A DNA stretch of 64,000 bases. It comes from Nitrospirota bacterium (GTDB lineage Bacteria; Nitrospirota; UBA9217). Below, piece by piece: positions 1 through 64,000 of this stretch (positions are counted from its first letter, which is position 1; the number at the start of each line of letters is the position of its first letter). The stretch is taken from contig CAVUCU010000003.1 of assembly GCA_963740085.1 (NCBI GenBank), forward strand, positions 107,680 to 171,679, read 5' to 3'. The position numbers were made by a program, and so were the translations under genes. The notes beneath the pieces are model-generated. The model did not search any database, had not been told where the DNA came from, and worked only from the letters and a program-made list of their open reading frames with translations.

Positions 1-799
1 CCATGCCGAGTTTGCCCATAAAGAGCGACCGTTTTTTTTGCACGCCCTCGGCGGAGAAACCGGAAGCCAGGATCGATAAAAAGTCTCCTGCCACTTCGGC
101 ATCTAGGACCACCGGCGCTTTCACCGAATCAATATGCCTGGCGCCGAGAAGGTCGAGCGCCTTTTGTGCCGCCCGGTGCGCGACTTCCTCGATCATCAGT
201 TTGCGATAAAACCTCTTCACGTCGAAATCAGATCCTGCCTGCGATTCACCCTTGTCCTCGGCAACAACCTCGATGCTCGACGATGCCCCGGTGCCGCGGT
301 ACGAGACCTCGGCGCCATGGGTGTTCATGATCATGGTCTCGGACTCCGAGAAGCTCGCAGAGGCCTTTCTGATGCGCTTGATCCGCGGGTCCACGCCAAA
401 GGCCTCGCGTTCCATGGCCATGATGCGTTCGATCTTCTCCTTCTCGCTCAGGGCGACCAGTTCGGGGTCATACATCGTTATCGATCGATAGGCAACGGCA
501 GGCCTTTCCGGGATCGAATGGAACGGATCGGGCTCGATGTTCCGCGCGTTCGTTATTGCCGATCGTGTCAGGGTTTTGAGGGCATTCTCCGAGAGGTCGG
601 TGGTAAAAGCGAATCCCATCCTTCCGTTGACAAGGACCCGGAGACCCCCGCCGATGTCTTTGGCGCGGTCAAAAGCGTCGACCTTTTGTTCCTTGACCTC
701 TATGCTGGTGGATGCCGAGGAGCGGAGAAAGACCTCGGCAGCGTCTGCCTTGAGGTCTTTTGAGAGGGAGAGGATTTTTTCAGCGATGTGCTTATTCAT
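1..799 (-). CDS. TldD/PmbA-family metalloprotease, N-terminal part (3' end runs off the window)
   Basis: Absent from the ORF track because there is no stop inside the window. My translation from ATG at 799: MNKHIAEKILSLSKDLKADAAEVFLRSSASTSIEVKEQKVDAFDRAKDIGGGLRVLVNGRMGFAFTTDLSE... stays open to position 1. The pattern resembles the PmbA/TldD N-terminal domain. The listed + strand ORFs here (134..763 etc.) are Arg/Gly-rich antisense artefacts. Confidence 0.6.
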   Translation of the reverse strand, partial: MNKHIAEKILSLSKDLKADAAEVFLRSSASTSIEVKEQKVDAFDRAKDIGGGLRVLVNGRMGFAFTTDLSENALKTLTRSAITNARNIEPDPFHSIPERPAVAYRSITMYDPELVALSEKEKIERIMAMEREAFGVDPRIKRIRKASASFSESETMIMNTHGAEVSYRGTGASSSIEVVAEDKGESQAGSDFDVKRFYRKLMIEEVAHRAAQKALDLLGARHIDSVKAPVVLDAEVAGDFLSILASGFSAEGVQKKRSLFMGKLGM

Positions 800-820
800 G
801 ATTTATGTAAAAAATCCATA

Positions 821-905
821 CCGCAAAGGCGCGAAGAGCGCGAAGGATTACATTCATTTTACACCCGGTCACTTGCATTTCTTCGTGACCTTGGCGACTT
901 CGCGG
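821..905. repeat. Intergenic imperfect hairpin (word-repeat element R1)
   Basis: Left arm ccgcaaaggcgcgaagagcgcgaagg (821-846) pairs with right arm cttcgtgaccttggcgacttcgcgg (881-905) at about 19/25. The left arm is 25/26 identical to the reverse complement of the right arm of the element at 57343-57369. Confidence 0.55.
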
Positions 906-953
906 TTAAGAATATTCTCTCTGAATGCTCTGTGCCAGGGGTAAAAAAGGTTT

Positions 954-1322
954 TTAATCGAAATAGCTCGCCGAGGCCGTGTCCGATTCCCACACGGTAA
1001 CGCTGGCGACCTCGATGTTCTCGTTATTGATCTTCTTGGTCATCGTGTCGTAGATCCACTTGGCCAGGTTCTCGGACGAGGGGTTGATCTGGGTGAACGG
1101 GAAAATATCGTTCAGGAAGGTGTGCTCGAGCTGGTCCAGAACATCGCGGAGGGCCTTTTTGAGGTCGTGAAAGTCCATGGCCAGACCGATATCGTCCAGT
1201 CGCTCCGCGGTCACGGCAATGGTCACGCGCCAGTTGTGGCCGTGGAGCTTCTCGCACTTGCCCTGATAGCCCCGGAGCTGATGGGCTGCCGCGAATTTTG
1301 ATTCAACCATGAGTTCATACAT
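954..1322 (-). CDS. queD: 6-carboxy-5,6,7,8-tetrahydropterin synthase (queuosine biosynthesis)
   Basis: 122 aa. MYELMVESKFAAAHQLRGYQGKCEKLHGHNWRV... carries the PTPS/QueD signature (AAH, C-x3-HGHN), and the size is typical. Confidence 0.85.
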   Translation of the reverse strand: MYELMVESKFAAAHQLRGYQGKCEKLHGHNWRVTIAVTAERLDDIGLAMDFHDLKKALRDVLDQLEHTFLNDIFPFTQINPSSENLAKWIYDTMTKKINNENIEVASVTVWESDTASASYFD

Positions 1323-1471
1323 AAGAAAGGATAATATGGCATGCGCCGGGAAAAGTCAATAAGGAATAAATACTGCGGGGGTGAGAACAAAGGCCAAGAT
1401 CATATCAAGGACACATCCGTTCGCAAGCAGAGAGAAATAAAATTTTCTTGCAATCGCCCGCGATTTCAGCT

Positions 1472-1963
1472 ATGCTTTTTCCAATGGAAGCAACGAAGGA
1501 AGAGTCAAGGCAAGCCATCGAACCGCATTTCCTCTCGCAGGCCCAAGCAAGCGGCATCAAACTCCATATCGGTCAGATGAACAAAGCCGAACATGAAGGC
1601 ATCATCCATGACATCGGCCGCTACGAGATCAACCTTGAGGAAAACGGCAAGATCGTCACGGTCCTGAAGCAGGAGATGTCCTATCTCACCGCGCCCCATC
1701 CCGTCATCATTGTTCCCGAGCCGCAGCAAACATACGGCACGGCCGACCAGGGCCTCGCGGCGCCCTCGCCCGGCAGACCGAATATTCAGCAGGAATTCCT
1801 CGACAAGGCCATCAAGGAGAACCAGCTTCTCACGCTGTACCTGATCAACGGACAGCGCGTCAGGGCCCATATCGAGGCCTATGACAACTTCACCATCCTG
1901 CTCAAAGAGGACGGCAAACAGCACCTCTATTACAAACACTCGATAGCCACGATCAATCGTTAG
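1472..1963 (+). CDS. hfq: Hfq-family RNA chaperone with two Sm-like domains (degenerate N-terminal plus canonical C-terminal)
   Basis: ORF 1448..1963. The C-terminal half IQQEFLDKAIKENQLLTLYLINGQRVRAHIEAYDNFTILLKEDGKQHLYYKHSIATI matches Hfq Sm1/Sm2 (YKHAIST type). The N-terminal half FLSQAQASGIKLHIGQMNKAEHEGIIHDIGRYEINLEENGKIVTVLKQEMSYL repeats the same spacing in degenerate form. The start is uncertain (ATG 1472, 1484 or 1577, with no clear SD). Confidence 0.7.
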   Translation: MLFPMEATKEESRQAIEPHFLSQAQASGIKLHIGQMNKAEHEGIIHDIGRYEINLEENGKIVTVLKQEMSYLTAPHPVIIVPEPQQTYGTADQGLAAPSPGRPNIQQEFLDKAIKENQLLTLYLINGQRVRAHIEAYDNFTILLKEDGKQHLYYKHSIATINR

Positions 1964-1974
1964 AGGTATTACCC

Positions 1975-2367
1975 ATGGAAACAAATCTCCTCGATAGAAT
2001 GCTGGACACCTACCTGACAGGGCGGACCTCCGTGACCGTTACCCTTCGGAACAAGATCCGCGTTTCCGGAAGGATCAAGGCCTTTGACAGCTATGTCATC
2101 ATCATGGACGGCACCAAACAGGAGATACTGTTCCGCCATGCGGTCATGAGCCTTTCCTCGTTTTCACCGGAGGAGCATAAGCGCCCGCCCGCAGCAACCA
2201 GGCCCGCCCCGGCAAAAACAGTTCCCCCAAGACCCGCGAAGAGCGTCTCACGCCAACCCGGACAAGCACAGCCTCAGACGCTTCCCTCATCCGCAACCGA
2301 GAGTCTCAACAACAGCATGAAGGACGGACTGCTCAGGTGGATGCAGGAACAAAAGGCCGCGAAATAG
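1975..2367 (+). CDS. Hfq-like (Sm-fold) paralog with Pro/Ala-rich C-terminal tail
   Basis: 130 aa. LLDRMLDTYLTGRTSVTVTLRNKIRVSGRIKAFDSYVIIMDGTKQEILFRHAVMSL follows the Hfq Sm1/Sm2 pattern (FRHAVMS versus YKHAIST). The tail PPAATRPAPAKTVPPRPAK is low complexity. An agagg SD lies upstream. Confidence 0.6.
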   Translation: METNLLDRMLDTYLTGRTSVTVTLRNKIRVSGRIKAFDSYVIIMDGTKQEILFRHAVMSLSSFSPEEHKRPPAATRPAPAKTVPPRPAKSVSRQPGQAQPQTLPSSATESLNNSMKDGLLRWMQEQKAAK

Positions 2368-2368
2368 C

Positions 2369-3904
2369 ATGAACTTCCGCTCCCTTTTGCTCGCTGCGCT
2401 CTCGGGCATCCTCCTTGCCGTTGCCTTCCCCGTGCTCAACCTCCATCTCCTTGCCTGGGTCGCCCTGCTGCCGCTGTTCCTCGCGCTCAGGGGACAGAGT
2501 GTCAGAAATGGTTTCTGGCTCGGCGGTGTGGCCGGGATCGTGTATTTTGCAGGCACCGTCTACTGGGTCACAAACTCCGTGCACTTTTACGGCGGCATTC
2601 CGATCATCCCGGCGTCACTCATCACCCTGCTTCTGTGCGCCTATATGGCGCTCTATCCCGCGGTCTTCGGCGCCGCTGTCGTGCATATCAGGAAAAACCA
2701 TCCATCGCTTTTTTTCGTCGCCGCTCCCGCCCTCTGGACAACGCTCGAGCTCGCGCGCACCTACGCGTTCAGCGGATTCCCCTGGTCACTGCTCGGCTAC
2801 TCGCAATATCTCGCCTTGCCGGTCGTCCAGATAGCGGACATCACCGGCGTGTACGGCGTCTCATTCCTGATCGTTCTGGTGAATGCCGCCCTGGCCGAGT
2901 TCATCAGAGACAGAAAGAACTATCCGGGTCTTCTCGTCGCCCTGGCCGTCATGCTTTTCGTGCTTGGCTATGGCTACATGAAATTGCGGCTCCCGGAGCA
3001 GGGGGCCGGCATAAAGGTATCCGTTGCGCAGGGAAATATCGAGCAGGACAAAAAGTGGGACCCAGCCTTCCAGGAGGAAACACTGGCGATATACAGGCGG
3101 CTCACCCGGGAGGCGCTCAAGGAGCATCCGGACCTCGTGATCTGGCCGGAAACCGCCGTGCCGTTCTACTTCGGCGGAGTGGCCCCGACGGACCAGGCCT
3201 TGACCGCCGACCTCGGTGCCTTCGTGAAACAGAGCAGGGTCCCGCTTCTCTTCGGAAGCGCGACCTATGAAGTGAAGCCGAACAGACAGATCATCGGCCG
3301 GAACTCCGCGTTCCTGCTTTCCGCGGACGGACAGGTCGAGGCAACCTACCATAAGCTCCACCTCGTACCCTTCGGCGAGTACGTACCGCTCAAAAAAGTC
3401 CTTTTCTTTGTGGAAAAGATGGTGCAGGCGATCGGAGACTTTCAGGCCGGGGACGACTATGTTGTTATGCGGGTACCTTACGGGCGCACGGAGACGAAGT
3501 TGAGCGTCGTTATCTGCTATGAGATCATCTTCCCGGACCTGGTCAGGAGGTTTGTGGACAAAGGGGCGAACGTCATAACGACGATCACGAACGACGCGTG
3601 GTTCGGGAAGACGGCGGCGCCGTACCAGCACTTTTCCATGGCGGTCCTTCGTGCTGTTGAAAATCGTGTGCCGGTCGCGCGCGCGGCCAACACCGGCATC
3701 TCGGGCTTCATCGACGCGCAAGGACACATCCTGGCTGAATCGGAGATCTTCATCCAGACGCAGCTGACCCACACCCTTGTCCCGGGAACTGAAAAAACCT
3801 TTTACACCCGTCACGGCGACGTTTTCTCCTACCTCTGCGTGCTCGCGAGCTTGATCCTGCTTTCGTGGGCCCCAAAAAAGAAACCTGGATCAAAACCCGC
3901 ATAG
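2369..3904 (+). CDS. lnt: Apolipoprotein N-acyltransferase
   Basis: 511 aa with a multi-TM N-terminus followed by a CN-hydrolase domain (VSVAQGNIEQDKKW, WPETA, VVICYEIIFPDL). It starts 1 nt after the stop of the preceding gene. Confidence 0.85.
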   Translation: MNFRSLLLAALSGILLAVAFPVLNLHLLAWVALLPLFLALRGQSVRNGFWLGGVAGIVYFAGTVYWVTNSVHFYGGIPIIPASLITLLLCAYMALYPAVFGAAVVHIRKNHPSLFFVAAPALWTTLELARTYAFSGFPWSLLGYSQYLALPVVQIADITGVYGVSFLIVLVNAALAEFIRDRKNYPGLLVALAVMLFVLGYGYMKLRLPEQGAGIKVSVAQGNIEQDKKWDPAFQEETLAIYRRLTREALKEHPDLVIWPETAVPFYFGGVAPTDQALTADLGAFVKQSRVPLLFGSATYEVKPNRQIIGRNSAFLLSADGQVEATYHKLHLVPFGEYVPLKKVLFFVEKMVQAIGDFQAGDDYVVMRVPYGRTETKLSVVICYEIIFPDLVRRFVDKGANVITTITNDAWFGKTAAPYQHFSMAVLRAVENRVPVARAANTGISGFIDAQGHILAESEIFIQTQLTHTLVPGTEKTFYTRHGDVFSYLCVLASLILLSWAPKKKPGSKPA

Positions 3905-3976
3905 ACACAGAGACACGAAGAGCTGCCGCCGTGAATCAATTCCGATGAACTCGTAATAAGTAAATAAATATCCAAT

Positions 3977-4072
3977 GTGTCCTTCTGAGCGAAGCGAAGA
4001 ATCTTGTTTTCCAATCGATCCTTCACGGAGCCTGTCCGAACAAGCGAGACCCTTCGCGTTGCTCAGGGTGAC
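3977..4072. repeat. Inverted pair of a ctgagcGAAGCGAAG-type motif between convergent lnt and recO
   Basis: gtgtccttctgagcgaagcgaagaatcttg (3977-4006) faces gagacccttcgcgttgctcagggtgac (4046-4072, reverse complement gtcaccctgagcaacgcgaagggtctc). A looser relative lies at 53321-53354. Confidence 0.45.
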
Positions 4073-4144
4073 TGTTCCGAAGGATTCAGGGCGACACTTT
4101 CTAACTTTTTTACGAAACCATCAATTCTGGCTCAACCTTGTGCC

Positions 4145-4903
4145 TTAGTGACCGAGGGGTAAAACTTTCTTGAGGAACTCAGTTGACTTGAGCCGTTTGC
4201 CGAGGATGTGGAAGGAGTGCGCGGAGAATACCAGGTCGAGCTCCTGCATGATCGAGGGAGAGGGCTTGAGTCTGCAGACCTTGTGCATGTCCATCCTGAG
4301 CACGTGGTAGTAGAACCCCACCGCTCCCTGGGAGAGCCGTATCCGGGGTTCGCCGGAAGAGACCATGCAATCCGGGCAGAGCATGCCGCCCTTCATGCCG
4401 AGGAAGATGATGTCCCCTTTCGGCTGGATGCCGCAGGAAAGACAGTGGTCCAGTTTGGGCTGGTAACCCAGCAGCGACAGGAACTTGATCTCGAATATCC
4501 TGAGCAGAAAAAGCGGTTCCTCACCCTCGTCGAGAAGATGGAGGACATGAGAAAGGAGCAAAAAGGCCGGCGCATTGCGCTCGCCGAGCGGCGCCATCTC
4601 CCGCACCAGTTCGAGCATCACCGCGCCGACGGCGGAGCGGCCCAGATCGGAGCCGATGGATGAGTGCTGTTCGATGATGTCCGTGGACTCGATCCGCGCA
4701 AGCTCCTGGTGTTCGCGCTCGAAGAGATGCAGGCGCGATATCGTAAAGGATTCGAGTCCTGCCCCGAAGCGGCGAAAGGACTTCCGCGCGTTCCTGGCAA
4801 CGCCCTTCAGCATGCCGCGGTCGAGGGAAAAGAACGTGACGAGCTTGTCCGCCTCGCCCAGGTTCATGCTGCTGATGATGATCGCCTCGGTTTTGGATTT
4901 CAT
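4145..4903 (-). CDS. recO: DNA repair protein RecO
   Basis: 252 aa. The N-terminal OB-fold pattern is AIIISSMNLGEADKLVTFFSLDRGMLKGVARNARKS and the Cys-x2-Cys zinc motifs are CLSCG...CPDC. It sits in the era-recO neighbourhood. Confidence 0.85.
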   Translation of the reverse strand: MKSKTEAIIISSMNLGEADKLVTFFSLDRGMLKGVARNARKSFRRFGAGLESFTISRLHLFEREHQELARIESTDIIEQHSSIGSDLGRSAVGAVMLELVREMAPLGERNAPAFLLLSHVLHLLDEGEEPLFLLRIFEIKFLSLLGYQPKLDHCLSCGIQPKGDIIFLGMKGGMLCPDCMVSSGEPRIRLSQGAVGFYYHVLRMDMHKVCRLKPSPSIMQELDLVFSAHSFHILGKRLKSTEFLKKVLPLGH

Positions 4904-5076
4904 AATTCCCTGTTAGAATTCCCCGGCAGACTCAGGCTTCGGCCTGCGCATGAGCCGGGATTACACCATCAGAACGCAAACTGAAGTTTGCTGCTGTTGT
5001 GATCATGGCTCATTATACACGAGCCGACGCTCAAAAACGAGATTCTTCGCTGCACCCGGGATAACGGGAAGACTTT

Positions 5077-7485
5077 TTACGAGACCATCAAGCTTCTTTT
5101 CCAAAAAGCAGAGACTTCACTCAAGATGCTTTCGGAAACCAGTTCGCTGACATCGGATTCGTACCAGTCCGCGGGCATGGACCGGGAATAGGCGGGTTGA
5201 ACGAACCGGTTGTCCATCAGCACAATGAGACCCCGGTCGCTCTCGGAACGGATCACCCTTCCCGCCGACTGGATCGCCTTGGCCATCGCGGGTATCGCAT
5301 AGGCATAGTCGAATCCCGCATGATATTGCTTCTGATAATACTCCCTCATCAGCTCGCGCTCAAGATCGAAATTCGGCAGCGGCGGGCCGACCACGAACGC
5401 GCCGACCGCCATCTCGCCAGGATAGTCGGCCCCTTCCGAGAATATTCCGCCCTGTACGGCGAAGAGGATCGTGGGAGAAGACCCTTCCCGGAGTCGCTCC
5501 ATGAACTCCTCGATCCGGTCCGCTTTCATGTCCCGCTCCTGCCTGAGAACAACAAACCCTTCCGGTAGTTGGAAAAGGGCGAGCGCTCGTTCAAGGAATT
5601 CGAAGCTCGGGAAGAATGCGAAATAATTTCCGGGACGCAGGGCCGATAACCGCGCTATGACGTCCGCTATCTTCGCATAATTGCGCTCGCGGTCCGAATA
5701 CTTGGTCGAGATCTGGGGGATGATCAGGATCTTGCGATGTCCACCGGGGAAAGGGCTTTGAAATTCGGCTGTCTTCACGGTCACGGGATCGATGCCGGAG
5801 AGCCTGGTGTAGTAATCGAAAGGCTTCAACGTTGCAGAGAACCCGACAACCTGCTCATATTCATCATAGCAATCCCTGAGCATGGCGGAGGCGTCGCAGC
5901 AGGTGATCTTGACGATGCCTTCACCGGGATGGGGAGTGAAGGTCGTGAAGAATTCCTCTCTTGCCGGATCACCAGCGTACTCGAGCGCCTCGGCGAATGC
6001 TGACCAGTAAAAGCAGAGCCTCATGATAACGTCCCGGCGTTGGAGATCAAGGTCGGAATCAAGATAACGCGAAAGGAAGACTCTGAGCTCAGCATCCAGC
6101 TCGAGGAACGAATCAATGGGGGGGTCGATCTTCGATGGTCTCATACTTTGTTCATGCCTGCATGAGGCGACCACCTGAACGCATGAATCAAGAAGTTCCT
6201 CGGCCTCCTCCCTGAAGCGGGAAGGAACGTGCTGGATCTCGCCCCTCATGGATTCGAGTGCTGTGCTGGAGATCGAGGGAGAATAGTAATCCATGGCGCG
6301 CGAGGGAAGATTATGGGCCTCGTCGATCACGAGGTTCGGTTTCCCTGTTTGATCGATAGCGATCGTCTCCCTGTGACCGAAGGCCGAACGCGGGGCAAAA
6401 ACATAGTTGTAATCGCAGATCACGATGTCGGCTTCCCCTGCCGCGTCAAACTGCAGCTCAAAAGGACAAACTTCATGGTTCTTTCCGAGATCGCGGAACG
6501 TTCGTGCCTTGAGCTTCCTCTTCTTCGAGAGAATGTCGATAAGTCCGTGTTCAGCTACCTTTGCGTAATAGTCCCTGGCATATTCGCAGAAGGCCGGATC
6601 GCAAAGCGGCTCGTTCTGAAAGCAGATCTTGCCTTTCGCCGTGACGGTGAGTGACTTGATCTTTGCACCCGCGTCCTGAAAACGCATGACCGCGTCCTCG
6701 GCAACCAGGTGCTGGCTGTTCTTTGGCGTGACGTAGACCACCCTCTGGCCGCGGCCCAGTGCCTCTCTGAGAACCGGATAGAGAACGCCGACGGTCTTCC
6801 CGAGCCCGGTGGGCGCCTGGATCAGCATCGGCCTCCGCTCCTGCATTCCCTGCTCGATCTTCTGCATGAGCTCGATCTGCCCGGAACGGGGCGTCTCGTA
6901 AGGGAACGCGAAATGTGCAGCAACCTTCCTCCGGCGGAGTGCGCGCTTCTCGGCCTTTCTGGCCTCTCCCACGAGTTCGTCCAGACGCCGGTCCAGCCAT
7001 TTTTCGTAAGCAGGAAGATCGAGCGTGATGTCGAGGTCCAGTGAATCCCTGTTGCGGGTCGAGACGAGATGAAAGGACAACGCGGGGACAGCCTTGTGCT
7101 CGAGCCAGGTGAAGTAACCGTAGGTGGCGAGTTGAAGACCATAGGGATGGTCAAGGGCGGTGCCGGCGAGACTGTGTGCAAGTTCCCGGATATTGAAGCC
7201 GGTCTTGATCTCTTCGATCCTGGGAGGATCGTTCCTGAAGATCCCGTCCATCCGTCCGTCGATCCGGAACCGGTATTCCTCTCTTTTGAATTCGCGACTG
7301 ATCGCGACTTCGGCTTCGTAGGAGGGGTCGGACTTTGCCCTCTTCCGCTGCACGCGGACATGTATCTCGTGCCCCTCTGCGGCCGCCCGTCCATAACCGG
7401 AATGGGCCTCAATGCTCCCGATCCTCGGAACCGGCACCGCGAAATCGCGGACCGCGACAGGGATAAGCTTTAATTCAACATTCAT
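5077..7485 (-). CDS. PD-(D/E)xK nuclease domain fused to XPD/DinG-type Fe-S DNA helicase
   Basis: ORF 5077..7623. I moved the start to ATG 7485 (MNVELKLIPV) because the upstream 46 aa are not protein-like. The N-terminus has IDGRMDGIF, EEIKT and QLATYGY (RecB/Cas4-like nuclease motifs). These are followed by Walker A APTGLGKT, a DEAH box (VIDEAHNL) and four Cys (CFQNEPLCDPAFCEY...EVCPFE). Confidence 0.75.
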   Translation of the reverse strand: MNVELKLIPVAVRDFAVPVPRIGSIEAHSGYGRAAAEGHEIHVRVQRKRAKSDPSYEAEVAISREFKREEYRFRIDGRMDGIFRNDPPRIEEIKTGFNIRELAHSLAGTALDHPYGLQLATYGYFTWLEHKAVPALSFHLVSTRNRDSLDLDITLDLPAYEKWLDRRLDELVGEARKAEKRALRRRKVAAHFAFPYETPRSGQIELMQKIEQGMQERRPMLIQAPTGLGKTVGVLYPVLREALGRGQRVVYVTPKNSQHLVAEDAVMRFQDAGAKIKSLTVTAKGKICFQNEPLCDPAFCEYARDYYAKVAEHGLIDILSKKRKLKARTFRDLGKNHEVCPFELQFDAAGEADIVICDYNYVFAPRSAFGHRETIAIDQTGKPNLVIDEAHNLPSRAMDYYSPSISSTALESMRGEIQHVPSRFREEAEELLDSCVQVVASCRHEQSMRPSKIDPPIDSFLELDAELRVFLSRYLDSDLDLQRRDVIMRLCFYWSAFAEALEYAGDPAREEFFTTFTPHPGEGIVKITCCDASAMLRDCYDEYEQVVGFSATLKPFDYYTRLSGIDPVTVKTAEFQSPFPGGHRKILIIPQISTKYSDRERNYAKIADVIARLSALRPGNYFAFFPSFEFLERALALFQLPEGFVVLRQERDMKADRIEEFMERLREGSSPTILFAVQGGIFSEGADYPGEMAVGAFVVGPPLPNFDLERELMREYYQKQYHAGFDYAYAIPAMAKAIQSAGRVIRSESDRGLIVLMDNRFVQPAYSRSMPADWYESDVSELVSESILSEVSAFWKRSLMVS

Positions 7486-7636
7486 ATTTTCGTCGAAAAA
7501 CGTCGAAGTCAAAAAACCACGGAGATTCACCCCGTTAGAAATAAGTATCTCGAACGGGGCAGGCGGAGACACGGAGGAAAACCCGGGCAAGTCGGTGCTG
7601 AAAAATCTTAACAGCCAACGCATTCAGGCGGGACCG

Positions 7637-8257
7637 TTACCGCATGTTATCGGTACTCACTTGTTTCTTTCTCCGATGGTTCCAAACATACACAATGATG
7701 ATCGTCACGCTCAGGGCCACTGCCCCGATGAGCGCCTGATGTGAATACTGCATGATCAACTCCCGCTCGGCGCCGATAAAATATCCGATGTACGAAAGCA
7801 CCGTGACCCACAGCCCCGCACCGAGCAGCGTGTAGAGAGAGAACTTCATATGGTTCATTCCCGCGAGACCCGCCGGAAGCGAGATCAGGTGGCGGACAAC
7901 CGGCAGAAGTCTGCCGATGAAGGTAGACACCTCGCCGTGGTCCTTGAAGAACCGCTCGACCTTCGCGAACTTCGCTTCGGTGATCCAGACATACTTCCCG
8001 TATTTCAAAACAAGCGGTCTTCCCAGATAGTGCGCTGCATAGTAATTCGCGTAAGCGCCCACCAGACTTCCGGCGGCGCCGCTCAGGATAACGAGCGCCA
8101 TGTTCATCTGCCCCTGCTGCGCCAGGTACCCGGCAGGAGGCATGATCAGCTCGCTCGGGACCGGGATGACCGAGCTCTCCATGGCCATCAGAAGAAAGAT
8201 CCCGGGATAGCCGAGCGCCCCGATGGTGTTCACCAGCCATATCATGAGTTCGTGCAT
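7637..8257 (-). CDS. dedA: DedA/SNARE-associated family membrane protein
   Basis: 206 aa. GYPGIFLLMAMESSVIPVPSELIMPPAGYLA and GRLLPVVRHLISLPAG are DedA hallmarks. Confidence 0.8.
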   Translation of the reverse strand: MHELMIWLVNTIGALGYPGIFLLMAMESSVIPVPSELIMPPAGYLAQQGQMNMALVILSGAAGSLVGAYANYYAAHYLGRPLVLKYGKYVWITEAKFAKVERFFKDHGEVSTFIGRLLPVVRHLISLPAGLAGMNHMKFSLYTLLGAGLWVTVLSYIGYFIGAERELIMQYSHQALIGAVALSVTIIIVYVWNHRRKKQVSTDNMR

Positions 8258-8298
8258 TTTTTCTCCTTGACAAGGACAAGCCGAAACAAAGAGGCTTC

Positions 8299-8406
8299 TC
8301 TCGCAGAGGCGCAGAGCTCGCAGAGAAAAGCATAAAAAAGTCCCAGCTTAAAACAAATTCATAAAAGGTTTTGATTTAACTCTGCGTTCTCTGCGCCTCC
8401 GCGAGA
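8299..8406. repeat. Intergenic imperfect hairpin (R3) between era and dedA
   Basis: The arms tctcgcagaggcgcagagctcgcagag (8299-8325) and ctctgcgttctctgcgcctccgcgaga (8380-8406) are 24/27 complementary, with an AT-rich loop of about 54 nt. Confidence 0.65.
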
Positions 8407-8421
8407 AACCGTGTTCGCCCC

Positions 8422-9321
8422 TTATTCTTCTTTGAGTATCCCGAAATTCTTAAGCATGCCTTCGTCCTCGCGCCAGCCTTTCTTTACCTTCACGAAGATT
8501 TTCAGAAAGATCTTCGTTCCGAGCAGCTTCTCCGCATCGAGGCGGGCGAGCGTGCCGATCTGTTTCAGCATGCCCCCGCCCTTGCCGATGAGGATGCCCT
8601 TCTGCGAGTCCCGTTCCACGTAGATGACCGCATGGATGTGCGTGATGTCCGGTTCTTCCTTCATTTCCTCGATGACCACCGCCGTGGAATAGGGGATCTC
8701 CTCTTTCGTGAGCTCGAAGATCTTTTCCCGGACGAGCTCGGACACAATGAATCGTTCCGGCTGGTCCGTAAGCTGGTCGTCGGGAAAGTATTTCGGCCCC
8801 TCGGGCATACGCTTCAAGACCGCCTCGACAAGACCGCCGAGGTCGTTCTTGAGCGCCGACACGGGGATGATCTCGGCGAAATTGTAAAGTTTGCTGTATT
8901 CCTGCATAAGCGGAAGAAGCGCCTCTTTTTGAATAAGGTCCACCTTGTTGATGAGAAGAAAGACCGGCGTCTTGACCTGAGACAGGGTCTCGATGATGAA
9001 CTTGTCTCCTCCCCCGGGCTGTTCCGTGGCCTCGACGAGCATGAGGATCACGTCCACTTCGTTGTAAGTCTGGAGTGCGGTCTTCACCATGACCTCGTTC
9101 ATCCGGTGCATGGGTTTGTGGATGCCCGGCGTGTCCATGAACACCAGCTGCGCTCCCGGTTGGCTCACGATGCCGAGGATGCGGTTCCGCGTCGTCTGGG
9201 GTTTGTTCGAGATGATGGCGATCTTCTCGCCGAGGAGTGAGTTCAGGAGAGTGGATTTGCCGACATTCGGTCTGCCGATGATGGAGATGAATCCGGACTT
9301 GAAGTCTTCTTTGTCAGTCAT
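8422..9321 (-). CDS. era: GTPase Era
   Basis: G1 GRPNVGKST, G2 QTTRN, G3 DTPG, G4 NKVD, and a C-terminal KH domain (GKGGGMLKQIG). I prefer ATG 9321 (MTDKEDFKSG) over the TTG at 9357 in the ORF track. Confidence 0.9.
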   Translation of the reverse strand: MTDKEDFKSGFISIIGRPNVGKSTLLNSLLGEKIAIISNKPQTTRNRILGIVSQPGAQLVFMDTPGIHKPMHRMNEVMVKTALQTYNEVDVILMLVEATEQPGGGDKFIIETLSQVKTPVFLLINKVDLIQKEALLPLMQEYSKLYNFAEIIPVSALKNDLGGLVEAVLKRMPEGPKYFPDDQLTDQPERFIVSELVREKIFELTKEEIPYSTAVVIEEMKEEPDITHIHAVIYVERDSQKGILIGKGGGMLKQIGTLARLDAEKLLGTKIFLKIFVKVKKGWREDEGMLKNFGILKEE

Positions 9322-9618
9322 GGCTGGTAGAATACCCGAAATCGTTGGCCTTCGCAATAGAAAAGCCGGAGAAGGAGAAGCACATGGGAACAGATCCAGT
9401 GAATCAGGAGAAGGTTTTAACCATACTTTCGTCTCATTGACTGCTGCGGAATCTTGTGTTACTTTCTCATTAAAAGGATGATCAAACCGTTAACATGAGA
9501 ACAAATATATCTTTTCACGCAATAACAGGGGCTCTCTTGAGGGATGCGCGCCTGAAGCAGCAAGGGTATATCGACGATCAAGCTGATTCCCATTACGAGC
9601 AAGAAGGAGGAAAATAGC

Positions 9619-10206
9619 ATGAAAAAGATGGTCATTGCAGGTTGTGTAATCCTGGGGTTATTCAGTCTTCTCCTGGTACCGGAAGCCCCGTTCGCCGCCG
9701 AACAAAAGTCGGCAGGCGGCAAAAAGGCGATGATCGCCAGAGGCTTGTATCTGGTGACTGTGGGGGGATGCAACGACTGTCACTCCCCTAAGAAAATGAC
9801 CCCGAACGGCCCCGTGCCCGACGGGATGCGGCTTCTTTCGGGACATCCAGCCAATGAAAAACTGCCCGAGGTTCCGCCAAATATAATCGGCCCGGACAAA
9901 TGGGGCGCCATTACCAACAACAACTTAACGGGCTGGGTCGGTCCCTGGGGTACAAGCTATAGTTCCAATCTTTCACCTGATCCGGAAACCGGGACAGGGG
10001 CCTGGAACGAAGAGTTGTTCATCAGGATACTGCGCACCGGCAAGTTCATGGCCTCGGGGCGTGACATTTTACCTCCCATGCCCTGGTACGACTTTGCCAA
10101 ATTGACGAACGCCGACCTGAAGGCGATCTTCGCCTATCTCAAGAGCCTCAAACCGGTCAAGAATCAGGTTCCCGCACCCGTTCTTGCCCCGCTTCCTCAG
10201 CGGTAG
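9619..10206 (+). CDS. Secreted monoheme c-type cytochrome
   Basis: 195 aa with a signal peptide (MKKMVIAGCVILGLFSLLLVPEAPFAA), a single CNDCH heme-binding site and a strong SD (aggagg) upstream. Confidence 0.7.
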   Translation: MKKMVIAGCVILGLFSLLLVPEAPFAAEQKSAGGKKAMIARGLYLVTVGGCNDCHSPKKMTPNGPVPDGMRLLSGHPANEKLPEVPPNIIGPDKWGAITNNNLTGWVGPWGTSYSSNLSPDPETGTGAWNEELFIRILRTGKFMASGRDILPPMPWYDFAKLTNADLKAIFAYLKSLKPVKNQVPAPVLAPLPQR

Positions 10207-10230
10207 CGAGCGTCATGGTAGATGAAAAAG

Positions 10231-10266
10231 AGGTCCGTCAGACAGCTCGCTGACGGACCTTTTTAA
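10231..10266 (+). terminator. Rho-independent terminator after the cytochrome c gene
   Basis: Perfect 11-bp stem aggtccgtcag / ctgacggacct (10231-10241 and 10250-10260), an 8-nt loop, then tttt. Confidence 0.75.
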
Positions 10267-10460
10267 TTTCAATGCGCCCTGCCTCGCGCCGGAAAGATGG
10301 CCCTCCTCATATTCATTCGGCTGGCGCACGTCCTCCTAGCAATATTACCGATAGCGGCACTCAGGAATGACTGCCGGGAGTGGTTATCAGCTGAGCTCAA
10401 AGTTTCTTACAGTTTTACAGTGCCATAGTGCCTCTGTCGCGTCCTTAACCACAAATTCCA

Positions 10461-10490
10461 TTGACAATCACGTGTTATTCTCGGTATTAT
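10461..10490 (+). promoter_or_regulatory. Sigma70-type promoter candidate for nadA (very short leader)
   Basis: TTGACA (10461-10466), an 18-nt spacer, TATTAT (10485-10490), and the nadA ATG at 10503. Confidence 0.4.
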
Positions 10491-10502
10491 CATAATACAC
10501 CT

Positions 10503-11501
10503 ATGACAACGATAAAGACCGACATCAGCGCCCTTCGGGATAAGATCTTCAAGCTGAAAAATGACCTGAACGCCATCGTACTCGCGCACAATTACCAGCG
10601 TCCCGAGGTCCAGGACGTCGCCGACATGACGGGAGACTCGCTCGAGCTCTCGCGCACCGCGGCAAAAACAGAATGCGATATTATCGTGTTCTGCGGTGTG
10701 CACTTCATGGCCGAAAGCGCCTCGATCCTCTCTCCGGACAAGATCGTGCTCTTGCCCGAGATCGGCGCGGGCTGTCCCATGGCCGATATGGTCACGGTCA
10801 AGGGACCGCGCAAGACCCGGCGGGAGTTCTACACGGACAAGCTCGGGATCGCCTTCGAATTCGCCGATGAGTTCACCCTCCTGGACATGAAGAAGAAATA
10901 TCCCGGGGTTCCCGTCGTGGCCTATGTGAACACGTCGGCCGCGGTCAAGGCGGAGAGCGATATCTGCTGTACTTCATCGAATGTCGTAAAGGTCGTTGAA
11001 TCGCTGAAAGAAGATACCGTCATCTGCATCCCGGACCGGAACCTCTCGGCCTATGCCGCCAAGCGAACGAAGAAGACGATCATCTCCTGGGACGGATTTT
11101 GCAACGTGCACCATGGTCATCTCGATATTGAGGACGTCAAAAAGGCGCGCGCCGCGCATCCTGACGCGGCCCTGGTCGTCCATCCCGAATGCGCGCCCGA
11201 GATACAGGACATGGCGGACCGGATCACGAGTACGTCGGGCATGCTCCGCTTTTGCAGGGAGTCGAACCACACGGAATTCATCATCGGCACTGAAGAAGGA
11301 CTGCTCCACCGTCTCAGGAAAGAGAGCCCCGGCAAGAAGTTCTATATCGTTTCGAACGAGATGGTCTGCCCCAACATGAAGCGGACCAGGCTCGAGAGCG
11401 TGCTGACCGCAATGGAAAAAATGCAGTACGTCATCAAAGTCCCCGAGGACATCCGCGTCCCGGCGAAGCGTGCGCTGGACAGGATGCTGGCAATACCGTG
11501 A
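10503..11501 (+). CDS. nadA: Quinolinate synthase
   Basis: [52 protein letters not shown] and HPECAP are NadA signatures. The start is set at ATG 10503 (MTTIKTDIS); the track start at 10461 is the TTG of the -35 box. Confidence 0.85.
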
Positions 11502-11507
11502 AACAGT

Positions 11508-11608
11508 CAGGAGTTCGGAGTTCATAGTTCGGAGCGATAAAAACAGATACTCCAGACTCCAAACTTCCCACTCCCAACTCCGAACTCCGAACTAAACACC
11601 CCGAACTC
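11508..11608. repeat. Intergenic imperfect hairpin built from gttcgga/tccgaac words (R4)
   Basis: caggagttcggagttcatagttcggag (11508-11534) faces ctccagactccaaacttcccactcccaactccgaactccgaact...ccgaactc (11550-11608). It fills the nadA-rmuC spacer. Confidence 0.55.
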
Positions 11609-11610
11609 AT

Positions 11611-12711
11611 ATGCAAACAGCCATTCTCATATTGCTCACTGTCGTTCTTTTGGCGCTAATCTGGCTCGTGCTCATGTCCAGGAGAAAGACCGTCGACCCC
11701 GCCATGTCCCTGATGCAGCAGGAAGTGCAGTCGCTCCGCGGCCAGTTGACCGAGGCTATGCAGAGAAACCAGGAGATGGTGAACCATCAGCTCAATGAGG
11801 TCACGCTCCAGGTTAATTCGCAGTTGAACCAGGTCACCCAGCAGCTCCAGAGATCGACCGGTGACCTGAACAGCAGGCTGGACAATGCAGCCCGGGTCGT
11901 GCAGGAGGTGAGCAAGGGGCTGGGAGGTCTCTCCGAGGCGACGAAAAAGGTTTTCGACGTGGGGAAGGACATCGCAAGCCTGCAGGAGATCCTTCGCTCG
12001 CCCAAGCTTCGGGGCGGTCTCGGCGAGCTCTTTCTCGGCGACCTCCTGTCCCAGATATTCCCGCCGGCCCACTACACACTTCAGCACCGGTTCAAGAGCG
12101 GTGAGGCCGTGGACGCGGTCATCAAGCTCGGCAGGAACCTCGTGCCGGTGGACGCCAAGTTCCCGCTCGAAAATTTCAAACGTGTTGTCGAGACGGCTAC
12201 TGAGGATGAACGGAAAACCGCAAAGAAGAAGTTCATCGGCGACGTCAAGAAACATATCGACGCCATCTCAGGCAAGTATATTCTGCCCGACGAGGGCACC
12301 TTCGACTTCGCGCTCATGTATATCCCTGCCGAGAATGTGTACTACGAGCTCATCATCAGAGACGAGGCCGTTGACACTGAAAAGGGACTTTTGAACTACG
12401 CCTTTGCCAAACGGGTCGTCCCGGTCTCACCAAACAGTTTTTACGCCTATCTCCAGACAATACTTCTGGGCCTTAAGGGAATGCACATCGAAGAGCAGGC
12501 GCAGGAGATCCTGCGCAGCCTGGCAAGGCTTTCGGGTGATTTCCGGAAATTTCAGGAGGAATTTGATCTGGTGGGGAAGCATCTGACAAACACGAAGATG
12601 CGATATGACGAATCGGACAAACGGCTTGCGAAATTCGGAGACAAACTGCAGTCGCTGACCGGGACCGAGGCCGGCCACGTGATCGAGGAAACAAAAAAGC
12701 TTCCGTTATAG
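11611..12711 (+). CDS. rmuC: DNA recombination protein RmuC
   Basis: 366 aa with an N-terminal TM, a coiled-coil and an RmuC nuclease-like core (GELFLGDLL...VDAVIKLG...VPVDAKFPLE...ALMYIPAENVY). Confidence 0.8.
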   Translation: MQTAILILLTVVLLALIWLVLMSRRKTVDPAMSLMQQEVQSLRGQLTEAMQRNQEMVNHQLNEVTLQVNSQLNQVTQQLQRSTGDLNSRLDNAARVVQEVSKGLGGLSEATKKVFDVGKDIASLQEILRSPKLRGGLGELFLGDLLSQIFPPAHYTLQHRFKSGEAVDAVIKLGRNLVPVDAKFPLENFKRVVETATEDERKTAKKKFIGDVKKHIDAISGKYILPDEGTFDFALMYIPAENVYYELIIRDEAVDTEKGLLNYAFAKRVVPVSPNSFYAYLQTILLGLKGMHIEEQAQEILRSLARLSGDFRKFQEEFDLVGKHLTNTKMRYDESDKRLAKFGDKLQSLTGTEAGHVIEETKKLPL

Positions 12712-12756
12712 GGGACGCCCGCCCGGAAGGGACCTGACCCTGTTGTTTCTCGTCCT

Positions 12757-13152
12757 CTATTGTGCTTCTATCCATTCAAGAGCATCCCGATAGCTCCTGA
12801 AAACACTCACCTCCTTTAAGCCGCTCGGCACAAGGCTCCGATATGTCTCGTACATTCGTCCCAAACCAAATGCCAATGGACTGTTCACAACAATCGCGAG
12901 CTTCGTTTTGACTCCCTGACGATCAGTACTAGTTGCGAGGCGAGCAAGCTTCATAATGCCCTGGGTGCTCAACGAATAACTACTCGCCTGGCTGAAATCT
13001 ACAATTTCGTTGTAGGAGAAATAATTGGATTGGTTTTTTATGTCTCGTTGGTACTTCGTGAGGGCATCGATAAGTTCGTTGTCAACTGCCTCGCCAAACC
13101 AGATCGTGGTAATAAGTCTGGCGTTATGATCTATTTTATGCTGTGCCGGCAT
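12757..13152 (-). CDS. Hypothetical protein (orphan, possibly STAS/SpoIIAA-like fold)
   Basis: 131 aa ORF with no recognisable catalytic motif. By eye the gene and the 288-bp spacer after it are AT-richer than their neighbours. Confidence 0.4.
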   Translation of the reverse strand: MPAQHKIDHNARLITTIWFGEAVDNELIDALTKYQRDIKNQSNYFSYNEIVDFSQASSYSLSTQGIMKLARLATSTDRQGVKTKLAIVVNSPLAFGLGRMYETYRSLVPSGLKEVSVFRSYRDALEWIEAQ

Positions 13153-13440
13153 GGTTCACTTTACCTGCTAGAGCCGAGTTGAGCCGATTGTCGGCTCGAA
13201 CGTTGGACTCATTGTTTTGAGTTCACCAACCCCCGATAGTCTTTCCATAGCTTGATTAGCATAATATCGTTAGATTGCCTCAATCATTTTCGCGTTACCG
13301 GATGCCCTGACCAGCGGAGAGTGAGGAAGGCTATTGGCTGCCGGTTTCACGAGAACCGAGGATCTGCTCGCCTGGTTCCCCTTTTCTTCCCGAACACGTC
13401 ATAGCTCTTCATTCCGCATTCCTCTTCACGCAATATCGAT

Positions 13441-15261
13441 TTACATCTCCACCCTGGTCACCACGCCGTGGAGCTTGTTGTACGGGAGTTTGTAGAATTG
13501 GACGATGTTCGGGGTAAGACGCTTGATGATCGCGAAAAGCTGCCAGATGACATTGCTCGGCAGGATGTCCTCGACGCCGTAAAAGATCGTCTTCTCGTGG
13601 ATCCCCGCCTCGCGCAGGATCTCCTCGACATCAGGTACCTCCATGTAGCCGGTCTGTATCTCGAAGGACCGGAGCCCGGGGGCCAGGCTTTCCTTGAAGA
13701 ACCCCGTGGTGCCGAAGGGGTCCTCACGCTTGACGATGGAGATTATGATATTGTCCTCATAAATGATGTTGTTCTTGAATATGGTATGCACGACGTAGGG
13801 GGGGACCTCCTTCGCGTCCCTCGCGAAAAAGAGCGCGGTCCCCTTGATCCTGCTCATGGTCTGATAGATCTGCGTGTAGCTCGGCAGGAAGACGTCGATC
13901 GGCAGCGGCTGGAGCACATTGTAGAGCTTCCGCTGGCCCCTGCGGTAGACCATGATGATCAGGAACGGTATTGCAGCGATGATGATCGACCAGTATCCGC
14001 CATGGGGGATCTTATAGGTGTTGGAAATGAAATATGTCAGGCAGACGAAGGTCACGACCACCGAGAGCGCCGCGTGTCCGAACCTTCTCTTGAGATAGAA
14101 GATCCAGGTCATGAAGATGCCGGTAAGGGTCATGGTGCCGGTGACCGCAAGGCCGTAGGCGGCCGCCAGCCTGCTGGACTCCCGGAACTCCATGATGATA
14201 AAAAGCACCGAGAAAAGCAGGAACCAGTTCACAAAACCGATATAGATCTGGGAATGACGCTCCTCGGACGTGTAGTCCACCTTGAACATGGGCATGATGC
14301 GTGTGGTGATGCCCTGGTAAACGATCGAGAACATGCCGCTTATCATGGCCTGAGACGCGATGACCGTGGCAATGATCGAGAGAAGCAGGAACGGGATGTA
14401 GAGGAAGTGCGCCTGATGATTCACCATCTCGAACAGCACGTTCCTGGCCTCGGGATGCCCGATGAGGAACGCCCCCTGACCGATATAGTTGAGTACCAGG
14501 GCGAAGAACACAAAATACCAGGCCCGCACGATCGGCTCGCGGCCCAGATGCCCCATGTCAGCGTAGAGAGCCTCGCCGCCCGTGGCGCACAGAATGACCT
14601 CGGAGAGTACGAAGAACCCGGCGATCCCGTGTTGGGCCATGAACTTGAAGGCATAGTAGGGATTCACCGCCTTGACCACCGAAGGCATAGTAAAGATCGA
14701 AGCAATGCCGGACAGCGTCAGGGCTGCAAACCACAGAATCATGAGCGGCCCGAAGGCCCCGGCGACCCGCTCGGTCCCCTTCTTCTGGAACGAGAAGAGC
14801 AGAATGGCGATGGCGCCGGCGATGATGACGAGGGAGGTCTGGGCCGTTCCCTCAAACCCCTTGATCAGAAGCATGCCCTCCACGGCGCTCAGGATGCTGA
14901 TGGCCGGCGTGATCACGCCATCGCCGATGATGAGCGAAATGCCAATGAACGAAAGCAGGGTGACGACCGCGGCCTGCCTGCCCGATTTGAGAAGCGGGAC
15001 CAGCAGTTCCCTGAGCACGATGGTACCGCCTTCGCCGCGTTTGCCGAGGCTCATGGCCAGCCAGGCGTATTCCACGGTCACCAGGATGACGAGCGTCCAG
15101 ACAATGAGGGACAGGACGCCTATCACGTTGTCCTCGGTCCGCACGATCGTCGGCAAGAGAAAAATGACCGTAAGCGTGTAGATCGGGCTCGTGCCGATAT
15201 CGCCGAACACGAGTCCGAGAGACTTTATGATTCCTTTGGCTGGGGACACTTTGTCAGGCAT
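13441..15261 (-). CDS. kup: KUP/HAK/KT-family potassium uptake transporter
   Basis: 606 aa. GLVFGDIGTSPIYTL is at the N-terminus, followed by about 12 TM segments and a cytoplasmic C-terminal domain. Confidence 0.9.
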   Translation of the reverse strand: MPDKVSPAKGIIKSLGLVFGDIGTSPIYTLTVIFLLPTIVRTEDNVIGVLSLIVWTLVILVTVEYAWLAMSLGKRGEGGTIVLRELLVPLLKSGRQAAVVTLLSFIGISLIIGDGVITPAISILSAVEGMLLIKGFEGTAQTSLVIIAGAIAILLFSFQKKGTERVAGAFGPLMILWFAALTLSGIASIFTMPSVVKAVNPYYAFKFMAQHGIAGFFVLSEVILCATGGEALYADMGHLGREPIVRAWYFVFFALVLNYIGQGAFLIGHPEARNVLFEMVNHQAHFLYIPFLLLSIIATVIASQAMISGMFSIVYQGITTRIMPMFKVDYTSEERHSQIYIGFVNWFLLFSVLFIIMEFRESSRLAAAYGLAVTGTMTLTGIFMTWIFYLKRRFGHAALSVVVTFVCLTYFISNTYKIPHGGYWSIIIAAIPFLIIMVYRRGQRKLYNVLQPLPIDVFLPSYTQIYQTMSRIKGTALFFARDAKEVPPYVVHTIFKNNIIYEDNIIISIVKREDPFGTTGFFKESLAPGLRSFEIQTGYMEVPDVEEILREAGIHEKTIFYGVEDILPSNVIWQLFAIIKRLTPNIVQFYKLPYNKLHGVVTRVEM

Positions 15262-15541
15262 ACGTAAGATGAGGTTTAGTAATCACGCGGCAGTGCAGAG
15301 TTACTGCGGGAAAATCATAATACAGTTCATGTAAAAAAGCAAGGTGAATAAAAAGAACCAGTGACCGCAATTGATTGTTGTTTTGTAAAAAAAGGTTCCA
15401 GATAAAATCCTCGGAAATGACAATAATGATAAGCGAACGTGTAACCTCCCTGAACGATCCTGCCGGGATATGGCGCTCTTCCTGCAGGAGCTACTTGGAC
15501 CAAGGGGATGCACCCACAAAGAAAATATCTGCTCAAGAGGC

Positions 15542-18133
15542 CTATTGATTTTTCTCATTGTTTGCCCCCGGGTTCCCGGAGGCCTGATCCTCATATCTTC
15601 CGTCCAAAAAGTTCCTTGCATAGCGTTTTACCGACTGGTCGTCCTGAAGCACGGCATCCAGCTGCCGGGTAAAGGAGATCAGTCTGCCAATCTGATCGAG
15701 AATACTTTCCGCCTCGCTCCTGACGATGTTCGCGAGCCGTGCAACGATCAAATCGCCTTTTGTCTTGCTATTGAAACCGTACTCGCCGAGGATCTCAGCG
15801 ATGAGCTGCAGCCTCCTCGAACGCTTGGTTATGTCGGTGGCGCCCCCGGTGAACCGGAAATAGATATGATTGTTGCGAGTGTTCTCGCTGCAAAAACAGT
15901 CCAGGATGATGAAATGATAGCCGAACTTCAGGCTGATGTTCGCGTATTCCCGGGAGATGACGGCCATGTTCGATTCCACGCGGCTGCCGCCGTCGGACAT
16001 AATGTCAGGCATGCGCAGCATGCTCGACATAAAGTCATTGACCTTCAGCGGGACTGCATCGGAGCGCCAGATGCCGGGGCGGGTCATGCCGCTGATCAGC
16101 GCCCGAAGCGGCAATGAGGTGACCTGCCCGGCTGTGATGTTGCCCGTGTGCACGGAATTATCCAAGCCCCCGCCGATATCGATGACCATGATCCCGGCGG
16201 GGATCGTCAGGTCTAATTTTACGGCACTGGCCTTCACGCCGAACTGCGCGGTCTCGATCAGCTCGGCAACCGATTTCTCATGGATAAAGCGCAGGATATC
16301 ATGCATGGTCTTGCATGCCTGTGGTGTAAACTCATCCCGCAAAGGATCGACAAGGTTCAGTGGAGCGATGTAGCGCAGGAGATACCTTTTTTTGCGGAAC
16401 TCCGAAAGTTCGTCCATCTTTGCGGAGTTGTTTCGCGCGTGCTCCACGACCTGCCTGACCAGCCCCTGGTAAATGGTCGCCCCTTCGTTCTCCACCTGAA
16501 CGGTGATCTCCTGGCCGTGTGCAAGCAGCTGCGTTGCGTTGCCCGCATTCACGACCGCAGGTATCCTGAACTCCCTGCACAGGGCCGCCATATGGCTCGT
16601 CGGCGCTCCCGTGTCGGTGATGATCGCGGATACGTCGGTCATCACGCGGACAAAATGGGAAGAATCGTGACGCGCAACAAGGATGGCGCCCTTTGGAATG
16701 GAATCAAGCTCGTTGAGGTTCTTAAGAACGAACACCCTGCCGGCCGCCACGCCGTTCTGGACGGCGAGGCCGCTGTTCTTCACGAGAACCTGTGCATCAG
16801 GCGCGTGTGGTTCTGCGACATCCGTGTGATTATCATCGCCTGAGAGCCGGAGCGGCCGGGCCTGGAGGATGAACGCCCGCCCCTGCCTGTCGAATGCCCA
16901 CTCGATGTCCTGGGGCCTGTGGAAGTGCTTTTCGATCAGCAGCGCCAGTCGGGCGAGCTCGGCGACCTGTCCGGGATCAAGGCTCGGGCGCATTCTTTTT
17001 TCATGCGGCGTTTCCATGGTCGTCACGCCACCCTGCTCACTTCCGATGACCATCGAATCCTTCGTGCCGATCCTCGTCTCGATGATCTCCCGCTCGCCGC
17101 TCTTGTTCACCAGATAAAGATCGGCATCGGTCTGGCCTTCCACGACGGAGGTGCCGAGTCCCCACGTGGCATTGATGATGAGCATGTCCCGGTTTCTCTG
17201 CTGATCGATCGAATACAGCACCCCGCTTGTCGCGGCTTCCACCATCACCACGCACCCGACGGCCATCTTCATGTCCCTCGGATCATACCCCAGCCTCTTC
17301 TGATAGATCGATGACGTTTCGGAGAAAAGGCTTGCGAGCACTATCCGGTACGCCTTCTCAACTGCCGCGGTTTCGAGCGGTACGTTCAGAACGGTTTCGA
17401 ATTGTCCGGCAAACGAAAACTCCCCGTCCTCCTCCCCCGCGCTGCTCCGCACGGCGAGGGAACACTTTCCCCTGCACCGTGATCGTATCTCGTTGACGGC
17501 CTTGTCGATTTCACGGTGAAGGTCTGGCGGCATCTCTCCTTGCAGAATACGCGCATGCACGTCGTGCAGGGGCACCCCCGGAACCGGGGCAGCGTCCCGC
17601 GGAAGCTGTCGCTTTTCAAAGATCCGATTATGCCCCATGTAGGCATCGAAGGCCCGGGTCGTCACCGCAAAGGCATCGGGCACGTTCAGCTTCAAGGCGT
17701 TCTTGACCTCCGCGAGGTTGGAGTTCTTTCCGCCGATGTCCCGCACCATATCGCCCGTTACCTGCTCATAGAAGACGACGAGATCCTTTGCCCCGATGAC
17801 GGTTTCGTCGATGACATGCCTGATCCCCTCGTCTATTTCCCGGAACTTCTCACGAAGCTGCGGATACCGTTTGTGGGTAAGTACGTCGAAATCGCGGAGG
17901 GAGTCTCCCACGGCAACGTGAAGGTCGGCATAGGATCTTCTGACATACTGAATGTCGAACAGATAGTCCCCGCCAAGGGTATCACCCATGTCCGTAATGA
18001 TCTCGAGTGCCTTGTTGTTATCGTCGAGGACCTGGCGGAATCGGGAGAACAGCAGCTCGAACGACTCCCGATCGCTTCGAACGCCCCGGAGGGTCCGGTA
18101 CAGTGAATTCAGTTTTCCGGTGAAGTTTGTCAT
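15542..18133 (-). CDS. PEP/pyruvate-binding (PPDK_N) plus swivelling phospho-histidine domain protein, dikinase-like, with unassigned ~300-aa C-terminus
   Basis: 863 aa. GGKNSNLAEV starts the ATP-grasp/PPDK_N region. GAPTSHMAALCREFRIPAVV is the mobile His domain. I did not recognise a canonical PEP-utilising TIM barrel in the C-terminus. Confidence 0.7.
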   Translation of the reverse strand: MTNFTGKLNSLYRTLRGVRSDRESFELLFSRFRQVLDDNNKALEIITDMGDTLGGDYLFDIQYVRRSYADLHVAVGDSLRDFDVLTHKRYPQLREKFREIDEGIRHVIDETVIGAKDLVVFYEQVTGDMVRDIGGKNSNLAEVKNALKLNVPDAFAVTTRAFDAYMGHNRIFEKRQLPRDAAPVPGVPLHDVHARILQGEMPPDLHREIDKAVNEIRSRCRGKCSLAVRSSAGEEDGEFSFAGQFETVLNVPLETAAVEKAYRIVLASLFSETSSIYQKRLGYDPRDMKMAVGCVVMVEAATSGVLYSIDQQRNRDMLIINATWGLGTSVVEGQTDADLYLVNKSGEREIIETRIGTKDSMVIGSEQGGVTTMETPHEKRMRPSLDPGQVAELARLALLIEKHFHRPQDIEWAFDRQGRAFILQARPLRLSGDDNHTDVAEPHAPDAQVLVKNSGLAVQNGVAAGRVFVLKNLNELDSIPKGAILVARHDSSHFVRVMTDVSAIITDTGAPTSHMAALCREFRIPAVVNAGNATQLLAHGQEITVQVENEGATIYQGLVRQVVEHARNNSAKMDELSEFRKKRYLLRYIAPLNLVDPLRDEFTPQACKTMHDILRFIHEKSVAELIETAQFGVKASAVKLDLTIPAGIMVIDIGGGLDNSVHTGNITAGQVTSLPLRALISGMTRPGIWRSDAVPLKVNDFMSSMLRMPDIMSDGGSRVESNMAVISREYANISLKFGYHFIILDCFCSENTRNNHIYFRFTGGATDITKRSRRLQLIAEILGEYGFNSKTKGDLIVARLANIVRSEAESILDQIGRLISFTRQLDAVLQDDQSVKRYARNFLDGRYEDQASGNPGANNEKNQ

Positions 18134-18138
18134 GGCCT

Positions 18139-18513
18139 TTACGGCTGTTTTTCCAGCGCCCGTTTGATAGACGCCTTCAATTCCTTTATCTTGACAGGTT
18201 TCGGGAAAAAGTCATGCACGTCCCTTCGGAGCGCCTCTATGGCCGCATCGAGGTTTGCGAAGGCCGTGATCATGATGACCTGGGTCGCGGGATAGAAGTC
18301 TTTCACGGTTTTCAGCACCTCCATCCCGTCGATTCCCTTCATCTTGTAATCCGTCACGACAACGTCAAATTTTTCTTCCTGCAGCCGCTTCAACGCCGGT
18401 TCGGCGTTCAGAAAGGTTTCAACAGCATAGCCTTCCTGTTCAAGCGACAGTTTCGCCATGTCGCCTACGATTTTTTCATCGTCAATGACCATGATTCTGT
18501 AATTATTACTCAT
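18139..18513 (-). CDS. Single-domain response regulator (CheY-like receiver)
   Basis: 124 aa. IMVIDDE, VVVTDYKMKGIDG, MITAF and PKP are the canonical REC residues. It overlaps the kinase gene by 8 nt. Confidence 0.85.
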   Translation of the reverse strand: MSNNYRIMVIDDEKIVGDMAKLSLEQEGYAVETFLNAEPALKRLQEEKFDVVVTDYKMKGIDGMEVLKTVKDFYPATQVIMITAFANLDAAIEALRRDVHDFFPKPVKIKELKASIKRALEKQP

Positions 18514-19918
18514 TGTTCTTCTCCTCTATTTTATAAGCGGGGAGCTTGATGGTAAAGGTGGTGCCCACGCCGACCTTGCTCTCGACCCTGATCTCGCCCT
18601 TATGATTTTTTATGATGCCATAACTGACTGACAGGCCCAGGCCCGTCCCCCCTTCTCCCTTGGTGCTGAAAAAAGGATCGAAAATATGGGGGAGAAATTC
18701 GGGTGCTATGCCCTTGCCCGTGTCCGCGACACCTATCTCAATGGAATTTCCGCTCTTTCCCGGCCTCGTGGTAAGCACGAGCCTGCCGCCGGCGGTCATG
18801 GACTGAACCGCATTGGTGATCAGGTTCACCAGGACCTGCTGAATCTGGCTTTCATCCACGAACACCGGGGGCAGACCGTCGGCAAAATGGAGCGAGGTCT
18901 CAATGTTCGACACGTCGATCATATTCTGCACAAGGGTGAGCGTCTTCTGTATCACCGCGTTGATGTCCGCCTTGTTCGGGTTCGCATCCTTGGGCTTTGA
19001 AAAATCAAGCAGGTTCTTCACGATCTTCCGTATCCGCTCCGTCTCAGCATCAACCTTAGTCATGAACTCGATCCGGTCACGCTCGCCGAGCTTTGGATAC
19101 AACTCTGCGTAGGTCTGTGCGATCATCGATATATTGTTGAGCGGGTTGGTGATTTCATGGGCCACGCCCGCGGTCAGAATGCCGAGCGAGGCGAGCTTCT
19201 TGGACTGGATGATTTCCTCCTCGCGGTGCGCCAGCTCCTCGGACATCGAGTTCACCGCATTGATGAGCGAGCCAAGCTCGTCTTCATACACTGCTCCCTC
19301 AATCTTGTTGAAATTCCCATGGGAGATCGATTTCGCAAGCTTTTCGATCTCCCGAAGGGAACGCACGATCTTCTGGGAGATGAAATGGCCGATCAGGAGT
19401 GCCGAAACGAGTATCGCCCAGAACAGGAGGATGAGTATCCGCTTCGAACTCAGGATGATGTCGTTCACCCGTTTCCGTTCAAGGTGGGTGATCGAATCGG
19501 AAAATTCCTTCAGTTTTTTCCCTTCGGCCCTGATCCGGACTTCCATCTGCGGATCTCCCGGGGTGCCTCTCGCCGCCAGGTCAACAGTGGCAGAATAGGC
19601 CTTCAGACGCGACTCCAGCGTATCCAGGTCGGTATTGCCGATCGCCCGGATGATGTCCTCGCGCACTTCTCCGATAGTATCCATGGTTTTCGTGATACTC
19701 TCGCGTATCGCCGGGAGCGCCTTGTTGTCCTTGTAAAGAAAATAGTTTTTCTCCGAAAGCCTCATTTCCAAGAAAGACGCATTGAGGTCATCGGCGATCT
19801 CCACGAACCGGAGCTTCGTGAGAACAAGGCTCATGTTCTGAAAGGCGAAGAAACCGATCAGGATGATGAATGCCCCGTTGATGACATTGGAAACGATGAG
19901 TTTGTTTTCTATCTTCAT
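18506..19918 (-). CDS. Sensor histidine kinase (2 TM, HAMP, HisKA, HATPase_c)
   Basis: 470 aa. H-box GVAHEITNPLNNI, N-box LVNLITNAVQ, G-boxes DTGKGI and GTGLGLS. Confidence 0.85.
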   Translation of the reverse strand: MKIENKLIVSNVINGAFIILIGFFAFQNMSLVLTKLRFVEIADDLNASFLEMRLSEKNYFLYKDNKALPAIRESITKTMDTIGEVREDIIRAIGNTDLDTLESRLKAYSATVDLAARGTPGDPQMEVRIRAEGKKLKEFSDSITHLERKRVNDIILSSKRILILLFWAILVSALLIGHFISQKIVRSLREIEKLAKSISHGNFNKIEGAVYEDELGSLINAVNSMSEELAHREEEIIQSKKLASLGILTAGVAHEITNPLNNISMIAQTYAELYPKLGERDRIEFMTKVDAETERIRKIVKNLLDFSKPKDANPNKADINAVIQKTLTLVQNMIDVSNIETSLHFADGLPPVFVDESQIQQVLVNLITNAVQSMTAGGRLVLTTRPGKSGNSIEIGVADTGKGIAPEFLPHIFDPFFSTKGEGGTGLGLSVSYGIIKNHKGEIRVESKVGVGTTFTIKLPAYKIEEKNNE

Positions 19919-19936
19919 GACAATGATCCGGCCGTA

Positions 19937-21166
19937 TTACATCGGCACGGGACACCGCGGGATCTCCGCCTGCTCCTTTCTGACCGGCAAATACCACAGG
20001 AGGCCGTCCACGGCCATGAACACCCCCGCCGCGATAAGCAGTGAATCGAAGACCGTCAGAAAACTGAACCCGAAATAATGCATTAGCCCGAACCCGACCG
20101 TGGTAAACGAAACACCGGTACGAATAAATGCCAGTCCTGTCCTCGCTCGCGCATAGATCGTCCGGTAGCAGGCGGCCACGGTCCGCTGGGCCGCGAGCAC
20201 ATTACGCTCGCGCGCCAGATGCGTGCGTTCCCTGCTGGCCGGCGAAGGAAAGAGGATAGTGCAGTGACCGCCGAGACAATCGCCAAGCCGGGCGAGCATG
20301 GTCCCCTTCGTCGGTGATGCGACCACGCACTGATCGAGATAATGGTAGTTATCAAGGAACTGGAGCGTCGCCGCGGTCACCTCGATAAGCGTCTGGTGCC
20401 CGGGCTTTTTTATCCTGGTTCTCCTTACGTTTAAATACCCTGTCAGACCGAAAACGCCCAGCGAGATGCCGGCCGCGATCATCAACCAGTATACGGGCGT
20501 CATCGCGCCGGCAGCATGAGTTCGCATCAGTACGTCTGACAACGCGATAAGACCCAGCCCCCATCTGAGGATGGCAAGTTCGGTGCGGCCCTTTGCCAGG
20601 TCATTGCGGTAGCAGGCCAGCCGCGTTCTCCAGTGAGCCATGGTGTTTCGCCAGAAGGCGAGGCCGGTCCTCTCCGTCCCGATCAGCAATCCGGGTTTTG
20701 CGTGCAGGTAGTCCTGTATGAACCACTGGAGGTCCTCTTCAAGCGCCACCCAGAACTCATACTGTTCGGCCTTGATGGCTTTTCTGACCTCGTCATACAC
20801 ACGCTGATCCTGCGGATCATGCGCTGCGATAATGACGGTTTTCCCGTCATGAATGATCGGGAACCACAGACTGAGGGACAGCCATTCGCCGTCGAGTCCT
20901 GTGAGACATTCGGGGGGTATGGGCATCCTCTCGTCATATTCCACGAAGGGGCACTTGCAGTATTCGGACAAAGCGGCCAGAAGCGTGCTCTTTGGTACGC
21001 CGTACTCGCGAATGAGAATCCCCTCGATGTCGATCCCCCGGGCAACGGCAGCCTGTTCGGCTTGACGCAGCTCATCGTTCGTCAGCACTCCCCAATCCAT
21101 CAGAATGAGAAACCGCCCGGACTGCCGTCCTGATTTCACATCGTTTTGAGTTGTTTTAGAGGTCAT
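19937..21166 (-). CDS. T2SSE_N (MshEN-like) domain protein fused to two DUF202-type membrane repeats
   Basis: The track ORF is 19937..21304. I set the start at ATG 21166 (MTSKTTQND), which overlaps the upstream stop by 11 nt. The N-domain GIDIEGILIREYGVPKSTLLAALSEYCKCPFVEYDE is GspE-N/MshEN-like. The DUF202 motifs are ERTGLAFWRNTMAHWRTRLA and ERNVLAAQRTVAACYRTIYARARTGLAFIRTG. Confidence 0.6.
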   Translation of the reverse strand: MTSKTTQNDVKSGRQSGRFLILMDWGVLTNDELRQAEQAAVARGIDIEGILIREYGVPKSTLLAALSEYCKCPFVEYDERMPIPPECLTGLDGEWLSLSLWFPIIHDGKTVIIAAHDPQDQRVYDEVRKAIKAEQYEFWVALEEDLQWFIQDYLHAKPGLLIGTERTGLAFWRNTMAHWRTRLACYRNDLAKGRTELAILRWGLGLIALSDVLMRTHAAGAMTPVYWLMIAAGISLGVFGLTGYLNVRRTRIKKPGHQTLIEVTAATLQFLDNYHYLDQCVVASPTKGTMLARLGDCLGGHCTILFPSPASRERTHLARERNVLAAQRTVAACYRTIYARARTGLAFIRTGVSFTTVGFGLMHYFGFSFLTVFDSLLIAAGVFMAVDGLLWYLPVRKEQAEIPRCPVPM

Positions 21167-22802
21167 CGTGACTGAATACCGCTTTTTTCCAGGAACTGGA
21201 CAGCGTCCCGTAATCGGGAAGCGTGATCTCCATTTCCCCGTAACAATACGGAAATTGTTTCCTTGTTTTTTCAGCGGGGAGATGCCAGTAAAGCCCGTCG
21301 GCAATAAACAGCAGTCCTGATAGGATCAGCACGACGTCGAATATGGTCCACCAGACATTTCCTGCGCCGAAATAAACCAGCAGTCCCAGGCCCACCGCGG
21401 AGATGCTCATTCCCGTTCTGATGAACGCCATTCCGGTCCGGGACCGGGCCATGACGGTGCGGAGCCGTGCCATCACGTTCCTCCGCTCCGCAAGGAGGGT
21501 CCGTTCCAGGGCAAGACCCGTCGTGGCCCAGATCCCCGGAGAGCGGAACCCCTTCACCGGGGGAAGAGGCGTGCGAATGGTCTCAAACTTTTCGTGTTTA
21601 AACACAGGAGGAAAAACCGCATCCCAAATACTCGGTTTATCCTCCGAGCTTTTTACGACTTGCGAACTTTTTGCGCCGGCGTGACGACCGGGCAGGTACC
21701 AATAGAATCCCTCTGCCACCATGACCATCCCCAGGATGATAAGCACACCGTCAAGTGCAACCCAGAGACCGTCATGATATTGTCTGAACAATGCAATGCC
21801 GATCCCGATAAAGGCGATCCCGGTGCGCGTGAAGGAAAGCCCCGTACGCGCCCGCGCCATGAGCGTACGATAGCATGCAAGGACCGTCCGTTCTTCGGCA
21901 AGGTCCGTCCTGTCGCTCGCCAGAAACCTCCGGCGCATGACCGGAGAGAGTTTGTTCCATCCGCTCCGGAGCTTTTCGGCCTGAGATGCCTCACCGCTGC
22001 GGCTGAAAACCGGGTCATCCCCGGGGTTGGAAACTTGAAGCACGGTCGATCCGCCCGTCGGCTCCGTCGATGAGCAGTCCAGGTGCTTTTTCCCGACAAT
22101 ACGGGCAGGGAGATACCATTTCACGCCGTCTGCCGTCATGAACACACCCGCGACAAAGAGCAGCACCTCGACGACCATGAGATAGCCCACGCCGAAGATT
22201 CGGAAGAGTACCAGGGCGATCGTGATAAAAGAGAGACCGGTCCGCAGGAAGGCAAGCCCCGTTCTCCCCTTCGCCAACGCCGTCCGAAAATAGGAAAGCA
22301 TCGAACGACGGTCGGCGAGAAAGGTCCTCACCTTGGCAAGCGGGGTCCTGCCCGCAGAGGGGGGGAAGCCGGGGTTCAAATCCTGATTGTGCTCTATGAT
22401 CCTGATAAGGTCTGCGGCAAGGGCAACCCGGAACTCAATGTTCTTGACCTGAAGCGTATGCCTGATATCGTCGATCACCTTCGGGTCGTCGGGATAAGAG
22501 GCGATGACCTCGGCCGAATCCTGCTGGACCGACAAGGGCAGCCACAGAACGTGTTTCAGCCTCTCCATATCCATACGCCGCACGACCTGCTGAGAGACGA
22601 TGACACCCTCGTCGTATTCTACAAAAGGCGCGTTATAATATTCCGAGAGACAAAGGAGTATCTCGTGTTTGGGAATATCCGCGGCTCTCAACAGCTCTTC
22701 GAGCGAAGTCCGTGAGAGTTCCGCTTCCCGTATGAGCCGGTCCAGCTCCTCACCGGAGAGAACGCCCCTTTTTATTAACCGTTTAAATTTTTTGCGTTCC
22801 AT
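21156..22802 (-). CDS. T2SSE_N (MshEN-like) domain protein fused to three DUF202-type membrane repeats
   Basis: 548 aa. The N-domain is SLEELLRAADIPKHEILLCLSEYYNAPFVEYDE. There are three repeats of the ERTxLAxxRTxxARxRTGLxFxRTG type, each followed by TM helices. It is a paralog of the next gene. Confidence 0.6.
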   Translation of the reverse strand: MERKKFKRLIKRGVLSGEELDRLIREAELSRTSLEELLRAADIPKHEILLCLSEYYNAPFVEYDEGVIVSQQVVRRMDMERLKHVLWLPLSVQQDSAEVIASYPDDPKVIDDIRHTLQVKNIEFRVALAADLIRIIEHNQDLNPGFPPSAGRTPLAKVRTFLADRRSMLSYFRTALAKGRTGLAFLRTGLSFITIALVLFRIFGVGYLMVVEVLLFVAGVFMTADGVKWYLPARIVGKKHLDCSSTEPTGGSTVLQVSNPGDDPVFSRSGEASQAEKLRSGWNKLSPVMRRRFLASDRTDLAEERTVLACYRTLMARARTGLSFTRTGIAFIGIGIALFRQYHDGLWVALDGVLIILGMVMVAEGFYWYLPGRHAGAKSSQVVKSSEDKPSIWDAVFPPVFKHEKFETIRTPLPPVKGFRSPGIWATTGLALERTLLAERRNVMARLRTVMARSRTGMAFIRTGMSISAVGLGLLVYFGAGNVWWTIFDVVLILSGLLFIADGLYWHLPAEKTRKQFPYCYGEMEITLPDYGTLSSSWKKAVFSHDDL

Positions 22803-22808
22803 AAGGTT

Positions 22809-22817
22809 ATTATACCA
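22809..22817 (-). promoter_or_regulatory. Extended -10 promoter candidate (TGgTATAAT) 6 nt upstream of ATG 22802; possible leaderless mRNA
   Basis: The minus strand reads gaaTGgTATAATaacctt ATG. There is no SD between the box and the ATG. Confidence 0.35.
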
Positions 22818-22870
22818 TTCGGCGGGGAAACAGCCTAACAGAAATGACTTTTCATGACGGAGTTCAAGGT

Positions 22871-22904
22871 CAAAAAGAGATGGAGGCGTTTTTGCGCCTC
22901 CATC
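22871..22904 (-). terminator. Rho-independent terminator downstream of tatA
   Basis: 10-bp stem gatggaggcg / cgcctccatc (22879-22888 and 22895-22904). On the minus strand it is followed by ctcttttt. Confidence 0.65.
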
Positions 22905-23033
22905 ACAAGTGGGATATATGAGCCCTGTTTCAACAATAGTGCGACGACTTATACTTCAGTTTTTCCTCGTGATGGACCTTCATCATTCCAGCTGCAATTT
23001 CCCTTCCGCCGCTGTTCCAGATAATCGTGCCCA

Positions 23034-23216
23034 TCAAGCCTTCATTTTTCCCTTCTGATCCTGCTCGACACCTTCGGTTCTGTCCCGCAAACCCTCTTTA
23101 AAACCCCTGATCGCCTTGCCAAGACCCTCGCCAAGCGCGGGAAGCCTGTTCGGCCCGAAGATCACCAGGGCAATGACCAGAATGACCACCATTTCAGGAA
23201 ATCCAAGGTCTCCCAT
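23034..23216 (-). CDS. tatA: Twin-arginine translocase subunit TatA/E
   Basis: 60 aa. MGDLGFPEMVVILVIALVIFGPNRLPALGEGLGKAIRGFKEGL is the canonical TatA TM plus amphipathic helix. An SD ggagaa lies upstream. The N-terminal extension of track ORF 23034..23399 is rejected. Confidence 0.85.
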   Translation of the reverse strand: MGDLGFPEMVVILVIALVIFGPNRLPALGEGLGKAIRGFKEGLRDRTEGVEQDQKGKMKA

Positions 23217-23275
23217 ATGTTCTCCTTTACCATACCGAAATGAACAATAGTACGAATATTCCGCTTCAAGCCTTT

Positions 23276-23698
23276 TTATACGCTCACGACGTACACCGGA
23301 CACGGCGCCAGGTTGATGACCTTTTCCACAATATGATCGCCGAACAGCCGGCTCAGGATGCCCTTCTTCTTTTTCGATCCCATGATGATGAGGTCGCACT
23401 GCTCTTCTTCCGCGACTTCAACGATCCTCTGCGGGACATCGCCATGTTCAAGTCTCGTCTTGATCAGCGCCCCTTCGGTCTTCGCCATCTCGTGAATCTC
23501 CGAAACGGCCTTTGCACCGCCGTCGTCCAGCACGTCATTCAGGTTCTTGATCCCGGTCAGATCAAGATCGCCGTCGAACGGACGGAGCACCTTCACGACC
23601 GTGATCCAGGTCTTTTCATCCTTGGCCATTTTGATCCCTTGTTCCAGGACCTCTTTATGTCCATTCAAAGCAATAAGTACTTTTCTGTACCCTTTCAT
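23276..23698 (-). CDS. Universal stress protein (single Usp domain)
   Basis: Starts at MKGYRKVLIALNG. The C-terminus DLIIMGSKKKKGILSRLFGDHIVEKVINLAPCPVYVV is the Usp ATP-binding type motif. Confidence 0.8.
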   Translation of the reverse strand: MKGYRKVLIALNGHKEVLEQGIKMAKDEKTWITVVKVLRPFDGDLDLTGIKNLNDVLDDGGAKAVSEIHEMAKTEGALIKTRLEHGDVPQRIVEVAEEEQCDLIIMGSKKKKGILSRLFGDHIVEKVINLAPCPVYVVSV

Positions 23699-23703
23699 TT
23701 TAC

Positions 23704-24567
23704 TCACCTCACTATCAGTATCGGACGGGCGGCATGGGCAATGATCCGTTCCGCAGTACTTCCCATGATCGCCTTGTTCATGCCGCTCCAACCGTGGGTC
23801 CCCATGACGATCAGATCGTTCTTGAACTTGTCGGCGAGTTCAACGATCTTGTCGCTCGCATGGCCTTCCTGAACCACTGCCTTGATCTGTACTCCGAGTC
23901 CGGCTGCGATCTTCTTTGCGCCTTCGAGTATTTTCTCAGCCTCCTGGAAAAGGCTTTTCGTGATGGACTCGGTCTTATAAAAATTCACCATCTCTTCATA
24001 GCGGGGGATTACATAGAGGACCGTGATCTCTCCACCATCGAGCTTGGACAGTTCGCAGGCACGGTCCAGCGCCTTTTTGCTGGACTCGGAGCCATCAAAG
24101 GGGACCAGCAGGGAGCTGTATATCCCGGTGCATCTGGTGCATTCCCTGGTCACCACCAGCACATCGCAGGGTGCGTTCATGATGACCTGTGACGCCACAC
24201 TGCCCATCAGCAGCCGTTTGAGCCCCTTCCGTCCGTAGGTGCCGAGGGCGATAAGGTCGGCCTTCTTCCCGTTGGCCATGTCAACGATAACCTCGGGCGG
24301 CTCGCCCTCGCAGATCATCGACTCAACATTGCCGTTCAGACCGAACTCATCGTGAATGTTATTTTTTGCGGCGAGACAGACGGATGTGCCGAACTCGAAC
24401 CGTTTCTCCATCTGTGAGGGCAGAATGGAGAACTCTTCCTGGTCGAAATAGACCGCATGGATAAGGAAGAGCTTCCCCCCGTGCACCTTTACCCATCGGG
24501 AGGCCTCTTTCAGCGCGGCCTTGCTCGATAGCGACTCGTCATAGCCTACAACAATGGAGTTATACAT
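23704..24567 (-). CDS. Tandem universal stress protein (two Usp domains)
   Basis: 287 aa. It contains two copies of the G-x2-G-x9-G(S/T) region: LIALGTYGRKGLKRLLMGSVASQVIMNAPCDVLVV and LIVMGTHGWSGMNKAIMGSTAERIIAHAARPILIV. Confidence 0.85.
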   Translation of the reverse strand: MYNSIVVGYDESLSSKAALKEASRWVKVHGGKLFLIHAVYFDQEEFSILPSQMEKRFEFGTSVCLAAKNNIHDEFGLNGNVESMICEGEPPEVIVDMANGKKADLIALGTYGRKGLKRLLMGSVASQVIMNAPCDVLVVTRECTRCTGIYSSLLVPFDGSESSKKALDRACELSKLDGGEITVLYVIPRYEEMVNFYKTESITKSLFQEAEKILEGAKKIAAGLGVQIKAVVQEGHASDKIVELADKFKNDLIVMGTHGWSGMNKAIMGSTAERIIAHAARPILIVR

Positions 24568-25403
24568 CAGTGAGAACCTCCACCTTTCTTGAACACCATG
24601 CTTACGCCTACGCCTGCGCCAAGCGCGACGCCGATGGCAAGAAATCCGTAGATCGCCGGGCTGTTCTTCGCCATGGTTGATAACGTCTTGACCATGCCGA
24701 CCTGCTCTACGTTGACCTTTGACTGGGCCTGTTCTACGACTTTATTGTCCTTCACGGCATAGACCGAGACAAGGTAATCGCCGGGCTGGGCCTGGTAGGG
24801 CCAATCGGTGAGGATATAGTATTCCTGCTTTCCGTCCGAGTTCATGGTTGTCTCGATTTTTCCGGACGACGTCGTATACACTTTGGACTCTTCCTTGAAC
24901 TTGACGAACTCATCGAACCATTTTGCCTTCTCTTCCTCGTTCGCGACCGGGGTTATATCCACATGTTTTGCAAGCGCGGGATAGCCGATTACATATTTTT
25001 CCCTTTCTTCGCGGCTCAGGATGTCTTCAACCTTCTTCGTGCTGAAGACCTCGTAGAAGTTGGGGGTCTGATCGAACTTCAGTTTGCCCACGTTCATCCA
25101 CAACACCCCCGCGACCTTGCCCTTCTGCTTCAATACCTGATGCCCTTCGGGAGAGGCTATCTTGATGACCAGGTCCACGCCCGGCTCCGATATGCCCCGC
25201 ACGCTCACCGTGCTGCCATGATAGAAGAAGTCGATGGTAATGTGGTCATGGTTTGCCCTGGCCGTAAGCATGGCCGACGCCGGTTTTGCACCGGCAAGCT
25301 GGAACAGGGAAAACACGAGCATGAGAAGTAACGTGCCCAGGAATCTTGTACTGCCGATGAATCTGGCAAAGTGCATTATGAATGAATGGAGTTGAATATG
25401 CAT
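24567..25403 (-). CDS. Membrane-anchored partner protein of the TauE permease (TIGR02186/Alph_Pro_TM-like, unverified)
   Basis: 278 aa with an N-terminal signal/TM segment, a beta-rich middle and a C-terminal TM (AIYGFLAIGVALGAGVGVSMVF). It lies directly downstream of a DUF81 permease, as I recall for TIGR02186 proteins. An alternative start is 25376. Confidence 0.4.
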   Translation of the reverse strand: MHIQLHSFIMHFARFIGSTRFLGTLLLMLVFSLFQLAGAKPASAMLTARANHDHITIDFFYHGSTVSVRGISEPGVDLVIKIASPEGHQVLKQKGKVAGVLWMNVGKLKFDQTPNFYEVFSTKKVEDILSREEREKYVIGYPALAKHVDITPVANEEEKAKWFDEFVKFKEESKVYTTSSGKIETTMNSDGKQEYYILTDWPYQAQPGDYLVSVYAVKDNKVVEQAQSKVNVEQVGMVKTLSTMAKNSPAIYGFLAIGVALGAGVGVSMVFKKGGGSH

Positions 25404-25404
25404 T

Positions 25405-26331
25405 TTAATGTCCTCCTACTTGAGAGAGAAGTAACGACGGGGTCAATGTAACCTCGAAGACGATCTTGACCGTCACCACGAGCACGATCACCGCGAGGAG
25501 GATCTTGAGCTGTTCGGCCTTGAGCTTCCTGCCGAACACGGTGCCGATCTGCGCCCCTACGGTCGAACCCAGGAGCAGGAGCACGGCGAGCAGGAAGTCC
25601 ACGCTGTGATTGGTGTATGCCTGGAGGAACGTGACCTCGATGCACGTGAACAGGATCTGGAACAGGCTCGTACCGACCACCACGTGCATCGGCATCCTGA
25701 GCAGGTACACCATGATCGGCACCATCAGGAACCCGCCGCCCACGCCCATGATCGCGGCAAGAATGCCGACAAACCCGCCCAGCACGATCGGAACGAACAC
25801 GGAATGAGTGATGCCCGACTTCTCGAAGTGTGTCTGAAGCGGCAGGGATTTCAGGAACCTGCCCATCGCGGATTCTTTTTCTTTCTTCACTTCTTCTCCG
25901 GCCACATCCTTTTTCTTCCTCATGCTCTGGAGGCTCTCGATGAACATGTAGACGCCGACGATGCCGAGCATAAGGATATAGGTAATCTTGATCACGAAAT
26001 CGGCATTGCCCATGGCATGGAGGAGTTTGATGACCTGAACGCCGACGATGCCGCCGATAAATCCGCCGACAAGCAGATACAGCCCCATCTTAAAGTCCAC
26101 GTTCCCCACCCTCCAGTGCGCATAGGTGCCGGACGTGGATGCCGCCACGATCTGGTTGGAATCAGTTGCCGCGGCAACCGTCGATGGTATGCCGAACATG
26201 ATGAGAAGCGGCGTCAAGAGAAATCCGCCGCCTACGCCGAAGAGACCGGAAAGCAGTCCCACGGCCAGCCCGAGCCCAACGGGGATCAGGATATTGATGC
26301 TGGTCAATGCTACAGGTAGATACAGGTACAT
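25405..26331 (-). CDS. TauE/SafE (DUF81) family anion permease
   Basis: 308 aa with two halves of Gly-rich TM helices (GLFGVGGGFLLTPLL and IMGVGGGFLMVPIMVY) separated by a charged loop. Confidence 0.8.
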   Translation of the reverse strand: MYLYLPVALTSINILIPVGLGLAVGLLSGLFGVGGGFLLTPLLIMFGIPSTVAAATDSNQIVAASTSGTYAHWRVGNVDFKMGLYLLVGGFIGGIVGVQVIKLLHAMGNADFVIKITYILMLGIVGVYMFIESLQSMRKKKDVAGEEVKKEKESAMGRFLKSLPLQTHFEKSGITHSVFVPIVLGGFVGILAAIMGVGGGFLMVPIMVYLLRMPMHVVVGTSLFQILFTCIEVTFLQAYTNHSVDFLLAVLLLLGSTVGAQIGTVFGRKLKAEQLKILLAVIVLVVTVKIVFEVTLTPSLLLSQVGGH

Positions 26332-26376
26332 CTCGATAGCTCCTTTTCTTTATTTAAAATTTTTACTGCAAAAACC

Positions 26377-26443
26377 CGCAGAGCCTCTGATTCGGCATGG
26401 AGCAGAGCGCATGAACTCCTGTGCTTTGCTCTCTGCCCTCTGC
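26377..26443. repeat. Intergenic imperfect hairpin of gcagag words (R5)
   Basis: Inner stem gagcagagcgca / tgtgctttgctc (10/12) with loop tgaactcc. The outer arms are gcagagc...ctctgc. Confidence 0.45.
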
Positions 26444-26466
26444 TTTCTACTCTTTGTCCTTCGCTC

Positions 26467-26958
26467 CTACGCCACCGCGCAGGCCTGCCTGGTCATGGTC
26501 ACGATCGGCCGCGACGCTGTCCGCACAAGCCGGCTCAGATCCTTTGAAGTGACGTTCCCTGCCTCGGTAATTGCGGGGCTCAACACGACCTTATCGATAC
26601 CCGCATGTTCCTTGATAAATTTTCTTATGCCTGATATCGCATCCAGACTTGTGGCATGGACATTCGCCTGAATTCCTTCGTTAAGGCATTTTTTCACAAC
26701 AGTGTCTACCTCTTTTTCGTAGATGCCCTTCACGACCTGGGAAGTCATGATCTGTTGCGCCGTATCGTGCTCGCCGGCCTCGGCAAAGCTCACGGCTGTC
26801 ATCATGTTTCCCAACTTATCCATGAGTGAGCTTTGCTTCTGGACGAAAAGGAGCGTGATGTCCTCATACATAGCCTTTGCAAGCTCGATAGCGTACGAAA
26901 CCCCTTCTTCCAAATTTTCATCCCGGAAGGTGACGAACAACAACTGCCTCTTTCCCAT
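26467..26958 (-). CDS. Usp-like (adenine-nucleotide-alpha-hydrolase fold) protein carrying an FAEAGE motif insert
   Basis: 163 aa. QLLFVTFRDENLEEGVSYAIELA...DKVVLSP...RPIVTM is Usp-like. The internal motif is TAVSFAEAGEHDTAQQIM. An SD aggagg lies upstream. Confidence 0.5.
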   Translation of the reverse strand: MGKRQLLFVTFRDENLEEGVSYAIELAKAMYEDITLLFVQKQSSLMDKLGNMMTAVSFAEAGEHDTAQQIMTSQVVKGIYEKEVDTVVKKCLNEGIQANVHATSLDAISGIRKFIKEHAGIDKVVLSPAITEAGNVTSKDLSRLVRTASRPIVTMTRQACAVA

Positions 26959-27001
26959 TTCTCTGCCTCCTTATGAGTAATTGGTTTCTTGCCCTGTACT
27001 A

Positions 27002-27019
27002 TTGCAGTATGAGTGCCAA
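27002..27019 (-). promoter_or_regulatory. Sigma54 (-24/-12) promoter candidate
   Basis: The minus strand reads TTGGCAC-tcata-CTGCA-atag. GG/GC spacing is canonical, and the -12 element is 45 nt upstream of ATG 26958. Confidence 0.6.
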
Positions 27020-27328
27020 GTCATAACATGCTGATTATGCTTAGTATTTTATACTGGCATGATTTTCTGTTGTTTCATATTTGAACGCAGATGAACGTTA
27101 TCCGAGAGGAGAGAACGATTCCGGCAGAAGAAATGGCAAAAAACCCTTTATTAACAGACTTTCCATCCAATGGAATGAAGTTTAGCCGTCAAGAATAGCG
27201 GGGTCAAGAAAAGGCGTGGTGTTTAATTGTGAAACATGGTCTGGCTCACACAACCCGATGAGCACTTCCCTTTCGGGAAATTTGTTTGGCAGGGCAAGAA
27301 GGGGCGATATTACGCTAGAACAATGGTC

Positions 27329-28669
<1,341 letters not shown>

Positions 28670-28699
28670 AATAGGTCCTTTTTTAACTGCTCAGGTTGG

Positions 28700-28789
28700 C
28701 CGCAAAAGAACACAAAGAGCTCAAAGAAAAAGCCAGAAAGCATGAAGTTCAGTCTTATTTCTCCCTGCGTTCCTTGCGTTCTTTCGCGG
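28700..28789. repeat. Intergenic imperfect hairpin (R6)
   Basis: ccgcaaaagaacacaaagagctc (28700-28722) faces ctgcgttccttgcgttctttcgcgg (28765-28789). The right arm is the perfect reverse complement of 30470-30494. Confidence 0.65.
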
Positions 28790-28809
28790 CAAAAAGTGAA
28801 TTCGACTCG

Positions 28810-30397
28810 TTACTCTAAGTTATCCTGCTGCACCGGCAAAACGATCACGAACCTCGTGCCCTTGCCTGGCTCGCTTTCGGCTGCGATATCGCCGCCGTGC
28901 TTCTTGATGATATTATACACAATAGCCAGCCCAAGACCCGTACCCTTGTCCTTGGTCGTAAAGAACGGCTCAAAGATCTTGTCCAGTGACTCCCGGGGGA
29001 TCCCCCTCCCCGTATCAGCGATCCTGACGATGACCGCTTCATCCGCCTTCTTGAGCGAAACAGAAATGTCTCCCCTCCCCTGCATGGCATCCACGGCATT
29101 CGCAAACAGGTTTCCGAAAACCTGCTCCATCTGCCCTCCGTCCGCGGACACGACTATCTGCAGCGGGTCCGGATCAAATGAAAAACGGATGTTTCCGAGA
29201 TCACGGGTGCTCCCAAGGTGCCGATAGGAGTCAGTGATCAACCCCACCAGATCCACGTCCTTGAACTGCGGATCCCTTCCCCGCGCAAACTCGAGGAGCT
29301 CTCCCACGATCCGCTTTACCCGTTCCGTCTGACCGAGGATGTCACTCACCGACTCTTTGATCTCGGTCGAACAATGCTCACCCCCTTCCTTCGCGAGCAC
29401 CTGTGCCGAAAGATAGATATTGTTCAGGGGATTGTTCAACTCATGGGCCACGCCGGCGGCGAGGGTACCGATGGCGGCGAGCTTTTTGGTCTGCATCAGC
29501 TCTTTGTTCTTCCGTTCGATCTCCGACCGCCCGTTCAGCAAGCTGGTCCCCCATGGTATTGAACCGGTCTATCAGCACCCCCACCTCGTCATGGGCATTT
29601 CCCCCGGAAGAAGGGATGGATAGGTGCGGGTAGGAACCTTTACCCGTCTTTTCCACCACATTGATCAGAAGCATCAGCCTTTTTACAACGTTCGTACTGA
29701 TGAAGAAGAGTGTCCCGATTCCCACGGCAAAGAAGAGCGGGAAGAATATCAGGATCGCGATCTGCGAAACCCGGATCACGGTCTCCACTTTTTCCCGCGC
29801 CACCCTGTCGAGGTCCTTGGAAATGACCATGATATCCTCGCCGGTCTTTCTAAGTGCGGTGATCTCCGTGCCGAGTTCGCGAAGGCCCTGTACGAGCGGA
29901 TGGCCAGGGGGCAGGAGAAATACTTTTTCGAGAAAATCCGCGGATTGGAAGGGCTGCTCGATAAATGTGGATTCAACAAGCGAGAGATATTTTGCAGTTC
30001 CTTTGAATGAAGCTTTTGTCCGGTCGAAGAGCCCCGTCACCAAGGTCGCATCTCTCCGCATCACGCTGAAGCGGCGTTCATAGTCTTTAATACTGCTCCG
30101 CAAAGACAGTTTATCAGTCTGGTCGATATCCGGGTTCTGAGCAAGGAGGGTTTTCAGTTCAGCTAGATATGCAGTGACCGCCGCGGATTCTTCGTCAGCC
30201 TTTTGAGGACTGTAGAGAAAGAAATTCTTTTCGTGCCTCCGAAGCTGGAGCGACTTGCGGCTGATCGTGTCCGTGATCTCGAGATACCGGATTTCCTTTT
30301 TGATCTCGACAAAGCTCAGATATTCAAATGCGGCGAGGATGGCGATGATAGCCGCGCTGATAAGAAAGCTGAGCGCTATTTTTTTCTTCAGCGACAT
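28810..30397 (-). CDS. Sensor histidine kinase (2 TM, HAMP, HisKA, HATPase_c) interrupted by one frameshift
   Basis: Track ORFs 29441..30397 (TM-sensor-HAMP ...IDRFNTMG) and 28810..29541 ([37 protein letters not shown]..., N, G1 and G2 boxes) are consecutive parts of one kinase. The frames overlap around the C5 run at 29548-29552. Confidence 0.75.
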
Positions 30398-30469
30398 AGT
30401 TCACAGTATCACAGGTAAACCGTCTCGTGCAACCATAAAAAGGGGTAACTACTCAGGTCAAAATCTAAG

Positions 30470-30550
30470 CCGCGAAAGAACGCAAGGAACGCAGAATAAA
30501 TTTAAAGCTGAAATTATGATTTTTGGCTTTTTCTTTGAGTTCTTTCGCGG
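30470..30550. repeat. Intergenic imperfect hairpin (R7), same family as R6
   Basis: ccgcgaaagaacgcaaggaacgcag (30470-30494) faces ggctttttctttgagttctttcgcgg (30525-30550). The flanking taact(a/g)ctcaggt is shared with R6. Confidence 0.65.
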
Positions 30551-30621
30551 TAAGCCTGAACAGTTACAAAAAAAGGCTGAAGGAACGTTCTCCTTCAGCC
30601 TTTTGGAAACATTCTCTGCTG

Positions 30622-31476
30622 TTACGCCTTGACCACAAGCACCGGGCAGGGCGCATAGCCGATGACCCTTTCCGCCACACTTCCCATAAGAAGCCTGCGG
30701 AGGCCGGTCCTGCCGTGCGAGCCGATGACGATCATGTCGGCGGTCTGTTCCTTCGCAAGATTGGTGATCGCCTCGTCGGCCTCGGCCTCTCCAACAAAGG
30801 TTTCAGACCGAACCCCTGCCGCTTCGGCCTGTTTTTTCACCTCAGCAACGTAACCCTTTGCTTTTTTGACCAGGTCGTCCACAGCCTGAGGCGCCTCGGC
30901 ATAAAATTCGGAAGGAACGTTCACAACCGAGATGACCCTGAGTTCCCCTCCATAGGACTTCGCGAAGGAGATCGCCCGTTCCATCGCTTTGACGCTGTAC
31001 TTCGATCCGTCGGTCGCAAGCACGATCTTTTTCCATCCAACAACAGTCCCGTTAGGGACGACGAGCACATCGCGCTGGGTGTGGCCGATGACCCTCGCCG
31101 TGACGCTGCCGATGAGCGCACGCTCAATGCGGTGGAGCCCGCTCCTCCCCATAACGATCACGTCGCAGTTCTCAGCGTCGGCCAGATCCACAATGCGTTC
31201 GTGAACCTCGCCTTCTTCGCAGACCGTCTTGACGAGCATCCGCTCGGTCTTTGCGATCTTTTCAACTTCCGCGAGGGCCTCGTCGCACGGTTTCCGGAGC
31301 GCTGCCCTGATGTCTTTGATGCCAAGGAGCTCGATCTCGCCGTCATACGAGGGGACCACGGAGGTGACCGTTATCCAGCACTTTTCCTCGTTGGCCAGCT
31401 TGAACGCCTGATGGAGCGCGTTCCTGCCGGATTCAGAATTGTCAACAGCAACGAGTATCTTCCTATATCTTCCCAT
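30622..31476 (-). CDS. Tandem universal stress protein (two Usp domains)
   Basis: 284 aa. The two Usp motifs are VIVMGRSGLHRIERALIGSVTARVIGHTQRDVLVV and MIVIGSHGRTGLRRLLMGSVAERVIGYAPCPVLVV. Confidence 0.85.
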   Translation of the reverse strand: MGRYRKILVAVDNSESGRNALHQAFKLANEEKCWITVTSVVPSYDGEIELLGIKDIRAALRKPCDEALAEVEKIAKTERMLVKTVCEEGEVHERIVDLADAENCDVIVMGRSGLHRIERALIGSVTARVIGHTQRDVLVVPNGTVVGWKKIVLATDGSKYSVKAMERAISFAKSYGGELRVISVVNVPSEFYAEAPQAVDDLVKKAKGYVAEVKKQAEAAGVRSETFVGEAEADEAITNLAKEQTADMIVIGSHGRTGLRRLLMGSVAERVIGYAPCPVLVVKA

Positions 31477-32554
31477 GCTCCAGGGCTCCCGATGCCTGCT
31501 GCAGTTTCTCTGCCTGACGACCTTGCCAGATCGCTTTCAGAATAATGAATGCGCCGATAAAGAGCGCTGCGATCATTATACCAAAACTCGAGGTTTTTAG
31601 GAAGCTCGCGGTACCTTCGTTCAAGGTGCTGATCAGACCGAGCTTTGAAAGATATACCGGGATCATGAGCCCCCTGCTGACCAGGACGATGACCATGATC
31701 GTGCCCATGACGAACTTGATCATGAAAGGTTTCACATAGGTGGTGCCCATGGCGCCAAGCTGAATGCCAAAGAGCGAGCCTCCCAGGATGAGCATGGCAA
31801 GCCGGATATCAACCAGACCGTGCATGGCGAACTTGAACGATCCGCCCATGCCCATCACAAAGGCAACCACAAGCTCTGTGGCCGAGGCCATCAGGCTCGG
31901 GACCCCGAGGGCGTAGATCATGGCGGGGACGCCGATGAATCCGCCAACCGCGATCGTCGCCGCCAGCAATCCGGTCGCGATTCCGAGGGGGATGGTGAAG
32001 AGGACCGAGATCCGGGCATCCAAGCTCTTGAAATACATCATAGTATAGGGGATATTGATCGACTGCACCCACTTCGCGAGCTTGCCGACCGTTTCCTTCT
32101 CATCGGTCTTGCCCGAGCGGTAGGTCTTGATGGCATCGCGCAGCACGAAACCGCCGACAACCGCGAGGATCACGACAAATGCGGCGCTGACATACAGGTT
32201 GGAACCGGCATCGCCGAAGGCCTTCTTGATCGATTCCTGTATATGCGCGCCGTACAAGACGCCCGCCTCAGCCGAAATACCGAAGATCAGGCCGAGTTTC
32301 ACGTCCACCTGGCCATACTTGAACCGCTTGATGGACCCGACAAGCGCCTTGGGAAACTTATGCGCCATGTTGCTCGCCACCGCGACAAGACCGGGTACGC
32401 CAAGGCTCATCATGGCCGGCGTAAGAACGAAAGCGCCTCCGGAACCGATAAATCCGCTCACGAGACCACCGACAAAACCCACCCCGAGCAGATAAATCAC
32501 CGTAAACAGGTCAAGGTGAATGAACTGCGCCGCATTTCCTATAAGATCAGGCAT
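31463..32554 (-). CDS. TauE/SafE (DUF81)-like permease
   Basis: 363 aa polytopic protein. GFIGSGGAFVLTPAMM and TIAVGGFIGVPAMIYAL are DUF81-type Gly-rich helices. It overlaps the Usp gene by 14 nt. Confidence 0.7.
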   Translation of the reverse strand: MPDLIGNAAQFIHLDLFTVIYLLGVGFVGGLVSGFIGSGGAFVLTPAMMSLGVPGLVAVASNMAHKFPKALVGSIKRFKYGQVDVKLGLIFGISAEAGVLYGAHIQESIKKAFGDAGSNLYVSAAFVVILAVVGGFVLRDAIKTYRSGKTDEKETVGKLAKWVQSINIPYTMMYFKSLDARISVLFTIPLGIATGLLAATIAVGGFIGVPAMIYALGVPSLMASATELVVAFVMGMGGSFKFAMHGLVDIRLAMLILGGSLFGIQLGAMGTTYVKPFMIKFVMGTIMVIVLVSRGLMIPVYLSKLGLISTLNEGTASFLKTSSFGIMIAALFIGAFIILKAIWQGRQAEKLQQASGALEHGKI

Positions 32555-32555
32555 C

Positions 32556-32807
32556 TTACTTTACCTCCTTTTTCTTTTTGGCCGCTTCAATTCCGAGAAC
32601 CGTCCAGAAATGTCCGGTAAAAGAACCGTGTACTAGTGAAAAAAGAAGTGCGGTACCGATCGGTAAAAATGCGTACCAGCCCCCGCGGGTGAATGCGCTG
32701 CTGACCAGGTCCTGATTCGAGAACAGGGCGGTAAACAGCAGGATCGAAAAAAAACCTGAGATGAGCAATTTTCCTACCGGCTTCTTCCTTGCGATACTTT
32801 GTGCCAT
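32556..32807 (-). CDS. Small two-TM membrane protein, partner of the permease
   Basis: 83 aa with two hydrophobic helices (LLISGFFSILLFTALF and AFLPIGTALLFSLV). An SD aaggagg lies upstream, and its stop is 1 nt before the permease ATG. Confidence 0.55.
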   Translation of the reverse strand: MAQSIARKKPVGKLLISGFFSILLFTALFSNQDLVSSAFTRGGWYAFLPIGTALLFSLVHGSFTGHFWTVLGIEAAKKKKEVK

Positions 32808-32866
32808 GATAATTCCTCCTTGCGTAGAATAGATTATTTTTTTGCGGTGTTATGCGGTGTGATGTT

Positions 32867-32894
32867 GACTCCTGACTCCTGACTCCTGACTCCT
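32867..32894. repeat. Tandem heptamer (gactcct)x4, read as AGGAGUC x4 on the transcribed minus strand
   Basis: Four perfect copies at 32867-32894, immediately 3' of the stop of 32894..33397. It is preceded by tgcggtgt x2 (32843-32862). Confidence 0.8.
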
Positions 32895-33397
32895 CACGCC
32901 TTCGCCCCGTCCATAACCACGACCAGCGGGCATTTCAGCTTCTGCCAGAGCTCCGAAAGCGTCTTGTCCCGCTTGTTGCAGTCCATGTCAAGACTTTGCG
33001 GAGACTCAATAACCGCGAAGAGAATCTCCTTTTCACTGTTCGTATAGTCGATAATCTGCTGTTTGAGACATCCGGTTCGCGGGATCATGCGGTAGGCGAT
33101 GCCTTCCGCCTCGAGTTCTGACCTGAAGTTAGAAAACAAAGGGTCGATGGTGAACTCGTCGTTGCCCGCGCCGGTAACATAGAGAATATCGAGGTCAGCA
33201 CCGATCCTCTTGGAAGTATTCAATGCATACTTCAGGGTCCCGGCGTCGATCCGGCCCTCTTTGAGCGCAAGCAGGACCCTTCGCCCTTCCTTCATGATCG
33301 ATCTGGCCGTCGCAGCCTGACCTTCCTCCGCGAACGTTGCCGCCGCCAGCGCATTCTCGACGTTCTTCATTATTTTTTTTAACTTTGTCGCTTCCAT
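32894..33397 (-). CDS. Usp-like protein with N-terminal FAEEGQ motif peptide
   Basis: 167 aa. The N-terminus KKIMKNVENALAAATFAEEGQAATARSIMKE is followed by a Usp-like core (RVLLAL...DILYVTG...ILFAVIESP...CPLVVV). Confidence 0.5.
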   Translation of the reverse strand: MEATKLKKIMKNVENALAAATFAEEGQAATARSIMKEGRRVLLALKEGRIDAGTLKYALNTSKRIGADLDILYVTGAGNDEFTIDPLFSNFRSELEAEGIAYRMIPRTGCLKQQIIDYTNSEKEILFAVIESPQSLDMDCNKRDKTLSELWQKLKCPLVVVMDGAKA

Positions 33398-33429
33398 AGC
33401 AAACCTCGTGGGATCAGTCTCCCCGGTTC

Positions 33430-33600
33430 TTAGTCGGCGCGCAGTTCTTTTCTCGCGGCTGGTCTCTTGTAATCGTACTGAGACGGCCGGTCGTTCTTCC
33501 TGTCTTCATTTATGATCTGGCGCGCGGTCTCAAATTCCCCTGCTTCCGCGAATGAAGCGGCGACCATCACTGTCTCGAATTTCTTCATTAAGGTCTTCAT
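33430..33600 (-). CDS. Small protein (56 aa) with FAEAGE motif; not in the ORF track (below its size cutoff)
   Basis: My translation is MKTLMKKFETVMVAASFAEAGEFETARQIINEDRKNDRPSQYDYKRPAARKELRAD. A strong SD (ggaaaaGGAGGGaacaacg ATG) precedes it. It is paralogous to the first ~35 aa of the next gene, and a sigma54-type promoter lies 48 nt upstream. Confidence 0.55.
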   Translation of the reverse strand: MKTLMKKFETVMVAASFAEAGEFETARQIINEDRKNDRPSQYDYKRPAARKELRAD

Positions 33601-33646
33601 CGTTGTTCCCTCCTTTTCCTTTTATTTGTTTCTTTGCTATTCTCTA

Positions 33647-33663
33647 TTTCAACTCCTGTGCCA
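33647..33663 (-). promoter_or_regulatory. Sigma54 (-24/-12) promoter candidate
   Basis: The minus strand reads TTGGCAC-aggag-TTGAA-atag. It has the same architecture and the same distance to its ATG as the 27002-27019 site, but -12 GC is replaced by GA. Confidence 0.5.
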
Positions 33664-33808
33664 AAACAGAACAGCGTGCTAACACCTTGACAATATGCTC
33701 TTATTGAAAGGCGGCGTCCGATCAGTCCTCATCCACGACTGTTTTATTATGCAATGGCCTTTGGTTGAATACTCACACCATGTTGATTTTTATGATTAAT
33801 TTTGTCTG

Positions 33809-33837
33809 TTGCATCAAAACTAAAAACGTTGTAAAAT
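33809..33837 (+). promoter_or_regulatory. Sigma70-type promoter candidate for the REC-Lon operon
   Basis: TTGCAT (33809-33814), a 17-nt spacer, TAAAAT (33832-33837), and the ATG at 33867. Confidence 0.4.
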
Positions 33838-33866
33838 GCAACCATCTCAAAATCTCAAGGTGTTGC

Positions 33867-35876
33867 ATGAAATTCTTTAATAAATCGGAAGACAATCATC
33901 AACTATTCGTTATTGAAGAACTTCGCCGGAAGATCTCAGAGGCTGTGCTGCCACAACCGGTACAGAAGATCGCTGAACAGGAACTCGATCTGCTGAACAG
34001 GATCAGTTCCGCGTCGGCCGAGCACACGATCGGCATTACTTACATCGACTACCTCGCTTCCCTTCCCTGGAACAAAAAGACCGAGGACAACCTTGACATG
34101 GTCCGTGCTGAGCGGATCCTGAACGAGAACCACTTCGGGTTGAACAAGATCAAGGAAAGGATCATGGAGCACCTTGCCATCAAGGTGCTTATCATGAACA
34201 GGAAGGCACGGGTCCTGATCGTCGACGACGAGGAGATCGCAAGAAAAAATCTGGCGCATATCCTGATGAAGGAAAATTACGATGTAGTCGCTGTTGCTGA
34301 CGCCGAAACGGCAATCCGGGAGTTGGAGTCTTCTGAAATTGATGTAGTGCTTACCGACCTGCGCATGGGCAAGATCGACGGCATGGACCTGCTGGACCGG
34401 GTCCGGATAAAACACGCCGACACGAAGGTCGTTATGGTAACGGGCTATGCCACGGTCCCTTCGGCAATCGAGGCCATGCGGAAGGGCGCATTCCATTACC
34501 TGGCCAAGCCCTACAAACTCGATGAGGTGCGCGAGACCGTAAAGCGGGCAATGGAGCAGCGGGCGCTCAAACCGAGCACCAAGGGCACCGTGCTCTGTTT
34601 CACCGGCCCTCCGGGAACCGGCAAGACCTCGCTCGGGAAATCCATCGCCCGCGCCCTTGGGAAAAAATTTACGCGGATCTCCCTCGGCGGTCTCAAGGAT
34701 GAGGCCGACATTCGCGGACACCGGCGCACCTATGTGGGCGCCAAGCCCGGCAGAGTGATCGAAGAGCTTCGCCGGGTGGAATCGGCCAATCCCGTCATCA
34801 TGCTTGACGAGCTCGACAAGATCGGTCATGACTTCAAGGGAGATCCCGCTTCGGCCCTGCTTGAAGTGCTCGACCCGGAGCAGAACCGCTCATTCACGGA
34901 CCACTACCTCGATGTTCCCTTCGACCTTTCGAGCGTCATGTTCATCCTGACCGCGAACGTCCTCGACTCCATCCCCGCCCCGCTCCGCGACCGCATGGAG
35001 GTCATCAAGTTTACCGGCTACACGCGGGAAGAGAAGACCCATATTGCTCGGCAATTCCTCTGCGTCAAACAAATTCGGGAAAAAGGCCTCTCCCAAAACC
35101 AGGTCGTCTTCACGGATGAGGCCGTGGACAGGATCATCCAGGAATACACGCGCGAGGCCGGCATCCGGAACCTCGAACGAAGGATCGCCACGATCTGCCG
35201 GAAGATCGCCCGGGAATCGCTCCAAACCGCGGGCAGCGCGGAGATCGTGACCATAACCCCCGGGTCAGTCCAACGCTACCTCGGAAGGAGAAAGTTCCAG
35301 TTCGAAGTGATCGAAGAGCAGGACCGCGTCGGCGTGGCCACCGGACTCGTGCGCACCGAGACCGGCGGCGAGATCATCTTCGTCGAAGCCGCCCAGATGA
35401 AGGGAAACAAGGAACTCATCATCACCGGATCCCTCGGTGACGTGATGCGCGAATCCGCCCAGGCCGCGCTCAGCTATATCCGGAGCAACGCCGGGTCCTT
35501 CGGCATTGCTGAAGACTTTTTTGAGCGCCAGGACATCCACATCCACGTACCGTCCGGCGCGATCCAGAAGGATGGCCCTTCTGCCGGCGTCACCATTCTC
35601 GCGGCGCTCCTGTCGCTGTTGACCAAACGGCCTGCGCGCAGGGACGTGGCCATGACCGGAGAGATAACGCTGACCGGACGGATCCTCCCCGTCAGCGGCA
35701 TCCGGGACAAGGTACTCGCGGCCAGGCGTGCCAGGGTCAAGATCGTGCTCGTGCCCGCGCGAAACCGGGTCGAGGTGGAAGAACTGTCCGAAGATATACG
35801 AAAGGACGTCGACATCCGGCTTGTCGACACCGTCGCTGAAGTGGTGGATTCTGTGCTTGCCGGTCATCAGAGATGA
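33867..35876 (+). CDS. Lon-family ATP-dependent protease lacking the LON N-domain and carrying an inserted response-regulator receiver domain
   Basis: The start is set at ATG 33867 (MKFFNKSED). The Lon helical linker ([19 protein letters not shown]...[18 protein letters not shown]) is followed by a full REC domain ([33 protein letters not shown]). The AAA+ module has GPPGTGKTS and VIMLDELDK. The protease dyad is KDGPSAGV...GIRDKVLAA. Confidence 0.8.
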
Positions 35877-37400
35877 ATTACACTCCGAGCATCAGACAGA
35901 AGATAACACTCGGCTATTACGCCATCGTCGCCATGATCATCGGATTGTCCGTGTTCACCTTTCTGGAACTGCGGTACATCGAGAAGAAGATCATGTTCGG
36001 CGAGGCCATCTCGGAATTTTTCGATGCCACACTTGAGATCCGGCGCTTCGAAAAAAATTATTTCCTCTACGAGCAGCATTCGGACTACGACGAGAATATC
36101 CAATACGTGTCCCGGGCCCAGGACCTCATCGACAGCAACATCGCCGGGTTCACCTCGATAGCATCTGCTGAGCAGATGGCAAACGTACAGGAAAGTCTTA
36201 AAAAGTATAAGAACTTGATGGACCAATACGCGAAGATCGGCAGAGCAATACACGGTACGAAAGAACCTGTTTGCCGCAGGGATCCGGACCACCGGGAAAA
36301 ACATAATCACCATAGCAGAGAATATCTCCAAGACCGAGCGGAAGAACCTTCAGCAGATCCTGAGCAGTTCCCGAAACATCCTTCTCGTCTCGATCGTGCT
36401 TCTCTCTCTGGCGGCTATCGCCATAGGCCAGATACTTTCGCGAATGGTGGTCAAACCGCTGAAATCGCTTGAGAAGAGCATGGGGGTTATAGCCGGGGGT
36501 ACGTTCGAGCGAATTGCCATAAAATCCAAAGACCGTGAGATCGTCTCGCTCATGAACGCGTTCAACAAAATGTTGAAAGAGCTCGAACTGCATGAGCGGC
36601 ATCTGATCCAGTCCGAGAAGCTCGCGTCCCTCGGCACCCTTCTCTCCGGCGTTGCGCATGAATTGAATAATCCCCTGTCGAACATCTCATCGTCGAACCA
36701 GATACTGATGGAGGAATTCAAGGAAGCCCTCGAGAAGCAGTCTTCGCTGCCCTGGCCGCTGGACCCCGGCTTCACCAAGGAACTGCTCTCCCAGATCAAC
36801 GATCAGACGGACCGGGCCCGGAATATCGTCCGTTCACTTCTCGACTTCTCGCGGGACAGGGCGTTCAAAAAAGAATCGCTGTCGCTCAAGAACCTTTTTA
36901 ACGAGACCATCCAGTTCGTGAAGGGACAGGTGCCGACGAACATAGTAATCTCCCTTTCCATACCCGAGGACATCGCGATCTTTGCGGACAAACAGCGGAT
37001 GCAGCAGGCATTTTTAAATTTGATCAAGAACGCCATTGATGCGATCTCATCCGAGGAAGGGACGGTCGCCATCACGGCCGTGAAGCGCCGGGCGATGGAC
37101 GACATTGAAAATGAAAAGACCGGAATCTACAACTATCTCAAGTACCGCGGAAAGTGCACGCTGGACCAGGACACGGTCGACATCGAAATACGGGACAGCG
37201 GATCCGGGATACCGCTCGATATCATTTCGAAGATCTTCGACCCTTTTTTCACGACCAAGGATGTCGGCAAAGGCTCCGGGCTCGGCCTGTTCATTGTCCA
37301 CGAGATCATCAAGGAGCATGACGGCTGCATTGCGGTGGACAGCCATCCTGACAAAGGCACAAGGTTCCTGATACGGCTGCCGATCGGGCAAGAAGCCTGA
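35873..37400 (+). CDS. Sensor histidine kinase (2 TM, HAMP, HisKA, HATPase_c) interrupted by one frameshift
   Basis: Its ATG overlaps the Lon stop (ATGA). Track ORFs 35873..36472 (TM1 plus sensor, plausible up to ...LMDQYAKIG) and 36396..37400 (TM2, [29 protein letters not shown]) are joined by the frame open from 36219 (AEQYTVRKNLFAAGIRTTGKNIITIAENISKTERKNL...). Confidence 0.75.
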
Positions 37401-37508
37401 ACCACGGATGACGAAGAATTCAATTTGGACACGAAAGGCGCGAATGAGCCAATCTCACGAATAACAACCTTGTTGTTTCGTGTAATTCGACTCTTTTTGC
37501 GTCGTTCG

Positions 37509-37524
37509 TGGCAACACATTTGAT
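37509..37524 (+). promoter_or_regulatory. Weak sigma54-like motif upstream of the NtrC-type regulator gene
   Basis: TGGCAA-cacat-TTGAT, 41 nt upstream of ATG 37565. Both core elements are degenerate. Confidence 0.3.
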
Positions 37525-37564
37525 AAAGTCGCTTTTCTACCGATTTCTCTGGAGTGAGACAACC

Positions 37565-38926
37565 ATGCAAGATCAGGCAAGACTACTCATCATCGATGAC
37601 GAACGGATCGCGCTCAGAAACCTCGAGCATGTTATGAAGAAGGAAGGCTACGACGTGACAAGCACGCAGAGCGGGCCGAATGCGCTCAAGCTGCTCGATG
37701 AGCAGCAGTTCGACGTGGTGCTCACGGACCTGCGCATGGAAAAGGTGGACGGCATGCAGATCCTGAAAAGGACCCGCGAGTTCTACCCGGACACGGAAGT
37801 GATCATGATCACCGGTTATGCCACGCTCGACTCGGCAGTCGAGACCATGAAGCACGGCGCGTTCTACTACATCGCCAAGCCGTTCAGGCTTGAGGAAGTG
37901 CGCAAGGTCGTACAAGAGGCGGTGAACAAGGTCCGGCTTAAAACCGAGAACCGCCATCTCCGGGAACAGCTTGAGACCTACCAGGGCAAGGTCAAGATCG
38001 TCACCCAGGACCCGACCATGCTGAAACTGCTCGACACCGCGCACCAGATCGCGCCCACGGACTGCAACGTGCTCATCACGGGCGAGAGCGGGACGGGTAA
38101 GGAACTCTTTGCGCGGTTCATCCACCTGAACAGCGGCCGCGCCGGAGGGCCGTTCTTCGCCGTCAACTGCGGCGCCTTTAACGAGGAGCTTTTATCGAAC
38201 GAGCTCTTCGGCCACGAAAAAGGCGCCTTCACCGGCGCGAACAACGCGAAAAAAGGGATCATCGAAATGGCCTCGGCAGGCACGCTCTTTCTCGATGAGA
38301 TCACCGAGATGCCGCCATCGATGCAGGTGAAACTCCTTCGTGTCATTCAGGAAAAGGAGGTCCTGCGCGTCGGCGGCACCGAATCGCTCAAAGTGGACGT
38401 GCGGTTCATTGCCGCGACGAACCGGGATATCCATGATTCCATGAAGACCGGCGCCTTCCGCCAGGACCTCTACTTCAGGCTGAACGTGATCTCGATCCGG
38501 ATCCCGCCTCTCGCAGAACGCAAAGACGACATCCCCCTGCTCTGCTACTATTTTTTAAAGAAATACGATGTGCTGATGAAAAAAACCGTGGCCGAGATCA
38601 GCGAGGAAGTGCTCGCACTGCTCATGAACTATGACTTCCCCGGGAATGTGCGGGAACTTGAGAACATCATCGAACGCGGAGTGGCGCTCACGAATGGCGG
38701 CGCTATCGAGACCGGCCATCTGCCCGAGGACCTGCGGGAACTCAGCATCAAGACCTTCCGGAAGAAGGAGGGCAGGATACCGTCGCTCGATGAGCAGGAA
38801 CAGACATATATCCAGTGGGTGCTCGGCGAGGTCGGCGGAAACAGGACCCTTGCGGCCCAGATACTCGGCATCGACCGGGTCTCGCTCTGGAGAAAGCTGA
38901 AGAAGTACGGGCTGGACGCGGAATGA
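37565..38926 (+). CDS. Sigma54-dependent response regulator (NtrC family)
   Basis: The start is set at [26 protein letters not shown] marks the REC domain. The AAA+ module has GESGTGKE and GHEKGAFTGA. The C-terminal HTH is AAQILGIDRVSLWRKLKKYG. Confidence 0.9.
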   Translation: MQDQARLLIIDDERIALRNLEHVMKKEGYDVTSTQSGPNALKLLDEQQFDVVLTDLRMEKVDGMQILKRTREFYPDTEVIMITGYATLDSAVETMKHGAFYYIAKPFRLEEVRKVVQEAVNKVRLKTENRHLREQLETYQGKVKIVTQDPTMLKLLDTAHQIAPTDCNVLITGESGTGKELFARFIHLNSGRAGGPFFAVNCGAFNEELLSNELFGHEKGAFTGANNAKKGIIEMASAGTLFLDEITEMPPSMQVKLLRVIQEKEVLRVGGTESLKVDVRFIAATNRDIHDSMKTGAFRQDLYFRLNVISIRIPPLAERKDDIPLLCYYFLKKYDVLMKKTVAEISEEVLALLMNYDFPGNVRELENIIERGVALTNGGAIETGHLPEDLRELSIKTFRKKEGRIPSLDEQEQTYIQWVLGEVGGNRTLAAQILGIDRVSLWRKLKKYGLDAE

Positions 38927-39343
38927 CCCGTTTTTCGGCGGGCCCGGCCAATTCCTTTCTCTCTTTTTTCCTCACGCTGCAACGGTCCCGCCTTTGCGGC
39001 AAACACTATCAAGGATTTTGTCGAAATACGGGAATTTGCACCTTTTCATTCTGCTTGTGAAATAATTGACCATCCGGAAATCGCGCGGGCTGGCGACCTA
39101 TTGGATGGAACGATCTCAATAAAAATTAGCCTGCCCAGTGCCAGAAGCCGTTGCCGGTTTCTCCCTCTTCAATGAAGAACTTATCATCAAGGGGAACAAC
39201 GCATTTATGACAAATTCGCAAAAGAGTATCTTTTAGCCACAGAAGTCTCAAAGGGCTCAGAGAAATGCTTTGGGTTTTTAAGATCTTCCTTTGTGTTTTC
39301 CGTGCATTTTGTGGCAAATCTTGACTTATTACGATTCCATCAT

Positions 39344-40273
39344 TTATGGATTACTCAAATTCAGCGGAATCGATGTTCCGTTGGACAGGAGATAATTTCC
39401 GGTTGCCCCCAGGATCTTGACACTGCCGTTACAAACGGATTTGAAAGAGAACGCCGCCGTTGCAAGAATCGTTTGCGAGGAAGTCGACGACACTTCATTG
39501 AGCACGGCCAGGCCTGAGACCGGATTGAGGACGCACTCCGGTCCCATCACCACCTTGGCCATCCCAAGTTGCAGGACGGACACCGAACCGGAGCTTACAT
39601 CGACATACTGGCCTCCTCCGCTAATACTGTACGTGTCGTCTGAAAAAACACCGGGAGTGCCGCCATCATCCACGTTGATGATCCAGGCATCCATTTTGAG
39701 ATTTACGGAAGGATCGGTCGAGGGCGTGACCGTAAGCAAGCCTAACGTGGCTTGTTTTTGCTGAGACGTCAAGGTTGCAGGATCAGCGGCCCCGGTCGAA
39801 ACATCGACATCCACATTCGCATAGACGATTTCCAAAAGGCCGGACGAGGTCCTGGTGACCGGAAACGCGGCGATATAGTGAACGGGATACAGGCCGCTCC
39901 CCGCAACCATGTTGGTGAAAGAGACGGTGAGGATCGCCGTATCTGATGAATCCCATAACCCGGTGACAATGATATTCCCATAAGACACAAATTGCAGTGG
40001 CAATGTGGAGCTGTCCACGGCAATCGTCACCACGGAGACACAGGGATATGACAAGCAGGTATTCGTTGCCGACGCGTTAGCCGGCGGTGTACCATTGACG
40101 GTCGCCATGGCAACAGAAGCGGCATAGGCCAGGGGAAGCGTCGTTCTTACCACAGCCTTCATCGGTTCTCCGCTGGGATCTTTGAAATTGCTCTTATAGT
40201 CGGAAACGCTGTCACCTTTGCTGCATCCGCCAAGCGCCAGCATGAATCCGAACACAATGCCTGATATAATCAT
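39344..40273 (-). CDS. Hypothetical lipoprotein, Ser/Thr/Val-rich beta-type
   Basis: The start is set at MIISGIVFGFMLALGGC (lipobox LALGGC). No enzymatic motif was recognised. Confidence 0.5.
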   Translation of the reverse strand: MIISGIVFGFMLALGGCSKGDSVSDYKSNFKDPSGEPMKAVVRTTLPLAYAASVAMATVNGTPPANASATNTCLSYPCVSVVTIAVDSSTLPLQFVSYGNIIVTGLWDSSDTAILTVSFTNMVAGSGLYPVHYIAAFPVTRTSSGLLEIVYANVDVDVSTGAADPATLTSQQKQATLGLLTVTPSTDPSVNLKMDAWIINVDDGGTPGVFSDDTYSISGGGQYVDVSSGSVSVLQLGMAKVVMGPECVLNPVSGLAVLNEVSSTSSQTILATAAFSFKSVCNGSVKILGATGNYLLSNGTSIPLNLSNP

Positions 40274-40437
40274 GACTGTCCGCAAGCGATGCCTTTCCTG
40301 CCGTTGAGGGCGCCAAAAAATAACTTTGCCAGCGAAGAGAAGCATTTCCCGCCTCCATGTGAATGTTTGCTTAATGAGCAGTAGAGTAATTTTATTGCGT
40401 ACTTTCTCTCACGATAGAACGCCGGCCAAATAACCGG

Positions 40438-41034
40438 TCAATGGGAAGGGAAGTACTTATTCACGGCTTCTCGTACCTCCTGCAGCCATTCGTCCCTCCG
40501 TTGGGGCGTGCTGGTGACAATGACTCCGAACGTTTTCCGATGAACATCCGTGACGCCGCAGAGACCGAAGATGCAATTCTTCCAGATCGTCTCGAGCGGA
40601 TCTCCAAAAAACTGTATTTCTCGCTCGGCTTGCGTATTGGATGTATTAAAAACGAGAGCCGCCGTTGCCTTCAATAAGCCCCTTGGCACGCCTTCGCCGG
40701 CGTCCCCTTCCATGAATTCATATGCCACGCCCGGCCGGATGACCCGGTCGATCCATCCTTTCAAAATAGCCGGCGGCTGGCCCCACCAGTTCGGATGGAT
40801 GATTATGATTCCATCGGCAGCGGCAAGCTCATCGCAATAGCGTTGTATCGCGGCGTCGAGGGGAGCCTCCTTGGGAAGTTCCGCGGCGGAAAGCGCTGGA
40901 TCGAACCGTTCCGTATAGAGGTCGTGGAAGAGGGCCCGGTGTCCGTTCTCCCGAAGGGTCGCGATAACGTTGGCTGCAATGGCATGATTGAAACTCTCTT
41001 TGTTAGGATGTGCGAGAATGACCGGGATGTTCAT
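40438..41034 (-). CDS. Flavodoxin-like-fold NAD(P)H:quinone oxidoreductase family protein
   Basis: The start is set at MNIPVILAHPNKESFNHAIA. IIIHPNWWGQPPAILKGWIDRV is typical of the Flavodoxin_2 (NQO1/KefF-like) family. Confidence 0.7.
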   Translation of the reverse strand: MNIPVILAHPNKESFNHAIAANVIATLRENGHRALFHDLYTERFDPALSAAELPKEAPLDAAIQRYCDELAAADGIIIIHPNWWGQPPAILKGWIDRVIRPGVAYEFMEGDAGEGVPRGLLKATAALVFNTSNTQAEREIQFFGDPLETIWKNCIFGLCGVTDVHRKTFGVIVTSTPQRRDEWLQEVREAVNKYFPSH

Positions 41035-41153
41035 CGTTACGTCCTGTCCATGCCATCGAAAAATAACGGGGGTCATCGTTACAAAGACTCCCTGTCAAGT
41101 GAAATAACCCACCAAAGGTCAAGATTGATGCCTTGCGTAACTCACCGGTGCCC

Positions 41154-42233
41154 CTATGACGACGCTTCCTGATGCTGTTCGAAGATCTCCTCAAATGCCG
41201 GTGCGGTCTCCTTGAACGCCTTGAGCACAGCGGGGTCGAAGTGTCCGGGCAGGGTCCTTCCGTCGCCCTCGGTGATGATCTTGTACGCCTTCTCGTGGTC
41301 AAAATCCGGTTTATAGGGTCGTCGGCTCCGCAGGGCGTCATACTGGTCGACGAGCATGACGATCCTCCCCTCAAGGGGGGTCTCCTCTCCCTTGAGCCCC
41401 CGCGGATAGCCGCCTCCGTCCCACCGTTCGTGATGGTTCAATGTGATGGCGGCAGCCATCTGGATGTTGGGGTAGGCTGATTTGGACAGTATCCTTTCGC
41501 CGATGGTCGTGTGTGACTTCATCGTTTCAAATTCTTCACGCGTCAAAGGCCCCGGTTTCAGCAGGATGCTGTCGGCGATCCCGATCTTCCCGATGTCATG
41601 CACCTGGCTGGCAAAGGTTATTGCCTCGACAAAATCCACGTCCAGGTCCATGCCTTCGGCGAGCCTGCTTGAATAGAACCCTATCCGCGCGATATGGGCG
41701 CCCGTGTCCGTATCCCTCAATTCTGCGGCTGCCGTCAACTTCTGCACGATTTCGTTGCTCATGTTTTTGAGTTCCCTGAAAGCCTCATCGAGCTCCAGCG
41801 TCCTTCTCCTGACCTCCTCTTCCAGGTTCTCGTTGTGCCTGAGCAAAAAGTCCTGTGATGCCTTGATTTCCAGGAGGTTCTTCACGCGCAGTGTCAGCTC
41901 CGACCGGTCAATGGGCTTGGAAAGGAAATCGTTCGCGCCGGCCTCAAGGCCCTTGAGCTTCGATTCCCGGTCATGCAAGGCCGTGACCATGATGATCGGA
42001 GTGTTCGCCGTTTCAAGGTTGGCCTTCATGCGCCTGCACGCCTCGTACCCGTCCATGACCGGCATCATGATGTCGAGAATAACGAGATCGGGCCGGTACT
42101 CACTGCTCTTCTGAACCGCTTCCGCGCCGTTGGAAGCCGTTTCAATAACGTACCCCATGGAAACAAGCCAGTTGACAAGCAGTTTGACATTCGGTTCCTC
42201 ATCATCCACGATCAGGATCTTTTCATTGCTCAT
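41154..42233 (-). CDS. Response regulator with HD-GYP domain (c-di-GMP phosphodiesterase type)
   Basis: 359 aa. The REC domain has ILIVDDEE and [12 protein letters not shown]. The HD-GYP domain has HDIGKIG...[14 protein letters not shown]. Confidence 0.85.
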
Positions 42234-45200
42234 CTATCCAGCACCTCCCTCACCTTTCTCAAAAGCTCTTTAGGGGCAAAGGGTTTGCGCATCACTTCCA
42301 TCCCCGCCTCGATCTCCATTCTGCTGATCATGTCCATGGTGTAGCCGCTCAGAAAGAACGCCCTGACCCCGGGACTTATCGCCTTGATCTCCTCATACGC
42401 CTCTTTCCCGCTCTTCTTCGGCATAACCAGATCGAGAATGACAAGCTGGATGCGGTCTTTGTTCTCCCGGTATTTCGTCACCGCTTCATCCCCGTCCTCG
42501 GCGATGATGACATTATAACCAAAGGACTCCAGGATGAGTCTTGTCAGTGTCCTCAATGAGGGATCGTCCTCGGCCACAAAGATGGTCTCCGTGCCTCCTT
42601 TTACGCCGTCGGGGGCCTCGATCTGTGCGCCGGATGCGCCCTTGTCTTCGATGAGCGGCAGATAGATCTTAAACGCGGTGCCTTTTCCTGTTTCGCTGTA
42701 GCACCGTATGTAGCCGTTGTGCTTTTTTACGATCTCATAGGTGATGGCAAGTCCGAGTCCCGTCCCCTCGCCGATCCCTTTCGTGGTAAAAAAGGGCTCG
42801 AAGATCTTCTTCTGTGTTTCGGCATCGATCCCTTTGCCGGTGTCGGCAATGACAATCAACGCATACGCGCCGACTTTGCCGTATCCGTAGGCGGCTATGT
42901 AGTCATCATCCATGTGCGCGGTTTCGGTCGTGATCATAAGGTGTCCGCCTTTGGGCATGGCGTCACGCGCGTTCGTTGCCAGGTTCATAAGCACCTGTTC
43001 GATCTGCGAACTGTCGGCCATGACCGTCAGGGGCCTGTCGACAAGGTCAACGCGCAGATCGATATCCTCGCCTATGACCCGACTGAGCATCTTTTTGATG
43101 CCGGAGATGATCCCATTCACCTCAACCGGCTTCACCTCCGCAACCTGTTTTCGGCTGAAGAGCAGCAGCTGCTTGGTAAGCACTGCGGCCCGCTCGGCAG
43201 CGGCGAGCACCTCATGCATCTGTTCGCGTGAAGGGCTCCCGGGCGAGAGGTCTTCCATTATCATGCCCCCGTACCCGATGATCACGTTCAGGATGTTGTT
43301 GAAATCATGTGCCACGCCACCCGCAAGCTGGCCGATGGCTTCCATCTTTTGCGCGTGCCGAAGCTGATCTTCAAGTTTGCGGTGCTCTACTTCCTTCTGT
43401 TTACGAGCGGTGATGTCCTCATAGATGCCCAGTATGCCGATGACCCTTCCAGCGTCATTGTGCATCGGCACCTTGAAGGTGCGCAGCCAGATGGTTTGCC
43501 CGTCGGGCGTAGTTTGCGGCTCTTCGAATCCAATCTTCTGTTTGTCGGAATCCATCACCTGCTTGTCGTCGGCACGGTATAGTTCGGCCTGTTTACTCCA
43601 GGCCATCTGAAAGTCATCCTTGCCGATCAAATCCTCCGGGCGCGATAATCCCGCATCGCGCGCAAATGCCGTATTACAGCCAAGATAGCGCAATTCGGCA
43701 TCCTTCCAGAACACACGCAGAGGGGCGTTTTCCACGATTGAGCTGAGTATGTTCCGCGACTCAATGATCGACATCTCCGTCCGCTTTCGTTCGGTAATGT
43801 TGTCGAAAACCGCGACAAAATACTCCTTTTCCGTGCTATATACGGAGATCGCGAGCCAGCCGCCGAAAGACTCTGAAAATGTTTCGAACTGCTCCGCTTT
43901 GCCGGTCAAAGCGACCCTGCCGTAGATTACGAACAGCTCCGGCAGAGACTCTTGTATACCCGGGATCACTTCCGAAACTTTTTTCCCGATGACGTCCTTC
44001 AAGCCGGTCAATTTTTCGAATGCGTCATTTACCTCGAGATAAATAAAGTCCCGGGGGACATCATTTTCGAACAGCATCCTGCAATACGCAAATCCTTCGA
44101 GCATGTTCTCGAACAGCAGACGAAAGCGTTTTTCGCTCTTCCGCAGCGCGGTTTCCGCTTCATCTTGCGCCGTCCTGAGCCGGATCGCGTCAATCCCATA
44201 GGATAGATCTGCAGCCAGGTCGGAAAGCAATCTCACTTCACTCTCGGAGAACGGGTCCTGTTCCCGGGAGTATATATTCAAAGCGCCGAAGGCCTTCCCG
44301 TCTTTAAGCAGAGGAATGGCGATCACGGAGGCATATCCGCGTTTGAGAGCTTGTTCCCGCCACGGCGCGAATATGGGATCGGCTAATATATTGCGGGACA
44401 ATAACGGCTTGCCCGTCCTGATCGCCGTGCCGGTCGGTCCCCTGCCCCGTTCGGTATCCGCCCACGTTATCTTCGCGGATTCAAGGTAGCCCTCTTCAAA
44501 ACCGGCGTAGGCGACCGGTCTGACCGTTTTCCCCTCATCGTTTTGAGCATAACCGATCCAGACCAGGGCATAACCGCAATCCTCAACGATGACCCGGCAA
44601 GCCTCGTTCAGATACCCGCGTTCATCACTGGCGGTCATCATGGCCTTGCTGCTTCTGCTCTTCGCCTTCAATATCCTGTTCAGACCCCTGAGTTCCTCCT
44701 CGGCCTCCTTACGTTCCGTGATATCCGTCCATACGCCTACGGCCTGTATCGGTCTGCCGGTCGCATCGCGCACTACGCGGCTGTTATCTTCGATCCAGTG
44801 GTACGCGCCATCCTTGCCGCGGATCCGGTATTCCGTTGAGTAACCTGGACCCTTCATTCCCTCGCTAACCACTGCCAGGATGCGGTCGCGGTCTTCCGGG
44901 TGCAGGACTTCCAACCACCAATCATATCGACAGACATCGGGCGCGTTGTAGCCCAACAACCGTTGAATATTATCGCTGACGAACACGGGGGTCAGGCTCT
45001 GCCCGTCGATCTTGAGGCTGTAGATCACCGCCGGAGTGTGCTCCAGCAAATGGAGCAACTTATCATGCGTCTCACGTAATTGCGGCTCAACCTGATAGTG
45101 ATCGCTTCTCTCATCGGCTTCCTTCAGCGCCCTGCGCACCGCAGGCGCAAGACGGAACAGTTTGGACTTGATCACATAATCCGTTGCGCCTTTTTTCACG

Positions 45201-45487
45201 GCTTCGATGACAACGTCTTCACCGATGGTCCCGGAGATGAAGATAAAAGGCACGTCCGGACATTTTTCCAGTGAAACAGCGAGCGCCGACATGCCATCGA
45301 ACGAAGGCAGGGTATAATCGGCCAGGACGAGATCGACGCCGCCCCGGTCAAGGGCCGCGATGAAGTCCGCTCTGTTGTCAACGCGGTGGATTTCGCAGTC
45401 AACACCCTCCTCGTTCAGCCTTTCCCGAATGAGCTCTGTGTCATTCGGGCTGTCTTCGAGAATGAGAATATTAAGCTTCTCGTTCAT
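42230..45487 (-). CDS. Hybrid sensor kinase (REC, PAS, GAF, PAS x2, HisKA, HATPase_c, REC)
   Basis: 1085 aa with an N-terminal receiver ([23 protein letters not shown]). H-box [15 protein letters not shown]-boxes DTGKGI and GTGLGLA, and a C-terminal receiver ([20 protein letters not shown]). There is a 4-nt overlap with the HD-GYP gene. Confidence 0.85.
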
Positions 45488-45498
45488 GCCTGCTCTCC

Positions 45499-45944
45499 CT
45501 ACTTGATGATCTCAGGCGGTGCTTCGTTAAAAACCGCCCAGAATGCGCCGAACGTTTTCATCGCATCGATGAATTCATGGAAATCCACAGGCTTGACCGC
45601 GAGCGTTCGCGCCGTTGCGGTAACCCTGCTCCAGGTCCCGCTCTTCCCGCGAGGACGTCAGGATCACACGGGAATGAACTTCAGTTTGTCGTCGGCCCTG
45701 ACCCGTCTCAGCACTTCATGGCCGTCCACTTTCGGGAGCTTCAGGTCGAGAAGGATCACACCGGATTGCCGGGGGCACGGGAGGCGAATTTTCCCCGCCG
45801 GTAGAGGTAATCGAGGGCCTCTTCCCCGTCGCGGGCAACTTCGACGCCGTTCGCGAGATTATGCGCCGCAAGCGCTTCAAGCGTTAGTTCCAGATCATTC
45901 GGGTTGTCTTCCGCCAGCAGTATTCTCTTCAAGTTAGTGGTCAT
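45499..45944 (-). pseudogene. Rcp/CheY-like single-domain response regulator with three frameshifts
   Basis: Frame 1 is [25 protein letters not shown]...APGNPV. Frame 2 is [31 protein letters not shown]. Frame 3 is [22 protein letters not shown]. The last frame is AVKPVDFHEFIDAMKTFGAFWAVFNEAPPEIIK. The junctions are near 45758-45761, 45666-45669 and 45598-45603. Confidence 0.7.
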
Positions 45945-47871
45945 ATGCTTTCCTCCTTGTTTTGGGGAGCGAGAACCGGATGGTAGCGCCTTCGTTTACG
46001 ACACCTTCAGCCCACGTTCTCCCCGTGTCTATGGATAACCCGCCGTACATTGGCAAGGCCCACACCGGTCCCTTCGAAATCCTCGGGCTGGTGCAGACGC
46101 TGAAAAATATTAAAAAGCTTATCCACATATTTCATATCGAATCCCACTCCGTTGTCCCTGACATATACTACCATTTCCCCATCCGTGTCAGAGGATTCGC
46201 ATCCCACTTCGATCGTGGCCTTCGGGCGCGAACGAGTGAACTTGAGAGAATTTGAAAGAAGGTTCACGAACACGAGCTTCAGCATTGCAGGATCGCCCTC
46301 CACTTCCGGCAGTTCCCTGATGTCCCAATCGATGGTTCTCCCCTTGCTGTCCTCTTTCAAATCGTGCAACGCATCATCTACAACGGTCCTTAGTTTCACC
46401 CGCGTTGCCATCATCTCGGTCCGTCCCATGCGCGAAAAGGTCAGCAGATCGTCCACAAGCCTTCCCATGTGCCTGGCCGCTGTCGATATTACCTCCAGAT
46501 AATGACGGCTCTTTTCATCGAGCGTCATGGTGCGCTTATTCAGCAGATCGACAAAGCCGGTCATGTGCCGAAGCGGGGCACGGAGGTCGTGAGAGACCGA
46601 ATAGCTGAAGGCCTCCAGTTCCTTATTAGCGACTTCCAGCTGGGCGGTTCGATCGTGAACGCGCTGTTCAAGCTCTTCATTCAGCTTATTGATTTTTTCC
46701 TCTGTTTGTTTGCGTTCGGTGATGTCGCGCGTTACTTTTGAGAACCCGCGCAACCGTCCACCCCGATCTCTTAAAGCCGTTATGATCACGTTCGCCCAGA
46801 ACCGGGACCGATCCTTCCGCAGCCGCCAGCCCTCGTCCTCGAAACGCCCGGCAGTAATCGCTTCTTGTAAATCCTGTTGTGGTTTGCCAAGTGCAATGTC
46901 TTCCCGAGAGTAAAAGTAATTAAAATTCTTGCCGATGATTTCATTTTCGCGATACCCCTTGATGATCTCGGCCCCCGAATTCCAGCTCACTACGTTCCGT
47001 CCGGGTCAAGCATGAATATTGCGTAATCGCTTACCCCTTCTATCAACAGGCGGAAACGGTCCTCACTCTCACGAAGCGCCTTCTCCGCCCGGACACGCTC
47101 TGTGATTTCCTTTTGCATATTATCTATTGAAGTGTATGATTTCTTCAACCTCGCGGCCATTTCATTGCTCGCACGGGCGAGCTCCGAAAGTTCATCGTCC
47201 CCCTCTACTTCGATCCGATGATCAAGGTTGCCGGACCGAGAATTCCGGCCTTCGCTCAGCGCAGTAATTCGTTTCGTAAAGATACTGTACACTGCATTGG
47301 AATTCGCGACAACGATTACAACGACGCCGATAAAAAAGAAAACGATAAAAGCGTTTTCACGATCTCTCGCCCGTATGGCATTTTTCTGTTCTGCCTCGCG
47401 CATTCGCTTTATTGTGTCAGTCAATGCAGAGGCGTTTTGAAATACATGACTGAGCAACCTTGTCTCGGCCTCAGCAGAAAGAAGTTCCGCTCCCCCCTGG
47501 CGCTCATTTTTTTCGCGACTGTCAATGATCTTGTTGAACACGAGGACGGTTTGCACAAATTCTTCCCGCGCTTCTTCCAGCAACGCCTTCTCTCCCCTGT
47601 TCGTTAATAGCGTATCCGCCAGATCGATCAATTTTTCAAAATCTCCCGACTTGGCGATCCACTGGATCTGCGCTCGCGCCTCCTGATGCTGCAGATACTC
47701 ATCCCTTAATATCGTCCTTTCAAAATGCATGGTCCGCATCTTTTCTACAAGACCTGTTTTTTTGTCCGCCTGGAGCACTTCCAAGTACGACCAAAGAAGA
47801 GAAAGCAATGCGATGAAAAGCACGCCGAGGGAGATGTAGGAGTTAACTCTTAGCCTTGTCCTGATTTTCAT
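45934..47871 (-). pseudogene. Sensor histidine kinase (TM, HAMP, PAS, HisKA, HATPase_c) with two frameshifts
   Basis: ORF 46990..47871 ends inside a PAS domain (...EGVSDYAIFMLDPDGT) and ORF 46007..46990 continues it (VSWNSGAEIIKGY..., SHDLRAPLRH). The true C-terminus [21 protein letters not shown] is in the frame of ORF 45934..46128. The junctions are at about 46993 and at the C4 run 46021-46024. Confidence 0.7.
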
Positions 47872-47884
47872 ACGTCATTATCCC

Positions 47885-48891
47885 CTACCGGATTATTCTG
47901 ACCGCATCTGGTTTGACCGTCTGGAGGCCCTCAACATATATGAAGTCGAGGTAATTCGGAATGGTCCGGGCCGGGATCAGCCTGTTCTTTACCGCCCACC
48001 GCGACTGTTCCTCAAAGTTGAGAAGAAGGGCCTGGTCCAGTGTGACTCTAAGATTAAAGATATCCCATATCTCATCGAGGACAGGCTTGTCCGTTTTAAT
48101 GAAATTTGCAACAAGCCGACGCGCCTCATCAGGCTTCTGCTTCGCGAATGTCTCGGCCTTGATAAGGGCGCGCAGGACTTTATTTACAGCTTCGGGATGC
48201 TTTTGAATATATTCTCGACTTCCTGCGAGGCAAAAGGTCTCGGTGTAAAACTCTCCACCATAAAAGGTTATCCTTGTTTCCGAGATCCCTGCCAAGTTGT
48301 CTCAAGGTGGGGTTCCATGTCGAGACGCGTCCACCTCCGTGTCGAGGGCCTCAGACATCTCATCCGGCTTCATGTCGATAAATCTGACCTGATCTCTTGA
48401 CACCATGGACAAGAAGGAAGGAATCGGCAAAGAAATCCCCGTTGTGCGAACGTTACCCGATCTTTTTCCTTCAGATCAACGGGCTTCAAAATCCACCGGT
48501 CCTGCCTCGCAACAATGGCTTCATTCCTGCTGGCCCTCTGGATCACCGCGATCGTTGAGAGCATCTTCCGGCCATTATAGATAACAGAGAGGGGTATCTC
48601 CCACGGTCGCCAGGTCTGCCTTGCCCTCGATAACCGCATTGAGCGCTAATTTTCCGAAGAGATAGGACTGCGGCGTTGCAGCAGGCCTTCTTCTTTAAAA
48701 TACTCATTTGCAAAGGCGATATATACGAGGATGGCGTTCGATGCGGTCGAATAGGCAATGGTTATCTTTTCAGGCGGGCCAGACTGCCTTTGTGATGGTT
48801 TGCAGGCGCTGCTGAGGCAAAGGACCGTGACAACGGTCAAGATGGCGAGAGTCCTATAGAATAACTGTCTATTCCATCTGAATATTGACAT
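47885..48891 (-). pseudogene. ABC-transporter periplasmic substrate-binding protein (NMT1/THI5-like) broken by at least six frameshifts
   Basis: Pieces were read in different frames. They are a lipoprotein N-terminus LCLSSACKP...KITIAYSTASNAILVYIAFANEYFKEEGL, then GKLALNAVIEGKADLATVGDTPL, then VIYNGRKMLSTIAVIQRASRNEAIVARQDR. These are followed by GDFFADSFLLVHGVKRS, then VRFIDMKPDEMSEALDTEVDA, then ITFYGGEFYTETFCLAGSREYIQKHPEAVNKV... Confidence 0.7.
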
Positions 48892-48945
48892 TAGCCTCTC
48901 TCCTTTTGAATATTCGGACGTGTTGCGGGCTTCATTGTCCCTTTA

Positions 48946-49564
48946 TCAGTTTATCCAGTCCTCATAGGCCTTTTTCTCGCACGCGGGGCACAACCCATGC
49001 GAAAATTCAACCTCGGCATGCTCACTGATATAGCTCTCGATCTGGCTCCAGTATCCGTTGTCGCCCCTGATCTTCTTGCAGCTCGCGCAGATCGGGAGCA
49101 GTCGCGAATGCCTTTACCCGGGAAAGCGCTTCCCGGAGCTCCACGATGAGCCGTTCCCGTTCCTCTTCGGCTTTTTTGCGATCTTCCTTCTCTTTTACCT
49201 CAGCCAGGGCCCGTGTCACCGCCGGCGCAAGACGCGACAATTTGTCCTTCAAGACATAGTCCGTTGCACCGCTTTTCAGGGATCGATCGCCCGGTCTTCA
49301 CCACTGGCCTGAGACGAACAGGAAGGGGATATCCGGACATTTCTCTTTGCAGATAGCGAGGGCTGACAGACCATCGAAGGAAGGGAGTTTATAATCGGCG
49401 AGGACCAGATCGAATGCTCCGCGTTCGACGGCGGAGGTAAAATCATCACGGGTTTCGACTCGCACGATCTCGCAGACAACTCCCTCGTCGCCGAGCTTTT
49501 CCCGGATAAGCTCGGCGTCGTTATTGCTGTCTTCCAGATGAATGATCCGTATCAATGAGCTCAA
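48946..49564 (-). pseudogene. Response regulator with C-terminal LPICxxCKKIR Cys-rich domain, three frameshifts
   Basis: The REC domain is MSSLIRIIHLEDSNNDAELI...LVLADYKLPSFDG...FLFVSGQ. It continues as ASGEDRAID, then PLKSGATDYVLKDKLSRLAPAV...RVKA, each in a new frame. The last frame is LLPICASCKKIRGDNGYWSQIESYISEHAEVEFSHGLCPACEKKAYEDWIN. Confidence 0.7.
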
Positions 49565-49919
49565 GTAAGCTCCGCGAGTATAACGTCAGAAGCGTGTCAT
49601 CAGCCGGACGTCCTGTTGGAATACTGAAGAAACCAGCCTTGCTCGAATATTTTTTTTACACTGCGATTGTTTTGGTTCTTTGAGGGTTGATGAGGTGAGA
49701 ATGTTCACAACAGGTGTGCGTTACCGGCCAGGGGGGTGTATACTTTGTTACATGCCCGCATTCATATGACAATGTCCTTTATCCCAATCGATCACCGTTT
49801 TTACTTGAGAATAATTAAATATATCATAGGAGGCTGTTTTTATCAAGCCGCATCTTCATCCGTGTCTTCATCCGCCTGATCCGTCGCGAATAATCCGCCC
49901 GATCCTTCCGTAAGTCTCG

Positions 49920-50951
49920 TCATTTCGTGAACAGGAACTCCCCCACGTACAGGAGCAGCAGAATGAACCATCCGCCGAGGATGACGAACTCAATGGTCGC
50001 CCGGTAGGACACGCTGAAGTTCTCCGTGGCCATGGTGTAAACGTCCTCAAGGGTGTCGAGCTTTTCCTTGATCTCCGCCTTCCAGCTGTCCAGGTGGAAT
50101 TTCTTTGAGATAAGCGTGTAGAGTTTCGCGGAATACCAGTCCCCTATCAGCTTGATGTTCCGCTCCACGGCCTCTGATTCCAGAATGGACTGGGTCCGGA
50201 TCTCGATGATCTCCCTCACCACCCTCCTCACCTCTGCGGAACGGATGACCGGTAGCTTCTTGGGAGCTTGTACGAGGCGAAGGGTCTTTTCGAGTCGCTC
50301 ATCCAGATCGTAGTCAAGTATCCGCGATTTCAGGAGTTGAAGGTTCGCGATCTCGAACAGCTCGATATTGCTGTCAAAATCACCGGAAGAGTCGAAGATG
50401 AAGGCACCGTCCCAGTCCACGATCGTAATGTCGTCCTTGCCGTATTTCAGGTAGGCCGACAGCGTGGCATTCACCACTTCCTCGTCAAGCGCAATGCGTT
50501 CATTCTTGAGGAACGCAGCGATCGTGTCCCCATATTGGTCCAGATACGCCTCGGGATCGCCGCTGTAGGCCGAGATGCAGTACACGCTGTACTCTTCGTC
50601 GAACTTCGGGTCGCAGCCAAACTGTCCCAGGATCTTCCGGCATTCGTTGATGAGCCTTCGTTTGAGCTCCAGCGTGGTATCAGACAGAATACTGTCCATA
50701 TCGAGCGTCGCTTCGACAACGACCACATCGGGCAGATATGCCTTAACGATGAAATCGACCGTGAGTCCGCCGACCGGGCGTCTTTCCACTTTGATGATCT
50801 TCTGCCGGGGGATGACGTCAGGGTAGCTCGGGCCGCTCTTCATCGTCTTGCTCTCGACCACCTCAGAGGCCTCAAGGTTCATCGCGGTCTCACCAAAGAG
50901 GAAGACCACGAGTTCCCCGGGAACAGGTTGTATTTCTACTTTTGTTTCCAA
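49920..50951 (-). CDS. Hypothetical protein with single C-terminal TM; RMD1/DUF155-like pattern (unverified)
   Basis: 343 aa. The C-terminus is LIGDWYSAKLYTLISKKFHLDSWKAEIKEKLDTLEDVY...RATIEFVILGGWFILLLLY. It resembles the DUF155 terminal helix plus TM arrangement as I remember it. Confidence 0.4.
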   Translation of the reverse strand: METKVEIQPVPGELVVFLFGETAMNLEASEVVESKTMKSGPSYPDVIPRQKIIKVERRPVGGLTVDFIVKAYLPDVVVVEATLDMDSILSDTTLELKRRLINECRKILGQFGCDPKFDEEYSVYCISAYSGDPEAYLDQYGDTIAAFLKNERIALDEEVVNATLSAYLKYGKDDITIVDWDGAFIFDSSGDFDSNIELFEIANLQLLKSRILDYDLDERLEKTLRLVQAPKKLPVIRSAEVRRVVREIIEIRTQSILESEAVERNIKLIGDWYSAKLYTLISKKFHLDSWKAEIKEKLDTLEDVYTMATENFSVSYRATIEFVILGGWFILLLLYVGEFLFTK

Positions 50952-51033
50952 TGGATTCTCCCAAAGTAACTTTAACTGATCGACCTTCTTATCAACCCAG
51001 ACTCTTTCCCTGCCTTCTCGCCAGCCTACCTTC

Positions 51034-51564
51034 TCATCTTCTCAATTTCCTATCCCCGTCGCCATCCTCCGGCACTTCGGGCGAATAATCAAATTGTTTC
51101 GACATGAATGCCTGATATCCGAACACGGTCAGCGAAACAAGACCCCATGCCAGTCCCACGACCACGCTGCCATCAATGATCCCCCGCCAGGGCTGGGACA
51201 GAAGCCGTACCAGTATAATGAGGACGATGATCCCCGCGGTGACCGAGATGGACACGATCTGCCGTCTTTTCTTCGCATGAAAATACGCCATGCAGAAAAG
51301 TGGAGCGAATATGACATGAAGCGCGACAGGATGGTCCCGGAGATACCGCGCACGCGCGGCCACCCGGGGAGAAAACCCCTGCTGGAACGCCCGGTACCCC
51401 TCGGCATAAGCCATGAAAAATAACATGAGCGCAAAGGACAGCCAATGATACCAGGACCAGTCATATGAAAAAGCACTGATCGCCAGCGGAGTCAGCCGGG
51501 CTATTGCGCTGCCGAGCAGCAGTGCGACCCCCGCAAGCCCCCAAAATGCCCCGAAAACACCCAT
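51034..51564 (-). CDS. Hypothetical integral membrane protein (about 5 TM)
   Basis: 176 aa and strongly hydrophobic (GVFGAFWGLAGVALLLGSAI..., IVLIILVRLL, VVVGLAWGLVSLTVFGY). No family was recognised. Confidence 0.5.
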   Translation of the reverse strand: MGVFGAFWGLAGVALLLGSAIARLTPLAISAFSYDWSWYHWLSFALMLFFMAYAEGYRAFQQGFSPRVAARARYLRDHPVALHVIFAPLFCMAYFHAKKRRQIVSISVTAGIIVLIILVRLLSQPWRGIIDGSVVVGLAWGLVSLTVFGYQAFMSKQFDYSPEVPEDGDGDRKLRR

Positions 51565-51701
51565 CAGACCATCCCTTCCCGGATATTAACTCTAATCCAA
51601 ACAACAAGAATATTTTGCCAAATAAGACACAGAGAAGAGCTTGAAAGTAGTTTTAACCTGACTAGATACGAAATCTCTACCAAAATGCCTCCGAGGAACC
51701 C

Positions 51702-52508
51702 TCATGGTCCGAAGATATTCTGATCGAGGAACCGGTCCCACAGTTTTTTCCACGTGGACCAGTCATGCCCGCCGTCGATGGCGATGACCTGGTCCGGCGG
51801 CAGCAGCGATGCAAGGAGATCCTGGGCATAGGCGAAACGGTCGTTCGTGCCGTATCCCAGATATATCTTCGGAACGCACCCCTGCCTCTTCAGGCAATCC
51901 TTCTCCCCTGCCCTGAGTTGTCCCTGCTGGCTGCGCTCTTTCAGCCAGATCCAGATATGTTTTTCAGCATCTTCCCTGGTCTTCAAGGGGACCTCGCCAG
52001 GCTCCCATCTCAGCAGACCGCCGGAACTCCTGATCTCCTCAATGAGCTTCCGTTCTCCCAGGAACGGGCCTAACAGAACAACGCCTGATATATCGTCCGG
52101 GTGCTGCCATATATAGGATAATGAGCCAAAACCTCCCAGCGAATTTCCGATCAACCATATGTGCTCATACCCTTTGGCCCTGGCGGGCCCGATCACATCC
52201 TCCCTGAGCCGCGTCACGATCGTTGCGTTCATATAATAGCCGATATGGGCATCCACCGATATCATGTCAACGGGAAGTCCGTGCCTTCGAACAGACTCGA
52301 CAAAACCCTCTTTATCAAAAACCGAGTTCCGGTCGCCGTTGCCGTGCAGAAACACAAAAAGCAGGCGCGGTCCTTTGACATCTCCGGCGCTATAACTGAT
52401 CGTATCGATGGGGACCTTTGTCGCCGGATAGCAGCCGTAGATCAGCGTTGCCAGCAGCAGCGCAGTGAACATGTGATGGATAATGTGCGATCGGGAAGTA
52501 TTCTTCAC
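51702..52508 (-). CDS. Alpha/beta-hydrolase (esterase-type) lipoprotein
   Basis: The nucleophile elbow is IGNSLGGFG, with HG in LFVFLHGNGD and a lipobox-like LLATLIYGC. I set the start at GTG 52508 behind aggagg; the track start is 52580. Confidence 0.6.
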   Translation of the reverse strand: MKNTSRSHIIHHMFTALLLATLIYGCYPATKVPIDTISYSAGDVKGPRLLFVFLHGNGDRNSVFDKEGFVESVRRHGLPVDMISVDAHIGYYMNATIVTRLREDVIGPARAKGYEHIWLIGNSLGGFGSLSYIWQHPDDISGVVLLGPFLGERKLIEEIRSSGGLLRWEPGEVPLKTREDAEKHIWIWLKERSQQGQLRAGEKDCLKRQGCVPKIYLGYGTNDRFAYAQDLLASLLPPDQVIAIDGGHDWSTWKKLWDRFLDQNIFGP

Positions 52509-52705
52509 TGTCGCCTCCTGTTGAAACGGGTCGCATCGATCATCTGCCGTGACCCCTCCCATGTCCCTCGCTGAATCCACGCCCGGCTTGTTCTTCTCTT
52601 TTTTTGTTGCCGCGTTTTCCGTGTTTCCTCAAGACCATCACAAGTGCATCATAATTGTATCACAGGGAGCAGGGTTTTTCTGAAAATGGCAGGGTTATGC
52701 AGTTT

Positions 52706-53242
52706 CTACGTTTTTTTTGTGCGCGACGACGAGCCGTCTCCGAGCGCCTTGAGAATTCCCTGAAGCAGTGCCGTGGGCGTCGGAGGACAGCCGGGGATGC
52801 AGGCGTCCACGGGGATGACCTTGTCTATGCTTCCCAAAGACGCGTAACTCTCGCCGAATATTCCGCCGGTGCATCCGCAGTCGCCGACGGCAACCACGAT
52901 CTTCGGCGTCGGCGTGGCGTCGTACGTTCTCCTGAGGGCGATCTCCATGTTGATCGAGACCGGCCCGGTGACCAGGAGCATGTCCGCGAATCGCGGCGAG
53001 GCGGTAAAATGAATGCCGAAGCGCTCGCAATCGTAGATGGGATTGTTGATGGCATGGATCTCGAGTTCGCACCCGTTGCATGATCCGGCATCCACCTGGC
53101 GGATCGCCAGACTTCCCCGGAAGCGCTGTTTGACGACCTCCTCGAGCTGAACACCGATCTTTTCGATCTCCGGATCGGTGATGGGAGGGACCGGCTCGGT
53201 GACGATGCCGGTGCGGAATACCTGTTTAAGGATACGGATCAT
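52706..53242 (-). CDS. NuoB/HycG-like small subunit (Fe-S) of an Ehr/group-4-hydrogenase-like complex, copy 2
   Basis: The start is set at MIRILKQVF. GSCNGCELE, VAVGDCGCTGG and IPGCPPTP retain the cluster-binding Cys pattern of HycG/NuoB. Confidence 0.8.
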   Translation of the reverse strand: MIRILKQVFRTGIVTEPVPPITDPEIEKIGVQLEEVVKQRFRGSLAIRQVDAGSCNGCELEIHAINNPIYDCERFGIHFTASPRFADMLLVTGPVSINMEIALRRTYDATPTPKIVVAVGDCGCTGGIFGESYASLGSIDKVIPVDACIPGCPPTPTALLQGILKALGDGSSSRTKKT

Positions 53243-53268
53243 GGTGCTCCAAACAGAATAAAATTTAA

Positions 53269-53450
53269 CCACAGAGACACGGAGACACTGAGAAAAGATA
53301 ACTATTTATTGACGAGAGATTCTTCAGTCGCTCACGCTCCTTCAGAATCACAAAATGACGGATTCAATAATCTTTTTTCTCCCTTTCCCCCTCTTCTCCC
53401 TTTCTCCTTTATTATTTTAATATTTTCTCTGAGTCTCTGCGTCTCCGCGG
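53269..53450. repeat. Intergenic imperfect hairpin (R11) inside the Ehr-like operon
   Basis: The arms ccacagagacacggagacactgagaaaag (53269-53297) and ttttctctgagtctctgcgtctccgcgg (53423-53450) are 22/28 complementary. The loop is about 125 nt and contains a ctgaag/gagcg word element and a T/C-rich tract. Confidence 0.6.
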
Positions 53451-53461
53451 TAAAGGCGACC

Positions 53462-55033
53462 TTACAGATCATTTCCCGAATACGACTGATTAAAGCTCTT
53501 GTTGCATACCGGGAAATCGGGGACGATGTTCCCGTGGATGCACTGCTCCAGTCCGAGCCAGTTCAGGCTCGAGGGGTCCCTGACCATGCAGCGATTGATC
53601 TCCCCCTTCGGCCCCGACTGGACCCAGTAAATGATCTCCCCCCGCCATCCCTCGACTGCGGCGAATCCGGACCTGTCCGGGGCCGGTGCGTTGACGGGAA
53701 CGCTGACCTTTCCGGTCGGCAGGGTCTTCAGGAGCTCGCGGATGATGCGGACCGAATCACGGACCTCTTCCACCCTGACCCATGCCCGCGAATGGACATC
53801 ACCTGAAACGAGCACCGGTATGGTCACCCTGATGCGGTCATAGGGAGAAAAGGGATTATGGATACGGCAGTCGAGGTTCAAACCGCTGGCCCGCGCCACA
53901 AAACCCGTCATGCCAAGGTCCCGCGCCTTTTCGGACGAGAGAATGCCGGTGTCCCTCACCCGGTCTTCGACCGAAGAGTTCTCATCGTAGATGATCACGA
54001 GCCGCTCGAATTCCTTTGCAAGCCAGTCCATTTCCGAAAGGATCGTCGCAACACCTCCTGCATCGATATCGACGTCTACCCCTCCGGGAACGATCTTATC
54101 CATCATGAACCGGTGTCCGAAAAGAGTCAGGTTCGTGCGAAGCAGGATCTCTTTGAGCCGATGAAATTGATACAGGAGGAACGCAAAGGCCACGTCATTG
54201 CATATGGCGCCAAGATCGCCAATATGGTTGGCGATGCGTTCGCGTTCGAGAAACAACGCGCGAAGCCACAGCGCACGGTCCGGAGGGATACAGTCCGTCA
54301 TGGCCTCCACTGCGCGGGAATAGGTCAGGCAGTGCGCCGCGGTCGTATCTCCGGAAACCCGGCCGGCCAGGCGAAATGCCTCTTGCCATGTCAGGGACTC
54401 GAACCGCTTTTCTATCCCTTTGTGCACGTAACCGAGTCTTGCTTCAAGGTTGAGGATATCCTCACCCATGGCCTGAAAACGGAAATGGCCGGGCTCGATG
54501 ATCCCCGCGTGCACCGGGCCCACCGGTATCTCATAGACGCCCTCTCCTTCTGCGCGTATCCAGCGGTATTCGCCGTAAACCCGCGCCAGCCGCTGCGAAG
54601 CGTCAAAGGACTTTCTGAGCGGCCAGGCGTCCTCAGGCCAGTCCTCGTGCTTTATCCAGGGACGTGGGTCCGGGTGCCCGATGGGGATCACACCCATGAG
54701 ACTCCTCATCTGGCGCTCGAACCGGTACGCAGGAACGAACTTTTTCGTCAGGCTCGGGAATGTCGGGTCGTCAGCAGGCGCACTGGTTTTTATGACAAGG
54801 TATTCCGACTCCTTCCGATAGCAGGCGTATATCCCGAACCCCCTGTTGAACAGGGTCTCGTCCGATGCCCACTCGGCCGCGAGCAGGGCGTAGTCTTTCT
54901 TGAGCGCCTTTGCCGCTACGGCGAACTTTTCCCGGGGAACCATGAGAGATGTCACTGATGCGGGATGCAGAGATCCATCCTGCGTCGCGTCGGTTCCGAG
55001 GGCCGCTATGACTAACTCCTGCAATCTGCTCAT
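53462..55033 (-). CDS. NuoC-NuoD/HycE-like large subunit lacking all NiFe-ligand cysteines (Ehr-type), copy 2
   Basis: It starts at ATG 55033 (MSRLQELVIAALG), a 4-nt ATGA overlap with the upstream stop. The NuoC-like part has FPSLTKKFVPAYRFERQM, and EIPVGPVHAGIIEPGHFRF follows. At the L1 position it has GRVSGDTTAAH instead of RxCGxCxxxH, and the C-terminus is NQSYSGNDL instead of DPCxxCxxR. Confidence 0.8.
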   Translation of the reverse strand: MSRLQELVIAALGTDATQDGSLHPASVTSLMVPREKFAVAAKALKKDYALLAAEWASDETLFNRGFGIYACYRKESEYLVIKTSAPADDPTFPSLTKKFVPAYRFERQMRSLMGVIPIGHPDPRPWIKHEDWPEDAWPLRKSFDASQRLARVYGEYRWIRAEGEGVYEIPVGPVHAGIIEPGHFRFQAMGEDILNLEARLGYVHKGIEKRFESLTWQEAFRLAGRVSGDTTAAHCLTYSRAVEAMTDCIPPDRALWLRALFLERERIANHIGDLGAICNDVAFAFLLYQFHRLKEILLRTNLTLFGHRFMMDKIVPGGVDVDIDAGGVATILSEMDWLAKEFERLVIIYDENSSVEDRVRDTGILSSEKARDLGMTGFVARASGLNLDCRIHNPFSPYDRIRVTIPVLVSGDVHSRAWVRVEEVRDSVRIIRELLKTLPTGKVSVPVNAPAPDRSGFAAVEGWRGEIIYWVQSGPKGEINRCMVRDPSSLNWLGLEQCIHGNIVPDFPVCNKSFNQSYSGNDL

Positions 55034-56479
55034 TTCAACAACCCCACTGCCGTAGTGAACCAGCCGGCAAGAAATTTCGGTATGTACAGGCCGAGAACAA
55101 GGACCACCAGCATGTGCAGGATCACCGGGATATGCGCCGCCTTGATCATATGCTGATAGGCGGGCATCTCTCCCGCGACCATGGGCTGGACCTTTCGGAA
55201 AAGGGCCGCAAAGGACACCCCAAGCCCCAGAAGGAGGAACGGGCGCAAACAACGGCGCATCCTTGATCGTTGCCGTAAGGATCAGGAACTCGCTCGTAAA
55301 CACCCCGAAGGGCGGCATGCCGACTATTGCCATCACCCCGATCGCCATCCCCCACCCCACGAGAGGATTGCCCCTGATGAGGCCTTTGATCGAGTCCATG
55401 TCCTGCGTTCTGTGCATTTGAGACGCATGTCCCACCGTGAAGAAGATGGAAGACTTTGTCAGACTGTGGACCAGCATGTGAAGCAAGGCCCCGAAGGTCG
55501 CTACCGGCCCGCCCAGACCGAAGGCGAACGTGGCGATGCCCATATGCTCAATGGAAGAATAGGCAAACAACCGCTTGATGTCCTTTTGACGAAGAAGGGA
55601 AAAAGATGCAACGATGATCGAGAGGATGCCGAAGCCCATCATGATGTCCCCTGAATGGTGGGTGCCCGTGGACCCGTCCACGAGGACCTTGCACCGGACC
55701 AGCGCGTACAGCGCGATATTCAGCAGGAGCCCCGAGAGCACCGCCGAGATGGGTGTGGGCCCTTCGCTGTGGGCATCGGGAAGCCAGTTATGGATCGGCA
55801 CAAGCCCCACCTTGGTGCCGTACCCGACCATCAGGAACACAAAGGCCAGGGACAAAATCGTCGGCTCGAGCTGATCGCTCACCTTGCTCAGGTTCGTCCA
55901 GTGGAGGGCCGCGCCGCCGGCGCCGAGCACCTTTTCCGCGGCAAAGTACAAGAGCACGGTCCCGAACAGTGCAAGGGCGATTCCCACGCCGCAGAGGATA
56001 AAATATTTCCAGGCAGCCTCGATTGCCGCGGGTGTACGGTAGAGAGACACGAGCAGGACCGTGGAGAGCGTGGCCAGTTCCATGGCGATCCAGAGGATGC
56101 CGACGTTGTTCGTCAGGAGGCACAGCAGCATGGCAAAGATAAAGAGCTGGAACATGGCGTGATAGAAGCGAATCCGCTTGGAACCGATCGTGCCGTGTTC
56201 CCGTTCGCGGCGCATGTACCTTCTGCTGAAAATAGCGGTGGTCATGGAGACGAACGCGGTGAGCACGGTGAGGTAGACACTGAAGGCGTCAACGAAGAAG
56301 AAGTTGTCGCCGGCCAGTATCGGCCCCTGCTCGTAGACCTCGAGCGCCAGTACGAGGCTCGTCACGAACGTGGCGGCAGAGCCGAGGATGTTTATCTCGG
56401 GCGCGAACTTCCGGTCGCCGATAAAGGCGAGCGCCAGGGCCGCGAACAGCGGAACGACCAAGAGGATGAGAAGGGTCAT
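55030..56479 (-). CDS. NuoM/N- (HyfD/F-, MrpD-) like antiporter subunit, one frameshift near its C-terminus
   Basis: The N-terminal ~410 aa are in the frame of ORF 53462..56479 (…WLPDAHSEGPTPISAVLSG…). The last 76 aa are in ORF 55030..55260 (LLLGLGVSFAALFRKV...TAVGLLK). The junction is at the GGG run 55241-55243. Confidence 0.75.
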
Positions 56480-56505
56480 TTACACCTCAATATGGGTCAA
56501 TAAAG

Positions 56506-56594
56506 TCTATAGAGTTGATAGAGTTTGTAGAGTCTGTCGAGCCATAAATAATTTTAACTCGATGAACTCCCTGCACTCTACGAACTCTATAATC
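56506..56594. repeat. Intergenic imperfect hairpin of tagagtt words (R12)
   Basis: tctatagagttgatagagtttgtagagtctgtcgag (56506-56541) faces ctcgatgaactccctgcactctacgaactctataat (56558-56594). Confidence 0.55.
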
Positions 56595-56598
56595 TCTT

Positions 56599-57276
56599 TC
56601 AATCTTCTTCCTTCAACCTCGCCATCTGGTCCACATCCAGGCTGTCAAAGGTGGTGCTGATGTGAAAAAAGAACATCCCGAAGATGAACGCCGCGATCAA
56701 CAGGTCCAGGGCCACTCCCAGCTCGACCACCAGGGGCATGCCGTAGGTTGCGCTCGTTGCGGCGAACAGGAGCCCGTTCTCCATGGCAAGGAACCCGATG
56801 ATCTGGGTGACCGCGTGCTTGCGCGTGATCATCATCAGGAACCCGAGCATGACCGTGGCGAGGGCCACCGCGAGCGTGGACCGGGTCACGAGGGTCGAAA
56901 GTTCCCTGATGGGGGCCGTAAGATGGTACGAAAATATCACGAGGATGATCCCCATCAGCATCGTGGTAGGGATGTTCACAATTGTCTCCACTTCCTTATG
57001 TATCTTGAGCTTCACGATCAACCTATGTAAAATATAAGGCAGCAGTACTACCTTCATGGAAAGCGTCAGCACTGACGAGATGTACAGGTCATGCACTCCT
57101 CCCACATACCCCACCGTGGCGGTGCTCACGGCAAGCAGAAAACCCTGAAGCGCAAACAAGTGCAAAAGGGCGTTCATCCTGCGCTGTACCAGGAGGCCGA
57201 AGGCCGTCAGGAGGATCAGGGCCGCCAGAAGACTGTTGATCTGCGCTGCAAGCTGCATGTTCATATCGTTCCTCAC
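56599..57276 (-). CDS. HyfE-like (NuoK-related) membrane subunit
   Basis: 225 aa with about 7 TM. FLAMENGLLFAA is the conserved HyfE/NuoK-like glutamate helix. The start may be at 57264 or 57258. Confidence 0.7.
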   Translation of the reverse strand: MRNDMNMQLAAQINSLLAALILLTAFGLLVQRRMNALLHLFALQGFLLAVSTATVGYVGGVHDLYISSVLTLSMKVVLLPYILHRLIVKLKIHKEVETIVNIPTTMLMGIILVIFSYHLTAPIRELSTLVTRSTLAVALATVMLGFLMMITRKHAVTQIIGFLAMENGLLFAATSATYGMPLVVELGVALDLLIAAFIFGMFFFHISTTFDSLDVDQMARLKEED

Positions 57277-57294
57277 ACAGACAAATGCTCTTTA

Positions 57295-57369
57295 CCGCCA
57301 AGGCGCAAAGGACGCAAAGGAAACCTTGAAATTTGACCTCAACCCTTCGCGCTCTTCGCGCCTTCGCGG
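57295..57369. repeat. Intergenic imperfect hairpin (R13), same word family as R1
   Basis: ccgccaaggcgcaaaggacgcaaagg (57295-57320) faces cccttcgcgctcttcgcgccttcgcgg (57343-57369), 21/26 complementary. Confidence 0.6.
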
Positions 57370-57427
57370 TTCAAAGCCTTTGATTTGGCTTTCTTCATGT
57401 CTCCGCGACTCCGTGGAAAAAAACAAA

Positions 57428-58372
57428 CTACTCCAGCATGAAATACGAAAGCATCCCGAGCGTGGCGAATAGGAACGCGCTCCCCAGGAATTCGGTAATG
57501 CGGAAGATCCTCATCTTCGCCATGCCGGTTTCGATCAGCACCAGGGCCGCCCCCACGAACCCGAGTTTGAGCATCAGGATGGGAAACGCGGAGACGACCG
57601 ATGCCAGGTCATCATTCAAGGCAATGCCCAGCGGGAAAAAGGACGCGATCCCCAGGACAACAAAGAGAAAGAGTTTCATCATGCTCGACCATTCGATGAG
57701 CGCCAGATGTCTGCCGGAATACTCCAGGATCATGGCCTCGTGGATCATGGTGAGTTCGAGATGCGTGGCGGGATTGTCCACCGGCACCCTCCCCGTCTCG
57801 GCCAGCGCGATGAAGATGAATGCCAAGAGGGCGAACACGAGTGACGGCCTCAGCAGGGAATGTCCCTGCGAAATGACCAGCACGATCTGGGACAACGATG
57901 TGGATTTGCCGACCAGCGAGACGGCAAAAACAGCCATGAGCATGGCGGGCTCTGCCAGAGAGGCGATGGTCATCTCCCGGCTCGAACCCATGCCGCCGAA
58001 GGCGGTGCCTATGTCCATGCCCGCCAGCGCGAGAAAGAACCGTGCTATCGCAAAGAGCGCCACGAGGGCGATCACGTCCGCGGTAGCTGAAAAAAGCAGA
58101 TCCGTTGACAGCATGGGGATGATGCCGCCCGCCATGACCGAGACGCCGAATACCAGATACGGCGTAAAGCGGAATATCCACGAGGCATTCTCCGCCAGGA
58201 CAACGTCCTTTGACAGAAGTTTCCTGATGTCCCGGTAAGGCTGGAGCAGGCTCGGGGCCGTGCGACCCTGGAGCCAGCACTTCACCATCTTCACCCAGCC
58301 CGTGAACAGGGGCGCCATGGCCAGCAGAAGAATAATCTGCGCTATCTCCAGAATAAACGCGTTGATCAGCAA
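57428..58372 (-). CDS. NuoH/HycD/HyfC-like membrane subunit
   Basis: 314 aa. LAMAPLFTGWVKMVKCWLQGRTAPSLLQPYRDIRKLL is the typical HycD N-terminus, and there are 8 TM. Confidence 0.8.
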   Translation of the reverse strand: MLINAFILEIAQIILLLAMAPLFTGWVKMVKCWLQGRTAPSLLQPYRDIRKLLSKDVVLAENASWIFRFTPYLVFGVSVMAGGIIPMLSTDLLFSATADVIALVALFAIARFFLALAGMDIGTAFGGMGSSREMTIASLAEPAMLMAVFAVSLVGKSTSLSQIVLVISQGHSLLRPSLVFALLAFIFIALAETGRVPVDNPATHLELTMIHEAMILEYSGRHLALIEWSSMMKLFLFVVLGIASFFPLGIALNDDLASVVSAFPILMLKLGFVGAALVLIETGMAKMRIFRITEFLGSAFLFATLGMLSYFMLE

Positions 58373-58459
58373 TGGAAAGCTCCTAACCCCGAGAAGCCGA
58401 CGTCCTCACGCCGCAGTCTCGGGAAATCCTCTGCAAGATAATAAACATGCATTGACGGC

Positions 58460-60505
58460 TCACCTCAGAAATATCAGCAGTACGACGATCGTCACGAACG
58501 AATAAATGAGATAGACCTGGATATGGCCATGCTGCATCCTTCCGATCCGTCTCGAAATCCAAAAGCTTGCGACAACGACAGGCTGGTACAACCAGACCCA
58601 GAAGCGGTCCCTCACCTTGAGATGGTAATGCAGCCGCTCGGGGAAGGCCGGATGGGTCGCCGGCGGGAGCTGACGCACGCGCTCCTTGATGTTGAAGAGA
58701 TACCCGAAGATCCTCCGAAGAGGCATGGCAAACGAGGTGGCCGTGTACTGCATCCGGTTGGTGACCTTTTCGAATCCGCAGTCCCAAAGCGGCATGCGGC
58801 GAATGGTTCCGGGGCGTGTATGGAGCAACAGATAGGTCGCCACCACGACCGACAGGATGCCCAGGAAAGCGATGGGCGCCGAATAGGAGGCGCGCGCAGC
58901 GGCAATCGGCGTGAGCCACATCCAGCCGAAACCCGATGCTGACGCGGCGATCGTGCCGCCCACCAGCTCCTCGGCAATAGGGTCCATCCACCTGATCATG
59001 AATGTGGGCAGGATACCGAGGCCAAGACAGGTGAGAGCCCCAAGCAGCATGCCGATGCGCATGGACCAGTCCACTTCATGGACACGGACAGGATGATGTC
59101 CACGCTGGTGTCCCAGAAAGGTTACGCCGAATGCCTTTACGAAACAGGCTGCCGCCAGCGCGCTCGTCAGTGCCAGGAGCGCGGCCCCCAGCGGGATAAG
59201 CAGGTTCAGGAGCGGACTGGGAAGCGCGGGTGACAGCAGGAACGCCTGATAGGTCAGCCATTCCGATACGAACCCGTTAAATGGCGGCAGTGCCGATATC
59301 GAAATGCACCCGATCAGAAAGAAAACAGCGGTCCAGGGCATGAAGCGAATGAGGCCGCCCATCTCCTCCATATTCCGCTCATGCGTGGCATGAAGCACGG
59401 CGCCCGCTCCCATGAAGAGCAGCCCTTTGAACATGGCATGGTTAACGGTGTGATAGAGACCGGCGATGAGCGCGAGGGCGGCCAGCAGGGACATGTCGAA
59501 GGAGGTGAAGATCATCGCAAGCCCGATGCCGATGAGGATGATGCCGATGTTCTCCACGGAATGATATGCAAGGAGCCTCTTCAGATCATGCTGCATCAGC
59601 GCATACAGAACACCCATGACCGCGGACACCAGCCCGAACACCAGAACGAGGGCGCCCCACCACCAGGGGAAAACGCCGATCAGGTCGAAGACGACGCGCA
59701 CGATGCCGTAGATGGCCGTCTTAAGCATTACGCCGCTCATAAGAGCGGAGACGTTCGAAGGCGCGACCGGATGGGCCTCGGGCAGCCAGACATGAAGCGG
59801 TATCACACCGGCCTTGGCGGAGAACCCGAAGAAGGCGAGCAGAAACGCGATTGAAGCCCAGCCAGCGGGGAGGTCTGCTTCACGCATGGCGTCGAATGTG
59901 TAACCTTCAAATCCCTTGAACCCGGTTGCCAGGCCGGCCATGATCCCGAAGGAGAGGAGGATCGCGATCGCCCCCACGTGCGCGACGACCAGATAGAGGA
60001 AGGCGGCCCTTCTGTTCTCAATTCGCTCATCTTCAAAAAGCACCAGGAAGTACGAGGCAGCCGCCATCATCTCCCAGGCGATCAGGAAGAAGAACGCATC
60101 GTCGGCCAGGACCACGAGGAACATCCCCGCGAGAAAGAGCGAATAAAATACGACAAGACTGGTCACCGACCGGTGCCCCAGGTAACCCTTGACATATCCG
60201 AGAGAGTAGATGGATACAAAAAAAGCGAGCAGTCCGACGATCACGAGAAAGAAACCGGACAAGAGATCGAGCCGAAGATGAAACGGCAGGTCGGGCAGGC
60301 CCAGAGGCACGATGACCTGGTAAGGAGTGCCGCTCGATACCGCCCAGATACCGGCGACCGTCGCCAGCAGGGAAGCGATCGTGGTGAAGGAAAAACCGAG
60401 TGTGATGAGAAGTCTCTGGTTCCGACGGAGAAACGGCGTCAGCGCAAGCGAAAACAGAAGCACCGCAAACGATGAGGATATCAAGCTGATGGGTGAAAGA
60501 TCCAC
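58460..60505 (-). CDS. NuoL/HyfB/HycC-like antiporter subunit
   Basis: 681 aa polytopic protein. WEMMAAASYFLV and VWLPEAHPVAPSNVSALMSGVMLK are proton-pump (Mrp/NuoL) signatures. Confidence 0.8.
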   Translation of the reverse strand: MDLSPISLISSSFAVLLFSLALTPFLRRNQRLLITLGFSFTTIASLLATVAGIWAVSSGTPYQVIVPLGLPDLPFHLRLDLLSGFFLVIVGLLAFFVSIYSLGYVKGYLGHRSVTSLVVFYSLFLAGMFLVVLADDAFFFLIAWEMMAAASYFLVLFEDERIENRRAAFLYLVVAHVGAIAILLSFGIMAGLATGFKGFEGYTFDAMREADLPAGWASIAFLLAFFGFSAKAGVIPLHVWLPEAHPVAPSNVSALMSGVMLKTAIYGIVRVVFDLIGVFPWWWGALVLVFGLVSAVMGVLYALMQHDLKRLLAYHSVENIGIILIGIGLAMIFTSFDMSLLAALALIAGLYHTVNHAMFKGLLFMGAGAVLHATHERNMEEMGGLIRFMPWTAVFFLIGCISISALPPFNGFVSEWLTYQAFLLSPALPSPLLNLLIPLGAALLALTSALAAACFVKAFGVTFLGHQRGHHPVRVHEVDWSMRIGMLLGALTCLGLGILPTFMIRWMDPIAEELVGGTIAASASGFGWMWLTPIAAARASYSAPIAFLGILSVVVATYLLLHTRPGTIRRMPLWDCGFEKVTNRMQYTATSFAMPLRRIFGYLFNIKERVRQLPPATHPAFPERLHYHLKVRDRFWVWLYQPVVVASFWISRRIGRMQHGHIQVYLIYSFVTIVVLLIFLR

Positions 60506-60559
60506 GTCCCTGCCTCCACAACTATCCGTGCATCTGTGAGCGAAAGCCGATCTAAATTT

Positions 60560-61089
60560 TCAGGTTCTTTTCGTGCAGGAATCTATCAGCTGGGAAAGCC
60601 CCAGCAGGATGGCCGTGGGAGTCGGCGGACACCCGGGGATATAACTGTCAACAGGGATTACGTTCGCCGCGCCGTTCGTAACGGCGTAACTTCCCTTATA
60701 TATTCCTCCGTCCTTTGCGCAGTCGCCGCAGGCGACCACCAGCCTTGGCTCCGGCGTCGCGATATACGTTCTTTTGAGCGCCAGTTCCATCTGTCGCGAC
60801 ACCGGACCGGTCACGAACAACACATCGGCATGTCGCGGTGATGCGACAAAATCGATGCCGAACCGCTGAATATCGTAGACGGGATTAGTGAGCGCCGTGC
60901 ATTCCCATTCACAAGCGTTGCAGGAACCTGCATCTATGTGCCTGATCCGGAGCGACCTGTTAAAGATTTTATCAATGTTTTTCTGAAAGTCAACAATCTT
61001 CGCCGCCTGCTCGGGAGTAACAGTGAATCCCTCGGGAAACGGGATGACTTTCTTTTCTTGATTATATTTTTAATGATCTCTTTAAACAT
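60560..61089 (-). CDS. NuoB/HycG-like small subunit, copy 1, with one frameshift in an A-run near the 5' end
   Basis: ATG 61089 gives MFKEIIKNIIKKRK. The frame then has to shift to read VIPFPEGFTVTPEQAAKIVDFQKNIDKIFNRSLRIRHIDAGSCNACEWE...ACGDCAKDGG...IPGCPPTP, which continues into ORF 60560..60823. The shift is at the T4 run 61053-61056 (AAGAAAAGAAAG on the coding strand). Confidence 0.75.
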
Positions 61090-61167
61090 AATTTACACCC
61101 TGCGTTATGCAGACTGAAGCCTGCGGCTACCCGCGAGTCATTTATCTTTTCCTGACCTCTGATTTCC

Positions 61168-61205
61168 CGACTCCGAACTTCGAACTCCTAACTCCGAACT
61201 TCTCC
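61168..61205. repeat. Half-element of ctccgaact words (related to R4 right arm)
   Basis: cgactccgaacttcgaactcctaactccgaacttctc. No convincing complementary arm was found nearby. Confidence 0.4.
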
Positions 61206-61211
61206 CATCTC

Positions 61212-62783
61212 TCACATGTCCGTCCCTGAATACGACAAATTAAAGCTCTTGTTGCAGAGCGGGAAATCGGGCACGATGTTCCCATGCACCGCAAAAGGCA
61301 CCGCGGGCCAGTTGCAGTACGACGGCGAACGGAGCTTCACCCGGAGCGGTTTCCCGTCCTTATCCGCCATGACCCAGTAGAAGAGCGATCCGCGCGGCGA
61401 TTCGACATATCCCAGCGAAGAGGCATACGGTGCAGCCTGTTTCGCCGGAACGGCCAGACCACCTTTATAACCGCTTTCGATGAGCTCGTGGATCATGGAT
61501 ATGGAACATTCTATTTCTTCAGACCTGATCATCATGCGTGCAAACACGTCTCCCTTTTCCAGGGTATGCGATTCAAAGATCAGGCGGTCGTAGAGCAGAT
61601 GGGGATGGGCCTTTCTCATATCGTCGGTCAGGCCCGATGCACGGGCGGCCACGCCCGTGACGCCGAACTTCCGCGCGAGGTCCTTCGACAGCCGTCCGGT
61701 GTTCTGCATCCGCTCGATGTGCGATACCGAGCCCAGCAGCAATTTCATCAGCTCTTTGTATTCCCGGGTGACGATATCGAGGGTCTTGAGAACATCATCG
61801 GCCAGGGCAAAGACATCTTTTGTGACGCCGCCGATCACGTTCACGCCGCGCAGATACCTGCTGCCCGTGAGCCGTTCATTGAGCTGCATGAGCCGTTCCT
61901 TGATGACCGCGCCGTTCATATACCCGAGCGCGAATGCCGTTCCGGCGCACATGTTCCCGATATCGCCGATATGGTTGTAGAGCCGTTCGAGCTCGAGAAC
62001 AAGGGTCCTGACCGCAGCCGCCTTTTCAGTGATCCCGACGCCCGTCATTCGTTCAACAGCCATGCAGTACGCCGTCCCGTGCGCAAAGGACGAGGTGCCC
62101 GACACGCGTTCAGCGAGCTTCACTCCTTCGACAAACCCGAGTTTTTCGAAATGCTTCTCTGTGCCCTTGTGCGTGTAGGACAATCTCGGTTCGAGGAAGA
62201 AGATCGTCTCTCCCACGGCACTGAACCTGAAGTGCCCGGGTTCAATGATGCCCGCATGCACCGGCCCGACGGGGATCTCGACGATGCCCTCGCCGGCAAC
62301 TTCCATGAACGGATGAGGGACCTTTTGCAGTGTCCCCTCACCCCACTCTTTGAGATCTGATCCGGAAAGAGACCAGTCCTTGCGAAGCGGATGAGAATCC
62401 GCGGGGAACGCCTCATGAAAAACAAGTCTGCGCTGGTCCGGATGCCCTTGCGGGTTGAGGCCGAACATATCCATGATCTCGCGCTCGTACCAGTGGGCGG
62501 CGGGGATATGCGGCGTCAGCGACGGGAACCGGGGATCGGATTCCTTCACCGGCAGGACAATGAGGAAGAACCGGTCTACACCGGGCACGGTGAATACGGT
62601 ATGGACCCTGAACACCCCGTCCCGCTCACGCTCGTCCGTCGCGAACATCAGGCGCAGCAGGGCGTGCTTCTCCGCGGACAGATAAAGGCAGACGTCCCTG
62701 AAATCGTCGCGCTTGACCTCGATTGAGGACTCGTTCAAATAGTCTACGGTCCTGACCGCCTTATGAAACACCTTGTCCATCAA
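61212..62783 (-). CDS. NuoC-NuoD/HycE-like large subunit lacking all NiFe-ligand cysteines (Ehr-type), copy 1
   Basis: 523 aa. The NuoC-like part has FPSLTPHIPAAHWYEREIMDMFG, and EIPVGPVHAGIIEPGHFRF follows. At the L1 position it has ERVSGTSSFAH, and the C-terminus is NLSYSGTDM. There is a 4-nt overlap with the upstream antiporter-like gene. Confidence 0.8.
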   Translation of the reverse strand: MMDKVFHKAVRTVDYLNESSIEVKRDDFRDVCLYLSAEKHALLRLMFATDERERDGVFRVHTVFTVPGVDRFFLIVLPVKESDPRFPSLTPHIPAAHWYEREIMDMFGLNPQGHPDQRRLVFHEAFPADSHPLRKDWSLSGSDLKEWGEGTLQKVPHPFMEVAGEGIVEIPVGPVHAGIIEPGHFRFSAVGETIFFLEPRLSYTHKGTEKHFEKLGFVEGVKLAERVSGTSSFAHGTAYCMAVERMTGVGITEKAAAVRTLVLELERLYNHIGDIGNMCAGTAFALGYMNGAVIKERLMQLNERLTGSRYLRGVNVIGGVTKDVFALADDVLKTLDIVTREYKELMKLLLGSVSHIERMQNTGRLSKDLARKFGVTGVAARASGLTDDMRKAHPHLLYDRLIFESHTLEKGDVFARMMIRSEEIECSISMIHELIESGYKGGLAVPAKQAAPYASSLGYVESPRGSLFYWVMADKDGKPLRVKLRSPSYCNWPAVPFAVHGNIVPDFPLCNKSFNLSYSGTDM

Positions 62784-64000
62784 TTCACTCCAAAGATCTG
62801 TACGCAGGACCTGATGGTATCGTCGATGAACCGGGGGACCCTGACGCCCATCACCACGATCGCAACTGCCATCACGATCATGACGATCGTGCCGAGCATA
62901 TTCCCCGGGTTAAATCCTGCAGCGGGGTGATGGCCGGGATCAAGAGAACCGGATTCCCCGGGTTTCCCGAACAGCATCTTTCCGAAGCCGGAAAGCACCC
63001 CGTAAAACACGATGGCGACGAAGAACAGGAAAAAGGCAACCACGAACCACAGGCCCCTGTCCACGCCGGCCTTCAGGACAGTGAACTCGCTCACAAATAT
63101 ATTGAACGGCGGTGTGCCGGAGAGCGACAACATGCCGATGAATGTCAGCGTTCCCAGGAGCGGCATGGACGTGAGCACTCCGCTCACGTTGGCGATGTTC
63201 GTAGATCCGAAACGTGACTGGATCTTTCCCGAGGCGAAGAACATGAGCGGTTTTGCGAGGGCATGGTTCAGGACATGCAGGAGCGCGCCGTAGATACCGA
63301 CCGGCCCGCCGATGCCGATACCGAGCGAAATGATGCCCATGTGCTCGATACTGCTGTAGGCAAGGAGCCGTTTGTAATTGTCCTGTACCAGGATGAAGAT
63401 CGCTGAGATGCCCAGGGAGATAAGGCCGAAGATGATCAGGAGGTTGCCGGTAAAGGCGCCGCCCGTCGACGGTTCGACGATCATGACAAAGCGCATGATC
63501 CCGTAGAACGCCGTATTGAGCAGTATCCCCGAAAGCAGGGCGCTGATCGGGCTCGGCGCCTGGCTATGGGCGTCGGGCAGCCAGTTGTGCACCGGTGCAA
63601 GGCCGGCCTTGGTGCCGTAACCGACAAGCACGAAGATAAAGGCGAGTTTCATGGTCTCGGGATTAAGCTTGCTTGCAACACCGCGAAGCACGGTCCAGTT
63701 GAGCGCGCCCTCGGTCCCCATGACGGACGTGGAGGCATAGTAGGTAATGAACGTGCCGAGCAGGGCAAAGGTGATGCCGACCGTGCACAGGATGATGTAC
63801 TTCCACGCGGCCTCGACCGCCAGCGGCCGCTTGTGGAACCCGAGGCCGATGAGAAGAGCGGACACGATGGTCGTTGCCTCGATCCCGATCCACATGACGG
63901 CAAGGTTGTTCGCCATGCACACAAGCAGCATCGTGAAGACAAAGAGATGGAACAGACCGTAGTAGGTCCTCACTCCGCGGAGATTCATCAGCCCCGTTTC
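62780..64000 (-). CDS. NuoM/N- (HyfD/F-, MrpD-) like antiporter subunit, N-terminus outside the window
   Basis: The reading frame is open to the window edge. WLPDAHSQAPSPISALLSG and the overall similarity to the 55030..56479 product indicate that about 90 N-terminal residues are missing here. Confidence 0.75.
   Translation of the reverse strand, partial: ETGLMNLRGVRTYYGLFHLFVFTMLLVCMANNLAVMWIGIEATTIVSALLIGLGFHKRPLAVEAAWKYIILCTVGITFALLGTFITYYASTSVMGTEGALNWTVLRGVASKLNPETMKLAFIFVLVGYGTKAGLAPVHNWLPDAHSQAPSPISALLSGILLNTAFYGIMRFVMIVEPSTGGAFTGNLLIIFGLISLGISAIFILVQDNYKRLLAYSSIEHMGIISLGIGIGGPVGIYGALLHVLNHALAKPLMFFASGKIQSRFGSTNIANVSGVLTSMPLLGTLTFIGMLSLSGTPPFNIFVSEFTVLKAGVDRGLWFVVAFFLFFVAIVFYGVLSGFGKMLFGKPGESGSLDPGHHPAAGFNPGNMLGTIVMIVMAVAIVVMGVRVPRFIDDTIRSCVQIFGVN

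Follow-up and report, generated by a model that had tools for sequence, protein, structure and literature searches.

A conserved five-gene unit of Nitrospirota encoding MshEN-DUF202 membrane proteins, a two-component pair and a PpsA-like phosphotransferase

The window analyzed here, a stretch of 64,000 nucleotides from a Nitrospirota bacterium, carries on its minus strand a conserved unit of five genes. In order, these encode two MshEN-DUF202 membrane proteins (MD548 and MD410), a histidine kinase, a stand-alone receiver and a PpsA-like phosphotransferase (PpsL863). It is proposed with modest confidence, on the basis of sequence, structure models and synteny, that the unit represents a phosphotransferase under two-component control and, coupled to it, a conduit for anions. 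The initial annotation did not recognize the combination as a described pathway, and indeed no paper in the searchable literature describes it.

Gene organization and conservation

The open reading frames, called from the window, are separated successively by an 11-nt overlap, an 18-nt gap, an 8-nt overlap and a 5-nt gap (Table 1). This packing, the spacings and the domains were all given correctly in the initial annotation, the only correction being the length of MD410, written there as 410 amino acids. An extended −10-like element lies so near the first ATG of MD548 that a leaderless transcript start is possible. As read from the sequence, a terminator-like hairpin separates the Usp/TauE module upstream from the five-gene unit.

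Table 1 Features of the five-gene unit and its upstream neighbourhood (positions in the window)
Feature	Position	Strand	Details and basis
MD548	21156..22802	-	548 aa, ORF
MD548 MshEN-fold domain, cytoplasmic, residues 1-142	22377-22802	-	Pfam + AF2 model
MD548 DUF202 hairpins (3)	22089-22370, 21669-21932, 21255-21524	-	Pfam + repeat profile
MD410	19937..21166	-	409 aa from the ATG giving an 11-nt overlap with the MD548 stop
MD410 MshEN-like domain	about 20696-21103	-	Pfam
MD410 DUF202 hairpins (2)	20405-20689, 19964-20245	-	repeat profile
Membrane sensor histidine kinase	18506..19918	-	470 aa, ORF
Stand-alone receiver (CheY-like)	18139..18513	-	124 aa; 8-nt overlap with kinase, 5 nt before PpsA-like gene
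PpsL863, PpsA-like phosphotransferase	15542..18133	-	863 aa, ORF
PpsL863 helical N-extension, family-specific	17789-18133	-	no Pfam match for residues 1-130
PpsL863 ATP-grasp PPDK_N	16811-17740	-	Pfam
PpsL863 swivel phospho-His domain	16490-16699	-	Pfam; H514 codon 16592-16594
PpsL863 novel C-terminal domain	15545-16468	-	predicted structure, pLDDT 84.9
Extended −10-like element (TG-n-TATAAT)	22809..22817	-	ends 6 nt before first ATG; consensus match
Intrinsic-terminator-like hairpin after tatA	22879..22904	-	10-bp stem + T-run, sequence read
Associated upstream module	23034..26958	-	Pfam
TatA	C-terminal part of 23034-23399 ORF	-	Pfam
Single Usp	between tandem Usp and TatA ORF	-	Pfam
Tandem Usp	23704-24567	-	Pfam
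Alph_Pro_TM/TIGR02186 membrane partner	24567-25403	-	Pfam
TauE/TSUP permease	25405-26331	-	Pfam
Usp-like protein	26467-26958	-	Pfam

A comparison of synteny and co-occurrence across genomes, proposed with the initial annotation as a check, showed the five genes to be a conserved unit. Of 80 loci at species level (GTDB), 79 have MD410 as the gene immediately after the MD548 orthologue. Of the 47 MD loci with sufficient flanking sequence (at least 8.5 kb), 40 (85%) have the kinase, receiver and PpsL genes downstream in the same orientation. The gap between MD410 and the kinase gene is at most 65 nt in 27 of those 40 loci. In a sample of 151 genomes of the phylum, for which result tables were matched by hand, the orthologous PpsL class was present in 19 of the 22 genomes bearing MD548, usually on the same contig and within about 10 kb of it. 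The receiver is 75-96% identical across species, and the five-gene set is retained in many uncultured sulfate-reducer-type Nitrospirota. A gene order shared by dozens of species reflects more than chance.

The PpsA-like enzyme and its two-component partners

PpsL863 contains the PPDK_N ATP-grasp region (PF01326, residues 132-441, E 1.4e-75) and the swivelling phospho-His domain of PEP-utilizers (PF00391, residues 479-548) that had been noticed from the sequence, and Pfam gives no match for residues 1-130 and 556-863. His514 (TSHMAALCRE) aligns with the catalytic TCH histidine of Neisseria PpsA (PDB 2ols), the aligned part ending short of the barrel (residue 481 of 794). The order of the two domains is that of PpsA (pyruvate, water dikinase; TIGR01418/NF005057; PDB 2ols, 8a8e). 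Unlike PpsA, PpsL863 lacks the PEP/pyruvate TIM barrel (PF02896), in place of which it has an alpha/beta domain of about 300 residues; it also carries an additional N-terminal extension, helical and about 115 residues long, and its gene accompanies those of a two-component pair and of membrane proteins. An ordinary PpsA barrel at the C-terminus, named at the outset as the finding that would speak against the proposal, was not found by profile and fold search. The C-terminal residues were confidently modelled as a mixed alpha/beta fold, and comparison of the model with solved structures gave no fold relative, the best matches in the PDB having a Foldseek E of 0.047 and a VIA Z of 6.0. The domain keeps invariant His, Asp and Arg positions and a GG-x-TD...RR-x-RR segment. 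Its relatives are found fused or adjacent to phosphatases, which fits a substrate-binding role, and the family with this C-terminal fold comprises 1,147 clusters at 50% identity.

Rifampin phosphotransferase and PigC-type kinases have the order ATP-grasp, substrate domain and C-terminal swivel histidine. These were considered and rejected as counterparts; the swivel of PpsL863 is central and the novel domain C-terminal, and its match to those models is confined to the ATP-grasp part.

The kinase is composed of a transmembrane segment, an extracytoplasmic region of about 135 amino acids, a second transmembrane segment, and HAMP, HisKA and HATPase_c domains, the domains being assigned by Pfam and the two segments located at residues 7-25 and 161-179 by hydropathy. 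Its nearest NCBIfam models are AtoS and ZraS, both below cut-off. The receiver consists of Response_reg only (residues 7-116, E 1.4e-27, Pfam), and D11, D12, D55, T83 and K105 are all in place in the translation. The two proteins thus have the features of a two-component pair, HisKA and HATPase_c being present in the kinase and the acidic pocket, threonine and lysine in the receiver. From the 8-nt overlap of their genes and the conserved adjacency, we infer that phosphate would pass from the kinase to the receiver. The earlier suggestion that this pair has the dikinase-like protein as its output fits the wider family, in which the receiver gene directly follows PpsL in six of eight distant contexts and three natural PpsL-receiver fusions occur (P0143, P0144, P0160).

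The MshEN-DUF202 membrane pair

MD410 is a paralogue of MD548, both being inner-membrane proteins that combine MshEN with DUF202 (Pfam). In the AF2 model of MD548 (pLDDT 80.4), the cytoplasmic domain matches MshE (PDB 5htl) with Z 14.6 over 138 of 139 residues (Foldseek E 2e-4, probability 1.00), and it shares the two-subdomain fold of about 138 residues of the MshEN/GSPII receptors of MshE and PilF (PDB 5htl, 8pdk; PMC5013675). Unlike in these receptors, both motifs are degenerate, with RLG changed to x-K-F and x-x-E and Q to S/A and Y, and the domain is fused to membrane hairpins, with no secretion ATPase. The c-di-GMP motif, taken as two tandem 24-residue RLGxx(L)(V/I)xxG(I/F)(L/V)xxxxLxxxLxxQ stretches, was matched in neither its strict nor its relaxed form (Wang 2016) by any of 121 MD relatives; at the positions of the motif glycines, this family instead has one conserved Phe and one conserved Glu. 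The domain resembles the non-binding GSPII-A domain of PilF (PMC12002112). The MD proteins are therefore unlikely to be c-di-GMP receptors, and the earlier description of them as putative nucleotide-second-messenger receptors appears improbable for MshEN-fold domains without the two RLG...Q motifs.

The repeat profile gave three DUF202 units in MD548 and two in MD410, and the genome contains none beyond these five. MD548 reaches 55.9 bits against PF02656 (cut-off 23.4) in three stretches, and MD410 22.7 bits alone and 28.1 bits with neighbours. All five repeats carry an arginine ladder, that is, six invariant arginines at i, i+7 and so on to i+35, which in the first repeat of MD548 are R152, R159, R166, R173, R180 and R187, with repeats 2 and 3 having them at equivalent positions. 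In the model, the ladder lies on a helix of about 50 residues that heads each hairpin, so that each unit has one long helix and one return helix rather than three, with which hydropathy agrees. The 3+2 unit count was observed in 72 of 80 species, and 3+3+2 units in four.

In the eukaryotic VTC complex, the membrane part consists of five DUF202 domains, and heptad-spaced basic residues on TM1 line the pore (PMC9911596, PMC7283521). The MD pair is similar to this membrane domain (Vtc1 ×3 + Vtc3 + Vtc4; PMC9911596) in its Pfam family, its five units in all and the basic residues seven apart on the first helix of each unit. It differs in that the units are distributed 3+2 over two polypeptides, that two helices rather than three are modelled per unit, that the six-rung ladder is much longer and reaches the cytoplasm, and that a TTM polymerase or SPX domain is lacking. 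VTC chains were not retrieved with the MD query by Foldseek, VIA-align or a repeat-profile search of PDB sequences, helical hairpins being hard targets and the profile having contained a stray full-length row. The suggested relation to VTC is one of Pfam family membership only. The MD pair probably forms a positively charged channel.

Neighbourhood, proposed function and alternatives

Conservation extends beyond the five genes to an upstream module of Usp, TauE, TIGR02186, Usp and TatA genes, and 34 of 53 species loci have this module ahead of the MD pair. Outside this lineage, it is TauE/TIGR02186 that accompanies the PpsA-like enzyme, in place of the MshEN-DUF202 pair, with TauE and Alph_Pro_TM directly flanking PpsL homologues in distant lineages. 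The homologous sigma-54 regulator of Desulfovibrio vulgaris has among its targets Usp proteins as well as an anion transporter that is required during chlorate stress (PMC3333781, PMC10102598). The three-component stress system DVU3303-3305 and its DVU3298-3302 regulon resemble the present locus in having sigma-54-driven Usp and TauE-type anion-transporter genes beside a Lon-receiver protein, and in a link to potassium transport, kup lying downstream in the Nitrospirota locus. Compared by description, the regulon differs in that published accounts mention neither a PpsA-like enzyme nor MshEN-DUF202 proteins.

In the mechanism that we propose, the kinase would phosphorylate the receiver, which would then bind and switch the PpsA-like enzyme. 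PpsL863 would move phosphate from ATP via His514 to an acceptor held by the C-terminal domain, and this transfer would control or feed a positively charged conduit. The conduit itself may be a 3+2 heterodimer of MD548 and MD410, a pseudo-pentamer resembling the VTC polyphosphate pore, and it probably works with the neighbouring TauE/TIGR02186 anion permease in a stress response. A far bolder version, which is judged very improbable, would make the unit a bacterial VTC counterpart built from unrelated parts: PpsL would make or extend a phosphate-rich polyanion such as polyphosphate, and the 3+2 arginine-ladder assembly of DUF202 units would pass this product through the inner membrane, with the kinase and receiver in control. 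Neither PPK1 nor PPK2 was detected in the genome.

Other explanations were weighed against the proposed mechanism. Databases name the family "pyruvate, water dikinase", and canonical PpsA or PPDK was not found in the genome, where the sole PF02896 match is a 653-aa open frame taken by its size as PTS enzyme I; PpsL863 could on these grounds be the PEP synthase of this organism, its pyruvate-binding domain having diverged. However, it scores only 329.6 bits against the PpsA equivalog NF005057 (cut-off 598) and 327.5 against TIGR01418 (cut-off 739.75), sequence and fold reveal no TIM barrel, the relative G010 has PpsL plus a separate 809-aa PpsA-like match, and the conserved context is one of signalling and membrane genes rather than gluconeogenesis. 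This is the least credible of the readings. It is also conceivable, though distinctly unlikely, that PpsL863 is a phosphodonor or phosphate sink and not an output, a second ATP-grasp-type "kinase" in which ATP charges His514 and the phosphate passes to the Asp of a receiver docked on the C-terminal domain. His-to-Asp transfer is chemically ordinary, the receiver is encoded next to PpsL or fused directly after the C-terminal domain, and the tail of that domain is weakly like YbjN/T3SS-chaperone-like protein-binding folds. Yet these YbjN-like matches are far below significance, the invariant His/Asp/Arg clusters are of a kind that fits a catalytic or small-ligand site, a receiver domain joined to an enzyme normally has a regulatory role, and a dedicated histidine kinase already overlaps the receiver gene.

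Somewhat less doubtful, but still rather unlikely, is the view that two co-regulated units merely lie side by side, the MshEN-DUF202 proteins being a stand-alone channel and the kinase, receiver and PpsL a separate system whose true partner is TauE/TIGR02186. Distant PpsL genes do come immediately after TauE and Alph_Pro_TM, with no MshEN-DUF202 genes beside them, one genus has the MD pair and PpsL on different contigs, and inserts of 0.4-3 kb, or of about 11 kb in G004, separate MD410 from the kinase gene in some loci. As distant PpsL homologues mostly have no MshEN-DUF202 neighbours and the MD pair lies apart from PpsL in that genus, a direct physical link between the enzyme and the MD proteins is not required. 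Against complete separation stand the 85% adjacency across species, mostly with 12-65-nt spacing, and the co-occurrence described above. In addition, 19 loci keep the kinase, receiver and PpsL downstream of the MD pair with TauE and Alph_Pro_TM not found upstream, and the same arginine ladder is present in a DUF202 neighbour of another, distant PpsL cluster.

The PpsL family (more than 1,100 clusters) is uniformly mis-annotated as PEP synthase, and the MshEN-DUF202 pair is liable to be misread as a c-di-GMP receptor. The two occur in conserved form in many anaerobic bacteria of the sulfur cycle. The acceptor of PpsL, once found, would define a new reaction for the ATP-grasp/swivel-histidine class and a new type of two-component output. 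If bacterial DUF202 proteins do form arginine-lined pentameric conduits, this would be the first function for a widespread bacterial membrane family and would help to explain how the eukaryotic polyphosphate channel arose.

Layout and conservation of the five-gene unit

The unit encodes two paralogous MshEN-DUF202 membrane proteins (MD548 and MD410), a sensor histidine kinase (HK), a stand-alone receiver (RR) and an 863-aa PpsA-like protein (PpsL). The ORF coordinates (see table) reproduce exactly the packing described in the initial annotation, with an 11-nt overlap, an 18-nt gap, an 8-nt overlap and a 5-nt gap. Since a terminator follows tatA and the first ATG lies 6 nt behind the end of an extended -10-like element, the unit looks like a transcript of its own, possibly leaderless, in which the five genes would be co-transcribed. 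The kup gene lies on the same strand, 280 nt 3' of the PpsL stop; no terminator was detected between the two, and an Rfam search of the space between operon and kup gave no riboswitch or other RNA element at E ≤ 0.1. This adjacency is kept only within the genus. A 106-aa ORF overlapping the PpsL 3' end by 80 nt is probably spurious; it had no match in a Pfam search, and the intergenic space of a close relative is too short for such an ORF.

Features of the five-gene unit and its flanks (five-gene entries from the ORF list and translation; domains from Pfam)
Feature	Position in window	Strand	Length	Domains or remark
Terminator	22879-22904		10-bp stem	3' of tatA
MD548	21156-22802	minus	548 aa	MshEN plus DUF202
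MD410	19937-21166	minus	409 aa from the ATG giving the 11-nt overlap	MshEN plus DUF202
HK	18506-19918	minus	470 aa	HAMP, HisKA, HATPase_c
RR	18139-18513	minus	124 aa	Response_reg alone
PpsL	15542-18133	minus	863 aa	PPDK_N (132-441), PEP-utilizers (479-548); residues 1-130 and 556-863 searched, no assignment
106-aa ORF	15301-15621	minus	106 aa	
kup	13441-15261	minus		Kup potassium transporter

Judged from the names of near-identical proteins, the window belongs to Nitrospirota of the Thermodesulfovibrionales/Dissulfurispiraceae type. When the window's proteins were compared by tblastn with regions fetched from relatives, a recurring order of UspL, TauE, Alph_Pro_TM, Usp, (TatA), MD548, MD410, HK, RR and PpsL was observed in several genera and at least one other family. 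A scan with the MD548 alignment, using one genome per GTDB species, gave 258 relatives, and the best 80 loci were analysed. The co-occurrence of the five families, which the initial annotation had marked for checking, held up: MD410 lies directly behind MD548 in 79 of these 80 loci, and HK, RR and PpsL come downstream in the same orientation in 40 of the 47 loci having at least 8.5 kb of flank, though such counts overstate independence because the genomes are related. The gap between MD410 and HK is at most 65 nt in 27 of those 40 loci, and TauE and Alph_Pro_TM precede the pair in 34 of 53 loci with sufficient flank. In an even sample of the phylum (151 genomes, result tables matched by hand), the orthologous PpsL class was present in 19 of the 22 genomes bearing an MD548 orthologue, mostly on the same contig; in one genus, the pair and PpsL are on different contigs. 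Some genomes carry inserts between MD410 and HK, such as an MFS transporter. In such relatives, MFS transporter genes separate MD410 from the kinase gene or stand beside the cluster (L023:4151-5707 (+); L022:14908-16632 (+)).

The MshEN-DUF202 membrane pair

In the structural model of MD548 (pLDDT 80.4), the N-terminal domain has the fold of MshE (5htl; Z 14.6) and of the PilF GSPII domains, but the c-di-GMP motifs are missing. On alignment to PilF GSPII-B, K-K-F and S-L-E replace RLG, A and Y replace the glutamines, and the Phe and Glu at the motif glycine positions are conserved across 32 MD548 orthologues. In GSPII-A of PilF, small deviations from the motif already abolish c-di-GMP binding (PMC12002112). 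The membrane proteins had been proposed as receptors of nucleotide second messengers, which is unlikely: both c-di-GMP-binding motifs are absent, and of 121 family members not one fits the published motif (PMC5013675), even in its relaxed form.

In the model, every DUF202 unit consists of a helix of 52-55 residues followed by a return helix of 29-41 residues, and the first helix of all five units carries six invariant arginines at an exact seven-residue spacing. These five are the only DUF202 units in the source genome. By a repeat profile, 72 of 80 species have 3+2 units, and four have 3+3+2; the extra three-repeat MshEN-DUF202 paralogue was found at L065, L067, L086 and L091, with a disrupted copy at L068. 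With 3+3+2 units, a simple pentamer of fixed composition would hold only if the long subunits were used as alternatives. VTC subunits have DUF202 as their membrane domain (PMC7283521); in yeast VTC, the polyphosphate pore is built from five of these domains, with basic residues of TM1 at heptad spacing along its lining (PMC9911596). Because solved VTC chains were not retrieved by fold or profile searches with the hairpins of the pair, the putative relation to VTC rests on Pfam membership and the shared features, namely five DUF202 units and basic residues at heptad spacing on the first helix.

Neither PPK1 nor PPK2 was found in the source genome (98.5% complete), and a search for PPK1 in 27 sampled genomes of its family also gave nothing. 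A complementary distribution of cluster and polyphosphate kinase was rejected, as PPK1 was not found in these genomes with or without the cluster; its absence is lineage-wide and therefore uninformative on polyphosphate as cargo.

PpsL and its C-terminal domain

Among solved structures, Neisseria PpsA (2ols; E 4e-64) is the best match to PpsL. Only residues 4-481 of 794 are aligned, and H514, in the motif TSHMAALCRE, falls on the catalytic histidine, so that the two enzymes have the ATP-grasp/swivel part in common but PpsL lacks the TIM barrel. With PpsL reaching about 330 bits in NCBIfam PpsA models whose cut-offs are 598-740, a housekeeping PpsA was rejected. The C-terminal 308 residues belong to a large family, with 1,147 clusters at 50% identity (E ≤ 1e-3), of which 481 also pass E ≤ 1e-30. 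In an alignment of 48 sequences, some His, Asp and Arg positions are invariant and a GG-x-TD...RR-x-RR segment is conserved. The AlphaFold model of this domain is confident (pLDDT 84.9, pTM 0.73) and mixed alpha/beta with antiparallel sheets. Foldseek on the PDB gave a best E of only 0.047 and VIA-align, over 48,161 chains, a best Z of only 6.0. Together with AFDB clusters, these searches returned only family members and sub-threshold YbjN-like matches; the AFDB clusters gave the domain's own family only, including a D. vulgaris protein. The region is thus no ordinary TIM barrel, the outcome that, according to the initial annotation, would have refuted its reading. One AFDB variant is fused to a tyrosine-phosphatase-like domain.

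A class of paralogues, about 1,050-1,090 aa long, has the C-terminal domain of PpsL and, behind it, a concanavalin-A-like lectin domain (G003:C185, G012:C4, G015:C12; P0221, P0225, P0254; L125); on one contig, the gene directly follows that of a low-molecular-weight phosphatase. A search of the whole source genome gave no canonical PpsA or PPDK; its sole PEP-utilizers_C match (C3:14204-15070) is in a 653-aa open frame, taken from its size to be a PTS enzyme I. A 1207-aa ORF on contig 1 has a partial PPDK_N and a mobile-domain match (C1:13563-14753), without the barrel.

Distant contexts and a possible role

Among eight distant family contexts, a receiver gene is directly 3' of PpsL in six and TauE and/or Alph_Pro_TM directly 5' in five, and three cluster representatives (P0143, P0144, P0160) are PpsL-receiver fusions; hence, the deepest associations of PpsL are with the receiver and with anion-transport membrane proteins. 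Near one distant PpsL cluster, a 259-aa DUF202 protein (P0394; L039:2673-3449 (+)) has about 20 consecutive x-R-T-x-L-A-x heptads, which form its cytoplasmic part and lead into one membrane hairpin. Two metagenomic contigs (L041, L123) carry PpsL-RR and then two more PpsA-like genes, one without a recognisable ATP-grasp domain.

Literature searches for receiver-coupled PpsA-like enzymes and for MshEN-DUF202 proteins gave no relevant paper, in agreement with the earlier view that the combination is not a described pathway. In D. vulgaris, Usp proteins and an anion transporter that matters under chlorate stress are driven by a sigma-54 regulator encoded beside a Lon-receiver protein; potassium uptake is a further target of this regulator (PMC3333781, PMC4641369, PMC10102598). 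The position of kup 3' of PpsL parallels the potassium-uptake targets of this related stress regulator.

In the default reading, HK would signal through RR, and PpsL would be the output under their control. This enzyme would pass phosphate from ATP via H514, its predicted catalytic histidine, to an acceptor bound by the C-terminal domain, and might act on, or supply, an arginine-lined conduit of MD548 and MD410 jointly with the TauE/TIGR02186 permease. A role of the module in stress and anion handling would be consistent with the published D. vulgaris system.

Follow-up and report, generated by a model that had tools for sequence, protein, structure and literature searches.

The closest described system is the three-component system DVU3303–3305 of Desulfovibrio vulgaris Hildenborough (Rajeev et al. 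2011, PMC3333781). It joins DVU3303, a response regulator "containing a lon protease", to a histidine kinase and a sigma-54 activator (EBP), and it controls a divergent Usp/transporter operon. Activation of the receiver–Lon protein (hereafter REC-Lon) by phosphorylation was already proposed for DVU3303, DVU3305 binds the intergenic region equivalent to the one described below, and the operons are stress-induced (PMC3333781). Genetic follow-up came in 2015 (Kazakov et al., PMC4641369) and in 2023 (Trotter et al., PMC10102598), the latter giving pairwise cofitness values above 0.9 for the three genes; this cofitness may be a polar effect, since DVU3303 is the first gene of its operon. DVU3303 carries the TIGR annotation 'ATP-dependent protease La, truncation', orthologues have been reported in Thermodesulfovibrio yellowstonii (Nitrospirota) and others, and the literature adds REC-Lon members from Desulfovibrio, Thioalkalivibrio, and Dechloromonas (PMC3333781, PMC4641369, PMC10102598). 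The architecture, the partners, and the phospho-switch hypothesis have been known since 2011; literature searches on REC-Lon, on LonA combined with a receiver, and on censuses of response regulators turned up neither a biochemical nor a structural study of REC-Lon. An earlier note on the present DNA had implied that the protein was novel, which was overstated in view of the family, partners, and phospho-activation idea published for DVU3303.

The window (the whole 64-kb stretch of DNA analysed here, from an uncultured Nitrospirota clade) contains a module of the DVU3303–3305 type. Both systems combine a receiver and truncated Lon, a histidine kinase, a sigma-54 regulator, and a divergent Usp/anion-transporter operon, the operon of the window corresponding to DVU3302–3298 (PMC3333781). 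Gene linkage, operon, and promoter match, and binding by the activator is known for DVU3305 only. Orthology to DVU3303 is presumed from the published description, the TIGR name, the T. yellowstonii statement, and the identical gene context. Unlike DVU3303–3305, the Nitrospirota module has an extra kinase/activator pair and small proteins with a FAEAGE motif. New here are the exact insertion point of the receiver inside Lon, a position absent from the DVU3303 papers; an apparently shared kinase-facing surface; a conserved putative sigma-54 promoter and enhancer; and the linked FAEAGE-motif small proteins. The REC-Lon gene is composed as follows.

33867..35876, + strand: REC-Lon gene, intact ORF of 669 aa plus stop, with ATG 33867 in line with the starts of orthologues and with orthologues of 664–676 aa covering 100% of it
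33867..34196, + strand: three-helix bundle of LonA with its linker and the first helix of the nucleotide-binding (NB) domain, residues 1–110 (phmmer to PDB, AF2)
34209..34562, + strand: inserted receiver (REC) domain, residues 115–232 (PF00072, E 1.6e-27)
34224–34229 (D120/D121), 34356–34358 (D164), 34440–34442 (T192), 34497–34499 (Y211), 34506–34508 (K214): key codons of REC
34590..35282, + strand: AAA+ module after the insertion, residues 242–472 (Pfam AAA, Lon_lid)
35253..35858, + strand: S16 Lon protease domain, residues 463–664 (Pfam Lon_C, E 9e-81)
35580–35582 (S572, within QKDGPSAGV) and 35709–35711 (K615), + strand: codons of the Ser-Lys dyad

Translation of the ORF revealed zero internal stops. 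Pfam placed Response_reg at residues 116–225 (spanning profile positions 1–110 of 111), AAA at 243–382, Lon_lid at 405–454, and Lon_C at 463–664, with no match in REC-Lon for the LON substrate-binding N-domain PF02190 and no significant match for Sigma54_activat or HTH_8. The domain scan bears out the earlier reading of a Lon protease with a complete REC domain and without the LON N-domain, and the residues named in that reading are all in place, namely, D120/D121, D164 (VVLTDLRMG), T192 (VMVTGY), K214 (YLAKP), the Walker A lysine K253, S572, and K615. The AAA+ residues comprise Walker A K253, pore-loop Y289, Walker B D314/E315, sensor-1 N364, Arg finger R376, and sensor-2 R434, with EcLon K362, N473, R484, and R542 as the reference for assigning their roles (PMC6722904, from which the naming of Lon domains is also taken). 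Walker B, the sensor region, and the Ser-Lys dyad are intact, as had been claimed, and K253, S572, and K615 are all invariant. The family model TIGR00763 'endopeptidase La' matched with 735.7 bits (cutoff, 608) in two stretches with REC between them, and the E. coli-type model NF008053 remained below its cutoff (574 vs 891).

The boundaries of the insertion were located by phmmer searches against PDB, in which REC-Lon 13–113 aligned to Thermus Lon 248–348 and REC-Lon 16–108 to residues 10–102 of a B. subtilis Lon fragment (240–774). Because the LonA alignment starts at Thermus 248, REC-Lon begins with the three-helix bundle, just past the long coiled-coil helix, and not in the long-helix region as the earlier note had it; only the last three helices of the HI(CC) domain are retained. 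Moreover, REC-Lon 16–108 and 234–668 meet at a single residue of the B. subtilis chain, 102. Since the flanks abut there, residues 109–233 constitute a clean insertion of 125 residues into a single peptide bond, placed between the first NB-domain helix (H-[FY]-G-L...ERI.E.LA) and the Walker-A strand beta1. The earlier description of REC as lying ahead of the AAA+ module holds with respect to the Walker-A strand, but the receiver follows the first NB-domain helix and hence lies inside the NB domain. Canonical LonA proteins (E. coli, B. subtilis, Meiothermus, Thermus, and LONP1; 3m6a, 4ypl, 7p6u, 6u5z) have the three-helix bundle, AAA+, lid, and S16 Ser-Lys dyad in common with REC-Lon, with ~50–56% identity across 540 shared residues. 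In contrast, they possess ~245 N-terminal residues, forming the N domain and the long coiled-coil helix for substrate binding and hexamer organisation, which are missing from REC-Lon, and lack the receiver of 125 residues that in REC-Lon separates the first NB helix from beta1. REC-Lon is, by its sequence, a LonA derivative and not a canonical LonA.

Two AF2 monomer models were compared. The first, with homologues of at least 73% identity, was poor (pLDDT 71, pTM 0.35), and the second, to which the Desulfobulbus branch was added, was better (pLDDT 78.8, pTM 0.58). In both models, REC was assigned by DSSP as a complete (beta-alpha)5 unit of five strands alternating with five helices (pLDDT ~80–88), which, together with the Pfam match (E 1.6e-27), confirms the REC fold assumed in the earlier note. 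The second model has helices before REC at residues 8–25, 30–45, 51–65, 78–88, and 93–110. The top Foldseek matches of the REC-Lon model were LonA protomers, with target-normalised TM-scores up to 0.86, and neither phmmer against PDB nor Foldseek found the receiver-within-Lon arrangement among PDB entries. The REC-to-AAA linker has a pLDDT of only ~50 in the monomer, leaving the inter-domain geometry weak. The tethers are short: ~9 residues connect REC helix alpha5 to the AAA+ strand beta1/P-loop, and ~5 residues connect the first NB helix to REC beta1.

The REC-Lon architecture, with lengths of 664–682 aa, was found in more than 200 protein clusters (120 + 120 independent 90% clusters; NCBI, JGI, ENA, Logan), in 48 Nitrospirota species-level genomes by genome scan, and in the cultured Desulfobulbus propionicus DSM 2032, whose finished genome encodes an orthologue ~53% identical. 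The genome scan and a 50%-representative search, in which P0122 was the only protein with the same full-length architecture, had pointed to a Nitrospirota-only family; this was overturned by Desulfobulbaceae matches in a second protein search and by the members known from the literature, and the family is conserved in both Nitrospirota and Desulfobacterota. The long top matches of the representative search (889–1379 aa), checked as possible multi-REC Lons, proved to be Lons that lack a REC and contain two or three AAA+ modules in tandem. In the receiver, D120, D121, D164, T192, Y211, and K214 are invariant (82 and 94 homologues, as well as 27 locus-derived sequences), so that the acceptor Asp assigned in the earlier note is retained throughout. 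K253, Y289, D314/E315, N364, R376, R434, S572, and K615 are likewise invariant among 94 homologues from the two phyla with identities down to 51%. REC is conserved on par with the catalytic domains, the identity being 0.72–0.83 inside clades and 0.50 between them. REC-Lon is flanked by the following signalling genes.

35873..37400, + strand: partner histidine kinase (TM sensor-HAMP-HisKA-HATPase_c, with Pfam matches in its C-terminal part), orthologues of which are single ORFs of 508–515 aa
37565..38926, + strand: partner sigma-54 activator (EBP), REC-Sigma54_activat-HTH_8 (Pfam)
27329..30397, − strand: second kinase/activator pair at the far end of the divergent operon, HK1 at 28810–30397 (frameshifted here) and EBP1 at 27329–28669

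The ATG of the partner kinase overlaps the REC-Lon stop codon (ATGA), through which the kinase is translationally coupled to REC-Lon. In the window, a +1 insertion near 36245 interrupts the partner kinase ORF, and HK1 also carries a +1 frameshift, at about 29520; the signalling input may be broken in this genome, or the assembly may contain indel errors. Since such errors or decay occur here, the REC-Lon architecture itself might be an assembly or annotation artefact, that is, fused genes or a decaying pseudogene. Against this, its ORF is uninterrupted, the same architecture recurs in the independent 90% clusters, the 48 species-level genomes, and the finished genome of D. propionicus DSM 2032, and both insertion junctions are conserved among orthologues, with the host Lon sequence continuous across the insertion. 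Fusion of two genes, a possibility raised in the earlier note along with a search of other genomes for the same architecture, is refuted by these comparative data, and we regard an artefact of any such kind as next to impossible.

An orthologue of the partner activator, usually accompanied by the kinase, lies within 6 kb of REC-Lon in either orientation at 33 of the 48 Nitrospirota loci, and about 10 of the 48 have no orthologue of kinase or activator inside 6 kb; in D. propionicus, both genes flank REC-Lon. The second kinase/activator pair belongs, by synteny, to the wider module, with an uncertain tie to REC-Lon. Within the window, the nearest relative of the Lon REC is the REC of the partner activator (tblastn, 49% over 130 aa vs ~29% for other RECs), and blastp of the trimmed domains gave 51% identity with the partner activator REC vs 36% with the EBP1 REC. 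The Lon and activator RECs of the two phyla are all 40–51% identical to one another, a pattern that does not single out a simple ancient duplication with two clean clades. At the kinase-facing positions of alpha1, picked in advance from the Spo0F/RR468 complexes, the mean identity between the Lon REC and the partner activator REC was 0.70, compared with 0.22 at other alpha1 positions (27 genomes). Six of the eight kinase-facing positions are identical between the two RECs of D. propionicus, and three of eight match between the EBP1 REC and the Lon REC by direct sequence reading. Position 126, also kinase-facing, shows a fixed difference, R in the Lon REC vs L in the activator REC. These results provide evidence that the Lon REC and the partner activator REC would present a common kinase-facing helix surface. 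Upstream of REC-Lon and in the opposite direction, the window contains the following features.

30622..33600, − strand: divergent putative target operon (ORFs, Pfam TauE and Usp, synteny)
33430–33600, − strand: 56-aa FAEAGE-motif protein
32894–33397, − strand: 167-aa FAEEGQ-motif protein
32556–32807, − strand: 83-aa membrane protein
31463–32554, − strand: TauE/SafE anion exporter
30622–31476, − strand: tandem-Usp protein
33648..33663, − strand: sigma-54-type −24/−12 promoter TGGCACAGGAGTTGAA (pattern search), pointing away from REC-Lon into the 56-aa/167-aa/83-aa/TauE/Usp operon
33741..33842, no strand assigned: candidate enhancer, with GTTnTAnnATGCAAy twice (33741–33755 and 33828–33842) and a TGTTGCA half-site (33808–33814)

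The candidate enhancer ends ~25 nt upstream of the REC-Lon ATG, and GTTnTAnnATGCAAy occurs nowhere else in the 64 kb, against an expectation of 0.28 matches for the whole. An intergenic alignment of 17 loci revealed conservation of both the promoter block and the repeated palindrome; a strict sigma-54 regular expression matched at 9 of the 48 loci, the alignment showing a conserved element with a variable −12 (TTGAA, TTGTA, TTGAT). By position alone, the enhancer also matches the DAP-chip peak of DVU3305, which lies between DVU3301 and DVU3303.

With the architecture, clean insertion, conservation, gene linkage, alpha1 surface, and promoter/enhancer conservation established, we propose, at a probability of about 60%, that REC-Lon serves a branched ('three-component') stress-signalling system as its second response regulator, in which phosphorylation gates proteolysis. 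Among readings of the sequence, the phospho-switch on Lon predicted in the earlier note is the most reasonable. The adjoining membrane histidine kinase would phosphorylate two receivers bearing the same recognition surface. The first, in the sigma-54 activator, would turn on the divergent operon, which encodes the small proteins, the TauE anion exporter, and Usp; the second would be the one inserted in the truncated LonA where the first NB-domain helix would otherwise lead into the Walker-A strand. Phosphorylation of D164 would shift the T192/Y211 switch and the alpha4-beta5-alpha5 face. Because alpha5 is tethered to strand beta1/P-loop by ~9 residues and REC beta1 to the first NB helix by ~5, this change in the receiver is proposed to alter nucleotide binding and/or hexamer closure, gating the ATP-dependent degradation of a few substrates. 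The pairing of phosphorylated receivers, as three dimers per hexamer, could make up for the N-domain trimer of dimers that REC-Lon lacks; in human Lon, the N domain assembles in this form, and truncating it upsets both structure and activity (PMC5025710). Phosphotransfer from the partner kinase, the allosteric effect with its direction, and the substrates are what we infer. The hypothesis is directly testable, since the D. vulgaris member is genetically tractable (transposon mutants, chlorate phenotype) and the Thermodesulfovibrio orthologues may suit structural work.

Branched two-component systems with sink receivers are known, and this precedent, together with the kinase-facing surface common to both receivers, would also fit a REC-Lon that acts as a phosphate sink or competitor shaping how phosphoryl groups pass from the kinase to the sigma-54 activator, with proteolysis constitutive or secondary; the R/L difference fixed at position 126 could make the two receivers differ in their transfer kinetics. 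A receiver alone would suffice for such a role, however, whereas the ATPase and protease residues and the pore-loop Tyr are strictly conserved in two phyla, from which we argue that proteolysis is under selection. Moreover, a sink mutant should hyper-activate the pathway, opposite to the kinase and activator mutants, but the D. vulgaris phenotypes are alike. We therefore consider a phosphate sink very unlikely.

The placement of the receiver resembles that in NtrC/NtrC1/DctD-type activators, where it lies directly N-terminal to the AAA+ P-loop strand and its phosphorylation controls ring assembly. In the NCBIfam and PDB searches, the Lon REC was most similar to NtrC-family receivers. REC-Lon differs from these activators in lacking the sigma-54 interaction domain, the GAFTGA loop, and an HTH, and in carrying the receiver as an internal insertion rather than an N-terminal fusion; direct sequence reading showed that the alpha5-to-AAA+ link of ~9 residues contrasts with the long coiled-coil linker of the neighbouring activator. 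REC-Lon may at most work like the NtrC family and is not a member of it.

A more specific form of the proposed gating would act in cis, with the phosphorylated receiver directly switching either nucleotide binding or ring closure in the N-domain-less Lon hexamer. REC dimers driven by phosphorylation, three to a hexamer, would here replace the missing trimer of dimers. One kinase would fire the sigma-54 and proteolytic arms together, and the FAEAGE-motif proteins would be dedicated substrates or adaptors. We hold this combination to be possible, if rather doubtful. If true, REC-Lon would be the first natural AAA+ protease with a motor gated in cis by two-component phosphorylation. Lon control is usually described in terms of substrate, degron, or adaptor binding; a receiver built into the Lon ATPase would represent a natural signal-gated unfoldase/protease and a blueprint for switchable proteases. 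For the same purpose, a LOV2 domain has recently been engineered into Lon, and the resulting mfLon-LOV2 demonstrates that insertion of a sensor domain in Lon can yield allosteric control (bioRxiv 10.64898/2026.06.17.732960). That switchable insertion is synthetic and at another position (534), whereas the insertion in REC-Lon is natural.

Receiver adaptors of AAA+ proteases are known in RssB and CpdR, both for ClpXP, and both were among the NCBIfam and PDB matches of the Lon REC. They resemble REC-Lon in that two-component phosphorylation is tied to regulated proteolysis, as proposed here for REC-Lon, but they are separate proteins acting in trans on ClpXP, whereas in REC-Lon the receiver is part of the Lon ATPase chain itself, as a natural, covalent insertion. 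With this precedent, and with the substrate-binding N domain of LonA absent, REC might have become a recognition module that docks a specific partner, phosphorylation tuning binding and not the motor. The partner could be the activator REC, the closest paralogue of the Lon REC, held in an alpha4-beta5-alpha5 heterodimer so that the activator is degraded and the response ended; it could also be the kinase or the FAEAGE-motif proteins. Tethers to the NB domain as short as these point to coupling rather than to a freely docking domain, however, and degradation of the activator predicts that loss of REC-Lon should oppose loss of the kinase or activator, whereas the D. vulgaris mutants are alike (cofitness >0.9, although polarity could mask a difference). 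Many positions on the alpha4 and beta5 surface (197, 198, 206, and 210) differ consistently between the RECs of Lon and activator, which is neutral on heterodimers. On balance, a recognition module appears unlikely, less so than a phosphate sink. It is favoured by the 56-aa FAEAGE-motif protein, which is encoded at 39 of the 48 REC-Lon loci vs 0 of the 32 canonical-Lon loci; at some loci, its gene lies immediately upstream of REC-Lon on the same strand.

The open reading frame at 33867-35876 (+) runs without interruption over 669 codons and encodes a truncated LonA with an inserted receiver (REC) domain (hereafter REC-Lon), in which a Pfam scan identified the following domains:

Residues 116-225, receiver (Response_reg; E = 1.6e-27)
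Residues 243-382, AAA
Residues 405-454, Lon_lid
Residues 463-664, Lon_C (E = 9e-81)

Against the NCBIfam model TIGR00763 (endopeptidase La), REC-Lon scored 735.7 bits (cutoff, 608) in two stretches with REC between them; the Pfam and NCBIfam E-values are far beyond chance. The scan agreed with the earlier note in showing REC, AAA, and Lon_C with no Pfam match to the LON substrate-binding N-domain, and the motifs quoted there were all found at the residues stated. The start of the protein, which the note had put at the long-helix region, falls instead at the three-helix bundle, immediately beyond the long coiled-coil helix (query 13-113 corresponding to Thermus Lon 248-348), so that about 245 LonA residues are missing from the N-terminus.

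An initial protein search gave 120 clusters at 73-100% identity, most of them labelled Nitrospirota; PF00072 accompanies the Lon domains in all of them, and nearly all full-length members have 664-676 aa. Recurrence in other genomes, which the earlier note had proposed to look for, was evident: when one genome per species was scanned, 48 Nitrospirota genomes had the full-length architecture, the remoter matches being ordinary Lons without the REC segment, and a search seeded with P0122, the only other full-length protein in the representative search (53% identical), gave a further 120 clusters, mostly from Desulfobulbaceae and including the cultured Desulfobulbus propionicus DSM 2032. Throughout 94 sequences with identity down to 51%, the REC residues D120, D121, D164, T192, Y211, and K214, the ATPase residues K253, Y289, D314/E315, N364, R376, and R434, and the protease residues S572 and K615 are invariant, and the conservation of REC matches that of the catalytic domains. 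Judged from these alignments, REC-Lon is real and under selection. As to the grounds on which the earlier note might have failed, a REC fold is present, its acceptor Asp is retained in orthologues, and a gene-fusion artefact is excluded by the intact frame and the recurrence across clusters, species genomes, and cultured D. propionicus. The representative search also contained Lon-family proteins of 889-1379 aa (P0121, P0124-P0129) with two or three tandem AAA+ and Lon_lid modules, then one Lon_C and no receiver, which may be true multi-ATPase Lons or mis-assemblies; they have no bearing on REC-Lon.

Among solved-structure sequences, the B. subtilis Lon fragment 240-774 was covered in two pieces, its residues 10-102 by query 16-108 and its residues 102-534 by query 234-668. 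Because the two pieces abut at residue 102, residues 109-233 amount to 125 residues inserted into one peptide bond of Lon, which keeps all its own residues there (junctions ...EHLAIKVL[IMNRKA-REC-MEQRA]...). In Rotanova et al. 2019 (PMC6722904), the nucleotide-binding (NB) domain begins with helix α12 of EcLon (331-341), where the HYGL...ILEYLAV segment ends; on this definition, REC interrupts the NB domain after its first helix and before strand β1, which leads to the P-loop. The earlier placement of REC ahead of the AAA+ module therefore holds for Walker A but not for the ATPase module as a whole. The tethers comprise about 5 residues from the NB helix to REC β1 and about 9 from REC α5 to AAA+ β1. 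The two ends of a receiver fold emerge next to each other, away from the phosphorylation site on the opposite face, which makes REC well suited to insertion. With short tethers on both sides, a shift of α4-β5-α5 upon phosphorylation would be expected to affect both the P-loop strand and the helix that opens the NB domain. Two-fold REC dimers on the hexamer would, moreover, have the same symmetry as the N domain of human Lon, a trimer of dimers whose truncation disturbs structure and activity (PMC5025710). Sensor-domain insertion into Lon is workable in principle, since inserted LOV2 can give an allosterically switched protease (bioRxiv 10.64898/2026.06.17.732960).

Structure predictions from alignments of 82 close homologues (mean pLDDT, 71; pTM, 0.35) and of 94 homologues from two phyla (78.8; 0.58) both contained a complete (βα)5 receiver. 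The best Foldseek matches were LonA protomers (target-normalised TM-score up to 0.86); sequence and Foldseek searches found no Lon with a receiver among PDB entries.

REC-Lon is flanked by the following features:

23704-24567 (-), tandem-Usp-like gene
25405-26331 (-), second TauE-like gene
30622-33600 (-), on the side of REC-Lon away from the kinase, divergent operon: 56-aa protein, 167-aa protein, 83-aa membrane protein, TauE/SafE exporter, tandem-Usp protein
33663..33648 (-), conserved sigma-54-type -24/-12 element in the REC-Lon intergenic region, TGGCACAGGAGTTGAA
35873-37400 (+), partner kinase (TM sensor-HAMP-HisKA-HATPase_c)
37565-38926, after the kinase, partner sigma-54 activator (REC-Sigma54_activat-HTH_8 by Pfam)

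The start codon of the kinase overlaps the stop codon of REC-Lon (AGATGA). Within 6 kb of REC-Lon, 33 of the 48 Nitrospirota loci have an activator orthologue, usually accompanied by the kinase and placed either downstream co-directional or upstream divergent; several of the other loci stop at a contig edge. In D. propionicus, Usp-TauE is divergent from REC-Lon, and kinase and activator are convergent. The intergenic region also holds two copies of GTTnTAnnATGCAAy, the sole matches in the window (0.28 expected), the last ending about 25 nt ahead of the REC-Lon ATG.

The REC of REC-Lon is 51% identical to that of the partner activator, as against 36% for the second activator in the window and about 29% for the window's other receivers (tblastn). 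Every receiver has conserved active-site loops, so that similarity there proves nothing. We compared α1 positions set beforehand (+1, +3, +4, +5, +7, +8, +10, and +11 after the DD pair) from the kinase contacts in the Spo0F-Spo0B and HK853-RR468 complexes. Over 27 genomes, the two receivers were identical at these positions in 100, 63, 81, 0, 96, 93, 96, and 30% of pairs, respectively (mean identity, 0.70), versus 0.22 at other α1 positions (0-48% of pairs). D. propionicus shows a like periodic pattern (6/8 identical), whereas direct reading of the second activator REC gave only 3/8 matches. This fits one kinase serving both receivers, and the relative transfer kinetics may depend on position 126, a fixed R/L difference. 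That REC-Lon is a pure phosphate sink is unlikely, as its whole proteolytic machinery is strictly conserved.

By published description and gene context, the module is the Nitrospirota version of DVU3303-3305, the REC-Lon/kinase/sigma-54 activator system of Desulfovibrio vulgaris Hildenborough, and its REC-Lon adds a Nitrospirota member to an already published kind. DVU3305 binds not only its own operon but also the DVU3302-3298 genes upstream, which encode membrane, hypothetical, and UspA-type proteins; expression of these genes goes up under high pH, upon heat shock, and in stationary phase, and orthologous systems that include the Lon regulator are known from other Desulfovibrio, Thermodesulfovibrio yellowstonii, Thioalkalivibrio, and Dechloromonas (Rajeev et al. 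2011, PMC3333781). DVU3303 carries the TIGR annotation 'ATP-dependent protease La, truncation'. The earlier note knew of no characterised example; we found no biochemical or structural study of REC-Lon in the literature, but the system itself had been described by Rajeev et al. Its regulon is filed under general stress response (Kazakov et al. 2015, PMC4641369). DVU3303-3305 are each detrimental in chlorate, with pairwise cofitness >0.9, and the target anion transporter DVU3299 is required there (Trotter et al. 2023, PMC10102598). REC could alternatively be a docking module for the activator's receiver or the FAEAGE-motif proteins described below; this cofitness argues against REC-Lon opposing the pathway, although polarity from DVU3303, which leads its operon, may account for it. 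The phospho-switch, proposed in print before, is a reasonable prediction from the sequences, and the system lends itself well to studying control of an AAA+ protease by two-component signalling. The DVU3305 DAP-chip list (PMC3333781 supplement) includes a peak adjoining DVU1336 (clpX), about 239 nt upstream of the next gene, which hints that DVU3305 perhaps also touches a housekeeping protease locus.

Three small proteins without a Pfam match share the motif MKxLxKKxExxMxAxxFAE[AE]GExxTARxI, N-terminal in the first two and internal in the third:

33430-33600 (-), 56-aa protein
32894-33397 (-), 167-aa protein
26467-26958 (-), 163-aa protein

A homologue of the 56-aa protein was found at 39 of the 48 Nitrospirota REC-Lon loci (directly upstream on the same strand in L020, L038, and L041) versus 0 of 32 canonical-Lon loci, and none in D. 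propionicus; the protein could serve as substrate, adaptor, or regulator. At 27003-27018 (-), another sigma-54-like -24/-12 site (TGGCACTCATACTGCA) precedes the 163-aa gene (26958..26467) by about 45 nt, and this gene may belong to the same or a neighbouring sigma-54 regulon.

Usp-type and TauE-type genes crowd the surroundings (23704-26958 and 30622-31476 (-)), suggesting a larger stress and anion-export island. All module genes are intact except the two kinase genes, each split by a +1 nt insertion relative to orthologues: the partner kinase near 36245 (orthologues, single proteins of 508-515 aa) and the second kinase (28810-30397 (-)) near 29520 (523-525 aa). These are either assembly indels or true inactivation of both sensors in the source genome. 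Loci L083 (DATIZR010000061.1, 126992-147022) and L084 (Ga0265292_1000125, 743-20749) apparently belong to one 154,144-bp contig with two full modules of about 13 kb (activator-kinase pair/Usp-TauE-83-167-56/REC-Lon-kinase-activator), about 110 kb apart, whose REC-Lon proteins share 91% and 76% identity with that of the window; the whole module seems duplicated there.

Follow-up and report, generated by a model that had tools for sequence, protein, structure and literature searches.

The window is a 64-kb stretch of DNA whose host is very probably an uncultured Thermodesulfovibrionia-like Nitrospirota, and the region described here is in all likelihood the distal portion of a row of 12 genes. 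Nine minus-strand genes of this row lie in the window (Table 1), in two sets that we call A and B. Pfam assignments bore out the gene order given by an earlier reading made from the letters alone (the sequence-only reading), and its assignment of the genes to the Ech/energy-converting hydrogenase-related (Ehr) type was supported. The gene list itself held only in part: ehrS-A and the second NuoM-like gene, ehrD-B, are frameshifted as assembled, and the row continues past position 64000. As that reading had noted, the stop of ehrD and the start of ehrL share the same ATGA overlap in both sets (62783-62780 and 55033-55030). The ehrS-A stop is separated from the ehrA-B start by 54 nt, a spacer in which we found no terminator-like site. 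An inverted repeat fills the 219-nt spacer between ehrL-B and ehrS-B, and the downstream neighbour of ehrS-B is an alpha/beta hydrolase gene.

Table 1. Features of the Ehr gene row in the window, with the evidence for each assignment.
Feature	Positions	Strand	Evidence
ehrD of set A, antiporter subunit (NuoM/HyfF-like), limited to the 3' 407 codons	62780..64000	-	Pfam Proton_antipo_M 2e-57
ehrL of set A, large subunit (NuoC-NuoD/HycE-like) lacking NiFe cysteines	61212..62783	-	Pfam Complex1_30kDa+49kDa
ehrS of set A, HycG/NuoB-like small subunit, frameshifted as assembled	60560..61089	-	Pfam Oxidored_q6 4e-30 (corrected protein)
ehrA of set B, NuoL/HyfB-like, 681 aa	58460..60505	-	Pfam Proton_antipo_M/N
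ehrB of set B, NuoH/HycD-like, 314 aa	57428..58372	-	Pfam NADHdh 1.3e-36
ehrC of set B, HyfE-like, 221 aa	56599..57264	-	weak Pfam Oxidored_q2/HyfE-like match
ehrD of set B, NuoM/HyfF-like, frameshifted as assembled	55030..56479	-	Pfam Proton_antipo_M
ehrL of set B, large subunit lacking NiFe cysteines	53462..55033	-	Pfam Complex1_30kDa+49kDa
ehrS of set B, small subunit, 178 aa, final gene of the row	52706..53242	-	Pfam Oxidored_q6
imperfect inverted repeat; arms of 35 nt, 77 % complementary, separated by 120 nt	53265..53454	.	

Set B is complete in the window, but set A is not. The ehrD-A frame has no in-frame stop upstream of 63988, and its first ~90 codons lie outside the window. A metagenome contig, ERZ25039463:contig_88551 (L001/L002), is 99.8 % identical to the window across 14.1 kb, matches the EhrB-B protein exactly and extends beyond 64000. 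There, genes for a NuoL-like protein of 663 aa, a NuoH-like one of 305 aa and a HyfE-like one of 219 aa directly precede ehrD-A, which in full encodes 496 aa (L002 6234-7724). These three genes, ehrA-C of set A, were read from the contig and not from the window itself. The contig carries L-H-E-M-D-S twice in tandem, and the same 12-gene tandem is present in three further relatives (L003, L006 and L086). We put at about 0.8 the probability that the layout is two complete tandem six-gene sets, NuoL-NuoH-HyfE-NuoM-large-small repeated, which is the canonical ehrABCDLS cluster twice.

The sequence-only reading had instead proposed an operon of a new kind, which could encode one complex or two: after partial duplication of a module, a single NuoL/NuoH/HyfE set would serve both large/small-subunit heads and both NuoM-like subunits. 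Just one such set is visible inside the window, and both NuoM-large junctions carry the ATGA overlap. However, the window ends in the middle of set A, making the shared membrane arm an artefact, and the second NuoL/NuoH/HyfE set on the near-identical contig gives each head its own full membrane arm. That reading had itself pointed to the DNA upstream of 64000 as the place to look for further subunits, and had said that a full membrane arm for each head there would refute it; on the contig this is what the upstream DNA shows. The contig refutes a shared arm provided that the window's strain matches L001 at that point. The relatives with the 12-gene layout and the many genomes with a single six-gene set also speak against it, and we consider it highly improbable. 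Nor did the claimed novelty survive, as this is a known cluster occurring twice. The common ATGA is weak evidence for a module duplication, given that the two sets are so divergent, fall in different well-supported clades and each occur alone elsewhere. To judge from the sequences, the locus would most probably encode two self-sufficient Ehr complexes rather than one two-headed complex.

Protein by protein, sets A and B are 33-50 % identical (41 % between the two EhrA proteins and 40.5 % between the two EhrL proteins). In the tree, clade A is supported at 100 % bootstrap and does not group as sister to B; the deep nodes are weakly supported (35-63 %). The sets are likely to be old, anciently diverged paralogues. 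L004 and L007-L012 have set A by itself, in a tightly packed operon of six genes, and L081 and L083 have set B by itself; all are Nitrospirota.

Each set has one frameshifted gene in the window. The frame of ehrS-A has no usable start, its N-terminus (ATG 61089) sitting in another frame; one base is missing near 61059, and L001 has an additional G that gives an intact 176-aa ORF. In ehrD-B an extra C at 55243 causes the ORF listing to read a 1005-aa NuoM-large fusion, while the intact version is 482 aa, with intact orthologues in L001, L006, L086 and L087. The frameshifts could be real in the window's strain, and one of the sets could be a decaying, non-functional duplicate. Frameshifts split set B in L003 and L088, and insertions interrupt it in L003 (VapBC) and in L087 (IS); in L087, all that is left of set A is a remnant of the small subunit. 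Against this, the 99.8 %-identical contig has neither of the window's frameshifts but one of its own, in large subunit 1, and housekeeping genes are broken in sister assemblies too, in one of them to an equal degree, a pattern suggesting indel errors. L006 has intact copies of all 12 genes, and the nine Ehr genes of the L086 locus are likewise all intact. Compared with L006, Ka/Ks was 0.02-0.09 in 11 of the 12 genes, the ratio for ehrL-B not being computable with Ks saturated. The Ehr genes of both sets are under strong purifying selection. A pseudogene cluster, which the sequence-only reading had listed as a possible objection, is thus very unlikely, and the two frameshifts are most likely assembly errors.

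The six-gene cluster was present in all 80 species loci retrieved, out of a pool of at least 595 matching stretches among species genomes; they span many bacterial and archaeal phyla. Ehr was first described in Geobacter sulfurreducens (GSU0739-0745), with a NuoL-like EhrA and a HyfE-like EhrC alongside EhrL and EhrS (PMC7894505), and the literature assigns it no function (PMC7894505, PMC10284858, PMC12342949). By its description, the Geobacter cluster has the same subunits in six genes as each window set (PMC7894505), and likewise a large subunit without NiFe cysteines, a small subunit with Fe-S cysteines and no HycF/NuoI gene. It was described with one cluster, whereas the window region has two divergent ones head-to-tail.

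Both window large subunits lack all four NiFe cysteines, as originally claimed; alignment with HycE and a count of the columns confirmed this. EhrL-A has RVSGTSSFAH and ends in NLSYSGTDM, and EhrL-B has RVSGDTTAAH and ends in NQSYSGNDL, in each case directly before the stop. The four ligand columns therefore read S/S/S/G in set A and S/T/S/G in set B. HycE is the best solved relative of EhrL (EhrL-A against E. coli HycE 7z0s_E, E=1.1e-88; against Nqo4, 2.5e-43). Across the family the former ligand positions are near-invariant as Ser/Ser(Thr)/Ser/Gly.

With its NiFe cysteines all gone, neither Ehr complex can be a hydrogenase. Turnover of H2 at a NiFe or other metal centre held by alternative ligands would fit the fold family, the hydrogenase-like spacing of GxxxxxH and the C-terminal motif, and the identical six-gene order of true four-cysteine members (L013, L017, L055 and L080). 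It is scarcely credible, as cysteine is missing from all four columns in 82 of 86 family members, the ~45 larger ORFs scanned in the window include no hyp or endopeptidase gene (again as first claimed), and Ehr is treated as a non-hydrogenase in the literature (PMC10284858, PMC12342949, PMC7304191). The four-cysteine members are group 4f [NiFe]-hydrogenases (Ehf), as is the six-gene cluster Desru_3260-3265 of Desulfotomaculum ruminis, whose composition matches the window sets (PMC3569383). Group 4f loci share the L-H-E-M-large-small order and the PVHAGIIEPGHFRF core of the large subunit with the window (38-46 % identity) and occupy a basal position in the Ehr tree, but retain all four NiFe cysteines where the window has S/S(T)/S/G.

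Both window EhrS proteins retain the four cysteines of the proximal [4Fe-4S] cluster, in agreement with the sequence-only reading, as do 72 of 80 small subunits with these two included. HycG is their best solved relative (EhrS-B against 7z0s_G, 1.3e-38, with CxxC, C and C aligned). The Fe-S ligands have also been lost in one well-supported clade. The window small subunits are HycF-HycG fusions minus the ferredoxin part, with a ~20-residue HycF-like remnant, whereas at least L013 of group 4f has a HycF-like 2x[4Fe-4S] domain fused to its small subunit. Such a domain lies on or beside the small subunit in ~15 of 83 loci, most of which have a cysteine-less large subunit. The absence of a HycF/NuoI-type gene from the window held: a CxxCxxCxxxC ferredoxin motif is missing from every ORF of 60 aa or more in the window.

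EhrA, EhrC and EhrD are closest to HyfB, HyfE and HyfF respectively, and among solved structures MbsH and MbhH come closest to EhrD. EhrD retains the TM5 Glu, TM7 Lys, TM8 His, TM11 Lys and TM12 Glu, charged residues of the antiporter subunits that it has in common with respiratory complex I (NuoB/CD/H/K/L/M/N), whose core modules are homologous to Ehr. The window sets differ from complex I in lacking NuoE/F/G/I/A/J and in having Ile and Gly in place of the NuoD quinone residues His38 and Tyr87. The E. coli formate hydrogenlyase and hydrogenase-4 (HycE/HycG/HycC/HycD, HyfB/E/F; PDB 7Z0S), which provide the best solved EhrL and EhrS relatives, have NiFe ligands, HycF/HyfH and an HycB/FdhF partner that the window lacks, and HycE has a C-terminal extension for endopeptidase processing that EhrL does not. 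The proteins of the gene row fall below the NCBIfam Hyf equivalog cut-offs; the best match of EhrD-A is hydrogenase-4 subunit F, and set-A EhrC matches 'hydrogenase 4 membrane subunit' at 1e-26, both under the cut-off. The MBH and MBS (Mbx) complexes of Pyrococcus furiosus comprise 13-14 subunits, a NuoI-like one and an Mrp module among them, and MBS is a precedent for a hydrogenase-derived complex with changed chemistry. Both (PDB 6CFW, 6U8Y) are complex-I-like membrane-bound relatives of Ehr, which unlike them has six subunits and a single cluster.

We tentatively suggest that Ehr may be a complex-I/Mrp-like translocator, redox-driven or redox-gated through EhrL-EhrS. Each complex would move H+ or another cation, with the EhrL-EhrS pair, seated on EhrB, acting as its coupling or gating module. 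Its one [4Fe-4S] cluster would exchange an electron with a soluble low-potential carrier, and a change at the former NiFe pocket, lined by Ser/Ser(Thr)/Ser/Gly, would drive or gate ion flow via EhrB-EhrC-EhrD-EhrA. Here we infer that the complex assembles and its cluster is occupied, as well as its electron partner and the specificity and direction of ion movement.

Several observations speak against redox as the driving force. An electron-input subunit is missing, no conserved partner gene lies within 5 kb across the 80 loci, the NuoD quinone residues are absent and one clade also lacks the Fe-S ligands. The family is also present in CPR bacteria and an Acetobacterium MAG, lineages that are usually considered quinone-free. 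These points would suit pmf-driven, Mrp-like cation/proton antiporters serving pH or ion homeostasis, with the peripheral arm no more than a structural plug and the [4Fe-4S] cluster structural or vestigial. The antiporter residues are intact, the scaffold survives without redox ligands in the clade that includes CPR bacteria, Thermoleophilia and Endomicrobiales, and an ArsR/SmtB regulator lies upstream in 12 loci. H2 does not induce the Ehr genes of Nitrospira moscoviensis (PMC12342949), and a 'group 4f' cluster of Methylocystis, which may be cysteine-less judging from its AARVS motif, is up 4.2-4.5 log2 at pH 5 (bioRxiv 10.1101/2025.08.29.672306).

We nevertheless regard a purely non-redox role as rather unlikely. 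Both window copies and most of the sampled species retain all four Fe-S cysteines under strong purifying selection, and the former NiFe-ligand positions are not decaying. Moreover, several cysteine-less clades carry a full HycF-like two-cluster electron wire, which is hard to explain without electron transfer.

All nine genes listed by the sequence-only reading are present on the minus strand of the window between 52706 and 64000, and the ATGA stop/start overlaps are found at both places. Pfam assigns them, in order, to a partial NuoM/N-like subunit, a NuoC+NuoD-like large subunit, a NuoB-like small subunit, a NuoL-like, a NuoH-like and a weak NuoK/HyfE-like subunit, and a second NuoM/N-like, large and small subunit. 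The last six make a complete Ehr complement, ehrABCDLS, which we call set B; the first three (ehrD, ehrL and ehrS of set A) are cut off from the rest of their set by the window end. The window's NuoH-like and NuoL-like proteins are encoded residue for residue on a 185-kb contig in ENA, ERZ25039463:contig_88551 (loci L001 and L002; other L-numbers denote loci of relatives). It matches the window at 99.8 % identity over 14.1 kb and extends beyond position 64000, where, upstream of the first NuoM-like gene, it carries further NuoL-like (663 aa), NuoH-like (305 aa) and HyfE-like (219 aa) genes. Set A was completed from L002, not from the window's own DNA. The layout is therefore two full six-gene sets in tandem, each NuoL-NuoH-HyfE-NuoM-large-small, and each head has its own membrane arm, an outcome that the sequence-only reading had itself named as refuting its proposal. 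The proposal that two heads share one NuoL/NuoH/HyfE set does not survive inspection of this upstream DNA; the apparently new architecture is an artefact of the window's edge. That leaves a tandem pair of old paralogues within the known Ehr family. An odd operon layout at a window edge needs checking on extended contigs before it is called new.

In the window 54 nt separate ehrS of set A from ehrA of set B; L086 has 82 nt there. A terminator scan found no terminator-like site in the window's spacer, but the counts from the promoter and terminator scans equalled those in shuffled sequence and so carry no information on operon structure. Co-transcription across this spacer is possible. The long 219-nt spacer between ehrL and ehrS of set B is filled by an imperfect inverted repeat (53265-53299 / 53420-53454; 35-nt arms, 77 % complementary, 120 nt apart). 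In L087 an IS lies between these two genes (11752-13053), the equivalent spacer holding a DDE transposase gene.

The repeated genes had been read as a module duplication. Subunit by subunit, however, sets A and B are 33-50 % identical, and repeats between them at the DNA level come down to two short stretches of conserved coding sequence. A neighbour-joining tree of 86 large subunits, with HycE as the root, puts the set-A EhrL in a Nitrospirota clade with 100 % support; the set-B EhrL lies elsewhere, near Rokubacteria, Methylomirabilota and Chloroflexia. Deep nodes of the tree are weak (35-63 %). Identity and tree together rule out a recent tandem duplication. L004 and L007-L012 have set A without set B, its six genes packed into a tight operon, and L081 and L083 have set B without set A; L003, L006 and L086 share the tandem with the window, and L087 has just a remnant of the set-A small subunit ahead of set B. 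The two sets are an old paralogous or xenologous pair, brought side by side in one lineage. Homologue names put the organism among uncultured Nitrospirota / Thermodesulfovibrionia. Ka/Ks against the L006 orthologues is 0.02-0.09 in the 11 genes where it was computable, rough values given a Ks near saturation (too saturated for ehrL of set B) that are nevertheless far below 1. Both sets are thus maintained by selection.

Small selfish genes have invaded the Ehr clusters of some relatives. In L003, set A has a 23S_rRNA_IVP-family gene between ehrB and ehrC (7286-7645), and set B has VapBC genes between ehrC and ehrD (16324-16919). Just upstream (1-2941), L003 also has a third NuoL/NuoH-like pair, incomplete and in divergent orientation. 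Two Ehr sets per locus also occur outside Nitrospirota, in tandem in L025 (Verrucomicrobiia, 22-12403) and about 5 kb apart in L034 (Fibrobacteria, 101-15277).

The genes described by the earlier reading are real, but it left two frameshifts unmentioned. The start of the first small subunit (ATG 61089, MFKEIIKNII...) is in another frame than the rest of its ORF. In the second NuoM-like gene an extra C at 55243 creates an in-frame 1005-aa ORF with the second large subunit; the true C-terminus is in the other frame, ending at the TGA of the ATGA overlap. In L001 both the small subunit (176 aa) and the NuoM-like subunit (482 aa) are intact, while the first large subunit is frameshifted (L001 6040). 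The window and L001 differ by four indels in 14 kb, hitting different genes in each assembly, and the housekeeping genes for OTCase and dihydroorotase are fragmented in the sister assembly L088. This suggests that indel-prone assembly lies behind the single-base breaks at window positions 61059 and 55243 and at L001 6040; the evidence points to assembly errors rather than pseudogenes. Programmed frameshifting was rejected at both window sites: neither has a slippery heptamer, and both genes read in frame on the near-identical contig. An exact-protein look-up of the first large subunit, which is frameshifted in the sister contig, gave no match with either start codon; those of the set-B NuoH and NuoL proteins did. 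Three sensor-kinase genes of the window look split into overlapping ORFs (28810-30397, 35873-37400 and 46007-47871). A 4.3-kb segment (45602-49892) with a HAMP-containing ORF, a PAS/HisKA/HATPase ORF and several small ORFs is missing from L001, with no obvious target-site duplication at its junctions.

Both EhrL copies have the Pfam domains Complex1_30kDa and Complex1_49kDa, the fused NuoC-NuoD arrangement of HycE/EchE-type large subunits. The full length of set-A EhrL can be aligned to E. coli HycE (7z0s_E, E=1.1e-88), a much stronger match than that to NuoD (2fug_4, 2.5e-43). In the HycE alignment RVCGICGFAH becomes RVSGTSSFAH and DPCYSCTD becomes NLSYSGTD, and the four NiFe-ligand columns read S,S,S,G in copy A and S,T,S,G in copy B. 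The claim that all NiFe cysteines are gone from both large subunits holds: neither the alignments nor the column count places a Cys at any ligand column. Across 82 Cys-less proteins the former ligand positions are Ser in 78, Ser or Thr in 66, Ser in all 82 and Gly in 81. Given this near-invariance across phyla, the former NiFe pocket is still under selection rather than decaying. Some Cys-less large subunits (L076-L078; L004, L007-L012) have cysteines one residue away from the former ligand sites: SGDNCFSH and SYSGCDR in three Acidobacteria, and SYSGCDM in most set-A relatives, where the window has SYSGTDM.

Since the mid-2000s Ehr has been noted as linking group-4 hydrogenases with complex I. 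It is widespread across bacteria and archaea, in many phyla, among them nitrifiers, acidobacteria, CPR bacteria and Thaumarchaeota. Scanning one genome per species gave at least 595 stretches encoding a relative among at least 600 pattern matches. The best 80 of these relatives, whose loci we examined, come from Nitrospirota, Acidobacteriota, Verrucomicrobiota, Rokubacteria, Chloroflexi, Firmicutes, Planctomycetota, CPR, Melainabacteria, Thaumarchaeota and methanogen-related archaea. The gene order in nearly all of them is that of the window's sets or the same with the small subunit first (small-L-H-E-M-large). Four of the 84 large subunits from these loci (L013, L017, L055 and L080) retain all four Cys and are true group-4f-type hydrogenases; they share their gene order with the Cys-less loci and are basal in the tree.

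The small subunits keep their Fe-S cysteines, as had been noted. Both align with HycG and MbhJ and retain the CxxC, C and C of the proximal [4Fe-4S] cluster, as do 72 of 80 small subunits, both window copies included. It also stands that the window has no HycF/NuoI, hyp or endopeptidase gene: none of its ORFs of 60 aa or more has a CxxCxxCxxxC ferredoxin motif, and a scan of the larger ORFs showed neither hyp nor endopeptidase genes. Elsewhere, about 15 of 83 loci have two such motifs between the large- and small-subunit genes. In the ORFs read, this HycF-like domain is either an N-terminal fusion on the small subunit or a separate gene of about 110 aa before it. In the fused protein of L013, residues 1-107 match HycF (7z0s_F) and 109-259 match HycG. 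Compared with the 2x[4Fe-4S] subunit HycF/HyfH of Hyf/Hyc, both window EhrS proteins keep only the first ~20 residues at their N-terminus (53180-53242; 61030-61089), M[FI]xxLKxxxxTGxVT-like, and look like HycF-HycG fusions minus the ferredoxin part. Ehr small subunits probably derive from such a fusion, the ferredoxin domain being kept or lost clade by clade. One clade, with 100 % support, has other residues at three or at all of the four Cys positions of the small-subunit [4Fe-4S] site (T/C/D/D or S/E/G/D). Among its members are MAGs of the CPR groups Levybacteria and Daviesbacteria and of Thermoleophilia, Endomicrobiales and Bdellovibrionales, whose complexes would be without NiFe and proximal-cluster ligands alike.

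Loci of relatives with a HycF-like domain or with altered Fe-S ligands at the small subunit
Feature	Locus	Position
HycF-like domain fused to or adjoining small subunit	L013	12024-12819
HycF-like domain fused to or adjoining small subunit	L018	11451-12348
HycF-like domain fused to or adjoining small subunit	L060	11519-12320
HycF-like domain fused to or adjoining small subunit	L014	2448-2793
HycF-like domain fused to or adjoining small subunit	L015	6974-7304
Small subunit with [4Fe-4S] Cys replaced	L019, L029, L032, L040, L066, L072, L079	

Subunit homology, loss of the NiFe Cys, retention of the Fe-S Cys and the six-gene cluster all bear out the Ehr-type assignment. The G. sulfurreducens cluster GSU0739-0745 encodes a NuoL-like EhrA, a HyfE-like EhrC, EhrL and EhrS (PMC7894505), and the window's sets agree with it, as described in that paper, in six-gene composition; they agree likewise with the six-gene cluster Desru_3260-3265 (PMC3569383). 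They share with group 4f [NiFe]-hydrogenases the six-gene membrane architecture (HyfB/C/E/F-like plus large and small), but EhrL of the window lacks the L1/L2 CxxC NiFe-ligating motifs, which the four basal loci have. Hyf and Hyc are further away: the proteins miss the NCBIfam equivalog cut-offs for HyfB (636.8 < 667 bits), HyfE (94 < 136) and HyfF (457.8 < 610). Unlike complex I, set-A EhrL has none of the quinone-head-group residues of NuoD, His38 and Tyr87 of T. thermophilus Nqo4 (2fug_4) being replaced by Ile179 and Gly228. The gene row also has no NuoI or NuoE/F/G input module, all its genes being otherwise assigned and none having a two-cluster ferredoxin motif. The TM5 Glu, TM7 Lys and TM12 Lys/Glu of MrpA/MrpD-like subunits are kept in set-A EhrD aligned to MbhH and MbsH, and these motifs can also be recognised in both copies of EhrA and EhrD. 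Mrp antiporters, however, are defined by MrpB/E/F/G and by the absence of NuoH/NuoB/NuoD homologues, neither of which applies here, where all six genes per set are Nuo/Hyf-like. A PDB sequence search found no Ehr structure. Recent papers call Ehr function unknown (PMC10284858, 2023; PMC12342949, 2025; also PMC6349859 and PMC7304191), and our literature search found no solved or assigned function and nothing on Ehr in Thermodesulfovibrio.

Each window complex has one set of [4Fe-4S] ligands, a conserved NuoH-like subunit and intact antiporter residues in EhrD; neither has NiFe ligands, NuoD-type quinone residues or an electron-input subunit. Our preferred reading, to which we give a probability of about 0.4, is that each complex would be a complex-I/Mrp-like ion translocator whose single [4Fe-4S] cluster couples or gates transport by the redox state of a soluble carrier. 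Its main rival, a purely non-redox antiporter, is somewhat less probable. A 'group 4f' cluster of Methylocystis, possibly Cys-less, is acid-induced (bioRxiv 10.1101/2025.08.29.672306), as would suit a function in ion or pH homeostasis on the redox and the non-redox reading alike.

Across the family the cofactors are lost in grades, from NiFe with HycF domain and [4Fe-4S], through Cys-less with HycF domain and Cys-less with one cluster, as in the window, to no ligands at all. At least four related lineages keep the 12 genes in one head-to-tail row; the spacers between the sets are short, that of the window has no terminator-like site, and all 12 genes are under strong purifying selection. From this it is conceivable, though we think it quite improbable, that the two divergent complexes work as a functional pair and are not redundant, perhaps co-transcribed and either differing in ion specificity or direction or forming a supercomplex, and that the graded loss marks Ehr as a hydrogenase scaffold that has become a redox-sensing or non-redox ion transporter. 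The window leaves the overall picture of Ehr unchanged, adding a lineage that has a tandem of two old paralogous clusters. The near-invariant ex-ligand residues, the HycF-HycG fusion origin proposed for EhrS and the clade without [4Fe-4S] ligands are points that could guide experiments.

The flanks of the 80 loci hold no conserved redox partner gene. The only recurrent genes there are generic sensor kinases, an ArsR/SmtB regulator (upstream, 12 loci) and an ABC ATPase (7 loci). In L002 a 139-aa ORF and a TauE gene (561-1589) lie just ahead of the NuoL/NuoH/HyfE genes of set A. This TauE gene is the third: at 23704-32554 the window has repeated modules of a TauE/SafE-family exporter and a tandem-Usp protein, the second of them next to sigma-54 two-component genes. 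The window also encodes a Lon-type protease with an inserted response-regulator receiver domain (33765-35876) and two adjacent paralogous MshEN + DUF202 proteins whose genes overlap by about 150 nt (19937-22802).
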